Below are positions 1 through 64,000 of a DNA stretch of 64,000 nucleotides, piece after piece (positions within the stretch are counted from its first letter, which is position 1; each line of letters begins with the position of its first letter). The DNA lies in the NCBI GenBank assembly GCA_047967505.1, contig CM106538.1, one strand, 5' to 3'. The translations under genes were made by a program, and so were the position numbers. The notes beneath the pieces were generated by a model. The model saw nothing but the letters and a program-made list of their open reading frames with translations, did not search any database and was not told the origin of the DNA. Source of the DNA: Dipteris shenzhenensis. Lineage: Eukaryota.

Positions 1-630
1 ATTTTGTTGGGGAGCGACACTATACCAACGATCCAGTCTTGCCTGATAAGCGGAAAGAGCATTATGTTGAAAAGTGTAGCCCGGTGACAAAGGCTGCAAT
101 TCCTTCCAAAGGTCAACCAGATTTAAATGCAAAAGTAATTGAGACCATGCATGCCTTTCAGGAGATAACATATGATCGTGGTTGGAAGTGTTGTCTCCCT
201 GTTGTGGAGCATTATTGAAATCCCCACATATGTAGGCATGATATCTCCACGGGTATTGTTGCATAACATCCCAAATTACAGTTCTGTCCCGAGATGACTG
301 AGGTGCATAAACTGAAGCAAATTCAAACACCTCTCCTCTAATAATGCATTGGAGAATAAGCCATCTACCTTTGTTGTCATTTAACGCAATGACTGGTTGA
401 AGCTCATGTTTGATCAAAAGGACAACCCCTGAGAAAGAGTGCTCCCCAGCATAGAAAATGTCATACCCACAGAAGTGTCCTGTCTTGCCTGCATAAATAT
501 GTTGGTTGTGCTCTTGTAATGCCACTATGTCAGGCTGAAATCTGTTGATGTACAGCCACACAGATTTCCATTTCCTACTGTCACATATACCCTGTACATT
601 GAGTGTAAAACATGTGATGTGAGCAGTCAT
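1..630 (-). CDS. LINE (L1-type) ORF2, N-terminal APE/EEP endonuclease; runs off the window edge
   Basis: ATG at 630 opens a frame with no stop to position 1: TLNVQG...DIVALQE...SGVVLLI...ASVYAP...ICGDFN...GYTF...ARLDRWY, the canonical APE motifs. It starts 55 nt downstream of the ORF1 stop. Confidence 0.9.
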   Translation of the reverse strand, partial: MTAHITCFTLNVQGICDSRKWKSVWLYINRFQPDIVALQEHNQHIYAGKTGHFCGYDIFYAGEHSFSGVVLLIKHELQPVIALNDNKGRWLILQCIIRGEVFEFASVYAPQSSRDRTVIWDVMQQYPWRYHAYICGDFNNAPQQGDNTSNHDHMLSPERHAWSQLLLHLNLVDLWKELQPLSPGYTFQHNALSAYQARLDRWYSVAPQQN

Positions 631-685
631 ATATACAGATATTTATAGTAATGTAACAACTATGTACAGCAGCAAAAGTATGAGG

Positions 686-1921
686 TCAGCCTTGCATCTC
701 TATCTCAGGGTCGAGGCCTCGCCCTTGAGAAGAAGTAGTCACCTGAGAAGTGGACAGCAAGGCAGCAACCTCTTCTTCAGGGAAGAGTGTTCTGCTGGCT
801 GTTACTGCAGCCCATGTAATCCCAATTCCTGTATTGATCTCTGGGGTGTTTCCGCTAGAAGATGCACCATTCCAAGTGCGGGGGGGTGGAATTCTTCGAG
901 CAGAAATAACTTTTCTTGGGCTCTGCCAGCCATCAGTTGAAGGTTTCTTTCCTTTGGGCATGGACTGAGTAGCAGGAGGTGAATGTGAAGTGAGATTCAT
1001 ATTGGTAACTACTGAATCTTTGCCTTTTTCCTGACTTCCAGGATGCTGTCTGCTGCTTTTATTTTTGTTGGCAACTGGAGTAGGAGCATCTTTAGTAGGC
1101 ATGTGTACCGGCAAGGTGACATGAGGCATTTTATGTGGGTTCAGTGGGCACTGTGAAGCCATGTGTCCAAACTTTTTGCATTCAAAACAGGCCCCTGCAA
1201 ATAAACCCCATTTGAGTTTATAAAATGCACTCCCCATGTTCACATTGTTCACCGTGACTGAATAAGAGTCCGGTGTGGGATTATCAGTATCCCAGAGAAT
1301 GCAAAATCTGTTTGAATTGCCATTTGGCCGTGGTGGGCAGACCACTTTACCTAAAGAGGCTGCAATTTTAGGCAAAAGTGAGGCCATGCATTGGGGGAAA
1401 TCAACGACTTCAACCCAGACTGGGCATCTGTGTCTGATTAAAGCCTGAAAGTCCCTTGTGGGAGACCATGGCAAGACATGCACCATTTGCTGTCCAAAAA
1501 AAAGAGGTGAATGTTCCAAAAGCATTTGTCTGTGGATCTCATCCACCATGATAACCTCGAAAAAGCCCCTGGCTGCATAGTGTACTTTACGAACAAAAGA
1601 GCCAGCCAAAGTGCGTGTGAGCCAGTTGCCTATCTCTGCAGCAGGTGGCATCCGGCCTGGAAAGAATAATATAACTGCATTCTTGGCATACTCTCTGACT
1701 GGATCCACAATTTCATCGACCTCAACCATGAGGCCAACTGAGGGAACCGATTCTTTCCAGTCTTTTCTCGTATCTGCAAATCCTTCATGCATTACATCAT
1801 ACACTAGTTGAGCCTCAAGTGTATCATGCATTGGGTCATGCTGACCCTCAACCTGCTTTTGCTTCTTGCAGGGAGCCGAGCGCTCCTTTTGAAATGTTTT
1901 TTCATATGAATACTTTGCCAT
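686..1921 (-). CDS. LINE ORF1 (DUF4283/RRM-like region plus CCHC zinc knuckle)
   Basis: Intact 411-aa ORF with GFFEV...PLFFG...LPW...PVWVEVVDFP...IAASLGKV and CFECKKFGHMASQC (CX2CX4HX4C), typical of plant L1 ORF1. Confidence 0.88.
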   Translation of the reverse strand: MAKYSYEKTFQKERSAPCKKQKQVEGQHDPMHDTLEAQLVYDVMHEGFADTRKDWKESVPSVGLMVEVDEIVDPVREYAKNAVILFFPGRMPPAAEIGNWLTRTLAGSFVRKVHYAARGFFEVIMVDEIHRQMLLEHSPLFFGQQMVHVLPWSPTRDFQALIRHRCPVWVEVVDFPQCMASLLPKIAASLGKVVCPPRPNGNSNRFCILWDTDNPTPDSYSVTVNNVNMGSAFYKLKWGLFAGACFECKKFGHMASQCPLNPHKMPHVTLPVHMPTKDAPTPVANKNKSSRQHPGSQEKGKDSVVTNMNLTSHSPPATQSMPKGKKPSTDGWQSPRKVISARRIPPPRTWNGASSSGNTPEINTGIGITWAAVTASRTLFPEEEVAALLSTSQVTTSSQGRGLDPEIEMQG

Positions 1922-2506
1922 GACTTGGTAAGAAAAGGAGCTTGAGGATGAAATACCTGTAAGAAGGTGGCGGAAGCCAAAAAAACAGTCCCAAAGGAAA
2001 ATCAGAAGAAGCCCACAAGAGAGAAGAGGAATTGTGTGACTAGTAAGGAGAGATCAAAGGGATAGGTAGGAGTTGGCAGAAGACCAGCAGGGAAGAAAGG
2101 CGAAAGGAAAACCCCCAAAGAAGAGTCAGATTATACGGCAGGACTGGATTTGTACGGAAAACGTACGACAGTCGTACGGTCGCCGTACGGTGACCGTACA
2201 GGGGTACGGACGAGTATGGCACAGAGAGGATGCTGTTGACGGAGAACGATCTGTTTACGATGTACGGAGATGTACGGATGCACAAAGTCAGGTTATGGAG
2301 AAAGGAAAAGATAACGACGCACACACATGCAGGGTTGGAGCGGGATGACGCAAAGATCTGCAGAAAGGGCAGGATGGTCGCACGGGCTGTCCGTACTGGT
2401 GTACGATACCTGTACGACAGCCGTACAGGTATACGGAGCAGACGGGGGAGCTGTACGAGGCTCTCACGACCGGACTGTCTTTCTCCTCTCTCTCGTCACC
2501 GCTTAT

Positions 2507-2508
<2 letters not shown>

Positions 2509-2547
<39 letters not shown>

Positions 2548-2769
2548 CACACACACACACTTTTTTTTGTGTGAAATTTTGATACTTCATATTACAATTT
2601 AGCTATCCCAAAAAACGAGGTATGCCAAATTACATCGAAAGAAAATCTCACTATGGAAAATGTAGGGTCACCAAAGACACACACACACACACTTTTTTTT
2701 AGTAAAATCCATTGTATTTATATGCTCATAAATTTACAATATGGGAGGTCTCCCACACACTAGCAAAGA

Positions 2770-2812
<43 letters not shown>
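2509..2812. repeat. Cluster of (CA)n microsatellites
   Basis: (CA)n runs at about 2509-2560, 2677-2692 and 2771-2812. Confidence 0.95.
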
Positions 2813-2816
<4 letters not shown>

Positions 2817-2918
2817 AGTTAATCTCTCCCTCTTTTTTGATTTGAAGGAAGGTGTTCTGTTTGGTTTTATCCTTTGTCCTGACTCATGTATTGACATTTA
2901 TGCCTTGTGAGTGTCAAG

Positions 2919-5900
2919 CCAGAAACACTATTCCCAAGTGTTAGGTGTGGCTTAGAGATGGCATTACTTGGAGCCTTGGCAGCAACAAATGGTTGTAATA
3001 TTGTGGAATTGCTTCTTGGACATTCTAAACAAGGTGCATCAGAAAATCCAAATGGCTTACCAACTTATAATGGAAAAGGCAAGAGCTTAGAGTATGCAGA
3101 CTACAAGGTCCAGATTTGTGCACTTCTAGATTCTGATGGATCACCTGAAGAGTTGGCATTCTCTGCACTCGATCTGGTGAAGCGAGGATACAGTGCCCTG
3201 AAAATCAAGGTTAGCTTTTCGTATTGTTGTGTATAAATGGATGCTCAAGTATGTGTGGGTGTGTGGATTTGTACGAAGACTTTGTATAAATGGATGCTCA
3301 ACTATGTGTGGGTGTGTGGATTTGTATGTGTGAGAGCATACTTTTATACTATGGTCTACACCCACTGTTGGGCGCTAATGACGTCAGTGGGGATGCCATA
3401 GTAGCTAGTCCCTGCTATGCATGATGGAGTTTATGGTTCTCAATCTTATGAGTGACTCATGAGATTGAAACTGCACTATGTTGTGTTTTTAGAGGATGAG
3501 TCTGGGAATGTTCCTGGTATATGCTTCTGCCGTATTAGCGGACATGCAAATTTCACCTTGTGAAGTTTTCGTCCAAGTTGCGGCCTGTTGGTATTGCGAT
3601 AATTCTTTCTATCTTAAATGGTGTGTTGCCCTACCAGCTAGATTTAGATTTAGATGCTCGTTTGGGAGAGACTAAAATGAAATCGTTTAGACTTTACAAG
3701 CAGTTGTAGCTTGAATGAAGAGATTTGGACTACTTTTTGATAAGCCTTCTCCTTTAGTGCTAGCCTTCGTCATGGCTGAGTTTGCCCTTCACCTCCGGAG
3801 TGCCGACAAAAACTCAGTACGAAGACTTTGTATAAATGGATGCTCAAGTATGTGTGGGTGTGGATTTGTATGTGTGAGAGCATACTTTTATACTATGGTC
3901 TACACCCACTGTTGGGCGCTGATGACGTCAGTGGGTATGTCATAGTAGCTAGTCTCTACTATGCATGATGGAGTTTATGGTTCTCAATCTTATGAGTGAC
4001 TCTCGTGAGATTGAAATTGCACTATGTTGTGTTTTTAGAAGATGAGTTTGGGAATGTTCCTGGATTTATCTAGGTATATGCTTCTGCCGTATTAGCGGAC
4101 ATGCAAATTTCACCTTGTGAAGTTTTCGTCCAAGTTGCGGCCTGTTGGTATTGTGATAATTCTTTCTATCTTAAATGGTGCGTTTCCCTACTAGCTAGAT
4201 TTAGATTTAGATGCTCGTTTGGGAGAGACTAAAATGAAATCGTTTAGACTTCACAAGTAGTTGTAGCTTGAATGAAGAGATTCGGACTACTTTTTGATTA
4301 GCCTTCTTCTTTAGTGCTAGCCTTCGTCATGGCTGAGTTTGCCCTTCACCTCCGGAGTGCCGACAAAAACTCAGTACGAAGACTTTGTATAAATGGATGC
4401 TCAAGTATGTGTGGGTGTGTGGATTTGTATGTGTGAGAGCATACTTTTATACTATGGTCTACACCCACTGTTGGGCGCTGATGATGTCAGTGGGGATGTC
4501 ATAGTAGCTAGTCCTTGCTATGCATGATGGAGTTTATGGTTCTCAATCTTATGAGTGACTCTCGTGAGACTGAAACTGCACTATGTTGTGTTTTTAGAGG
4601 ATGAGTTTGGGAATGTTCCTGGATTCATCTAGGTAATTGCTGTAAGAAAAGGTAGAAGGCTTCACATATCACTGAATAGTGCATAATTTCAATTGTTAAA
4701 CTTTAAATCAGAGACTTGGAGCTTTGCTTCAATCACAATTTTTTTAAATAGTTGTTCTATTATCATGTTCAGGCAACATCAAATGTTATAGTGGTTCTAT
4801 TGAGGAGAAATACTTCAATGATTGCAAGAAATTATGAAATGTGACTCCTAAGCAGCCTTTTTCATTCTTTAATTAAATGTGTTTTGACAGGTGGCGCGGC
4901 GAGTCTCACCGCTGGATGATGCAGCAGCTCTTCTTGCTGTCAGAAGGATGGTTGGCCCAAATATCCACCTTCGCGCAGATGCAAACCAGCGCTGGACATT
5001 TGCTCAAGCTGTGGAGTTTGCAACTGCTGTGCGGAGCTGTGGACTTCAGTATCTTGAAGTATGTGGTCTTTCTAACACGTCATTATCTGCATCAAATTGG
5101 ATTTATTGCCTTAAATTGTCAAGGGGGTCCGGTTTGGAACCTGTTCTAGCATTGAGATAAACTGCAATGTGTCTTTTCCTACTGGTAAAAATGGATCTGT
5201 GTTGGGGATATTCTTATCATCCTTCTAGAAGGGGTTGGGGAGGTGCAGAAAAGCAAGATTCCATTAGAATCTTCTCTCCTTTTTATCTCCTGCTATAAGT
5301 GTTACTTGTTTGGATGTTCCACCTGTTGGATTATAAAAACTTAAAGCTTCCATTGAAGGGAAATTACACGGAGAAAACAACAGCTCATATGTTCGACTCA
5401 GATAAGAATCAAAACTCACGAAATTTATTGACAAAGACTAGGACTGTGGGCTCTGTACCTCATCTCTACCGAGTTTTTTGGCAGTACATCAGAGGAAAGG
5501 ATTCGTAGGAATCTTTTTGACTCCTACGAGCAGCTGCCCATACACAAGATTCCATAACCGACTCACGACTTTCATGGAGTCTATGGACAAAGAGAGTGAA
5601 CCCAAACATAGAGCAGTTAATTTATAGATTCATTGAATTGCCACCACTTCCTCTTCAATGTAATGGGTTGATATAAACAGTCACCATGCACCACATAAGG
5701 CCAGCCAATGCATGCTTGGATGCCACGTTGAGAAAGTCCACCAAGCTCTCCACGGGTTTAGTCACCCATGAAGCTCACATATCCAACGGGACTGAAAACA
5801 ACTCTTGAAAATAGTAGAAGACTCCTGAACAGAAAATGTCGTCTGTCCACAGCAAGCTCATAAATGAAGACCAAATTAGGAAAAGAGTGGCCATCCACAC

Positions 5901-8900
5901 AGGACAAGGCCAAAAATCAGGTCGCCCACACAAGGCAACATTGATCTAGGTAAAAGTGGCCATCCACACAGGACAAGGCCCAAAATCAGATCGTCCACTC
6001 AAGGCAACACTGAATGAAAATATTTGGCTTCCAAAAAACTGCTCAATCGTCTTCTGTACTGCAACTCTGAAGAAGAGGAAAAGACATGCAAGCAAGATTG
6101 GATATAGCTTGTGAGATCACGTAGAAGGTCATTAAAGTCGTTATAAAGAGATGGAAGAAGATTTTTGAAGCCATAGATGCTGCAAGATGACCTCTTCTCA
6201 AGATGAGGGTCGCTGCTATGGCTAGCACAAGACTGTGAAGTTGATCACCTCCAAGCCATGGCTATAGAGGAAGAAACCTGGCATCACCATGACGCTAATC
6301 TACAGAGCATCATTTGCTAACTCTTCTTGAAAGTGGTCCTTAGAAAATCTTCAACAGAAGACTGCCCAAAACCGTCGATCAATGAAGTCTTCAAGATGTA
6401 ATTCGGGGAATGTACTTGCAAGCCCACAACGCTTCCGCTGCAATATTATGATCATAACCAAGTGCTTCAGATAGGTTCTTCTTTCATGCAATCAAAACAA
6501 ACTCCTCTGTTTGTCAAAGCTTCCTGTACGAACAAAGCTTTCACAACCAAAACATTTGAAGGTGTAGTAGCCAGAGATGTAATGTAAGCCCCAACATAGT
6601 TGTTAGATAACTCTCAGATTACCACCATATTTATAAAAGAAAACCACCTCAAACCTCTTGGATTTCTGTCCAAAGAGTGGACGCAATTCTGACAAAAGCC
6701 ACGCTTATCTTTGCTGCTCTGGCACACAACTCGAATTTTCTCAGACTATTCAATTCTTTGACGCCCGACAAATTCTCAGCACCTTTAGAGCTAAATCATA
6801 ACACTGAGACTTCCAGAAGCTTTTCAGGTAGTTTCGAAGAAAGAGTCTACTTTAACATTGTACTCTTGCTTGGATCAGCCACAGCGCAGACGATCCCACA
6901 CGATATGCATGCTCTCAGCAAGACTAGCTCTCTTGTTACAAAGCCTCAGGCGTCTCGGCTCGGATACCAATTGTTGGATTATAAGAGCATGCAGCTCAAG
7001 ATATAGTCACATAAAATGAGCTCTTTGCCAACTAAAACCCTCTTGAGAAATGCAATGCAACTGTTGAATAACTCATGTTAGTGCCTGCACATGATGATCC
7101 AGTGGTCCTCATTCTTGACCTCTTGGAAGGCACATATTCAATCTGTGATGGAACTCAGCTAACCCAAGGCAATTCTCAAAGTACAGGACAATTGGATCTG
7201 AAGCTGTAAGGTTCTCTAAAGTGATCAATGTAGAACTTACTGTAAAGCATAGATGAGGGATCAGCCAACAACCATGAGGTATACTGACCTGTTGGGGCCT
7301 GCATGCAGAGATGTAATGAAGTTGTCAGTATGTCTGAAAATAAGCGCCCCCTCAACCACCCACATTCCCTGGACAAACAAACAAAAATAAAAGAGTGATC
7401 AAAGAATCCCTGCCTCCCCCCCTTTGCTCCCCAGGGAAGACAGACAAACAAATTCACAAGAGTAATTAGAGAGTAGAGATAATCATGTGATCTTAATGAG
7501 ACACGTTACCATGAATGTCAACCCCCAACCTGTCTCTTCTCCAGCCCCCCATGCCCCCTTCATTCCCCACAAACAAACAAACAAACAAACTTCAAAGAGT
7601 GATCAAAGTCAATGACGAGTGTTACCCTGAATGTCAATTTTTCTTGAGCGTCTGAAATCTACTTGTTATTCTGAACCAGGAACCAGTAAAAGATCCAAAG
7701 GATCTTTCAAGGTTTTGCAAAGAGACAGGCTTGCCAGTGGCATTGGACGAAAGCATAGATCAAAATCCTTTGAATTTTGTCCGGAGCCTTGGGATTTTTT
7801 CATATCCTGGGATTGAGGCTGTGGTATGTTTCAATCATCAGAAAATATATATGTACATTTGTTCGTTTATATTTCATCATTGTTTCTTTCAAAGCTGCTA
7901 ATAATCTGTAATTTCCAGGAGCTTGTGCTGTTTTTGAACTGCTGTCTTTGGTGTGGCATTGCTAGATTATCAAACCTAGTTGTGTGGGCGGATTTGAGCG
8001 TGCAGCCCTGATAGCAAAATGGGCCCAGAGGCATGGCATGGTAGCAGTTATCAGTGCTGCATTTGAGAGCAGCCTTAGTCTGGCTGCTTATGCTCATCTT
8101 GCTGCTTTCGTCGATAAACGGCGCCTGGAATCAATCATGGCTAGTGAGCTTGACAAGAGAGGGCATTATCAACAAAACATCATTCCAGCAGTTGCTCATG
8201 GCCTTGGGACTTATATGTGGCTTGAGGGTGACGTGGTAAACAAGAAATTCACAGTGAAGCATGCAGGTGATGGAGTAGAAGTTTCCATCAATGATGCAGC
8301 AAACATACTTCATGATGTTATTTTGAGGAAAGACTTTGTGAACCTGGAACCCTGTGTAACCCATATCAAATCTGATTTTTACGTGGTTAAATCTTCCCAA
8401 GTCAAGTATGCATTCCATGTCTTGGATACACAAGATAGCTGCAAAGTGAGCACATGAACTTGTCGACTAGAGAGTATGTGAGGTCTGCATTGAAGGCTTA
8501 GGTTGAATAGTTGCCTAATACGTTTGCATGTAAATGGGTCAAATGATGATGTGTTATTTTCAGTTATATTTTTCAGGCATATTTTCTGTGTTCTTTCCAC
8601 TAATCTTAAAACGATTGGAGTATGCAGAAGCGGCTCCAGGCGCCAGTACTAGTTTTCTTCCATGGTTTCCTTGGCACTAGCAGAGATTGGTTGCCAATAA
8701 TGCATGCCCTCTCCATTTCAAACAGATGTATATCCATAGATTTGCCAGGCCATGGAGAAACCAGGATGAAAGAACAGGACACAGTGACTAAGTCACTAAA
8801 TGCTAATGAGGATCTTAAGTCTAACAAATCAGGCCTTGAGATGAGAGCAGAAAATCCCTTGTGCATGGAGAATATAGCAGCAGCTTTGTCTGAACTTTTA

Positions 8901-10145
8901 GATATTCTGTGTGAGAAAAAGGTGATCCTCATCGGTTATTCCATGGGAGCAAGGTTGGCATTGTTCATGGCTTTAAGATGCAATCATCAGGTACATCAAA
9001 GACTTCAAAGGAACGCAGTTCATCTCAGAGAATCAGACTTCAAGTAAGTTACATCATAATCTCTTCCAATTTTGCTGATTCATGGAATTTGTGTACAGGT
9101 TGCTGCTGCAGTGATTATTTCAGGCAGCCCAGGTCTACGTGATCCATTGGCACGAAAAGAAAGGGCAGAACGAGACAATGCTCTTTCTCAGTCTTTACAT
9201 CTACGTGGCCTAGACTCTTTTGTCGAATCATGGTATCATAAACCAATGTGGAAAAGGTGAGTAATTAGGTCGATATGTTTGGAGGTTCGGAAGCTGTATG
9301 TGCAAAGGTTACTTTTCAAATCAATGTCTTGCCTTTGACAAGCTGTTTGATTCATGCTCTTGTTCCAGTCTTAGGAATCATCCCAAATTCAAAAGCTTTA
9401 AGAGCACCCGGATACGGCACCTAGAACTGGACACATTAGCAAGAGTGCTGTCGTCAATGAGTTCAGGAAAGCAGCCGTAAGCATTTCTCCCTCGTTTCCA
9501 GAACCTTTAATCAATCTAGTAGAAAAGGCATGAGAGTCTTTGAGCAATTTTGTGCTGTGATGGAAAAAACTTTCCCCTTATACCGTTTGAAGTTTGCCGG
9601 TGTTCATGTGTGATCTATTTCTTTGTTGTAGATCATTGTGGGATGACCTAGCGCATCCTCCTGTTCCTCTGCTTCTAGTGGCGGGTAAAGATGACACAAA
9701 GTTCCTTCACATTGCTCATAAAATGTGTGGCAGCAGTCAGGTTAGAGTATCGGATTCAAGGCCTAAAAGAAACATAGAAACTTTTATAGAAGACGTGCAT
9801 GCAGGCATTGATCCATTGTCCAGTGACAAAGGCATGAAAGCTTTTGTGGATCAGGAGATGAGAAGGTTTCGACTGGAAGAAACTCTTGCCTTGGAAAGTC
9901 TAGAGCCTGGAGATGAAGGTATAGATAAGGAAAAGAAGATATTTCAGCTGGAGGAAGCCCTTGCTTTGGAAAGCACAGAGCCTGAAGATGAAGGGGAGCC
10001 AGGCAGATTGAAAAGAAAAGGGAAGAACAGATTTGTCTCTTTAATGGAAATAGATCATTCTGGGCATGCGGTGCATTTGGAGAACCCTTTGCACCTTGTC
10101 AATGGCATCAGTAAATTTGTATTGAGGCTAACCAGATCTTGTTAG
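2919..10145 (+). CDS. PHYLLO: PHYLLO, 3' part: o-succinylbenzoate synthase (MenC) plus SHCHC synthase (MenH); 5' exons lie outside the window
   Basis: GT-AG exons with consistent phases: 2919-3209, 4891-5058, 7680-7823, 7966-8445, 8628-8990, 9099-9256, 9369-9476, 9632-10145 (TAG). MenC motifs: FPSVRCGLEMA, LKIKVARR, LRADANQRW, QYLEEP, VALDES, IKPS.VGGFE, AHGLGT. MenH motifs: FFHGFLG, IDLPGHG, GYSMG, GKDD, GHAVHLENP. The acceptors at 2919 and 8628 are the least certain. Confidence 0.93.
3228..4635. repeat. Intronic tandem array, about 550-bp unit, about 2.5 copies
   Basis: gtacgaagactttgtataaatggatgctcaa... recurs at about 3271, 3817 and 4374 with near-identical downstream sequence; a short partial copy is at about 3230. 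Confidence 0.93.
5324..6984 (-). mobile_element. Non-autonomous LTR-retrotransposon remnant in a PHYLLO intron
   Basis: tRNA-iMet-like PBS (minus strand tggtatccgagc, 6958-6969) lies 2 nt after ...aatccaaca. The 13-mer tgttggattataa occurs at both 5324 and 6972. An internal ~65-bp tandem duplication is at about 5884-6013. Confidence 0.55.
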
Positions 10146-11279
10146 TTTCTGTATTAAGTTATTTTCCCTATTTCCTGATCAAATTGAGCTTGTCCAAGAG
10201 CATACACTAAATTCAGAAATTAGTGCACTTTAATCCAATTCGCTAAATCCTGCAATGCCCAAATCTGGTTGTGACATCCAATTCGCTAAATCCTGCAAAA
10301 GCTCTCCATTTAGAAGAAGCCACTGTGTAATATAAAGTGTATGCGTGTGTGTGTGTGTGTCTGTGTTTGTGTGTGTGTTTTGTACAATTCAACACACCCC
10401 CCTTCCCCCCTTAAATAAAACGATGTGTGTTGTATGATCTCCTGTGGTAGATGTAATAGATAATCGGGGGCAACACACTTTCTTTCCCACAGTCCAAGAG
10501 ATAGTATCGTTTGGTTTTGCATCACATACATATGCGGTGCATCATTACAATAATGCTGCAATCTTTTCAACTTCCTCATCTATCTTCTCTTCACACATCT
10601 CTCACAATCCAAGTGCCCAAATGATTTGTAGGATTGCGAGTGTAATAGGTAGAGACATATCGCCATTGAAAACATAGTAAGAACTTTCGACAATAGACAT
10701 TCAATTTTGAATTCGGAACAAGTAAAGATCAAAATAAGTAATACTTCTTGATATCCATTTCATTAATTGTTGCAAACTCAGTACATCAGATAGGAAACAT
10801 AGTCAAAACTAGACAACATAGGGATCTGCAGATGGAGAATGTTTTCTCATTTGGAACTTTTGAACTTCTGAACTAAGATAGATCAGAGAACTACTTTCTC
10901 GTCCATATATTAGTTGCAACTCCTAGCATACACACTCTAGAAGTGGTTGCTTTCTAACTATCCCTACTAAGTTTTTTCATAGTCCTTCTATTACTTAGTA
11001 AAATAGATATATATCACGAGTACCCAGGAAGCATTTGTCTACAACTGAATAGATATATCTTATACATTGAGGTCTTTTAGATACATCTAGTCACTTGGAG
11101 ATATTTTAGCTTCCCAATGAGAGGCTCGGTCTTAATGGAAGGATTGGCTTTTCTTCCGAAGGCTCGAGCTTGGGCTTCTTCCCTTTAGGCTCCTTTCTTT
11201 AAAGGGGTCGGTTCTTTCATTCAAGGTCCTGAGTTACAGTGCTCACTGGTACTAAAAATAGATATAAATTCTAGTGCAT

Positions 11280-12140
11280 ATTATGTACAATCATTTGCTT
11301 GTTCCTTATACAACTGATGCTAATCTATTTATTGACTCAGAGTCTAGGTCCTTATTTGTGCAGCATGCTTTTCTATTGCGTTGGGAATGGCTAAAAAATG
11401 ATGATCCCCATGTACAAGCGAATATAAAACAACATTGTATGTGGTCAGATGGTTCTTCCTGTCAGTTTAATCTAGCCCATGGATTCTACTTTTTCTCAAG
11501 GTTTAAATCCTTGACCGACCTAAATATGACATGGAATTTCTTTGGGTATAACCATGACAAGGGGGAACATGATGGTTGTGGTGTTGTTATGAAGTGAGAT
11601 CTACTCAAACACCAACTACCATGCCATCAAGGAAAGTTGAATGATGTCCATGATGCTATAACATGGCTCACAACCAACCTCTCCACATGGGCACATTCAA
11701 CATACAGTAAACAATGCATCAAGAATAGTGGCATGCACAAAGTGTTTCATGAAGTGAAAGTGAATAAATTGAAAAGAAGAAATAGACACGATTGTGAGGT
11801 CATTAAAGGAACTCGTACTTTGTACATCATATGGGACTTTTTAAACAACCACGTGCTCAAAACAAGAAAACTTTCTTGTTTCTACAATGCATGCATCATA
11901 GGGGATCATGGCAATTACGAGGACATTGCAAGTGTGAAGAGATGGGAGATAGTTCAAGTTTTTCCTCTATGTGAAGATAGAGTGACAAAGAATGGAGAGA
12001 CAAATGATGACTCACCACAGTTTGGGGAGTCTTTTCATGAACTTTGACTATTCGGAAGAGAGGGATAACTTTGTAGTTGTCGTTGACTTTGGGGAGGATG
12101 AGGAAGATGATCCATACTTTTTGTTGTAGTGTAATGTTGC
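11280..12140 (+). pseudogene. Sola2-like DNA transposase, catalytic fragment (degenerate)
   Basis: WSDGSSCQF...WNFFGYNHDKGEHDGCGVVMK then IKGTRTLY...RKLSCFYNAC, matching the SDG..SQF / HGKG..DG.G..K signature; contains stops and frameshifts. Confidence 0.65.
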
Positions 12141-12399
12141 AATCTTTTCAACTTGTTCCCCATCTGTCTTTTACTCTTCCTTTGTAGAAGTGATAAGGAG
12201 ATTTGGAGCTACTCATTCTATTGTGTATGTCTTCCAGTAAAAAAGACTTATAGACTATTGCTTTTGCAGTCATGGATTCAGGGTCATGGTAATCATTTTT
12301 GGGATTTGGGCAAGCCTTTTGGATGGTGACTTGTCTCAGAAGCATTTCGAGCAATAAAATCAACAAGTGTTTTGGTGGCGATGTTTTGTGGATCCTTAG

Positions 12400-12640
12400 C
12401 CAGTGGGCTCTTTGTTGTTGCCACGCATGTTACTTCCTTGGCTTGTCCTACATGGTCGCATTTGAGATAGACTATGTTGCAGTGGACTCTTTGTTGTTGC
12501 GATGCATATTACTTCCTTGGCTTGTCCTACATGGTCGCATTTGAGATAAACTATGTTGCAGTGGACTCTTTGTTGTTGCCATGCATATTACTTCCTTGGC
12601 TTGTCCTACATGGTCGCATCTGAGAGAGACTATATTGCAT
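12400..12640. repeat. ~79-bp tandem repeat, 3 copies
   Basis: cagtgg(g/a)ctctttgttgttgc...ttacttccttggcttgtcctacatggtcgcat at about 12401, 12480 and 12559. Confidence 0.9.
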
Positions 12641-12882
12641 CTTCTCCAGACCTATCATATTTGCTCATGATCTTTTTCTAAGATTGGTAGCAATTCATTG
12701 TGTTCGTTTTTTCAAGATTTTGACATTTTTGGTTGTTTGGGAGATATGCCTCTACACTACATTATAATTAGTTCTTTTATTAGTGTCATTATTGGGCTCT
12801 ATGGTCATTATCTCAAGCTCATGACATTCGGCTATATCGGCATTCGTCAATGTCTGTTTATGCTTTCTTTTGTTCTCCCTTA

Positions 12883-13031
12883 AACAGTCTCTCTAAGATA
12901 CGTGCTTTCTTCGAGAGTTTCCTATAGCCCAATTGGAAGTGCTTTCTACTCCCTTGCAACAGTCTCTCTAAGATAGGTGCTTTCTTCGAGAGTTTCCTCT
13001 AGCCCAACTGGAAGTGTTTTCTACTCCCTTG
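12883..13031. repeat. ~75-bp tandem duplication
   Basis: aacagtctctctaagata...ttctactcccttg occurs twice. Confidence 0.9.
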
Positions 13032-13349
13032 TAGGGTGGTTATGAATATATATTTCTTTTATGATGCAATAATACTTCTCATTTTAAAAGAAGAATGTTG
13101 TAAGAATGAACACACACACACATGCGCGCGCGTGTTTGTTTTTCCAATCATGCAATACTTTCGCTTGCTTGAACTAAGGTCTCCCTTGTCAAAAAACACA
13201 CTTTATATGTATAAAAATTTACTTGGGAATCAAAAGTGAATCTTTTTATGTGCAGTACACTCTAAAAAAACTGCCTTATTTTAGATGCACATGGTACAAA
13301 AATACAAGTGAAACTATTTGGTTAGTCCAACCACCAATGTTGATATATA

Positions 13350-16040
13350 CATTCTTAAGCATCCCTTTGGGTGTCATTGGATATTGATCTACTATTCTTA
13401 ATAACTTAGGGTGAGGTTTTCAACTCCTGCATCCAAGGTTGCTTCATCAATTCCTTCAAAATGATAAATCTAATCCACAAGTAATGACTACATTCCTAAC
13501 GGCGGTGTTTTCTTTTTTTGCACTATAATCATAGATATGATATCATCTGCTAGTAATCTCGCAATAACATGTATAATCATCACTTGACTATTTTCCATGG
13601 CATTTTCTTGATGAAGTTGCTAGTTGAAGAATCTTGGATAGTGGGTTCTCTTTACTCAAAGTAAATCAGTAGTTCTTTAATTATTCTCTTATAGCTCATA
13701 CTTGGTCATTGCTCGCTTTGGTTTATCAATTTCCCCTTTATTCTACCTTGCTTCTTAGGATTGGACCCTCTTATATTCCACTCCCCTCACACTTGGGAGT
13801 CTTGTGGTGGTTCTATTTCTTGATCAGCACTTGATTTGGAGCTGAAAATTGAGTATTTATTCCTTTGGCAAGATTTAGGTCTGCTAGGGTAAGATTCCAT
13901 GTTTTGGCTCTACCGTCCAACTCCTTCATAATTTTTACCACATCATCCTTTTTCTTGATACATCACCAAACAAATTAAGATCATTATTTGCATAACACCC
14001 TAGTCGTTGAATCATATGAATCTTATTCTTTTGCTCTTTAATAATATTCAAACGAACAATGTCCTTAAATGTCCTACTACACTATGACAACCTCATGCTC
14101 CATAACTTATAACACTATTGTCTACATAACTTCTTGCTTTATCTTGAGTTATTTTAATGCTATTATTATATAGTTCAAGCATTTGATCCATATCTTTGAG
14201 AGAATTGCTAGTTGCGCAAACTTATTGCAATTGGTGCTTGCTTGAACTCCATACGTAACCATGAAGGATTAAAGCCTATTTGCAAATAGTTTAGCATTGT
14301 TATATGCAATTTTTAATATGGTTCACATTAGTTTCCTATTTGCTTACATATGCTCTTAGCATATCTTCTATGACTTGATTGGTTGGAGAACTTGACCATC
14401 ACTATGTGGATGCTCCGTAGGACTCACATTTAGACTCATCTCCAATATCTAAAAAGTGGCCCTCAAAAAGTGATGGTTAAATTTGCTTAATCTCTACTTT
14501 GGTTGAAGTAAAGTGGCTCATCTTGGACAAGCTTTCACAATTACTCACATACAGTCTTGCCCCCTTTGCATCCTAGCTAATCCCATACCATAGAGATACT
14601 CTCCCATTTGCAAGATGAAATCTCTAAAGGATATAATAACACACCTACCTTAAGGCATTTAGCTTTATCTTCCTGGCATTTTTGGAAAGTTATTGCATAG
14701 TCTTAGATGTCCTTATTCATAGATCAATAAAAATACATTTTCAGAACTGCATAAGAGTTCTTAATTCTTGCATATTTAGCACTTAGAATATAGTGGCATT
14801 CATAACCGAGTTCATGATTAATGTCATTGCCATGCAAGATACATATTAGACCCTTGTAGAACAAGTAGCCATCCTTCTTGTCAACCTTTGATGTGCCATT
14901 ATTTCCACATGAATCTTCAATGAAAGCCATTTGATTAATTGATCCCCTCTCTTTGATTGCTTTTCATATTTCAAAATACGGAGCACCATGCCCAAATTTT
15001 TCTTTTAATGACTCTAGACCCATTAGCTACTTTATTAAATTTCCATCTCCAATTCCTAGTTGTAAGTCTAATTCTTATGTTAACTCAATCCATCAAGATT
15101 TTCTTCCCTTAAGGTTTGGTTGATTACAAATCAATTTCATACTTTCTTGATGAAATACGATTTTGAATTTGGCACCATATAAATAATGCCTCCACTTTTT
15201 TAAACATAGACTATAGCATATAACTCCTCCTTATATACATAACAATTTTATCATGGAGGGTCTAATTTTTTACTCTAATAAACAAGTGGTTGACCACTAT
15301 AAAATCATCATAGTTGTTGTAAAGTTACTTAGCAACACTAGGGTTCAAGGTACAACCACTTCAAGCTTTTAAATTCTTTCTTTGGGCATCTTTCCAAATG
15401 AAGTTCTTCCGCTTCCTTCTAGTCTAATCCATTATCATAGTTTAGTGTAGTCCTTAATAAATCGAGGATAGACCCTTGATAAACCTAAGAACACTTGCAA
15501 TTTCTGTAAGTTAGTAGGATCTGGGCATTCTCCTTGGGTGACTTGACTTTTATCATTGGCATAGATTCGATCTTGGGTTATAATACGTCCCAAATTTCTT
15601 ACTTCGTTTGCAAATAGTTCACACTTCGACTCCTTTGCAAAAATAGAGTGTTCTCTTAGCACTTGGTTTCAATATTAAAGATGTTGCCTTCTAGTTTTAG
15701 TGGAGTAGGACATCACCCCCAAATACTATTGCAAATTTTCCTAGATAAGACTTTCTTCATCGAACATAGCTAGAGTGCTACAGGTAAACAAAATGGCATT
15801 ACTTTAAACTCTGGATGGCATTTCGATTTCTAAAAGCTACCTTGGGCACATCCTTTCCCCTAATGCATACTTGAAGATATGTCAGCGATAACAAAATTTA
15901 GTAAAATGGTTTGCTCTTTGCAACTCCTAATCAATGTGAGGCATTGGGCATTTATACTTTATTATGGTTTTACTTAATACCTTATAATCTATGGATAGGC
16001 TCATAGTACCATCCTCTTTCTCTACACACACATAGAGTCC
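13350..16040 (-). mobile_element. Degraded Ty3/gypsy pol (RT, RNase H, integrase, possible chromodomain)
   Basis: Minus-strand fragments DGTM...IDY, AKESKCEL...LGRII, LQVFLGL...RFIKDY, DGYLFYKGLICI...ECH, in RT-RH-INT order; many stops. Probably continues at about 19400-19760 (protease region). Confidence 0.75.
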
Positions 16041-16049
16041 TATCTCTTC

Positions 16050-19000
16050 ACGCAGTTCCATCTCTCTTGTTTAGTGACACATCCTCCTTGTTTAGTGACA
16101 CATCCATTAGTGTGCATATATTATCCTCCTCTCCAATCTTTTGTTTTACCTCTCTCTCTCTCTCTCTCCCTCTGTCCCTCCCTCTCAGATCCGGAGGTGT
16201 GGCTGTCCTCTTCAAATCACATCTGAGGCCACTCCTCTTTATGATATGTAGGGAGGAGCATGCACAACACATGTGGATTCGAGTCCAGTTACCAGACACA
16301 CTGCCCACCTTCATTGGAGTATGTTACTTTTCCCTAAACACATCATGCTATGCGCGAGAGGTCACCACTAACGGGCACATCCCAGATGAGACTATTCATG
16401 ATGATATCACGAAGTTTTCCAGACATGGGGACACTCTCCTCCTTGGTGACTTCAATTATATAGCAGTCTTTGAAGATGGCCATCATCTGGCGGACTCACC
16501 TGTTTCCCACATGGAGGGGGGAGTAGTACGGTAGACTACCGGCTGGGTTCACTAGCACTGACCCCACGGATACATGATTTTATTGTGCTGCCTCCTCCAC
16601 TCAGAGATGACCACTCATATCTCACTTTCTATATATGGGTCACCACGTCAGCTATGAGGAGGGCCCCCCCACCACCCACTCATGTTTAGATCTATTTTGA
16701 CCATGCTCTTGACCCAGTGTATGTGAGCCACTTGGTTTCTGAGCTTCTAGTACTACTTGGCGATAGGATGGACCTCGCACATGCATCACACTCTTCTATC
16801 GATGATACAGGATGTTGCAGCCAGATCCTTTCCCATGACACGATCTGCACGTGTTCCAGATGGGGGAATGCCCCAAAATCCATGGTTTGATTATGAGCGC
16901 AGAGAGAAGAGAGCCCACCTTACATGTGAGATAGCACTAGGACATTTGAGTTCACCAGAGGTGCAACGGATCTCATGCTGACTGACATGGCATAGAAGTG
17001 GGCTTTCCTCATGTATAGGATGGATGAGGTGATCAGTTTCTTTCATGGAGGAGATCGAACTATGGGATGGGGACTCTTATCAGAAGGGAAGTCACCCATT
17101 CCCTTCATAGATCCCACAGTCTGGCACACATATGCTTGCTCTCTATATGATGTCCCAGGTCAGGCACCACTTGATATGTCCTCTATGCTTAGACCCACCA
17201 CATGTCATTTGTTTACTTTGTACAATGTACGAGTTGCCCTTCTCCGGCTTCATAACCAACGATCACTAGATCATAGGGATTATGCACTGAGAATTTTGCA
17301 CATGGGCAAGAGATCCCGACCCCGATATTAGCACAGTTGTTGAACTATGCCATATGCAATGGCTTCCCACTTACCTGGAGCACCACCACCATAGTACCGA
17401 TACACAAGGTAGGTGATCCTACCTTGTGTATCGGAACTACCGTACTCTTATGATTGGCCACACTTTGGCTAAGATATATGGGTCGGTACTAGAGAGGGAG
17501 ATCAACAGCCACACAGAGGGTTGCGAACAGCGGGCACTTGGTTAGGCAGGATTTCGGAGACAACACTCCACCTTGGATCACATTTTTATCCTCAGGGCTA
17601 TTATTGAGGAGGCGAAGTTGAGGCATCAAAAAGTCTACACTTGCTTCATAGATTTTTGTAAGGCATTTGACACTATCCCATGCTCTCGCCTGATCAGAAG
17701 GTTACAGGAGCTACAGCTCCCAGATATCATGATTTGGGGGGTCATGTGTCTATATGAGTCTGTCAGAGGGAGGATACATGCCCCAGGAGGCTTATCAAAC
17801 TGGATTGAGAGCACCATTAGAGTAAAGCAAGGCTACCCCTATCACCAACTCTCTTCGGGCTCTATATCGACGAGATCACTTGTTTTGTCGATCGACTAGG
17901 TGGAGAGGGTTTGCTTTGGTTGACCAGATGGTAGAGATATTGATGTATGCCTATGACACAGTCCTCATATCATCCTTAGTAGAGGGGCTGCAGAAACATC
18001 TAGAGGCTCTAGAGATGTTCTATAGGGAGAGAGACTTGACAGTTAACCTTGGGAAGACCAAGGTTATGATCTTCAACACCTTGCAGTGTCCTGTCACCAT
18101 AGTTTCACATACCGTGGCGAGCCTGTGGAGATAGTGTAGTCCTACACATATTTGGGGATAGTGTTCACTGGACCATGTTTCACGATGATCCATGCGGGTA
18201 TGGCATGGCTCACATGAGGAAGGGGTGCTCTAGCCCGTGACTAGAGAGGCGATGCTTCCAGGCACACTTCTAGGACCCCCGACAAAGGGCTGGCTCTTTG
18301 ACACATTGGTGAGACCGACTGTCATGTACGCAGCACGTTTTTGGGAGAGTGATATTTCAGCGCAACGGAGTGGAAGAGATTGAGAGACTACAGGTGACCA
18401 TGGGATCCACGATGATTTGGAGTAAACCCTAAGTCCCCCATCAGATTATACAGGTAGAGTTCACCATGACCCCTCTCCAGGTTGATTCCATCTTTCAAAC
18501 AGTGGCGTTTCTCCATTGAGTTTGGGCATTACCCAAGTGCAGACTACTGAGGTTAGCATTAGAGTCCCCCAGGCGAATAGCAGAGAGTAGTGTTGATACG
18601 GCATGGTACGCATGGATATCCACATGGTTTGGTAGTCAGGGCATTCAGATGGACAGACTTCCCCCCTTTCAGTACAATGTGGATGCACCACCTGAGATCA
18701 TCCCACGAGATGAGATTAACCGTATCATATGGTTGGACCTCTGAGGATTTCAAAGCACGGTCTTGTCATCAGACCTCAGTATCTTGAGGACATGCGAGTT
18801 TCACATGCACTGAGGATCGCCATTAGTCAGTTACGAGTCTCATCACATCAGCTGGCGGATTGAGGCAGGGAGAGCTGCAGGCATACCTAGAGAACAGAGG
18901 ACTTGCACACTATGCCAGATGGGGGAGATTGAGATGGAGGAGCATTTTCTATGTGTCTGCCCAGTCTACTATGAAATTCGAAGATGATATCATTGTCTCT

Positions 19001-19200
19001 TTCAGGAGGAACATGGATTTGTCCCACTCGCACGGTTGATACATTTTCACGACCAGGTCTGTGTTGGGCTCTACCTGCTTGAGATGCACCGACAGAGAGA
19101 CATAATGATGCGACAGACCAGAGAGCTATGGACTAATGCCAATGATCACCATCGACAGATCATAGACTTTTATTAAAGACTTCTATGCATCTGAGTCAGC
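16050..19200 (+). mobile_element. Degraded non-LTR retrotransposon ORF2 (APE, RT, C-terminal CCHC), RTEX-like
   Basis: GGVAVLFK, GVCYF, LLLGDFN (endonuclease); AGFR...STLDHIFILR, FIDFCKAFD, VKQG, LMYAYD, LTVNLGKTKVM (RT); CTLC...EEHFLCVCPVYYEIR near 18900-18985. Confidence 0.85.
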
Positions 19201-19948
19201 TGCCAGTGTAGCCGAGGGAGAGGAGCTTGATGAGATGAGAGAATCGTGGATCAGTAGTAGGAGTGTCCATCACGATGTGGCCAGAAAAGGGACACACACT
19301 CCACATGCAACATGGAGAGAGCTTAGAGTATGCACGATCGAGGTGGTCTATCTCATTCCTCCTCTGTTACGAGTCATATGAGACACTGCCCTTGTTCTAC
19401 TGAGAAGTGGTAAGACCCTCTTCATATTTGATTTATTTGAAGGAATATGGGATGCATGTGATCATAAAGTTGAAGTTAACTTGCTGGAGGCTACTCTTTT
19501 GGTAGCATACTTCACTAAGAAAGGAGCAGTAAAACAAAGGAGCTATACCAATAATAATATGCTTGTGCTCTCAGAAACTATGAAGAACAGGATGAAAGAA
19601 CTAGACCAAGATACTACAAATACCTCTACGGATGAGGAATCGATTGAGGAGACTTTCATCCAGGAGGGCATTGGCCCTAAACTCTTAGATTAGGATTGTG
19701 TGTTTGGAGTCAATAAGGTGCTCTGCCATGGATAGTCCATCCTAAAATGACATGTTTTTCCTTTAATTCAGTTGAGTGTGCTTGTTGTCCATGTACTTGG
19801 TAGTTTTAGAGACACCACCCATTGTAAACCAAGAATCCTAGGAGTGAGTCATAGGTTGGGGCCATGTGTGTTGCCACATGATGGTGGGCAAGCCATGGAG
19901 CATCCCATGTACTACTGTCGAGGGATGAGGTCATCAATTTGTGGGGGG

Positions 19949-20227
19949 TGTTAGAACAAATTGATATTTTGGGCATAGCATATGGTATAGACATTATTGA
20001 CTATAGGACAATGTGTGAAGTTGTGTGAGCACCTCAGTAGGTGAGTCTATTGACTTGGTAGTTAGGTATGTGAAGTTGGTGTGATGTGTGGGATTGGAGT
20101 GATCATAGGAGATAGTTGATTGAGCTAATTATGGAGATGATTATGGTTTTGAGATCTACCAACATGGAGGCAGTTGCCTATATATGTAACCACTCATGAA
20201 TAAAGTGTTGTTCAGTGTGCCTCAACA
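19949..20227 (+). mobile_element. 3' LTR preceded by a polypurine tract
   Basis: gtgggggg then TGTTAG...CTCAACA; TATA-like ctatatat at about 20178 and aataaa at about 20199. Confidence 0.6.
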
Positions 20228-20493
20228 TTTTCCTCATTATCTACACTGTTCCCACATTTGCTGGCAATCACCTACATATTAAAACTTTAGTTTTCTCTTT
20301 TGAATCCATGTCTATTTCCACTTCCACATTGTCTTCATCTCATTATGGAAAGGGGTTATGTTAAGTCTTCCACACACACGTGCATGCTTGTGCATGCACA
20401 TGCATGCATGTATGCAAAGAAGTCATGTCAACAATATAACATAATCATAATTATGCTAACGTATCATGATTATCGGTACACTAATTGTACAAC

Positions 20494-20850
20494 TTAGAAT
20501 ACCTGTAAGACCTTGTGCCAATCATGGGACTTGAGCCCACTAAGCTTATTGTCCTTTGAAAATGCTCCTTTCAAGCAATGCATGTACCTTGTCAATGTTT
20601 GAAAAGAGGCAATGTCCGCCTTGACCACTGCCTCCTCTCTCGTAGAGAGGATCCACGTTGCTTTCGAGAGGATAACTTTTTCAGAAGCATGCACTTGGGG
20701 CCACAAATGAGACATCCTATTCATAGCACGCAAGTCTTCTCGCACTCCTCTCGAGTCTTTGGAACCAACCAAGTGTGCCCAAATAGTAGCCCCCACATTC
20801 TTGAAGAGCTACCTACAAAGATTGCTCCCAAACTCGAAAAAAAGGAAAGC
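20494..20850 (-). pseudogene. CACTA/En-Spm Tnp2-like transposase fragment
   Basis: ...ATWILS..EE...LSGLKSHDWHKVLQ, matching the GLKSHD(C/W)H motif of Tnp2 transposases. Confidence 0.75.
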
Positions 20851-20918
20851 AACACTGATCCTCTTACTAGGACACCGCGAACTTGGTTTGCTTTCTTGAG
20901 CTCCTTACCATGAACCGA

Positions 20919-21285
20919 GCTCTAATACCATGTGAAGAGAGTAGGAGAGAAGGAAGGAGTCTCACTTACAGCTTTCTCACATACACAATGGGGGAATATA
21001 CACAAAGGTGGAGGCTGAAAATAGTTTTCCTCTTCTTAGTTGTGAAAGCCAAAAAGAACTCTTTAGTACAAAAGAATAGGTGAACCCTATATGTGGGTCT
21101 CAAACCAAACTCAGCTAACTAAGGTAGCATACTAACTGAGCCACTAACTAGAGTACATAAAGATAGTTGTCATCCAGCTATTATTCATGGGCGGTGTACC
21201 AACCGCATTTGCAGCTAACAAGTCGGTGACATAAATGCACAACAATCACCCTGGCATATCACGAGTGGAGCTCAATATCTCAACA
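20919..21285 (-). mobile_element. 5' LTR plus PBS of a truncated LTR retrotransposon
   Basis: Minus strand TGTTGAG...CTTCACA (21285-20931) directly followed by tggtattagagc, a tRNA-iMet-like PBS. Confidence 0.7.
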
Positions 21286-21849
21286 TCATGCTACAAGGCA
21301 TTTGGGAAAAAAATAAAATAAACAATTTGACCTTGTCAACTGTAATCTCTTTTCATAGGGTGTGGGTGTGGTTCAATTGATGATTTTACTTTTTCTTAAA
21401 GAAGGGCATGATCCTCATTTCCCTACTCACAGATGCTCTTCCATGTAGTACAAACCTATTATCTCCAATCCTTTTGGTTGACATCCATCTAATTGGATAC
21501 TTCTTTGGCGATTCATGGTGTTGAACATCACCCTCAAATTTGGCACCACTTGGTTATATATAAAATACATAATATTCTCTCTCTATGTGTGTGTGTGTGT
21601 GTGTGTGTGTTTATATGTAAATATAAACACACACACACACACATTGTTATGGATAAATTTGACCAAGGTAAAAGGCATAAATATATGTGTGTGCTTGTAT
21701 GTGTGGCAATAGTATAATAAAATATCGCGTGCATAGGGCCCAAGGTTGAGGTGGCAGGGCATGACCATGTGCCACCCTTCCACGTAAGAGGACCCATAAG
21801 GTGTGTTGTACATAATCCATGGTAGTTATATTATAAAATGGTAAGGTGG

Positions 21850-22130
21850 CATGGTTCCTTCATGTGCCACCCCTCCACCTAGGCAGCCCCATGCCTAAAT
21901 ATGTAGGCTCTCATGGGGGGTCTTGCCATGTTTCGAAATGTTATTGCATGGTTCTGCATCCATGTTCTGGCTTCACCTTTCCAACAATAAGTCAAGATCT
22001 GCAACAATACCTCTGGCGTTTTGTTGTCCCCCTTCATTAAAGCTATGAACTCCATCTCTTCCACGAGCATGCCAGCATCTTCATAGGGTAGTCCCACGAA
22101 TCTAGGAAAGTCATGTGCCATCCCTGACTT
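21850..22130 (-). pseudogene. Retrotransposon gag-like fragment
   Basis: DFPRFVGLPYEDA...WKGEARTW resembles the gag F.G...ED...L.G.A..W pattern. Confidence 0.55.
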
Positions 22131-22794
22131 GCAGGTTCTCCCTCACCTAATTTCTTCTCCTATCACCATAATGCAAAGGATATCTCCTCGTTGAGGGCTC
22201 TGAAACCGTATATTTCATCAGTGTCTACAACATCCCATTCTCTCTAGACTACGCTATGATGGATACATTATATTCCTAAACACAATATAGGCCATCCTTC
22301 AAGATTATTTCTCATAAAGGCAAGTATAGATAACATCTGACAAGAGGATGAGCACTAAAGCTAGGAAGTGCTTATTTTGTAGGTCTCATCTTTGCTGCAA
22401 GATAGGAGCAGCCTTTCAAAACAAACCAATCTCCTATTGTATTCTTTGTTTTCAATCCTCTTCTCTATGAATATTGGCCATGACGTCTTTTAAATAGTTC
22501 TAGAGCTCAATCTTAGCTCTTCAACAAAAAAAGAGCTCCCAAGTCCAAGTTATGGATCAAAAGTTATTGTAAAAATAGTGACTACTACTTTTTCAGGGAG
22601 GTGCGACTAGTTTTTATTGTCTACATGCTCTTTACACTAGCCTATTACCACTAGGTCCACAATGAACAATCACTTTATATCTTCATGCAAATAAAATTCT
22701 AGTCCTAGCATACAAACATGAACTAACATGTTACAATAGTATCAGTTCTTCCTAGTTCCTACCACTAGTAGTTCAAAATTGGGGTCTGCCTATC

Positions 22795-23435
22795 ATTGTC
22801 CCCTTCTCTCATCCCTCATCCTCCATCCCCCTTCTCCCCATCCCTACCATATCCATTGTCCCCATCCTTCCAACTCCCTTCTCCCCATTCCCCATCCTCC
22901 TTCTCCCATCCCTCCTGCCCTTTTCTCCTCATCCCTCTTCTCCTCAACCCCTTTTTCTGCATCCTTCTCATCCCCCATGCCCCTTCTCCCCATCACTCAT
23001 CCTCCATTTCTCTTCTCCCCACTCCCCTCCATCTCCATTCTCCCCACTCCCCTAGTCCGTTCTCCCCTTCCCCCTTCTCCTCATCCTTCTTCTCCGAACC
23101 CCCCTTCTCCCTATTCCCCATCCCCATTCCTCACATCCCCCTTCTCCCCATCCCCCATCCCCCACCCCCCCTCCTCATCCCTCATCCCTCGTCGCACATC
23201 CCCTTCTTCCATCCCCATCCCCATCCCAATTCTTCGCATCCCTCCTTCCCCTTCTTCCCATTCCCCTTCTCTTCATCCCTCCCATACTTGCTTCCCTCTT
23301 CTCAGCATCCCCCCATCCCCCTTCTCCTCATCCCTCCTCTCCATCCCATTTGAATTCCACATCTCTCCATCTCTCGTATCTCCCCATCTCCCTTCTCCTC
23401 ATCCATATTATCCTCATCCCCCTTCTCCCTAGGTC
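22795..23435. repeat. Polypyrimidine low-complexity tract (CCCCTTCTCC/CCCCAT motifs)
   Basis: About 640 bp almost devoid of G on the + strand. Confidence 0.95.
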
Positions 23436-23479
23436 CTCTTTTTCTCATTAGAACTGTGTCTTTGTTTTAGTTACATATT

Positions 23480-26400
23480 TGCATGGCATCTAATGGGTCT
23501 TCTAATGGGATTGACTAGGGCACTAGGGCAAGTGGCCTGTGGAAGGGACTATTGATCCATGAAAGCATAAATTTTTAGTCTATAATTGAGTTAAAATGAT
23601 TCTTTTAAGCTCAATCCCCATGAGCAAGAGCACAAGAGGTAAGAGAGAATGTAGTCTCAATCTCATGCCACAACTAAGGCATCACAACCATCGAGCACTA
23701 GCATCCATCACTCCCGTCGTACGAGCACATCTCATTCACCCATGGCGTAGGTGCTACCTAGCACTCATGTGATGATGATGCCCCACATGATAATGATATT
23801 CCTATTTAGCATTCAATTAATGGTGATGGACTTATTCTGCATGTAAACAAGAATGCCGTACTCTCAAGAATGTGGCAACTATGCTATACAAAATTCAAAA
23901 AAGTCATGACAGACTATCAAGTCAAAAGTGAAAGAAAGGAAGAAGAATGTCCTCACTTTTGCACGATGAGTTTGCAATGCTTGATCATCTCACATTTGAC
24001 TTAGTTACCATAGATGGAAAAATTATAAGGAGGTAATTCAAAAGTTCACAAAAGAGTTGCATCTAGTCAAGCCTACTCATTGTCATAAGAATGAATGGAA
24101 GAAGGAGAGAGATCAAGTAAAGAAAACCCCCCACAATCACCAAAAACATCACAAAGATGTAAAAGTTTGCATAGAAAAGTTGAAGCAATCCCACTTTGGA
24201 TTAAGGGACAAAGCTAGATTTATGGCATACTTTGTAAGTGTATGTTTCCTTTTTTTCTTCTACATTATTCTCTATTTTCTTTCTCTTACATATCTATCCT
24301 TGTGGCTTACGATGTAATGTTTCATATGTACAAAAAATGTAATAGTCCAAGATTGCACCCCTATTCAATATAAGTATTTACATACAATAATGGTACAGTC
24401 GCTCTGCTCCAAAGGTTGGAGAGTGGAGGTGATCATTGTTGAGTATGGGCTAACCCCCTTGTGTGGCTCACCACCTTTCATCAAGGTAAGCCTCCAAATA
24501 GGCAACACCTCTTGTAACAAAATGGGAAAGCCTCAAAAACATCAAGTCATCTAAGCCTCTTGCAAAGAGCATTGTAGTCAATGGTGGATAGATAATATTC
24601 CGATTCAAAGGGAAATTTTACATTGAAATACCATTACCTACAACACCATTATGAGATATGGAAGAAAAAATATTCCAAATTTCAATGTAGGACTTAGATA
24701 TAGCTTTTACCTGAAGTGAGCATCTAGTCATGGAGTAGCTAAAGGAAAATCTTTGCACCTTTAGATTGAGGAAGGCAATGTGCTTACCAATAAGCAAAGT
24801 GATTTGTTGAATCTCACGGTATGTTCTATAATGGGAACATTGTTAATGAGTGATTGACCCTCATATGTGCTTTGCTTTTGGGTGTTTAAAAAGGCAACAC
24901 GGGCATGTAGCCTTTGTAATATGTCAATGCCTCAAGGACTAAGAAACCATGTAATTATATAAAATTTTATGTTATTAACTAACATGATTATGCAATTATG
25001 TTAGCAGTGGGGGGGAAATAACAATGTGTTTGGCAATGATCTGGTAATCGAGAATCATGCCACTGGCGGTATAAATGTACCATGAGTATAACTCTATAAA
25101 CTGATCATATAAAGTAGTAGACTTGTAGTATCTAGGCTTATATCACCGATATATTTTCTATATAGGCAGTGAGATCCCAATAGCATTTTCACCTATGGAG
25201 AGCTTACTTTGTGAGTTCCTCACATTGGTCTAGGGCTTCCATGTTAGCAATGGGGGGGAAATAACGATGTGTTTGGCAATGATCTAGTAATCAAGAATCA
25301 TCCCATTGGTATATATGCATATACTAGTGGTATAGATGTACAATCAGTATAACTCTATAAACTGATGATATAAAGTAGTAGACTTGTAGTATCTAGGCTT
25401 ATATCACTGGTATATTTTCTATATATTTTCACCTATGGAGAGCTTACTTTGTGAGTCCCTCACATTGGTCTAGGGATTCCATGATGGTGTGGATGCTATG
25501 TCCAGTTCTTGGTTTGGGTGGGGTGGGAAAGCATTGTTATGGAAATCTCTTAAAAGTTCATGAATATGTGTTTTAGCTAATTTAGTGGTGCAATTGTGCC
25601 ACCATTGCTTTGTCTAATCTTTAAATCGAGTGGGTACAAAAAGCATCGTGATTGCACTTCTAATACTATTTGTTCAAATAAGAAAAGCATGTTGCAACAT
25701 TACTTCTCTACCTTGTCTCTAGACAAATAGGAGAGAAATGTATTGTAGAAGCTATGCCTTTTAGAGAGTGGATGGATAGGTAAAGCAATGCTACCGTTTC
25801 TAAAGGATAGTGGATGCATGAATGCTTTGTGATAGGTGAACCCTACATTTTGTGACAACTCATCCATGTAAACTTAGATTACCTCAAAATCTAGAGGTAT
25901 AGTAGTCATATAATGAATATTCTATTGCACCCATATCTTGATTGATGATATGATAGGAGTTGCACAGTTTTCATCAGTCATGAGTAGATTCATAGTTGAT
26001 AGGAAATAATACATCATCAATTGCATGTAATTTCAGTGAGTGTACATTCTCTGTCTAAGCCTTTCATTGTGCTGTACAAATCCTCAGATTGGTTGGGGCA
26101 AAAGAAGTGTTGTGATGAAAATGTTGTGACGTTTGTGCTCTTTTTTTTCTTTGACCTTCAAAATGGAAGGGGTCATCATGGCTATCACTTTCCTTTCTAC
26201 TAGGAGAAAGAGGAAGTCTTAGGTTTGATGGCTCTTACTAAAATTCAAGCAAAAGGGGTTGGATATTCATCAAAGTTTATAGGTTTCCTCACACGGAATG
26301 ATAAATTACAACTTACATATATGAAATGAATTTATAATGGATAAGGACATGAATTCAAAAATTAATTCTTTCGCTATCACATTGTATCCCTACTAGATTA

Positions 26401-26600
26401 CCGATTAAGAGGATGCTTGATTTTGTCAAATATTGATAGAATGGTTGCCTCATTAGACATGCAATTTATTATAATTTATTAGATTTCTTCAAAGTTGTTT
26501 CTGCATTTTCAACACCTTCCATTGTCTCAAGATGCACAACACCACTTGTTAACATCATTTGTTTGTCATGATAATTTGCTGCATTTAATTGATTGTGTGC
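23480..26600. mobile_element. Possible highly degraded PIF/Harbinger element
   Basis: Plus-strand Myb/trihelix-like trace (W..CYTKFKKVMTDY, about 23870-23920) converges on a minus-strand DDE_Tnp_4-like trace (FCP...TMKG...AIDD..FPI, about 26000-26110). Motifs are weak. Confidence 0.35.
24998..25482. repeat. ~243-bp tandem duplication
   Basis: atgttagca.tgggggggaaataac...cacattggtctaggg.ttcc at about 24998 and 25241. Confidence 0.92.
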
Positions 26601-28391
26601 CTTTTGAAACATACAATAGTTCTTAACCTATGCTTTCCTGAAATGTAGATCATCTCCTTCCATAATCTCACTTGCTCCAACCTTAATTCTTCAAGCCTTA
26701 GTCTTCAACCTTCAAAGTTCACTTAGCAATTGATACATGGCCATATAGAACAATATTTGTAAGAAATGGATCCTACAAGAACCATAGCTAGGCAAAAGAA
26801 GAAAAAGGCCAACAATGAGGGAAACCTACAAAAAGAAGAAAGAGCTTTGCTGAATAAGCTAATTAGAGATTTCATGTCAATCTTTATAAGTACTTGTCTT
26901 GAAGTGAGATGGAGAGGATCACACAGTGATCTATTTGTAATTATTACAAGGCAGATATGGCAACGAGTATCTAGGTGAGAAGGTGCAAGGTATCCAAAAG
27001 TTATGTCCAAAGATACTAGGTCCATATTATGCTAGCTAAACCACTCGATAGGAAATGGTTTATGGAGGCCTACAATTTTGACTATGGAAAATATTATTCT
27101 CTTTCTAGAACGAGGAAAATAGGTATGATATGGAAAGAAAAGAAAGGGTTACATGATAGAAAAGCTTGCTAGAAATTGCATCATAAATATGTCAACATGT
27201 GAAGCACATAGGTCACCATATTATGTTAACATGCTAGATATATATCTTATGGTTTGCAAATCGTAGCAAAAAACCTACTTCCATGAAATATCTTAGTTGG
27301 GATTCAGAGAAATATACCATTTCGAAAGAGTGTGGCATTCAATCATGATGAATCTATTGGAAGATCAATTCATAGCTTATGAAAAATGAAAATGAAAGAG
27401 AGCATAAAAATGATAGAGGGATAAAGAACCACAAAAAGGAGAAAAAATATACAAGGGAAAAAGGTGCAAAGAGTGTCAACAAGGTTCTTGATAGTAGCTT
27501 GGCCATTGCTCCACCTTTTAGATATGAAGAAAAGCTTATCACCCATGACATTGAAATGAGGATTTAGATGTCTAACAATGCAATAGATGAAAATTTAGGA
27601 CATGTTTTTTGAGGATTAGCCAGCCACTTACGTTATCAATTTCCATTTCTCCAAAGTCTCGTTGAAGGATAAGAAACGCAAAAATTCCCTTTCACATGTG
27701 CATGGATGGGACGTGCATGGAAAAGGATTCAGGAAACCCAGAAAAAAAGAAATCAATGAGTATCTTTACCTTATAGAAAGTGGAGAATACAGGGGCAATG
27801 AGATGGAACTTGCAAATCTACTTTCTTAAGGAGAATATTGAATATCTGAGTCTTGAACCGAAAGAGCCCTAACACCATTTTGTACTAATAACCGGAGCTT
27901 TATATTGTCAAAAATCCAACATTCATGCTCATTAAAATTCAGGAGTTCAACATCGCTTTATGCATGAACATAGCTTGGCTGCCTCACAATACTAACCAGT
28001 AGCATGCTTGAACACAGCAGAGAAGCTAGTGACGTTCCAACACAACTCGGTATCAACCCACTATGGCAGGTAGAACAACAGATATAATGTCCACTTTACA
28101 GACACAGGCAATTCTCACAAGGCATCCTCGAATGTTCTATAGGTGAGTTGGAAATTCGAAATAATAAGCGAATCTTTGGTTGATGAATAGCTATGCCGCT
28201 TGAAATGATAAGAAAACCGCTCAAAATTCCTGGAGTACTCTATATGCCTGCAGAGCAGGTAATAGTAACGATTGGTAGCAATGGACGGCGGATAGACGTA
28301 GGTGAAGGAGCATGCTCTTAGACCGCACATTTGATAGTAAGGAGATCCGAACGATATCGCTTCATCTATACCGAAGTACGTTGATTGTGAT

Positions 28392-30110
28392 TCACGGAAG
28401 AACAGGCCCGCATGATAAGGCCATCAACAAAACAGCTGCTTCCTCCTCGTCCATCGCAAACACGCTTGTCAGCCTGCCCTGCTGTTGCAGCAACGCTAGC
28501 TTTGCAGCAGCTCCTTTCCGCCTCGAGCTCGCATTAGGCATGTTTAGAGGACTCCGTTTCCGGGGTGAAGGTGTCCCTGGTGAAGTCAGGCAGCTCTCAG
28601 TGTCTTCGACCTTGGGGATAAGGTTCCTCCTCACCACCATCAATGCTGGCCATTTACCTTTTCTGAGGCGTTGACGAGACCGACCGTTAACTATCTCCTC
28701 TTGATCTTCTGGTACCTTCCGCTTTGTAGGGCGGCTGGAAAATTTACCCGGTGTTGGAGTTCTGGGGGGAGAGACTTGGAGATCAGGATAACCATTAGCA
28801 GCTTGCGATCTTCTGGCTTTCTTGTACCGGATCCCGCACGCGTTGCAGAGAGACTGAAAAATGTAGACTTGCGTTAACATCACACGACTGCCAAATATCG
28901 TAAAGAGAAGCAACTTCGGGAAATAGCAAACGACATGCACATGCATAAGACGCAGACCTTGGGACCCTGAGGGCCACTCCTCCACAGAGGAGTCTTGGTT
29001 GTTCCACACAGCTTGCAAGATCTTAACGAATTACGACAAGTTGTCGATAGGGGGGCCTCGGCCGATGTGAGCTCTTCGCTTCTTTCGACAGGGGGCCTCC
29101 TCCACATAAGAACTTCGTTGTGCTCATCGAAGCGTCTGGGCTGCGACGAAGTGACACAAGTATCGCAACCGTTTCTTTCGCCAAGACTATCCTGTGATCC
29201 GGAAATGTTTGATTCAGCTGGTTTTGCGAGCTTGTAGCCACTCCCCTGCAGCCACAGAGAGCGCATAAATGAGTTTGATGGACAGTGGCTCTGTGAACTA
29301 TTACAATTGACAGAAATTAACAGGCATTACCAAAGGTGAAGTTTTTGGATACGGTTCTGACTTGACGCAAGACTCAGAGGCCATGGACGATCTGTCATCT
29401 TCCGTAGCCACGTGAACACAACCTGTGAACGATGCCCGACTTTTCTTAACGCTGCACGCCACAGCAGCATGAAGCTTATCCTTCTGGGATAAATCGAGCT
29501 CAGCCTCCGAATGGAAATTATCCGGGGAAGAAATCTCAGAACCATTAGCAGGCAAACCGGGCCTGTGATCAGATGGAGAGGGGCACGGAAACAATGACTC
29601 AGACAAGTCGCTGCCTTGTCTTCCGAGTTGTAGGTCATTAGGCCTGTTTTGGGCATCCATAGAATCTCTGTTAACAGAAGGCACCCCAGCTATTTCGCTA
29701 AACGCATCCCGTCGAAGATGATCAAGTGCTTCGGCAGAAGTGTTGACGCCAACGTTGCCGATTAACGGTCCTTCGGATCCGGCAACACCTGCGACGTCGT
29801 GACTATCTTGTAAAGTCCAGTGTGCACGCGATGGAGGTGATGTTTCTGACGGAGCGATCCTAAAATCGGCGCTTATGCTGAGTGATGCACTATTCGACCC
29901 CTTAACAGAGGCAGCTAACAGGGAGCTTCCTGAGGCGGATGAGAGGCTATAATTATCTTGCTTCTCCATGCGTGTTTGCACGAGGGCGAGGTTTTTGCAC
30001 AAACTCTGAGTATCCGCCCCGCTCAAGTGCAGTGGCGTCGACAACATGATCAACCTTTTATGGGAAAGATCAACGCCACTTACAGAGGGCGCAACTGTTA
30101 AAGCTCTCAT
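28392..30110 (-). CDS. LLM-domain B-class GATA zinc-finger transcription factor (GNC/GNL-related), about 509 aa
   Basis: Exons 30110-29331, 29245-28958 and 28853-28392, with phase-0 GT-AG introns. Zinc finger CKLCGTTKTPLWRSGPQGPK|SLCNAC (CX2CX18CX2C) followed by GIRYKK; C-terminal EEEAAVLLMALSCG is the LLM domain. The start codon is uncertain (alternatives near 30047 and 29969). Confidence 0.93.
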
Positions 30111-30701
30111 AGCCTGGGTAAGCGGCTAGAACAAGGAGCTCATCAGTGACACTTCTGCTGAGACTCGGGAATATCGGATGTAGCTCGCTCGCTCACTTTT
30201 GTCGAAGCTTCAGATGAGCTTCCTTAGATGTCATTGAATGGATAGGTCCAAATCAAGCAAGATGAGGCCAAAGAGCTAGAGGGCAGGAAAGGGAGGGTTA
30301 GAATCAGTCCCGGATGAAGCAGAGCTGACTGATGAGGGAGAGGAAAAGGGATGTGGGGAGGCTAAGAAAACGTTCGAGGTACCTACGCAGGAAGTGAAAT
30401 CAGACCTGCAAAGCTACAGGGAAAGAGAGGACACACTCGAAGCCCGAGAAGGGGTATAGAGCTACAGAAAACTGATTGGAGTGAGCCGCAATGGATAGAG
30501 AAATTGCGCTTGTATGGAAGGCAGAGATGAATAAGAAGGCTAGAGGAGAGACCAAAACCTATTGGAGATCGGGATTTAAGCGGCTGAGAGTGGTTTAGGG
30601 TTTTGGAAAACGGCCTTGGCGGAAGAAGATAAGCCTCTGGTGGATACGGCCGCGCAGCCGAAATTGTGGAGCTCGTGCACCCTCCATTATTATCGCATAC
30701 A

Positions 30702-30970
30702 ATTGCAATTTATCTATTTTTGCATGGCCGCCTACGTCCCCTTGGTTATTATTTCCTACTCGTACAATCCTTGATTATTTCCTTCAATCTATCTCACAAC
30801 AATTTGCACCATAATCCTTGATTATTTCCTGCAGTCAAGGGGGTCATCGGGATCATGGAACTCATATCTCATACATCATGATGCAAGGGGGACGTCATAT
30901 ATGATGCATTATGATGGGAAATAATCAAGGGGCACCCCCTTCAGCCATGCAAAGATAATATAGTTGCAAT
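30702..30970. mobile_element. MITE-like inverted-repeat element upstream of the GATA gene
   Basis: attgcaatttatctatttttgcatggc pairs imperfectly with gccatgcaaagataatatagttgcaat; ccttgattatttcc pairs with ggaaataatcaagg. Confidence 0.6.
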
Positions 30971-32529
30971 CTTTTCATTTTTCATGGCCGCCTAAGTCCT
31001 CGATTATTTGCTAATGTGTCACTCTGCCCAAATTGAATTGATCTATCTTCCAGGCTAACTTTACAAAAGAGGCTATGTTTCGACATGTGAAGATTTCGTT
31101 ACGTGCTCAAAAGTTCGAAGTGTGCCCGGTGGCCTTTAGGGCCTTCGATGTTGCAGTGTGGTCTCAACTAAAAATGTTGTCTTTTTCTCTTTTGATTTTT
31201 TTCCCCTTAGTATAATCACCCTTTCTGTTGTGCAACCAAAAAAAACTTATTGTCGCTCTACTTCGGTTCTTCTTGGTGCACTTAGATTTGAGCAAAAAAT
31301 AAGCTTGAACACAAGCCCCCACATGAACTATAAATCAACAACAAGTATATGCCATAATGCACAGCTTAATGAATGTCCCTATTATCCCTGTTGCTCCTAG
31401 TGCAATGGGATTCAAGCAAAAACAAGCGTACAAGCAAGCAGTATGAGCCCAGAGTCTAGATATGAGCAGTAAACAACAATGACCCATCAACAAGTAAACA
31501 ACACTCCATGAATAACGGCAACCAAATGTAAAAAGAATACCAAACACCAATTATAAGGACTAAGGATCTCAAAAGATCCATGTGCTGAGTAAATAGAAAC
31601 AACTAGCTGCCCACAGCAACCAGTTCCATGCAGTCATGTTTATTGCTAAACTAATTGAAGAAACTAGGGGACTTGTTCTATAAAGCACACTTCCTCTTTT
31701 CAATAAATGGTCTCTTTATTTTCATAATGTCAAAGTCTAAGTATCTAGTTTAAGTGTCTCCTTGCATATCCAATACACTTGAAGAATCCTACATATTAGA
31801 ACATGCCAATCAATGTATGATCTATATACGTATTAGGAACAATACAATTGCAACAAAGTGAGCTTGAAGTCAAATACTAGAAATGAGAGTGCATGCTATA
31901 CTAGAGTACATCAATGCACAAATATAAAGATGATCCAAAATACATGTATGTTATATTTGTGTGGCGGGAAAGGTGGCATCCTTCCTCCCCAAAAATTATA
32001 AGTCTAAGGAATATCCCCTCCTTGGACATGTAGAACCTTGGATATGCTCTCTTGCAACATAATCTCGTATGGAATGAGCAATGTAGAAGTAAAGTTTACC
32101 TTTGATCTAGGATGTAGAGTTTGCAACATAAGGGTCAACATAAGGGTTATCCTAGAATATAAGTATAGATACAAATATAAAAGGTGTGCGCATATGTGTG
32201 TGTGTTTGTATGTCACAAAAAATGAATTTGAATACAATAATAACATCTCATAGATCCTAACATTGTTGACCTTGCAGAGCAATAGCAGCTCAGGTGTTGG
32301 GCATTTGCCTACTTGATCTGCCTGCCCATGTTCGATTCCCTTAAGAAGGCCCTTGTTAGGTAAAAGCAATTGTCGGTATAACCATGGATAAAAGCATTGA
32401 TTTGGACCCAAAAAAAGCATGAATAAAATCATCAAAACAATTTTTGGAAACATTATGATGTTTATATGGATGGTATGGAAGCATTTTTAACACTTATATC
32501 AATGGCTTTTTTAGTGGTCTTTTTCCTAA

Positions 32530-33550
32530 AGAGGTTAGGTCCCTAGTGCAATGTTGTCCATTATTTATTCTCTCTTCTACTTTGGGCAAACTACATCCTC
32601 TCCAACCCATTGTTGGGGAGGAGAGAATAAACAAAGTGCCACTGTTTATTCTCTCTTCTACATTGCACAAACCACATCCTCTCCAACCCACCTCCCTCCA
32701 TACATCACACCCCCCCCTCCAATATCTTGTCTTCCTTCTACTTTGAAGACAAGAGTTGGGCGTGCAAACACTGAAGCTTGGATGAATCCACTCCAAATAT
32801 CATAAGAGGTAAGACTTCTTTCATTGTAGTGTGTTCATGAGCGAAGTGAGCTCCCCACAACCGAATGATTGTATGAAGAAGCCGAGCACGAGTTAGAGGT
32901 GGGTTCATGAGGTACACAAGAACGTACACAAGAACATACCATGCAAGAGTACGACAACAAGAGGTGATATGGTCTGAGCAATGTAGTGTGTTCATGAGCG
33001 AAGTGAGCTCCCCACAACCGAATGATTGTACGACACCACCAAAAACTATTGCTCAGACCATATCAATGGAAGCAAAAGAGAAAATCAAAGTGTGGGTGGT
33101 CGTGGTGTCACCATGTACGGATGTAGATAGGAGATCAACGCATGCAAAACTTGTAAAAACTCAATGGTAGCAAGTCAAGACAGTAAGGGGGAGGGCGACT
33201 TCAACATCTGAGATAGCATCGGTAAAGGAGTAGTCAGGTGCACTTGAGAAATTAAGGGTGCACTGACAAGATGAGCCGATGAAGCAAGGCAACGCTTAAG
33301 GGTGCACTAGTAGAGAATCAAGTTGGGCCAACCGATAGCCGTCAAGGGGGGTACACTGATGAGAGAAGCCATTAGAAAGCTAAGACAATCCATGAAGGTA
33401 GCATAGGGGGAGTAGGGAGTAAAAGGAGAGGACCTAAGAGGAATATCCATCATGAACCAACTCACGGGGAGGTAGGAGGAAATTGAGAGAAGAGGGAATT
33501 GAGGAGCATCATGAAAGTTCGGATCGGTCAGCATCAAGTGCGATCAGTCA
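32530..33550 (-). mobile_element. 3' end of an LTR retrotransposon (PPT plus LTR start) with internal duplications
   Basis: Minus strand ggaggggggg then TGTGATG at about 32710; a ~48-bp repeat at about 32826 and 32982; a ~45-bp repeat at about 32562 and 32646. Confidence 0.5.
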
Positions 33551-34028
33551 GCTAAGGACCAGGAGAGTTCCATACCTCCCAAACTAAGACACCTCTAAAA
33601 TAAGTAAAATTTCATCACTTTTCCACCCAACTCCACATGGTCATCATTATGACTATTGATCACAATATTAATCCCCACGTTTTATCTAAAAGATCATTAA
33701 ATTGTTATCCACCATATTCTAGAGCATTGTAAATCAAAACTTATCAATATTATAAGTATCCAAAGAGCAATTATAAATCCAAAACCCATAAATGGAAAAT
33801 TATAAGAGGAGCAATTATTATACAAGAGCTAATATAATTACATATGACAATTACAAAGAGAGAAAATAAATAAATATAGAAGGGAAGTTTAGTACAATAG
33901 CAAATACAATACCAATGAGATAAGGTCGCGAGGTAGAATAGAAGTAAAATAAGGAAAAATTAGAGTAATTCCTACATGGGAGCGAAAATTTATTGTAGCA
34001 CCTAAATGTGAGTGTGTCAAAGAAATTG

Positions 34029-34034
<6 letters not shown>

Positions 34035-34086
<52 letters not shown>

Positions 34087-34286
34087 ACACACACACACAC
34101 ACACACGTGTGCATGCACAAAGCCTAGGCCAAAAATCTATCGTCTAAAAAGTGTCCAAAAGAATGAGATTTGCAGGGTTGGGAATTTCCCAACCTTCCAA
34201 ATCATGTTCTTTTGTACACTCTTTAGTGTTTCTTATTTTGAAGCAGAGGTGCATCCTTAAGAGCATGAGGAGGGGAAGGGAAGGAG

Positions 34287-34348
<62 letters not shown>
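34035..34348. repeat. (GA)n(CA)n and (GA)n microsatellites flanking an ~80-bp palindrome
   Basis: Runs at about 34035-34106 and 34290-34348; imperfect palindrome at 34144-34226. Confidence 0.9.
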
Positions 34349-34352
<4 letters not shown>

Positions 34353-34401
34353 TAGGACTTATTTTTTATGTTCTTCAATGTGCAATTTAGCATCAATTCC
34401 A

Positions 34402-34920
34402 ATGGCAAGGAAAAAGGCTACTACCAGGAAAAAGGACAAGGATCTACCCATAGCAAAATGGCAGCATCAAAAGGACGAGTCACTCATCCAAGAAAAGGAA
34501 AGCCAATGCATCTTCTCAAACAAGAGAAAAAAAAGATTTACACAAAAGCTCAGTGTACTAAGGGAGATAAGAAGGGTTCAGAAAGCCATGAAAATGTGTA
34601 TTCCCAAGGCACCTTTTTTAAGGCTAGCTAAGCCGGTTTGTGACGATATGAGATTTGGGAGCCTTGGATATCGATAGCAAAGAACGATAATATGGGCATT
34701 GCAAGTGAGTGCTAAAGACTTTTTCAAAGAGTTTTTTTAGGATACATTTCTTCTTGCATCCCACTACCATAGGGTGACAATCATGGAAAAGGATATGACA
34801 ACTTTAAAGATGGTGAGATGGAGATATAACAAACTCCTCAAGGCTATACATATGACAAACATCAAGATGAGTGACATTTTGCTGATACCATCTACACAAA
34901 CGCCAAAACAAAATGAGTAA
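34402..34920 (+). pseudogene. Divergent histone H3 / CENH3-like pseudogene with C-terminal extension
   Basis: MARKKATTRK...VLREIRRVQKAMKMCIPKAPFLRLAKPVCDDMRFGSLGYR*QRTIIWALQVSAKDFFKEFF*DTFLLASHYHRVTIMEKDM, a complete H3 fold in one frame with two in-frame TAG stops (34675, 34738). Confidence 0.85.
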
Positions 34921-35199
34921 AGATAGAGGGAGTGACTAATGGAAAAGAAATAAGGGCAAAAATAGCCTTCGAGGAATCCCAAAAGGAAAAATTGAAGGAC
35001 ACCGACATCCTCATGGGATCCTCGCTCACGTACATGGACAAATGGCAAGAAACTTACAGGGTTAGTCTTTATTGGCATAGTCTCTCAAGCTTTGGTTATG
35101 AGCTACTGTGTCGCCACTTGAGATGTTAGCTCAGAGCCCGTCACTAGCCCATCATTTTCTCCTACTGTTGTGTATCGCTCTGATCACTCTACCTTTGCT

Positions 35200-36100
35200 T
35201 AGCTTATGGAGACACACTAGCCCTTGAAATACAGTCGAACAATCATGTTATGCGCTAAACACGAGGCTACTACCATCGAGCTATATAGTGCCAAAGTATG
35301 ATAATGGAAATAAGTGGACTTCATGAAAGCGTGCATTATGGGAGGGAGAACATCTGAAAAATACCACATACAAACACCTCATATCTTCCACCAATATAGA
35401 TATTGCAAAACTAGAATTACAAGTTTTGGAGTGTCTACATACACTAGGACCTACTGTAGATATATGTTTTGAGGATGGGGACTCATTAAGAGAGTTTAAC
35501 CTAATAGACAATTGTATGAATGCAAGCAAAAATTGAGCAGGAGAAGTTACCAACATAATCATCCTTGTAGGACTCTAGTAAGTTTTTATTGACAATCAAT
35601 TATTTTGAATACTATTCTAGACTACTCTGTTGATTTGCAGCTTACTCAAAAAAAGGTTACATGGACAATAACAAGATTTTGTACATATCATGGACCTAGT
35701 TATCTCCAAGTTAAGGGATCCCAAGGAGCCAATGGACTAGATTGCAAAGTGGTTCACAGCTTGCAAATTCCAATCTGTGTGCCTTATTGTCATCCCTTAC
35801 CATTCAAAGTAAGTGATTATTCAGGTACATTGCATAAGGAGCTAAATTGTTCTTTTGAATCCACAAGTTTTAATCTTTATAAGAATTGTCAAATCTAGAT
35901 GACATTGGAGTTTAGCTACAATATGTTTGCCAACAAAAGCATGTTTCTGCTTCAATTTAGTTACTATTCAGGTAATGTGATGATGTGAAACTACATGTGA
36001 GCAAAGGGACTGATGACTCTGAGTAAGGACTATTTAGGAATTTTTTGGCATGGCTTCGATTGGCTACTTTGGAGTTCTCTCTACTATGGATGATCTAATC
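35200..36100 (+). pseudogene. Ulp1/C48-like cysteine protease fragment (spliced, degenerate)
   Basis: CLIVIPYHSK, then a GT-AG intron at 35809-35898, then *HWSLATICLPTKACFCFN, fitting IP.....HW.L.......D of Ulp1 proteases. The catalytic Cys motif was not seen. Confidence 0.5.
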
Positions 36101-37499
36101 TATTCTAAACTAGATCTAGACCAATAATCGAGCAATGTAAAAGTAGCAAATAATTCCTTTTCTTTGTTCGTTTTAGGTGATGGGTCAGATGCGTCGATGT
36201 GGAGGTTGATGTGCATGCAAGAAGTGGATTTGTCATCAAGGCTCAAAAGTGTGTGATACTTGCATAAAATGTGCACATGATGTGATGAGCGTGTAGAGCA
36301 CAAAAAATCAAGTATTTTTCCTTTTTGGAGTGCCCTCAAGTTCTTCCCAGATCAAGAGATACGACTTGATCTAGGTGGAGGGGCAAAAAGAGTGCTAGTG
36401 ATGATGTGGCACTCAAGGTCACATGCACGGGTGTGCCTGCCAAGGGATGTGCCAATGGAGTAGTGATGGCGTGGTAGCTAGGTGTAGTGCCAATGTGCTA
36501 GTGGAGAGGTAACTGTGCCTAGCAGGGGGTCAGTGCCATGTGGTAGATGCTGAGTTGGCAGCTCAAGTGACAAGCTGATTGGACTTGTTAATGTGGCAGT
36601 GATGTTAGCTGATGATGTGGCCTGGGTGACTATGCAAGCTGACATGGCAGGTGGACACCACGTGGCAGATAAGTATGCCATGTGTCCTTGATGATGTGTT
36701 AGATAGGGTTTCCCTTGATGGAGCCATGTGTCATTATTAGGATTATCCCACGTGTCGAGCTTCGATGGAGATAATAATTGACAGAATCTAAAATATTCCA
36801 TACAAAATCTTTTTCAGATTCTAATGACATAAATAATTCCGTTGCTACGTGTAGAACCCCATGGAGGCATCGATAGTTAGATGCCACCTAAGTTGGCCTC
36901 GTTTGGATGCTAGAGCTCGTATGTTGTGGCATTGGTCATGTAGGATAGGTCAGTTGACTAGTGCTATGGTTGCAAGATGCTACGGCTTGATGCAAAGGCT
37001 CGTTGAGGCACCATTGTGAACTCATCTAGTTGCCATAGAGGTCATTGTGAGGCTTGTTGGCATTGTAGAATTTTGGCTGTCGGGAGCCTGAGTCATCGCT
37101 TGGAGTGGTTGTAGAAAGTTGATGTAGTGACAGGAGTCTGTTGTTTGGATCGGCTATAGTGTTGAGCTCTATGTTGGCATGGGTGATGGCTATGTTGCAG
37201 CTCCGTTGATGATGGCAGCATCAGTGAGTCTTGGGAGCAAGTCTTGTAGTTGTCGAGTTTATAGGAATGACGGTTGCTAAAGCTGTGAGGTCACTGCCTT
37301 GTGAAGTAGCTCGAGTGCTAGAGCCGATAGGAGCTATTGTAGCATTTCCCACAACTAGAGGTCCAGTTGGAGGAGTCGTTGGTGGGCTTGTGGTGTTGCA
37401 AGGAGCTTGTTGGAGTGAGTTGTGAACCTCTATGTCTTTGCTAGCACTGTGCTTGTGAGCCTTAGTCGTTAGCTACCTTGTTGAGGCTTAATCATCATA

Positions 37500-39500
37500 G
37501 GTTCAAATGGACTACACAGTTTTAAGTTTGATACGAGAGACATAGGAGATATCCACTATGTCCTTGGCATGGAAAAATGAAAATGGCATTATGTTGACAT
37601 GGGGAAAATGCTTCCAATTTGTTTTGAAGTAAATTTAGATGTATGATTGCAAAGCCTTGCTAACTCCCATGTAATCCAACAATAAATTGTCCACTTACTA
37701 TTGTTACAAATCCTCTTCACTATTGATATTTCACTGGTAGGTTGATCTACTTGAAAATAACATAGTTAGACACTTCATATACAACTGGTTTCCTCAATCA
37801 ACTCATGAAGGACCAAATAATTCTTCTCTTGATGTAGCAAGAATTTTTGTGAATTAGCCAAATGATAATTATAGAGTCATTTTTGAGGGAGATGATTCGA
37901 GACAACAAGCCAGAGAAAATTAGCTAAATGAAAAAGTCTAAAAGAAGGAGTCTTATTCAAAATGCTAGGTTCAATGCCAAACTTACATGCATGTCACCAG
38001 AACATCAACTAATGCCACTTTTTGCAATACAAAACATGAGATATGGTCTCGTTAAGTTTGGGAGTTTGATGCAATTGAGAAATTAGAACATAGTTATCAA
38101 CATTCCAAAACTTTAATTCCTTGGGAAATTTTGTGCAGCATCTGCTTTGGTAAAAATTCAAGAGTCAAGGTTAGGAGAAGCACCTATTGAGCAAGAGGTA
38201 TTCTTGACTAGAATAATAAATATGTTTGGGGTTATGCAAAAACCCATACCATGAATGGTTTAGTGTACTACACTTTCATAGATAATGTTGGGTCTATTTT
38301 CTTAAGGAGAAATTTGAAGTCATTTACCATCTTTCAAGAATCTAAGTCATGGTAGAAAACCAGACAAACAAAAATATCAAATCTCTTAGATAATATAGAT
38401 GAGGTGAATGTATGTCTTCCACACTCATGAACTTTTTACAAGGGTAATGGAATTTGTAGACAATTCACATGTGTAGATAATCCTCGATAGAGTGCAGTAG
38501 CCAAAAGGAAGAACATGACTTTAGCCAATAGTGTTGGAAGCAATGCTCACTAAGAAGCATTTTCCAAATCATTTTTGGGAAGAAGCAATCCACATTGCCA
38601 ACTACTTTTTGAATCGACTTATGACAAATTACATTCAAGGTATGAAACCTTATGAGGCATTCAATGGATACAAGCCATGCATTGGGAATCTCCACATATT
38701 CAAATACATAGCCTATGTTCACATAAAGTTCAATGGAAAGTTATGGAAATTCATCATGGTTGTTAGAGATGAGAGAAAAGCATACAAGTGTAATGATTCC
38801 ACTAATCAAAAGATCAATAGAGATGTAGTTTTGATGAAGAATTAAATACACAAGTTATTGTCACACTAATGACTTAAACACATTCAAAGAAGGCTGATGA
38901 AGATGAGCAAGCATTGCCTGAAGATTCCTCAAAAGAGAAACAACTCAAATGGTGTACAAGTCAATAGAGACTACCACCTAGGTGGACATATAATTAGAAT
39001 GGCAAAGAGACTCAATTTTAAAGCACAAATTATGCCCTTATTATTACCCATTGCTACAAAAGAGCCATTGTGCTTTGAAGATGCAATTGACAAGCTAGAA
39101 TGACAGATTTCTAGGAATGAAGAAATGCCTTTTTGTAGAAAAGCAATGCTTTGGATTTATATGACTTGCCACCAAGAAAGAATGCAATTGCTATGAATAA
39201 ACAACTCTTGGGATTTATATGACTTGACACTACGATAGAAGTCAATTGAAAATGAGTGGTGACTTGGTGACATACTCAACATTGTGATGACAGCAAAGAT
39301 GATTTTGTAGATATATTTTACCAAGCCACTTGGGAAAGATATTTTGGAGAAGTTCTTTTTTAACTCAAAGGAAGGATATTCCCATGAAGGTTTTATGATG
39401 AATATAATGTTCAAGTCCTTCATTCTCCATAATCATGATCTTGAGGGAAGGCCTACTTCATAATGTTGATATTGGGGGAAGGTGGTGAGGATTCTTAACA
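37500..39500 (+). mobile_element. Degraded, internally deleted Ty1/copia element
   Basis: Integrase traces NIKSLR, GNGICRQFT, MLTKKHFPNHFWEEAIHIANYFLNR, KPYEA, IAYVH, RDVV; EPLCFEDA; then DIFTKPLG (RNase H end) and a PPT-like gggggaagg at about 39474. Confidence 0.8.
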
Positions 39501-42500
39501 TCATGTTTATATTCCACATACCACTAACACAAAGATTGTTAAACAGACATGATAAGGATTGAGAACCCTAACACTAACCCTAACCCTAAAGGGTTTGTAT
39601 TTATTCATTATTTTTCACTATAGTGTACAACAATCATTTGTGGTGTGCTCTCTCTCCTCATCTCCACTCTTCTCCTCTCCCTCTTCATATTTGTTGATTT
39701 TGAGGGTACATTCACTTAGAAACCTTGATCAACCATCAGACACCATTGATTAATTCATCCTTAGAAAGATACCCATGAATTATTCATGATCTTGCATGAC
39801 TTATCATTCCATATCCATGTCTTAGCTTCCTACAATCCAAAGAAGAAGCACATCAAGGGAAAGAACTACCACAATATCTATATGCTCATCTAGAAATCAA
39901 GGTAAGTTCTGCCTGTAAATAACAAGAAAAGTTGCAAGGGAAAAAAAAGGAAATACCTTCATCATTTATTAAAGATTTCATCTTGGTCTACCTACCTCTA
40001 AAATAAAGGAAAATGATTTCAACATAGAGGAATTTCAAGGGAATTCATTCTTCAACAAGATCATAACTTACCTAACATGGAGTTAAAATGCAAGAAAACA
40101 CACAACAAAGCCCTTATATCTTGATGAAGACACCATCAAGGCGTTATAATCAAATTTAACATTTCACAAGAATTGATTCCTCAACAAGATCAGAATTCAC
40201 CTTGCAATGCTCAACATAGAGTTGAAATGCAAGGAAACACACATCAAAACCCGTATATCTCAATCAAGTCACAATTGAAGAGTTATACTCACATTTACTG
40301 TGCAACCCGGCAAAGGCTCCCATATAATGCTGCATTGTTTGCTATACCAGCCCTGTAGTACCATTATCCCTTTTCCAAGCGTCGGCTCACCTCTAAGAGT
40401 AAACCATGTAGTAGCCCACATGGTTGTCTTGTGGAAGATTCCATCCACCTAGATGTGCCCATGTGGCATCCATATTTGATGCTCACAAAGTAGAATCCCA
40501 TGCCCCCCAATCCTATCTCTATACAATGTACTTGCCAAACATCCATGAAAATCGGTGCATGAGTTGCTTATGAGTTCTATGGTCAAAATTGTAAGATAAG
40601 GGTATAGCTCACATAGTAGGAGAGCAGTGGATATACTGTTTGTATCTTGTATCTTCTCACTTGCTAGATAAGAAAGATGCAAGACTAGTTGTTTCTCTGT
40701 GGACATAGCCAACATTGGGTCAACCATGTATATCAGTCTCTTTGTCTCTTCCATTATGTGTGCTTCATGTATTTTGTATTTTACACATTCCAATTCTCGC
40801 ATTGTTGCTCCATTATCATGTTGCTCCTAACAGATTTGACTAATTAATAGGCGATATAAGATGTGCAAACCCTACATGTAGAAGCATTGCAATAATCATG
40901 TGGAGGTTTAACATATTCCAAAGCTATATTGAAGTCACTTTGGCTAGTGGATAGGAGGAACCATAACATTTTATAGTAACAGCAGGTACCTAGTCATCTA
41001 AGGAAAATTTGTGACAAGTCATTTCATCAACCCATGAAAGAGATTTCTTTAAGATATAATCTTGTTGACAGATCATATCTAACCTTTTGGATCTTACAAG
41101 AGTGGAATTTTGGCCTTTCATATGTGAGAGCTGCATTCTTAGATCAATATGCTCCAGAAAGAGACCCCAATGGAATCTAGACGGAGCTATATAAGTATAA
41201 ACACGAGCTGAACCAAGATGTTGATTTAATACCTGATTCATTTCTTTGAAGTGTGGAACCCCTAGAGTGCAGCTTTACATTCAGAGATCCCACTCGAAAT
41301 GATTAAGAAGGAGATATATCTATTGCAAGCACATCATCTTAGAAAGTGGAAGTGAAGAACCCTCTTTGCTTTGATGAGAGGCAGTACGGTATGCATGAGA
41401 GAATGAGAGAAGGAATGGAAGATGAAGAGATTGGGACAATTGCGATTGCAGGAAAGTCCAAAGAATCCACTATTTGATTGGGAAGTAGCTTCATGGATGG
41501 ATATTTATAGGCTTTGGAAGCACAGTACAAGTGGATTGCCTACATGTATATCAGATGGTGATGATATGGGAAAAGTGACCAAGTAGGTTATTAGTGTAGA
41601 ACAAGTGCAAAATTTTGAAGCCCAAGAGTGGCATGAAAAGGGAATAGATATTGATATGTATGATCAAGAAGAGGATGAAGCACAGGAGATTGAAAATGCA
41701 TGTGAATCATATGTTGGGCCTTTGTTTGATACCGATAAAGATGTGCATATGACCTTCGATATGAGACTTTGTTATTAGAGCCTATTCATGATGGTGCAAA
41801 TACATGCAATGATCCATGGGATGTGGAAGAGCCTATGCTTGAGGATGCAATGATCCAAGAACAACTAGAGATAGGAAGCAATGCTTGCATGGATTCAGAG
41901 TTATGGTTTGATAACAATAATAGTAGTCTTCAAAGTGGAGAGATTTGTTGGGTTAGACGAATTAGATGCTATATTTCGGGTTTAGTGAGGGAACTAATGG
42001 GACATGCTTGATCCAATGACTATTTGTCTTGTAGCTTGATGCACTTGGGAGATGTAGTTGATGTTTGCCATAATGTTGGGGACTATGAAGAGCCTCTGTT
42101 TGGGCCCACATGTGATGCAAGGATGAGATTTGGTATATGCATATGTTTTAGAGGAATTTTCTTTTCGTACATCGAATACAAATTATTTCATGGATAAGTG
42201 GGCTTTGGGACCTATTTGGCAAGAAGATCTTATGGCTAAAAGTTTTCTTTCTCATGAAATAGAGGAGGAGATGCAGGTACTATCTGTCAAAGTTGTAGCT
42301 TGGGATCTTTTGAAGGGGCCTTTGCATGAGGAGGTGATCAACCAAGTACATGTAGAAGAGTTTCTGGATGCACATATCATAGAGAGGCAAGTAGTGTTGC
42401 AAGGTTATGTGATGCAACCTTGGACGATGCTTTCTAGTTTCTACATCTATGAAATAGAATTGTGGATGGATCAACCACCAAAGGAGAAATTCTGGGTGTT

Positions 42501-42989
42501 GCAATGAGTTAGTGTTGCAATGCACTCGAGTGCCTATGTGTGGATGGATGCCTATGTGATATAAGACTTTGACAAGATGATGGATTGGGAAACCTTATAA
42601 GATGTATGACATGATAGCTTGCCTTTGGATTCTTTATTTGATGATGACATTTTGGTGTGTAGAGATGCTTGGAGTGTGTGGCTGCCGTATGATAGAGGGA
42701 AGAGATGGGTATGTACAATTATGCTTTGTAGGGTATAAGATGGTTTTTGATCTAGGTGGTTTGCTTATACGTGCTCAGAAATAGAGGAGATGTATTGATT
42801 TATTTCCTTTCAATCCAAGAGGATAACCAAGAAAAGAAAAAGGAGACTACTGACATGAATGTTCATAGTTGAGGGGTGAAAAAATTTTAGGCAGACTTCG
42901 AGGACCTCGATTTTGAACTGCCAATGGTAGGAACTAAGCGGATTTGATACTGTTTCTTTATTGGGATGGTTTGGCCCTATAAATTTATC

Positions 42990-43432
42990 TGTGATGAATA
43001 GCCCATAGAATTTACATCACTTTAGGTGCCGTAAGCTTCATCCTGTCATTGAGATACGATTGCAAGAAACTCTTCAAAAATGATATTATAAGGAATGATT
43101 TTCTTGTACTGAGGCATGGGCCAAAATGCAACCACTAGGTTCCCATGATTTAGCAAAGTTACCCTTATAGAGTGATATAGTCTAAGAGAACTATATCTTT
43201 GTATTAAGTTTGTACTTTTATTTTTTAACACTAGATGCATCAAAACTAGATTCAAGGTTTTCACTTTCTTGAGAGAAACATTCTAGGGGTTGCATTCTTG
43301 CCCATGCCCATGGTACAAGGAAATCATTCCTTATAATGGCAATTTTGTAAAGCTTCTTGCAATCATATACCAATGAAAGGATTATGCTTATTGCACCTAA
43401 AGGGATGTTAGTTTTGTAGCCTACGTCAACAC
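42990..43432. repeat. Foldback/MITE-like long inverted repeat, ~150-bp arms
   Basis: Left arm acatcactttaggtgc...gattgcaagaa...ttataaggaatgattt...gcaaccactag is the imperfect reverse complement of about 43283-43432. Confidence 0.8.
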
Positions 43433-43604
43433 ACAAATAAGTAGTCCTTTCATGAAGCCAATAATTACTCTTGTGCACTATTTCATTTTTTATGATAATG
43501 AACTTCGTCTATCCATTTGATGATGATGAAAATTTTCAATTCATTTGACGATGAAAATTTTCTATTCACTTGATGACGAAGAACTTGGTCTATTCACCTA
43601 AAAA

Positions 43605-44430
43605 TATGGGGAGAAGGGGGATAGTGGATAAGGGATGGGGAGAAGGAGGCATTTGTTTAAAAGGGCCCAAGGTATAATTAGGAGAAGGGGGATGGGGGAG
43701 AAGGGAAATTTTAAAAGGGGATGGGGGAGAAAGGGAAATTTAGAACTTGGGCATGATGGTAAATTATAAGGGGATGGGAAAGAGAAGAAACCTAAGGTTA
43801 AAAGGCATGAGAAAGAGGGGAGAAAGGGGAGAGGAAGGGTGGAGAAGAGAGGGGAGAAAGAAAGAGGGGAGAAAGGAGGAGGGAAAGAAGGAGATCAAGG
43901 TAGATGGGGATATTTTAAAAGGGGGAAATGGGGAGAATGGGAAGAGAAGGAGAATGAGAAAATTTTGAATGGGAAAGGCATGAGAAAGAGGGGAGAACAA
44001 GGGGCGAAAGGAATGGAGAAAGGAGGGGAGAAAGGAGGAGGAAAGGAGGAAAACAGGGGGGAAAGAAGGAGATTAAAGAATAGAAGGAAGAATGGGAAGA
44101 GAAGGAGAATGAGAAAATTTTGAATGGGAAAGGCATGAGAAAGAGGGGAGAATGGGAAGAGAAGGAGAATGAGAAAATTTTGAATGGGAAAGGCATGAGA
44201 AAGAGGGGAGAATGGGAAGAAAAGGAGAATGAGAAAATTTTGAATGGGAAAGGCATGAGAAAGAGGGGAGAACAAGGGGCGAAAGGAATGGAGAAAGGAG
44301 GGGAGAAAGGAGGAGGAAAGGAGGAAAACGGGGGGGAAAGAAGGAGATTAAAGAATAGAGTGTGTGTAGGATGGAGAGGATCAACAAGATGTGTAAGGAG
44401 ACGATGGAATTTCTTTGCCCAAATAGGGAG
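43605..44430. repeat. Polypurine tract containing a 60-bp tandem repeat
   Basis: gaatgggaagagaaggagaatgagaaaattttgaatgggaaaggcatgagaaagaggggag at about 43936, 44090, 44150 and 44210. Confidence 0.95.
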
Positions 44431-47400
44431 ATAGGGGATGAATAAACAAAGGCCCTATGAGCTGTAGGAGTTAAGTTACATTTTTTGGAAATTACCATCA
44501 AAATAACCATTGATATAAGCATCAAAAAATACTCGAGAGCATCAGTATAATGGTCAATTTGTTTCCTAGAAAGTGTTTTGATAGTTATAATGACTCTTTC
44601 TCTGGGGCCACCTTGATGGTTATTTAGACAATTATGTCAATGATTATAGTTTGTTAAAATATTTATATGTTAATAAGAGGGAAATTCACTCCAAGTGTTT
44701 CAATGCAAAGACCTCATGGGGGGGCTATGTAAAAACCCTACATATAGCACGTGTGATCCAGGGATATTAAAAAAAAACCCTACCTACAGAATTTAATAAC
44801 CTATATACACTCCTTTTGTAAATCTAAGATGATTAAAATATCCCTTATGTATGAAAATTTCCACTTTTTGAATTTAAAAACCGATTATGTATGTATATTT
44901 TTTGTCACTCCATAAAAATATAAAACCCTTTCCATTGATCGCTTGCGCTATCTTACATATTTCTTAGTGACCTCCTGAGGCAAAGACCCATCAACTCTCC
45001 TTCATGCAAAGTTTCATGTAAGCTAAACCTTGTTAATCCATCCTCAAAACTTGCCCTATGAAAATTTCATTATTTAATATATTATATGATATCACCATTA
45101 ACCAGCTTTGAAAGGCTAAACAATTTCCAATGTGGTGGGGCACATACCACTAGTTGTGTGTCCAAAATTAGCTTGTGAGATAGAAGCCTAGTCAACTCTA
45201 TGTGCTTTCCCTATGGAAAACTGTCTGGAGATCTTAGTAAAAGTCACATGGAACCTAGGGTATAGTTTGTATGGTTCCACACAGTGTTTGATAATATTGG
45301 GTCCTTGCATATATTTTTATTGTAGGAAATAAACTTTCCCTACACTAGCTCATTTTGTTAGCCCACTATATATCCATAACTTATAGGGAAATTAGAGGTC
45401 TTTGGGGTGCAAACCGCATCTCATGTTAATGATTATAAACAATAAAAATAAAGTGATTATGAAGATTCATGTCACTAAGCACATGAATATTGTAAATGGC
45501 TTGCCCTACCATGCTCTAACCTAAAAATTGGCACATCAAGTCAAAATGACCCTTGAGAAGGGGGACTATACTTGAAAGCATCAATATAATAGTTGGACTT
45601 CTCTGGCTTTATCGATGCTTGGATCAACAGTGTCATTATTGGACGTCTATGGTTTTATCAATTCTTGTATCAACAGTGTCATTTTTTAAATGGTTTACTA
45701 ACTATAAATTTGTATCGATGGTTATTTTAATGGTTTATGGTTTTTATCCAGTTATTTTGATGGTTAGGGATTTCTAGTTCTAGGTTTTTTGGATGAAAAC
45801 TATATTATATATTGTAAATAAATGCTAATAAGCATATTTGAGACTATGGGTATTTCAAACAACAAGTACATGTGCAAAACAAAAAGGAGGTATGACTTTG
45901 TGGTTTCATACTTGCCTAAATCAGCAGCCTTGTGTGACATTTGAAATGAGCATCAATGTGGGGATGTTCTATTTCAAAGTGGTGATGAGGAACGAAACCC
46001 CATGAATCACAAGTGAACCAAAACTATCAAATTTTGCTAAAAGAAGCATGACCAAAGAGGAGAAGAAACATGAAGGGATTACAACATTGTGAGTATGTAC
46101 CTATATAGAGCAATCATGAGCAAGATAATGCAATGCACAACATGATAGATGCATATTTTGATCTAGATCCAAGGAATGAACATTATGAAGAGGATGTGGA
46201 AAGTAGCTAAAGCTACACCCCATGAGTCCTTAGGGGACTTGATTAGAAGATGAGACAAATACAATGTTACACATAGTATCTAATGCATCTTGTATCACAA
46301 TGACTTTTCTCATATTGAAACTACAAGCTAGCTGTGCATGGTTTGACATAAGTGTCACCTCTCTTTTTTGGTAAAAGACTTTGTTGTATTGTAATAAGAG
46401 ATTTGTTTTAATAGATGCCCAAGTTGTCATGTGCATTTTTGTGTAGATTTCTTTGTACATTACTTCCAAAATGTAACACTATCAAGCAACTAAATCAAAC
46501 AACAAAAGGAAAAAACTCATCAAAGATCTTTAGGTATAAGCCATGTTAGAGAATTTCTAAATTTTTAGACATTATGCATGTTGTGAGTAGGAGGTGGGGT
46601 ATGAAAATTGAATAGTAAGTAGTGTAGTGACACTATCCACATTCCTAACGATGGATTTTGGAGTGAATGTAGGCAAATTATGATGGCGATGGCGAGTGGT
46701 TTTTTTGTTCCCTATTCACACACGCGTGGCCATTTATGAGGGGCACATACACCCATTGCCTACACTAACAAGCGGCAAGGGACTCTCCAAGGGAGGCATC
46801 AAGCTCAAGTGGACGAATGCCTAACTGCATGAGCTATCGCTATTGCGATGGGGGGTGCTTGTTAGCTGCAATAGTTTGATGTGTTCAATGATTAAAATTT
46901 GAGGCCTTTGTAAGAATTGCAAGTTTGTTTTAATAGCTTGAGTCATGCAAAGGCTCTTCTTGATGATTTACCACATCCTCCCACCTTATCTGAGTGAAGG
47001 TTTAGTATGTCACTGCAATGTTAAAAAACTAGAAATTCCTATTAATTAGTTGTGGGGAAAAGAAGAGGGTGAAAAGCTAAAGGATAAAGCCATGACTAAA
47101 CTAAGGGATAAAGGGGAGAGGGGAGAAGTTTCAATTAAAGGATAAGGGAGGGTATCAGGCATTGAATGGGGAGCTTGGGGGGGAGAGACCACTTATAAAG
47201 GGGGCATTAAAGAAGAAGGGACGTGCTAAAGGGAGAGGGGGAGGAGACCGTTTAGAGAGCATTCCCATGAGCGACCTATTAACACCCCTCTTCTACATAG
47301 GCTCAAAAGATTAACCTATGCATAAAATAAAATAACCCATGGACAAACATAGGTTAAGGGGCCAAAACAAATAGGAGGAATAAAGTAGAGTTGGGCAAGT

Positions 47401-49559
47401 ATGTCCCTAGTATTCATGAGTGAAGGCCCATAAACGGAGAATAGATGATTTCTTGTTAAAAGAAGAGGGGTGACAAATGATTTAGAACTAATGTGGGACC
47501 CATAAGAGTCGTGTTTTTAAAACAAGAAGAGTGATGGATGATTTAGAACTATTGTGGGACCCATAATGAGTCATGTTTTTAATGAAGAAGGGTGATGAAT
47601 GATATAGAACTACTCTGGGAGCTCTCATGTTTTTAACATGCATATCAAGCTAGATCCAAAGACACTACAAGAAGTAGAGAAAGGCCATTGCACAAGCAAC
47701 ACCGAAACACATCGTTTGACATAATTGCCTAAGTTTACAAGCTAGCTTTGCCAGACACCGTGCATAACCCATCAAAAGCTAGAGAACATGCATAACCCAT
47801 GAAAAGCTTACTAATGCCTTGCATCTTACGCACGATTAAGGTTGCATGCATGTAGGGAACATGCACCTTGTCATTTAGGCAAGAGTTGTTCTCTAGCTGT
47901 GAGATAAACATCCTTGTCTTTCTAATGATATGGGGGGTCCAAGCACTCCATAGATGTGAAGATCCCCATTGAGATTTCAATGATTGGATTGAGGAGTGCA
48001 TCCTTATCTATTCTATTCTTCACATTGGCGGACAGGAAGCCACGTCATCGTGAGATCTATCTTGCCAGCGCAAATGCCATTGGTTTGAACGGTCTCCATT
48101 AGATATTGCTTCTCACACACTTTAATAATCTAAGGGTTTTACAATAAAAGGTCTGCACGCCGTAATGAATGATCCGTCTTCGTTACGGCTGTCTATTCTC
48201 CGTGATCACCTCCCCAAGGTGCAAAAATGAAGTTAAACAGCAACAAGTTCTTTTTCACTTGCCTTGCTCTTCTGGCCCGGACTTGATATGAAACATTATT
48301 CGCTCAATCGAGTCTTGTAAAAGAAGCTCGTATTGCTGGATTAGCGTCACGTTCTATGCGTTTTAAGGTAACCGGCGTCCGCAACTCGCAATGCGACAGA
48401 GCAAGTCCGTCGTCGGCGAGAGACGAGTCAAAGCGCCCGGCTGCGCGCCGTAGGAGCCTTAAAAGCATTCTATTGATAGTGCACATGGGCTATCAATGGG
48501 GATGCGTATAATCGGAAATCAGATACCGGATGAGCTTGCATGCGGCAGTGCATTTCGGGAATCGCGGTGCAATCGGCCCAAAATGTCTTGAGAAGTATGA
48601 ACGGGGATTCCACAGGCCGCAGCCCGCGATGAAAGGGTAAGCAACGAGGGAATGCCAGTTCGGTCTGGCGGCACAGGCTCCGCGTATGCCAGGAGCCATA
48701 AAAGCTTCCGAGCAAAATTGGGCAATGGGCAGCTTGAAAGGGCGTTCGGTAGCTCTCATTTAATTCTGCAGACACACAGCCGCTATCAATGGAAATTGGT
48801 GGGGCTCGCGGAATTCCGTAAACAGAGCGTGACTACCTATGTGCCTTAGTGGGGATTAGAATTGACAGATGTCGAAATTTTTTTGGCCTGCCCTCTCGGT
48901 AGCCGTAGCTACCGTCAGAGTTTTGCAAAGCTAAAAATCCTGATTATTTCTATTTGTTGGTTGCTAGCAACATTGTTAGGGGCATTTAGTGATTTAGTCC
49001 TCTCTCTCTTCCTCTCTCCCCTTTCTCTTCTTCTTTTCTCTCTCCTTTTTTTCTTCTCTCTCTGCAAGAGCCCTCACCCTCCTCTCTCTCTCTCTCCTTC
49101 TTCTTCTTCTCTCTAAACAAGCCCCCCCCCCCTCTCTCTGTCTCTCAATGAAATTCATCTTGTTGACTTTTGGACCATTTGCATTTACTACTCTTTGTAC
49201 ACTTTTTCCTTTTCATGCCTCCAATTTTATGTTTGATGATACTCATCAAGGCAGGCCTAATGAATGATAGATATATATCATTCAAGTTGTTTGCCCTGTT
49301 TTTCTTAGGTGTATTTCGTGATTGGTCCACGTGTGTGACTGTTATTAGCATCTATGTGTGGTCTTCTTGCAATTCGCATTTCGTTTGCATCTGAAATTCG
49401 TGTTCCTGTACGTTTTCTCACCCTGTTCAGTGCATGGGCGCATGCTTTTCTCGGCTTTTCGGTGCATGGGCAACGTGGTTGCTCCTTTTGTTAGTTTCTT
49501 GGAAGCATGGGGTGGACGCTGTGTTTGCGTTTTTGTTGTTCATCTTCTTGTATTGTGCG

Positions 49560-51264
49560 ATGCCTGAGCGCGAGTGTACTGGAGAGTCAGCTACAGTTGA
49601 GCGTCATAGTTTGGATGGCTCAAGGGAGGGTTCACCTGTGTCAATGGACACAGGGAACAATACGTTCCAGAGAGGTTAGTATTTCTCTGGTTTTTCATTT
49701 CTTTTCTCCTTTGATTGTTAATGTTCTTCTACACTAGTTGTAGAAATGGTGAAGCGTGTGTGTGACAAAGCGCCGATGGACATGAACGCCATGTCTATGG
49801 CGAATGGTAAGTTTGATGTTATACTTTGAATCCTGTGATAACGAATTAGTTTGCATGTGCAGAGGGTGTACCGTCCTGTGATTACGAATTAGTTTGCATG
49901 TGTAGAGGGTGTACCGCGAGCTTCTTCCTTGCCTTGTCTGGGTGAGAAACAGGAGGTGAAACTTTCGCCAGCAATGCTTAGTAGTCCCGTTCTTCTGTCG
50001 TGTGGTGGCAGACTCCCAAAACAGTCAGAACTGCTCAAGAATTCACTGATCAAGAAAGATACGAAGCGCCGGAAGGCGTTCCAGGTAGTGGCTCGAGAAG
50101 CATACGCAAAAGGTAATTTTGAGACTCTCTACATACTGTTGCACCTAGAATGTTTAATGACAACTTGTTTTCTTGTATTTGCTTTGCTGCAAGAAGACAT
50201 TGAATCGTAAAAACATTTTTGGAATAAAGGAGGTGCTCGTAGTTCGACCATGCAAGTGTACATTGAATTTGACCATGTGTAGTTTGTGTCCTTCCATTGT
50301 CAGTCACAGTTCCAAGCTGTGTAGAGTGTTGTGTAGGTGACACTGACTTCAATTTCCGCCCTTTCTAATGGGACCTAAACAGGGATCGGTCCTTCTAATT
50401 TTTCATCTAGGTGTGATTTGTGGAAATCCAGGCTATGTAGAGTGTTGTGTAGGAGGACTGACTTTCATTTTTGGTTCGTGGCCTTAAGACGGTGCACGAT
50501 GTGGTGTAGAGATGCGCCATTCATGGTTCGATCGATCGACCAAGTGATTGTTGTAGATGGGCCTCGTGACCAAGACCGTGCTGCTGTAAGCATCTTCCTT
50601 CTTATGTTGCTTGAGATGGGAGGCAAGCTTTTGTAGAGCCTAAGACTTTCATTCCTGTAGCTTGCAATTGTTGGTGAATGGGGAGGCATCCTCACTCGCT
50701 TGGTGCAAGAGTATAATGAAGATGGAATCGTCATGTACACCCTGAAACATGTTTCTTACATGACAACAAAGAACACGCTCGGCTTCTTCAACATCACCAT
50801 TCTCGCGGCGGAGATACTTGAAGGTGGCAAGAAAGAAGAGCTCCAACAAGTATTCATGACTTAAGTGTCAAAACTAGGCCACGGCCAAAGAGTAAGCTTC
50901 ACTAGCCTTGCATTGATTACTGTTGTGTCACTCTGATCAAACTATCCCTCCTAATTTCTTGCAGGTCATTCACAAGAGTGCTGCACTTCAAACATTTGAA
51001 TGTGCAACTTGTGGAGTTTTAGTGTGGCAATTGTGGCAGTCCGCAAGTTAGCGTCACCCATATTGTTACACATGCGCATCCATGCAATTCATTCCTTTGC
51101 TGAAAGGTCGCATCTATGGTCACGAGGGCGTAGACATTGCTTTCCTTGATTTGTATTTTGAGAGTGTCTTGGATGTAGGTTCGATCCTCCTTGGCATTAA
51201 ACCTAGCGGGAGCTTCACCATTAATAGTTTTGGTCACCTTGTCATGTTCCATCCAAATGGTTGA
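49560..51264 (+). pseudogene. Spliced gene of unknown function, possibly an OB-fold/RPA-like accessory gene of the Helentron
   Basis: Phase-consistent GT-AG exons 49560-49674, 49744-49806 and 49906-50112; further open exon-like blocks at about 50510-50585, 50661-50849 and 50965-51264, the last with CxxC pairs and an apparent frameshift. Confidence 0.4.
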
Positions 51265-52329
51265 CATGAAGTTGTGTTTTTCTTTATGTACGTGACTGCT
51301 GTAATATGACACTCTTTCTAGTTGTTTGCATTTGAGACATATCCAACTTTAGTCCTCCGTTTTAGGTGCACACAAAGTTTTTCTTTATCTTGCACACACC
51401 ACACAATAGACATAAGAATATGATGTGGACAAACACACTGTGTTCAAAAGTGCATATCCAAATACTTTTTTTCCCTCTTACACAAATGAAATGCTTGTAC
51501 AAATGCTTTCCACTCCATTTTCTCAGAACTTGCAAACACTAGGTCCCCATTGCTAGTTTGGTCATTAAAATTGTACTCACATGCCTCTCCCTTAGAATGT
51601 GTCCATCAAATTGTAGCAAATAGCTCCAACTCTTGTGTACTGATTCATGATTGCCTTGTCCATAGGCATCATCTTGGAATGGTTTAAGGTATTCTACAAG
51701 GACATAGTGCGCACAGAAGTTGTCCTCGAGACACCTAGCCACACAAACGACAAAATGGCAATGTTGGTTGACAACCTCAATGTTTGTTGACAATCTCGTT
51801 AGCCCTGAAGTGATAGCACCTCTTCATGAGCACAAACACAAGAGCCCTTATAGTTAATGGGCCGTGACGTAGGAAGACATACTACTTTCTTTAGTGCAAA
51901 TCATGCTTCAAGCAACCGCAAAAGATATTGCCTCTTGCTACCTTGAGGCAGTCCCACATTGCAAGCATTCAGTCCAAGCTATTGTCACGAGAATATACAA
52001 GCTCAGAAAGGCTTTAGCACTTGCTATTCCATTGCATGCAACTTCACATCCTCTTAGCTTTCTCTCCACATGCTCAAAAACATTCTAACCCAATGCAAAT
52101 GCAGGAGTTTGTAACTGCGCATAACAAAACCATGCAAAAATATTTTAAGAGCATTGAAGACATGCCTTTCACCACCTGTGTTTGTTGTAAAACATTAGAC
52201 TTCAAGAAAAAAATACACTATGTTTCCACAGCAGCAACTACATTCATCCTTCAACATGAGCTTGTGACGACAGTGCCTTCTTGTAGTGCCCCTATGCTAT
52301 ATACAAATCAAAAAAGGTAAAGAGCCAAC

Positions 52330-53650
52330 ATTTATCTCATCAAGAGGTTGCATTGCTAAACTTGCATTACATCCAAAGCTATTCTCTCTCTAGCATTCTC
52401 AACCATCATGTTTTCAAAGGCATGCTTTTTTATGCCCTTCAAAAGTGCACTATTAGGCATGTGGCAAGAAGAATCAAAATACCCAATTGCATCTTCCCAA
52501 AATTGTATAATTTTTGTAATTATCCATCCTAATGCACATATGTCTAACTGAGGGCTATACATGCCTCTCCTAGAAAAAACTCGAAGCTTAGGTGCAAGCC
52601 ACTTCTTTCATGCATGCTCTTGCTCTTCCTCACACTTCATCTGTGTAAATTGATCATTTGTCTTTAGAGATTGCTTCTTCATATCCTTAAAAGCCTTTCT
52701 ATCCTCTGAAGAAACGAGTGCCATTTGCTAGTCAATGATGCTAATTCTACATGCAACCTTTGTTGTAAAATCTAACAGAATATTACTAGGATGTAAATTG
52801 GCCCTGATGTAACCTTGCTAATCTAGCAATGAGTGCAAGTATAATGTGGTGCACATTTTCACTAAAGTAATTAATGTGCTCTATTTGCTCCCTTGTACAT
52901 ACATCTTCTAATGTCCTTTGTGCCCTTGCCTTCATTTCTATGTCTCTTTTTAAGACTATGTCAACATAGCGCCTAAACCTACCTTGCTCATATGGTAAAA
53001 TTTTCATGAAGTGAATCAAGCTACCACCATTAAAAGATGGTGTGATAGTCCATAAGGGCTCCTCTCGAGCTGCTACAATAACATGAACAAGCACTGGATG
53101 CCAGATTTACATTAGTTCCTCTTTCCTTGCCTCTTGTGTACAATCTCCTATGTCACCCTTGTATCGCTTTCTAGCATACCATATATGTTGTAATAATGCT
53201 GGAGCACCTATAGGGCATACTTTGTAGACAAATCCATGTGTGCTAGAACTTATCTTTTCACTAACTTGGATCTATTTTTCAGTTATGTACATCAAGAAGG
53301 ACACATTGCTTATATGACTTGCTTGGAGTTCTCGCATGTTCCATGCTAAATTGCTACAACTTCTTTTTCTTTTGCTATTTCCTTTGTCCTCTCGAAAGCA
53401 ATTTTCTGACTTTTTCTCCTAGCTTGCACAACTAATATGGTTTTTCCATTTGACCTTATGACCTTTGTCTTATTTTTAGCCCAAAAAGAATTCCATAAAT
53501 GCATCTTCATCTCACTAACATCATTTGCAAATGGTGGGTTCCTTGCACATGCTTCATGAAAGCAACTCAAGTCATTTCCAATGTTGCTCTCTACCAAAAG
53601 CATGGCATCAAAGTCCCATTTGATGATCACACCATTACATGAGAAGTCAT
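52330..53650 (-). pseudogene. Degenerate protein-kinase-like gene
   Basis: In order on the minus strand: ISSSTHGFVYKV (Gly loop), YARK, PVLVHVIVAAREEPLWTITPSFNGGSL, LARLH, IID*QMA, WLAPK, YSPQLDICALG. The HRD loop appears deleted. Confidence 0.6.
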
Positions 53651-54957
53651 TTGGTTAATACCAAAGTGTCATTAGTGTTCTAGCAATTGCCAATATCGAT
53701 GGGGACCAATAAGTCAATAAGTATTGTCGAATAAATTTCTCACATGAAGGTATTTCCCTATTATCTCATACTCAAGAGGATCTCTCTCTCTCTAAAGTGG
53801 TGTATCCTTGAGGGCTTCTAGCAGCCAAATGACTAGTCGTGTCACCCAAGGTCAGCACTAAAGGCTGACTAGGTCTAGTCAAGCCTATTTAAGGAGTCTT
53901 TCCACTTAGAAAATAACCACAGCAAACAAAATAAAGCCAAAGATAATACCTCACTAGATTGCCCCTGTTCTGCACCAGACACCAGATTGGCCCTAAAACT
54001 TAGCGCCTTTTTCAGTATCTTAAGTTTTTAAAGGGTTTTGGTCCCAGGTTTTTGAAATGACCACTGTATGTGGCTTTCTCAGCTCATGAGAATGCAAGAT
54101 CCCTTCCATCCTAGCAACTAAGATTGACCCCTTTTGTGCCCACCAAGTGTGATCGACCTTTATGTACTTACAAAGGACTCTATGCTACAGGAAAGTGAAG
54201 TAAGCAAGGCAGGGGCATCTGCATCTGCTAGAGCGGGCAAGAAAGCAGTTGAAAGAACAAGGGGGTAAAAAAAAAAAATTGAGAGGCTAGTTAAACCCGA
54301 TAGACTTGGACAGTCCCACACCTAAAGGTATGAGACAAGATTGTGACAAAAATTGAGTTGGATTAAGAGTCACATGGACATTGCTTTTTATTTTTTTAGA
54401 GGGCTTCAAATAATTGGCAATGTATTAGCTTCTACAGAAATGGAGCTACTGGTTGCACAAGTGGGAAGCACCCGAACATGAGTTGTAGGGGGAAAAGCTC
54501 AATGCGGAGATCAAGGTGAGGAGGAGCTTCGTGCGGTAGAATTCCTAGATGCAGCAAGGTAGATGCTTGATGAATTACCAACTCAAAGTAGTAAAGTGGG
54601 ACCACTACCAGTTGGCCCTCAATCCACCAGTGCAGGTGGGGTTACAACTGACATTCAACCCAAACACGCAAGTAGCATGCTCCTTTGTTTTTAATTATTG
54701 TCCTAAACAGCATTCTAAAACATAATTTTCATTAGCTGCTGCAGCCACAGTTGATGTGGCCACAAGTGCAAACATACAAGCATCAGGTGGAGGCAAAGAG
54801 AACGAGGAGGACCTGCCAAGAGAGCACGAAAAATCCACTTGTAAGCACGATCTATAAGAAATAAGATCCATGCAAATCAATAATCCATTGTTGAGGCACT
54901 TGTAACTATGAGTTTCTTGAACACAACTAGGGGCGAGGAGGTCCGAGAGAGGCATCT

Positions 54958-55708
54958 TGATGTTGCATGTGAGATGTCTATGCGCATGGAGACATCCACT
55001 TAGCTCATTCCACCAAAATGATGGGCTATTATATGCAATCCATTCTAGGCAAGAATGAGCTGAATTATGAGAACTTCAACTGGTTGATGGAGTCTCAAGA
55101 AGGTGATTGGAACCACGAAAATCACCATGCAATTAATTGGAGAGCGGTCAAGTGCATAGACAACTATGAGCGACATCATCGGTCACATATCTCCTACTCT
55201 AGTCCTTTCTACCTCCGATCAAAGAGTGAGATAAGTGATTTCTTTGCCTTATATTTCATACACTTAGTATCTTCTGCTATCCGTTGTCTTACCGTACACT
55301 TGAATCACATTTTTATTTCATCCATTTAATTCTCATACACTTATTATCCTTATTTCCCTCCATTTCGCTTTACTTGTATTTATCGTATTATCATGGCGCA
55401 TCGGCCACAACCACCCACGCTTTAGAAGCAATTAGATGCCATGGATGACTAGTCGGTTTCACCAACTAGGTTGACTGGTCGACTTCACTGACAAGGTTGA
55501 CTGGTCGGTTCCACTGACTATGTTGATCTGACTATCGCCCTCATAGCTATAAAGAGGCAACCTCCCCAGTCCATTGCATCAGATCAGTTCAGATCAAATT
55601 AGATCTTGCAGCAGCTAGTATCTCTTCACCTAGTATCTGTCTAGATCGCCATCTAAGCATCACTGTGGGAGCGCACGGGTGGACGGAGCCATCATTTATA
55701 CTACATCA
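54958..55708 (+). mobile_element. LTR-like segment inserted in the Helentron
   Basis: TGATGT...ACATCA termini, a purine-rich tract just upstream, ctataaa at about 55547 and short gttgactggtcg repeats; Rep-like coding resumes right after it. Confidence 0.55.
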
Positions 55709-56788
55709 GTATTGAAGGAAAATTTTGTTCATCTCAGTTTGCTATGTACTCTCTATTTTTGAAAACAATGAAGATCCTAGTTGCTCAAGTGTTATCATCA
55801 TCTTGGGTGCGAATGTGCAAAGCCCAATTGCATGGGAGGCATATACAAGCAAAGGATGCAACATTGGACAACAGCATTGAGAGACTCCTGCAGTCACGCA
55901 TTGGCTTCCATGACTTGGAATGCTTGCAGACTTCAACAGATTACAAGCACAAATTGAAGAAAAACCTCTTCACAATGCTAAGACAACTAGGCCCACCAAC
56001 TTTCTTCTTGAATTTTTCATCTACAGTAAAAAAATGGTAGCCCTTGCTTTCTTGTCTTCAAAAGCTAAACCTGTCACCCAATATCAATTGACACAACAAA
56101 CCTGCAAGATTGCAACATGGGCAACGTCCTCCGTGGTGAACTAGTGACAATCGCAAAGTACTATGTGCTCCAAGCCATGAAATGCCTCCTCAAGCAAAAC
56201 ACAGGAATCCTAGGTAGAGTCCTTGACTTCTTTTTCATGACAGAGTTTTAGAACAGAGGAAGCCAACATGACCATGGCCTCTTATGGGTTGAGGATGCAC
56301 CTAATTATAGCAACACTCCTAACATTGAGGTCTAAGCTTTCATTGACAACCACGTCTGCACTGACATTCTAAGCCTCCCTATCGAAATGAGGGAAATCCA
56401 AAAGCATAGACATAAGAAAACTTGCAAGAAAAGAGGAACACTATGCCGTTTCAACTTTCCACGTCCGCTGATGAGGTCAACAAAGATTTTGTACCCCTTC
56501 CAAGAAACATGTATGCTAAAGTTGCACACAAGAGAACCCTGTTGACAATCTTGATTTCGATGGGCTGCTAGATGCTCTCTTGCTACTGGAGGAAGAGTAC
56601 ACCAAAGCATTGCGAGTGAGCATCATGCAACCAACAATATTCTTGCAATGCCACCCAAGAGACATATTCACGAACAATTTCAACATCAATATTGCTCGCT
56701 TGTGGGGAGCAAACATTGATTTCCAATTTGTTATGAACCCCCACGTGGTAGAATCATATTGCACTTCGTACATGACAAAAGTCAATCA

Positions 56789-57035
56789 AAGACTGTTTTA
56801 GTAATTTTGGGACAATTCCAAGTCCCAATGCTATAGAAAATTCACTATTACTTTCATTCCATATATGCTCAAATTTGAGTTTGAGCATGCCTATAATTTT
56901 CAAGTGTTCCATGCTCAAACTTAACTTCGAGTACTAGCACATACTTTTCAATAAAGAGGATAAAGAGAGAGGGAGAGAGATGATCAAATTCATTCCAAAA
57001 TCAAGGAATTGTCCCAAAATTACTAAAACAGTCTT
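56789..57035. mobile_element. 247-bp MITE with 31-bp perfect TIRs and a 4-bp TSD (ATCA)
   Basis: aagactgttttagtaattttgggacaattcc ... ggaattgtcccaaaattactaaaacagtctt; ATCA at 56785-56788 and 57036-57039. Confidence 0.92.
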
Positions 57036-58299
57036 ATCATGCTACTATGTTGCTGTGAATGAAGCTATGTCACCATGCTTAGAAGAAAATGTCCCGGCAG
57101 ATTAGCATGTACGAAAGATAGGCAATGCAATTTTGAACACCTAGCATATCAACTCGCAACAAGCAGTGTACTTGTCTCACTGTCATTGCCATTGACAAGC
57201 ACAAGAAGGGAATTTTGCTACATTAACACAAGCCCTCCCCTCTAGAAATAAGACACATGGCCTGACCCACATAGCTCTATCACGTGTCTGAGATCCTGTC
57301 AACTTGTACCTTTTACATCCTCTCCAAGAAAAGAATATCAAATTCAACTAGATAGCCTTGCAAGAGCTTGAACGACTAAGAAACTCAAGCCCATGGGAAA
57401 CATTGCAAATAGACTTTAGCAACATTAGAGGAAAAACTTTTACATTGCAATCTCTCAACACAAGATCATTCACTAGGCACAAAGAAGACATTGCCGCAGT
57501 TAAAAATATTCTTGCTAGAAGCATTCTATGCTTGCAAGAGATCCACACAAAAAACAAACATTCAACATCATCTTGCCGAAATTCAACCACAAACTCAGCA
57601 TAGGAGGGCTCAGCCTTGCAACATACAACAGAGATAGCATGACTTTACTAAAAAAGAGAACATACTACAGCGATAGGATCGAATGTGTGGCCACAATTTT
57701 TTGAAGGCCAATGCATGCAAATGTAGCCATCATCAATGTCTACCGATCGCCTAGATCCACCATCATGAACTTCTCATTGGTTTACAAGAAACGCTTTGGA
57801 AAATAAAACATGCATGCACCACATATATCGTTGGTGCCTTTAACATATGCTACAATAAATCGGGATATGTGAATATTAGAGGGGCTTAGGAGGCCCTTGG
57901 CATGCGCTAGTGACACATGGAAGTGGGGATAAAAAATCCCACATACAAAGGTGAATTGATGGTTCCTTGGTATATATGAGGTAAATGGGTAAACCCTCCG
58001 AGGTTCAGCCCTACCGGCCTTTTGCTAAGGGCTGAAGGAGGCTATGTGTGGCTAGGAGGCAAGGGCATGGGACCCCCTTGTACTTGTAGATATTGCCTAG
58101 ATGCTTGAAGTTTTGGCTTCAAATCCTTTATCATTGCATTTTTTTCAAAATTTTAATACTAAAATTCACTTATATTTACATGTTTTTTGTACATATTGCA
58201 TTTTGGATATTGTGTGAATGCTTTTAATGTTTTTTTTTTGTAACAAAAAAAGAGAATGTTTTTTGTTTAAATTTTTTTCTATCATTCCTTCAGGGTGGA

Positions 58300-60590
58300 C
58301 TCAATCTCTTCTTTCCCTTCAAGTTGGGATGCTTTTGGTGTGGATGCTTTGGGTTTAGATTGTATCTCCAACTCTGATGGAAGTTATGATGCTTTTGGAG
58401 ACTCAATCACCTGCTGTATTGCTTTGGGTGTAAACTGATCTTATCTAGTTCAGTTGCATGTTGTTTCCCAATTGTAGCAATTAGATCTTGAATGGTCTTT
58501 TCCATAAATGCCTGTAGATCGATCTCTGTATGTGCAGCTTCCATTGAGAGATGTGAGTTCTGTTCAAAATTTCATTGAGGATGAACATGCAGTTGTACCA
58601 CTCTCGATCCACAGGTGTGCGCATCCTTTTACAACACCGCGAAGCATTTTTTGAAATCTTTTTTGTCTATTGTAGATTACACAGAGATTGCATAGATTAC
58701 ATCTCAAAGACTCCTTTCCTTCAAATTACATCTCAAGAACTTCTTCTTCAGGGGGCTTGTTGTACATTGCTTTCAGTAGGTCACCTTTTTGAGTTCCCTA
58801 ATTGCAGGCTTGGCCCTCCTTGCTCCTTTCCAGAATGGGGCTGGTTCCTTCCTTCAGGGGCCCGGCCCCTTCCTTCATGTTGCTTCCTCTTTTGTTGATT
58901 TGAGACTCCTGGTTGCAGGCTCGGCCCTTCTTGCTCCTTTCCTGAAGGGGATGGTTCCCCCCTTCAGGCTCCTTTTCCTCACAGTCAGGCCCACTCTTGG
59001 CCTTTTTCAATTTGAGCTCCTTGACTTTTACATTTTTTGCCCAAATGGCAAATTAAGCTGAAGCGTCAACTTTCTCATTGTAGATAGCAGTAGTAGCAGG
59101 TAGGATAGGCATCCAATTAACTATTGCAGCCATCAATACCACAGTCTTTCTCTGTACATGACGAAGTTGCTTCTTGATTCCTTCCTCCCTCATCCTAAAG
59201 CTGCAGATGTTCTCCTTCATCTCCTCCACTCTTTGCTCACTCTGTACTATAGTTGAATTTGAATCCCAGAGCATCTGTTGAAGCTACTTAAATTGCTCAA
59301 AAACATCAAATGTGCCGTTTGCAAGACTTCCACTCTAGTTTGGAAATCTCTCAGGATGACGGATTGCTTTTCAAAACTGTTGAAGCCACGGCAAGCTTGT
59401 GCACAACCTTATCATAATCTTGTTGCAGAGTGTTGTAGCTTACTCTTTAGACTTTCAACAGTGTTTCAAAAATACAACCCTCACCGTGGCTGCTACAACT
59501 TGCTCCAGGCTGCTCTCTGTCCCATCCTTCCTGGACTTGAAGCTCTCTCCTAGTTCCCGCATCACCTTTATGGTTTCTGCATTCTCCCTTTTTAGCTCCT
59601 CCATCATCTGGTAGTTTTCAATGTTCAATGCAGACTGCATGTTGCAGAGCCATTTGTAAAGACCCTCCTTTTTAGCTCTCTAATCTTCAAGATCCTTTTG
59701 CATCATTGCTAGCTCCTTGTCTGCAATGTCCCCATCACTTCTCACTTCTTCGAGTCTATCTTGGAGGCTTCATGCGCTTCTCTGCTTCTTCTCTTCTATG
59801 CCTTTCCATGTCAACCATTTTTGTAGAGGCCTCAGCTTGCTCTTGTGCCTCCTCTACCTTGGCTTTTGCGCCTTCCCTGAGAATTTTCTCAAGTTGCACT
59901 GCCTTTGTTGCATTGGTGGCTTTCTCTTGTAGAAAAGTCTTATGAGACATCTTCTTATCGTATTGCTCAAAAACCTCTTTGAGGGTAGATATCATTAGGT
60001 GCATCACAACTTCAATGGATTGAGATGACAATTGGGATTTGCCATCCACACAATTTTTTAGGTTGGTTAACACATTCTTGGAGATCGCCCTTGAGAAAGA
60101 GACATCACGTCTTTTTAGTTGCTCTACTACTGCTTGAACCTGCCAGAACTTCATGGTTCCTCTCGTATCAGGAAAGAAGTGAATGGTCTTTTGTAGCACA
60201 TCTTGGAGGTCTGTTGGCAAGCTCGAAAGCTTGACTCCACCATCTTTACTAATCTGAGTGTTGGGCTATACATCTAGAATATCCTATCTCTTCCACTGCT
60301 TCTCAAAGAACTATGCTTGCAAACTGCTTCCAGAAATTCCTAGAGCAACTTTAATCATGCTTTCAATGATGGTAATCTTCTGACCTTGACAGACTAGTTG
60401 CCCCTCCTTCATGTTCACCTCCTGTACCAACCTAGTGAAGTTTTTTAGAGCATCAAAATTGGGCTTTTGAAGAGCAAAATTGGACCTTCCATATGTCATG
60501 ATTTCAGAATTAGAGGAGAGGCTCTTGCACTATGCTGCCAACGGGGAGTAAAGATTGTGTGAGGAGCTTCCAGAATGTGCAGGGTCCATT
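58300..60590 (-). pseudogene. Degenerate coiled-coil-rich ORF, probably transposon-derived
   Basis: Collinear minus-strand ORF pieces (60311-60499, 59756-60220, 59455-59640, 59053-59274, 58798-59010) rich in E/K/Q; internal repeats at about 58800-58970. Confidence 0.4.
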
Positions 60591-60865
60591 AGAGAGGGGA
60601 TAGAAGTTGGAGGAAGAGTGAAAGGGAGATAGAAATAGTCGAGAGGGATAGAAGATGAACACTGAAGGAAATGGAATAGTGGAGGCTTGTGTTTGGAGTT
60701 CGAGTGCAAGGGAGAAAGAAACGGTCGAGAGGGATAGAAGATGAAATAGTTAAGGGAATAGAATAGAGGAGGCTTAATTTTGTAGCCCAACTACACTGTC
60801 AAGGTGAGAGCCACCACGATGGTTGGTCTGAATTTTGTTTAATTCAAGAAGGCATTGCTACCTTG

Positions 60866-61490
60866 CATGGTAAGAAGTGATTAGAGGTTGTGGCATCTAA
60901 GATTCCCACTAGCCACGTCTGTGGTGGCAGCTAAGACCCACCAGACTGGCAGCTAATTAATAGCCACTGCAATGGCTCACAATTACTCACCTTCTAGTTA
61001 CCATCACGAAGCTTACATCATGCATGATTATTACGGGTGCACTAAATTACTTATCATCAGGCTTGCATGCTTAGGAGAGTACTAGAGTTCATGGTAATGA
61101 GTGATTAGAGGTGATTAGGCTTCATGATTTACTTTTGTGGGAATTATTACCCGGTAGTGGTGGCTCTCATCAGCCACATCTGCTGTGGTGGCTACAATTC
61201 CACCAGGCTGGCAGTTAAAATTACCATCCACCACAGTGGCATGCTCACCCACCATCGAGATTAAGCATGCATGATCACTATGAGTGCAGTAAAAATTACC
61301 AATCACTAGGCTCACATGCTCAGTAGAGTACTAGAGTGCATGGTAATGAGTGATTAGAGGTGATTAGGCTTCATGATTTACTTTTGTGGGAATTACTGCC
61401 CAGTGATGGTGGCTCTCATCAGGCATTTCTGTCATGGCTAAGATTCCACCGGGCTGGCACTTAATTACTAGCCACCACAGTGGCTCAAAC
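60866..61490. repeat. ~225-250-bp tandem repeat, about 2.5-3 diverged copies
   Basis: catggtaa.gagtgattagagg at about 60866, 61090 and 61339, with shared downstream blocks. Confidence 0.85.
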
Positions 61491-62086
61491 TTTATAATAT
61501 ATAGCATTTGGCATTTTACTACATTGCTCTCATCTGCCCCTGCTCTGCTACTTTTCTCCACACGCTCTGCTATTTTGCTCCACACCGCTCTTCTAGCTCT
61601 TTTTTTCCCTTGCTCTACTTTGCTCCATGCTCCCTCCTCCAACTCTCATCACTCATCTGTTGCTCACCCACTCATCTTCACCATGCCTACTACCACTCCC
61701 CTGTGGCATTGCATTTAATAATACATAGCATCAAACCTGATAGCATGCCCTTTGGTCTATTTGTGTTTTGAAGCATTTTAGGCCACATTGCACTTGTTTG
61801 GGATATCCAAGTTTGATGACATGTATCATCGGAGGGGGAAAAACCGACGGCAAAAATTTTGCTACTCCTCTGAATTTCGACTTGTCACACCTCCTGTCGA
61901 TCAAATCTTGGAAGATTAAGTACCTGCAACCTGCCCCTACCTTGCAAACGCCCTACAACCCACACGTTGATGTGACCTTACACAGACTTTGGTTTGCCAT
62001 TGTCTTCTTTCGGGTCAGTTGTCTTCTATTCTTTGCTTGCCTCTCTAGCTAGCTTCTCTGGGTCTATTTTGGACTGATTGTGGCCA

Positions 62087-64000
62087 TGGCATCAATGGCA
62101 ACATGCAGCTTGTAATGGCTTGCAAGAGAAGCAAACAGAGGCTACGAGATAAGAAAGAAGAAGAGCCAGGTCAAGGCATAAGGAATAGAGTGCAGGTCGA
62201 GGAAAGCACTGGCACAACATCGAATCGGCAACGGAAGACACTCTTGCAACATTTGCGAAGGAAGAAACAATGAGAAGAAAGAAGACTCCTTGCAGAGCAA
62301 CAACAAGAAGCGATTGCAGAGGCATGCATTCGATCATTGCCATCGAAGCAAAGAACATGAGCTGTGGTGTCACAATTGGTGGGAGCATTTGAGGCAGCAA
62401 CATCTAGCCATTCAAGTGATTACCAATCTCGAGTCTTTACAAGCTTTAGCATGCACCCTAAAGTTTGTAGAGTAACAACCCTACCAACACCTCGAGAGAT
62501 GCACGCCCAAGAGGCAATGCTCTCTAACGTAAGAGATGGCCAACAGAAAGTGAAAGGGGTGCATAGCTTAGATCAACTAGTTGCAAAGAGGGTGACATTA
62601 GCTATGTTGGTGTCCCCTGAAACAAAGGAGAAATGGCTTGGGAGCACAATGTTGAAGATGTTGTCAATAAGAAGGACCAACCGGGCTCCAATGGTTGAAC
62701 GTAGAGCAAAAGCAATTCACAATCATCCCGCTCCGAATCCCGCTCCGAGAAGTTTGTGGGCTTCAACAGAATGCAAGAAAATGAGAGACAACTTAAGTGC
62801 GGAAGTCATTGCTACAGTGAAAATGTTTTGGCACAAAAATACAAGAGTTTCTCCAAATAGAAAGGACATATGTAAGAAGCGGATGGGATGCAAGGTGTTT
62901 GAGGAGCACATCATACACATGCTAGATACAACGTAGGTTAGTGGTGCCTAAATTAGCCCGGTGGTTGTTTGTGATTGAGCTTTGGGATAGTTTACTTGTT
63001 TCATTTCTTAAACCAGGGTTGGAATAAATGTGATTATCCTAAACTAGCCTGGTGGTTGGAACAGCACACAACCGTATGCTGGTTCAACTCAATCGCCAGT
63101 TATGTAATTGTCCCAAACTGGCATGGTTGAACAGACATTAGTTGTTGTCCAGCCCGGTGGCATGGTTGAGAAGAAATTAACAACAATATATTTTGCAATA
63201 GAATAGAAATATATTGTTATTTTACTAACCAGCCCAATGGTTGGAACATCATGCAACAGTGGATGCTTCAGCTCAATCACCAGTTATGTGATTGTCCTTA
63301 AATTACTGCAGTTGAAATTATTGTGTTTCTTAGTATTTAAATTTAATTTCCTACTATTCAAGTCATATACCACTGTTAAATTGTGGAATTCAAAAATGAA
63401 AATAATATATTGTTATTTTCTAATAGTGAAATTTAGAAATGAAAAGCAATATATTTGTTATTGTCTAATATATGTAGTTGAGACCATCAAGCTAAACCAT
63501 CCCTGTGGTTGAAACTGTGACAGTGTCTCAAACCATCCTGGTGGTTGAAATTGTGACTGTCCTAAACTTGTCCTAAACCAACCCAGTGGTTGACTATCCT
63601 AAACCAGTCCAGTGATTGAAATTGTGACTGTCCTAAACCAGCACAATGGTTGAAAATTGTTTTGCTTCATTATATAATTTAATTAGACTGTGTTTTGTAT
63701 TCTTTTAGTAGTAGCAAAAAGGGAGCTCATTGTTCTATTGTTCTCACATGTTGGGTCAGCAGACAGAGCTGTATCTCAAGTTTGTGGATCAGAATCTGGA
63801 CATTTCAATTGGGCAGAGGAGATTTGAGCATTGTAAGCCCTGATACATCAGGAAACTCAAAGACAGGAATGTTTGTTGTTGCAAAACACACATAGACTTT
63901 GACCTGGCCCGACAAGCTATGAATGACTTGAGATCTAGTTGTGTTGGAGCATTTCTCCATGGGGATCGATTCCCATGCCTTCTCAATGAATGTGGAATCT
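62087..64000 (+). pseudogene. Sola2-like transposase, N-terminal part, with a probable intron
   Basis: FWHKNTRVSPNRKDI...HMLDTT, then a donor gttagt at about 62937, then TELYLKF...ISIGQRRFEHCKP*YIRKLKDRNVCCCKTH from about 63762 (F..LKP......R..C.C..H signature). Confidence 0.6.

Follow-up and report, generated by a model that had tools for sequence, protein, structure and literature searches.

A decayed copy of a multi-copy gene family joining a histone H3 variant to a C48-type protease in Dipteris shenzhenensis

Fusions of a core histone with an enzyme are rare, and macroH2A is the textbook case. For histone H3, a related system is described from Dothideomycete fungi, where hAT elements have captured a transduplicated canonical H3 coding sequence, with no fused enzyme in the accessible part of that account (PMC6710886). 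As far as the accessible parts of the respective papers go, Peptidase_C48 is present in ORF2 of plant CACTA elements (PMC8978399) and recurs in proteins that active TIR elements encode besides the transposase (PMC12973397), while KIU is a VANC-Ulp1 protein of the anti-silencing VANDAL MULEs (PMC13317346). The supplementary domain tables of PMC12973397 could list histone-bearing transposon proteins. A full-text search of the main articles turned up no account in which an H3 variant is joined to a protease of ubiquitin-like modifiers, and the multi-copy family of H3 variant-Ulp1/SENP-type protease fusion genes presented here is apparently undescribed.

The window, a stretch of 64,000 nucleotides from contig CM106538.1 of Dipteris shenzhenensis (GCA_047967505.1), contains a pseudogene copy of this multi-copy family. 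An H3-like part is followed on its own strand, some 1 kb further downstream, by decayed exons of an Ulp1-type (C48) protease. The recognizable features, compared with related proteins (P numbers) and with the intact genomic copy L001, are as follows.

34402..34920, plus strand: H3-like segment of exon 1 with a MARKK tail, the histone fold and the first part of the family-specific post-alpha3 extension (Pfam, tblastn)
34675..34677, plus strand: premature TAG at the H3 F84 position, Trp in the family (translation; W in 37/37 family rows)
34738..34740, plus strand: premature TAG in helix alpha2, within the FF-x-D motif (translation, family alignment)
34917..35062, plus strand: exon 1 continued in another frame, from the last part of the extension (VKIEGVT..EIRAK) into the charged linker (tblastn)
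35063..35383, plus strand: decayed linker stretch without a family match, probably with a second frame change and possibly an insertion
35384..35577, plus strand: tail of exon 1 with the linker end and the first protease-domain helices (LECLHTLGPTVDICF...EVTNIIILVGL) (tblastn, best tile)
35578..35640, plus strand: intron 1, GTAAGT...CAG, in the position and phase of L001 intron 1
35641..35808, plus strand: exon 2, protease domain (...AKWFTACKFQSVCLIVIPYHS), prematurely interrupted by TAA (35669-35671) and by TAG (35738-35740) (tblastn with L001 exon 2)
35809..35898, plus strand: intron 2, GTAAGT...TAG, phase 2, in the position of L001 intron 2
35899..35971, plus strand: exon 3 with the catalytic His motif HWSL, CFCFNL with Asn for the Ulp1 Asp, and premature TGA at 35900-35902
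35972..36037, plus strand: putative intron 3, GTAATG...TAG, suggested by comparison with L001
36038..36127, plus strand: putative last recognizable exon (EFFGMASIGYFGVL...), the weakest one, with stop TAA at 36125-36127 (by-eye alignment with P0166, P0179 and L001)

The H3 fold of the original prediction is confirmed by the 172-aa translation of 34402-34920 (+), which matches the Pfam Histone family PF00125 with E=1.2e-15 (58.2 bits, the cut-off being 26.4). All 24 family proteins compared by tblastn match the same segment, with E from 1e-16 to 4e-35, and nucleosome-contact residues are mostly retained in it (R72K). The long C-terminal continuation described earlier is real and homologous: residues 140-171 of the translation align to the conserved extension of the relatives, RWRYDKLL.P...D.KMRDILLIPP. 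The segment stops at the TAA 34918-34920 owing to a frame change, and the extension resumes after about 34917 as VKIEGVTNGKEIRAK (tblastn of 34917..35062 (+), E=1e-5 with P0004 and 3.7e-4 with P0006).

The protease part is decayed. Its IPYH motif lies in 35641-35808 and its HWSL motif in 35899-35971, and in the three raw frames of 34900-36400 Pfam recognized no family, C48 included. Taken alone the Ulp1 part thus looks weak, which is the point in favour of chance neighbourhood, that is, a plain H3 or CENH3 pseudogene beside an unrelated Ulp1-bearing transposon fragment. A whole-frame hmmsearch on the 21,000-residue window frames gave negative scores, and tiles and a spliced reading were used instead. 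With family HMMs built without the window, the best of 6378 tiles were 35342-35641 (+) and 35762-36061 (+), at E of about 1 each, weak alone. The spliced conceptual tail of the window scored 34.5 bits, somewhat favoured by the choice of exon borders with knowledge of the family, and none of 300 shuffles reached this value (maximum 4.2). Exon 2 of L001, searched by tblastn against the whole window, has its best match at 35672-35809 (E=0.001); the tail of exon 1 (35384..35577) matches P0032 (E=0.001) and exon 3 (35899..35971) matches P0165, P0168 and P0035 (E=0.02). Introns 1 and 2 of the window coincide with introns 1 and 2 of L001 in codon position and phase. Together, the tiles, the spliced score, the exon 2 match and the shared introns support the homology of the IPYH/HWSL core.

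The copy is dead, as had been proposed: it carries six premature stops, changes frame at least twice and has lost the catalytic Cys, the window reading SIGY, with Ile, where relatives have the catalytic SCGW. One of the stops is a TGA at 35534-35536 in the tail of exon 1, an exon that ends in TA before GTAAGT, in phase 2. At putative intron 3 an exon of about 30 aa present in relatives appears, from comparison with L001, to be absent. Elsewhere in the window, a weak likeness on the minus strand (DAHTCGSRVV, 58596-58625, E 0.16-0.3) has no Pfam support and was taken as chance.

Intact relatives link the two parts. HMMER against 1.84 billion proteins found 134 proteins at E<=1e-10, aligned over query residues 1-171, post-alpha3 extension included; the window protein had no match in a word-index search, and a search of the ESM Atlas gave generic C48 clusters only. 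PF00125 was matched by each of the 23 relatives scanned. The named source organisms are represented by fern gene models only. In the fern Adiantum nelumboides, the H3-like part runs on into the C48 domain in three gene models, P0035, P0166 and P0179. The PF02902 gathering score of 20.7 is exceeded by P0035 (E=1.3e-5, 25.6 bits) and P0166 (E=5.2e-6, 26.9 bits), each with Histone and Peptidase_C48 in one protein, and by P0165 with Peptidase_C48 alone (E=4.3e-7, 30.4 bits); P0179, P0168 and the raw frames of the window fall below it. The intact genomic copy L001 is split by five GT-AG introns; its spliced reading frame spans at least 590 aa with no stops and matches the tail HMM with E=5.9e-39; L001 to L003 are contigs of 1.1-2.4 kb.

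In the relatives the exon-1 ORF extends from the H3 fold into the initial helices of the protease domain. In P0179 this exon ends near residue 289, so that a single exon codes for the histone fold together with the beginning of the protease fold. The suggestion that the histone and Ulp1 parts form one module, possibly one fusion protein, is upheld by P0035, P0166 and the contiguous exon-1 ORF, and their co-occurrence in an intact spliced ORF by L001. An assembly or annotation artefact is disfavoured, since the exon-1 ORFs of the relatives are contiguous. Chance neighbourhood is very improbable: the intact relatives have the same order, strand and introns, a single ORF bridges both parts, and the extension and linker of the window match family-specific sequence between the two domains.

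The original prediction saw CENH3 hallmarks in this locus and held that it is not the host CENH3. The latter view is supported by the tree, in which the family forms its own clade (38/38 rows, SH-aLRT 98) with several deep subclades in one genome. Plant CENH3 is represented in this tree by one cluster only, from Prunus, and in the free tree the family stands separate from it. AU tests reject neither the grouping of the family with CENH3 (p 0.98) nor that with H3 (p 0.997), and thus still permit the former; they are uninformative because the constrained searches gave better trees than the quick free search. The family is equally far from both, with a median identity of 40.6% to Prunus CENH3 and 41.5% to canonical H3. 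By sequence comparison, the family is neither host CENH3 nor canonical H3.

Several traits resemble CENH3/CENP-A. Trp occupies the H3 F84 position in 37/37 family rows, which makes TGG the likely origin of the TAG found there, as originally suggested, and the family shares Asp at A98 and Leu at V89 with Prunus CENH3. Among sequences of solved structures, the closest to the window copy are H3/CENP-A chimeras (6.8e-16) and Schizosaccharomyces pombe Cnp1 (1.2e-14), canonical H3 structures scoring only slightly worse (about 1e-13). The PFLR motif is present but not diagnostic of CENH3, position 68 being Q, R, H, N, I, V or T in the family. The longer loop 1 is likewise real in the window copy (+3) but not a family hallmark; it exceeds the H3 length otherwise in a few relatives (P0044, +8; P0006 and P0008, +1), most having the canonical length. 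T107 is retained as stated, with D106-T107 seen in the window copy. Family members differ from CENH3/CENP-A in their H3-like MARTKQTAR start, their mostly canonical loop-1 length, their multiple copies and the long C-terminal extension with a protease. Canonical H3 is matched in 23 columns of the family alignment, and R69, R72, R83, H113, R116, T118 and D123 are each retained in at least 80% of family rows.

The protease fold was judged on the relative P0179, which belongs to another subfamily than the window copy, by an AF2 model of middling confidence (mean pLDDT 66.5, pTM 0.44). For model residues 221-464, VIA-align gave Z 19.1 to NEDP1/SENP8 (2bkq_C; 198/207 residues, rmsd 3.0) and Z 18.6 to Ulp1 (1euv_A), and Foldseek gave E=1.5e-8, with 63 chains at E<=1e-3; the sequence match to SENP8 in phmmer has E=1.1e-4. 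The model thus predicts a clan-CE protease fold for the family. The earlier term "deSUMOylase" is too specific, the modelled fold scoring alike against the NEDD8 protease NEDP1/SENP8 and SUMO proteases.

The catalytic residues appear incomplete relative to the canonical His-Asp-Cys triad with oxyanion Gln. His (in HWSL) and Gln and Cys (in Q.D..SCGW) are present in P0166, P0165, P0168, P0179 and L001. The position of Asp is occupied by Asn in all seven relatives read (P0166, P0035, P0165, P0168, P0179, L001 and L002) as well as in the window copy. The family alignments, as read by us, show YLANS, YYANS, LINSL or FVNSL here; the phmmer alignment to SENP8 sets Ser opposite Asp, and is off by one residue at this place. 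The canonical catalytic Asp therefore appears to be Asn across the family, and the domain could be a pseudo-enzyme or chemically altered.

Giant viruses encode both histones and Ulp1/adenain-like (clan-CE) cysteine proteases, which raises the question whether the locus is what remains of an integrated large DNA virus or of an element akin to virophages. Poxvirus I7L and ASFV pS273R are indeed among the lower fold matches of the P0179 model, but the top matches are cellular (NEDP1, Ulp1, SENP), L001 has five spliceosomal introns, the N-terminal tail is that of a eukaryotic H3, and none of 64 pattern matches in a viral contig collection encodes a relative. A viral origin is accordingly most improbable.

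The locus had been taken for a copy of a transposon-borne module. Its multiplicity is evident in Adiantum nelumboides, where at least 20 gene models on 20 contigs occur among the matches listed; relative to P0035, the identity over the matched region is 96% for P0165, 93% for P0166 and 81% for P0167. Many of these loci are truncated or set among retroelement fragments, and the entries are mostly automatic gene models. Some of the models (P0160, P0169 and P0170) are chimeric with retroelement domains; these are of two different retroelement types and were read as insertions next to the gene rather than as a carrier.

Carriage by a transposon was not borne out at the window copy. No DNA-transposase Pfam match was found in the 97 ORFs screened of the 210 window ORFs of at least 70 aa, and no transposase in the six frames of 36001-40502; the only mobile-element matches in these scans were to LINE domains (Exo_endo_phos, RVT_1) and a copia SH3_retrovirus fragment. 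Within 30000-42000, the search for terminal inverted repeats bracketing the gene gave microsatellite-driven and short chance pairs and no plausible pair, and no target-site duplication was seen at this copy. These transposase and terminal-repeat results apply to one decayed copy, in which decay could hide terminal repeats.

A fern H3 variant with a tethered protease could also be a lineage-specific host family, expanded by segmental or tandem duplication with no mobile element and serving, for example, chromatin remodelling in gametes or spores; the window would then hold a pseudogenised paralogue. The missing transposase and terminal repeats of the window copy agree with this, as do the multi-exon structure with canonical introns common to deeply diverged subfamilies, the strong conservation of nucleosome-contact residues, and the several deep subclades in one genome, as in old gene families. 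Against it stand the dispersal of the loci in one genome, some 93-96% identical and many truncated or amid retroelement fragments, and the neutral decay of the window copy. Ulp1 is, moreover, a typical accessory domain of plant DNA transposons in the accessible parts of three papers (PMC8978399, PMC12973397, PMC13317346). We regard a host family as possible, if somewhat unlikely.

Our preferred reading, with a probability of roughly 0.6, is that the window holds a pseudogene of a multi-copy H3-C48 fusion family whose product would act as an isopeptidase tethered to chromatin, a selfish or anti-silencing nature being speculative. The product is one polypeptide comprising an H3-variant tail and fold, a conserved post-alpha3 extension of about 45 aa, a charged and disordered linker and a protease domain of clan-CE C48 type (Ulp1/SENP/NEDP1-like). 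Since the window copy retained the family introns, it originated by duplication or transposition at the DNA level rather than by retroposition, and it decayed afterwards. Conserved residues suggest that the intact protein may pair with H4 through its histone fold and enter nucleosomes. Chromatin would thereby acquire a tethered isopeptidase that acts on a ubiquitin-like modifier (SUMO or NEDD8) and could remove this modifier from neighbouring chromatin proteins.

It is speculation that the family is carried by, or acts like, a selfish element, and that its protein counters silencing. This is prompted by the dispersed, partly near-identical and often truncated copies in one fern genome, a dispersal trait shared with MULE/CACTA accessory genes, by the neutral decay of the window copy and by the recurrence of Ulp1 among the accessory domains that plant MULE and CACTA elements carry. 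In its fullest form, which we consider doubtful, a fern selfish element would encode its own H3 variant-isopeptidase, nucleosomal mainly on the element's own chromatin, that strips the ubiquitin-like marks recruiting the heterochromatin machinery and so acts against silencing.

Should it be incorporated into nucleosomes, the protein would exemplify in nature a de-conjugating enzyme tethered to chromatin by the histone itself. Carriage by a transposon, if real, would further make it a counter-silencing device of a new kind, with a parallel in the VANDAL VANC-Ulp1 proteins. The family could help to explain chromatin handling in the very large, repeat-rich genomes of ferns. The window copy is a dead relic, and its worth is as a pointer to this family.

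The domain shares its fold with NEDP1/SENP8 and Ulp1/SENP1-2, and family relatives retain the His and Gln...Cys motifs. Unlike cellular C48 proteases, the domain is fused to a histone and has Asn at the Asp position, and the window copy lacks the catalytic Cys as well. The hAT-captured H3 of Dothideomycete fungi is similar in being H3-derived sequence at many copies, mostly inactivated, according to the accessible part of its description (PMC6710886), whereas the family consists of a diverged H3 variant with a protease and has a putative carrier only. In macroH2A, again from a partly accessible source, a basic or charged linker joins a core-histone fold to a C-terminal globular domain, which equips the nucleosome with an activity (PMC11368025), as proposed here. 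However, macroH2A is a conserved single-copy animal host gene with an H2A histone and a macro domain binding ADP-ribose, while the family combines H3 with a cysteine protease fold. The KIU/Kaonashi proteins of the VANDAL non-TIR MULEs of Arabidopsis are likewise multi-copy plant genes with a C48/Ulp1 domain C-terminal to a chromatin-directed module, which in VANDAL is the anti-silencing factor VANC, as given in the accessible part of that paper (PMC13317346). Compared with KIU and the CACTA proteins, the window copy has no MULE or CACTA transposase (97/210 ORFs) or termini (30000-42000) nearby, the catalytic Asp of the H3-C48 family is apparently Asn, and the protease partner is a complete H3-variant fold in place of VANC or a transposase-associated ORF.

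The interval 34402-34920 (+) encodes a conceptual protein of 172 residues with two in-frame TAG codons; this histone part of the gene has no intron. It scores 58.2 bits with the Pfam Histone family PF00125 (E=1.2e-15; cut-off 26.4), and among solved structures its sequence is most similar to H3/CENP-A chimeras (6.8e-16) and then to S. pombe Cnp1 (1.2e-14), with canonical H3 structures just behind (~1e-13). Long (GA)n and (CA)n microsatellites (34036-34110 and 34287-34350) lie directly 5' of its ATG at 34402.

A word-index protein search with the H3-like protein gave no match. HMMER, run on 1.84 billion representative proteins, returned 4396 matches at E<=0.001, including 134 at E<=1e-10. The best single-domain matches (proteins P0003-P0009, P0012, P0017, P0019, P0024, P0027 and others; E 1e-20 to 1e-28) span query residues 1-171, including 30-odd residues past helix alpha3 that are present in this family and absent from ordinary H3. 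In the alignment, family members start like H3 (MARTKQTAR), have a complete histone fold and keep the extension, R(W/Y/F)RYDKLL.P....D.KM.DIL.IPP.RK...V.H..TR. All 38 family rows, the window copy among them, fall into a single clade (SH-aLRT 98) in a phylogeny of 85 histone folds. Canonical H3 and three Prunus CENH3 rows lie outside it, in agreement with the original prediction that this is not the host CENH3. Prunus CENH3 and canonical H3 have median identities of 40.6% and 41.5%, respectively, with the family, and AU tests, made with a poorly optimised quick free tree, rejected neither a CENH3-sister nor an H3-sister position. At 23 positions, among them R69, R72, R83, H113, R116, T118 and D123, the canonical H3 residue is kept by at least 80% of family rows, while the consensus states F84W (37/37 rows), V89L and A98D are common to the family and plant CENH3, not H3. 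The first TAG of the window copy falls exactly on the codon of this Trp, which supports its predicted origin from TGG. Two other proposed CENH3 hallmarks did not hold for the family: position 68 (the PFLR motif) is variable within the family, and the +3 insertion lengthening loop 1 is peculiar to the window copy.

In many relatives the exon-1 ORF does not end with the extension: an E/K/R/Q-rich linker follows, then a block such as LSLDRGDIDILKTPGTELNDTIVYAMIR, and the frame terminates immediately past R or W, as expected from read-through of a phase-2 donor (AG/GTAAGT read as AGG TAA). In the fern Adiantum nelumboides, three gene models extend into a protease. P0035 (403 aa) and P0166 (503 aa) comprise Histone and Peptidase_C48 (PF02902) domains (C48 at E=1.3e-5 and E=5.2e-6, respectively; P0035 scores 25.6 bits, above the 20.7 cut-off). 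P0179 (601 aa), of a different subfamily, aligns through HWSL...YYANSG...QDDNYSCGW, Pfam having missed its Peptidase_C48. The N-terminally truncated model P0165 carries C48 at 4.3e-7 and is nearest by sequence to SENP8/NEDP1 (1.1e-4), followed by SENP2, SENP1 and Ulp1. Foldseek with an AF2 model of P0179 (30-row alignment; mean pLDDT 66.5, pTM 0.44) returned 63 chains at E<=1e-3, with NEDP1 2bkq at E=1.5e-8 (TM 0.74 on target) and Ulp1 2hkp at 2.4e-8. In VIA-align, model residues 241-463 matched 2bkq_C with Z 19.1 (198/207 residues, rmsd 3.0) and residues 223-462 matched Ulp1 1euv_A with Z 18.6; since these fold scores are tied, SUMO and NEDD8 are not distinguishable as substrate. The protease fold of P0179 begins at about residue 221 and exon 1 ends at about residue 289, indicating that the histone fold, linker and first protease helices share one exon. 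Judging from these models, the H3-protease fusion does not appear to be an annotation artefact, and the suggestion of a single fusion protein is supported by the presence of both domains in single models and by an exon bridging both folds.

A sub-alignment scan of metagenome contigs returned 18 loci, three of which (L001-L003) carry the family extension (E 1e-18 to 1e-20). L001 (2430 nt) contains five GT-AG introns of 67-96 nt each, and its spliced ORF of at least 590 aa is stop-free, matches the family tail HMM (E=5.9e-39) and includes HWSL, INSL and SCGW. The first three exons of L002 are the same. As conceptually spliced, L001 confirms the family gene structure.

The motif aligned to (Y/V)DS of Ulp1 is (A/I/V)NS in every family sequence readable across that segment (P0166, P0035, P0165, P0168, P0179, L001 and L002); the window copy has FNL. 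The family triad would be His-Asn-Cys. In the phmmer alignment with SENP8 the register differs by one residue and Ser, not Asn, faces the catalytic Asp, so that Asn-for-Asp is our own reading of the alignments. A papain-like His-Asn arrangement could still be functional, and it is possible that the protease domain is a pseudo-enzyme.

In a search against a 2.3 kb database, family proteins matched the region downstream of the H3 part of the window copy in order and on the same strand. The features of this region and the lesions of the copy are as follows:

34917-35003 (+): family-protein match, E=1e-5 (2.3 kb database)
35384-35482 (+): family-protein match, E=1e-3 (2.3 kb database)
35903-35962 (+): family-protein match, E=0.02 (2.3 kb database)
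35578-35640 (+): intron 1, GTAAGT..CAG, phase 2
35809-35898 (+): intron 2, GTAAGT..TAG, phase 2
34675, 34738, 35534, 35669, 35738, 35900 (+): premature stops
near 34917; between 35062 and 35384 (+): frame changes

Both introns are at the same codons as those of L001 (...VGL-Y versus ...ASM-R; IPYHS-K versus IPYHQ-D). For two window-free HMMs the best of 6378 tiles were 35342-35641 and 35762-36061 (+), each only at E ~1, and L001 exon 2 has its best match across the whole window at 35672-35809 (E=0.001). With the family tail HMM, the spliced window tail (174 residues) gave a score of 34.5 bits, somewhat favoured by exon borders picked with the family known; none of 300 shuffles reached this value (maximum 4.2). 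It matched the A2 profile with E=4.2e-8. On this sequence evidence, the downstream region is the same gene as the protease part of the relatives, in decayed form; the ordered matches, shared intron sites and tail score uphold the proposed linkage of a Ulp1-like core to the H3 fold. The expected C48 match was obtained in the relatives P0035, P0166 and P0165, above the Pfam cut-off, and not in the raw downstream frames of the window copy, where Pfam found no family. An exon of ~30 aa is absent before 36038, and Ile occupies the position of the relatives' catalytic Cys. Together with six premature stops and at least two frame changes, these lesions bear out that the copy is dead: it is a relic pointing to the family. 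Its retained introns indicate that it arose at the DNA level, not as a retrocopy.

The window is repeat-rich eukaryotic sequence of ~40% GC, with these surroundings:

1-2053 (-): LINE fragment, Exo_endo_phos endonuclease (4.9e-11), with DUF4283 and zf-CCHC ORF
16007-18131 (+): second LINE fragment copy, Exo_endo_phos and RVT_1
37500-39100 (+): decayed Ty1/copia-like fragment, SH3_retrovirus at 38525-38842 (E=4.7e-6)
7966-10142 (+): host-like gene exons, MR_MLE_C (enolase C-terminal-like; 3.5e-4), then Abhydrolase_1 (1.1e-14)
28395-30125 (-): GATA zinc-finger gene split across adjacent ORFs, GATA 8.7e-8 and 1.4e-4
22740-23450 (+) and 43770-44640 (-): Pro/Ser/Leu-rich low-complexity open frames, e.g. 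repeated FSHSPSLPILPS unit

The copia-like fragment lies 1.4 kb 3' of the pseudogene, and the GATA gene, probably an intact host gene, ~4 kb upstream. The exons at 7966-10142 are similar to PHYLLO-type genes of plants in their MenC/MenH parts, and the Pro/Ser/Leu-rich frames are probably tandem-repeat DNA, not genes. The peptide DAHTCGSRVV at 58596-58625 (-), in the third-ranked HMM tile, is similar to the catalytic SCGW motif of the family (E 0.16-0.3); Pfam is empty there and the likeness is probably due to chance.

No DNA-transposase family was found in 97 screened window ORFs (210 ORFs of at least 70 aa, less 113 overlapping or low-complexity ones) or in six frames of 36001-40502, and no inverted repeats bracketing the window copy were found. 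At this copy, the claim of transposon-borne origin thus gained no support, and in the regions screened these results favour a host gene family without a mobile element. Against such a host family stand the dispersed, near-identical and often truncated copies. The named relatives are Adiantum nelumboides hypothetical proteins only, with at least 20 models on 20 different contigs and at least four deep subclades among the matches listed, as anticipated for a multi-copy family. Some are 93-96% identical to one another, and many are truncated or annotator-joined to retroelement domains. An upstream exon block common to three of the models (P0038, P0167, P0169) indicates that at least one duplicated unit reaches beyond the gene. 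Also against a host family, CACTA and MULE elements of plants repeatedly carry Peptidase_C48 as an accessory domain (PMC8978399; PMC12973397), and anti-silencing VANDAL elements encode the VANC-Ulp1 protein KIU (PMC13317346). A mobile or selfish origin is plausible, at roughly even odds with a host gene family. Viral origin is unlikely, given that the gene has introns and 0/64 viral-contig pattern matches encode a relative.

Another metagenome contig (L011, 5287 nt) carries within 1-4289 a two-exon H3-variant gene (exons 3-200 and 240-425), ending KRLRGI without the family extension. About 0.9 kb 3' of it, in the same orientation, is an ORF of 996 aa for a Mutator-family transposase (Transposase_mut 4.2e-5, MULE 2e-3, C-terminal Peptidase_C48 4.4e-9). 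In this single case the two genes could be neighbours by chance, or an H3 variant could be carried by a MULE beside its Ulp1-bearing transposase. A group of proteins from ENA contigs (P0254, P0264-P0269, P0274-P0277, P0280; 370-425 aa; one cluster has 60 members) joins a long unrelated N-terminal region starting MACTKQTARK to a near-canonical C-terminal H3 fold; this family of H3 fusions is a separate one, with no relation to the window.

The H3-protease architecture is conserved across subfamilies, as are nucleosome-contact residues, and the histone part would pair with H4 and enter nucleosomes. The extension and disordered linker (pLDDT <50 for residues 135-166 of the P0179 model, low to ~215) may give the protease access to histone tails or to chromatin proteins nearby, from which the tethered enzyme would strip a ubiquitin-like modifier. 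Speculatively, this removal might counter SUMO-dependent silencing of the encoding locus.

No description of an H3-Ulp1 fusion was found in the full-text literature, main articles being covered. The closest known systems are KIU, likewise Ulp1 fused to another module, there an anti-silencing one; macroH2A, in which a histone likewise bears a fused globular domain; the hAT elements of fungi that have captured H3 (PMC6710886); and CENH3.
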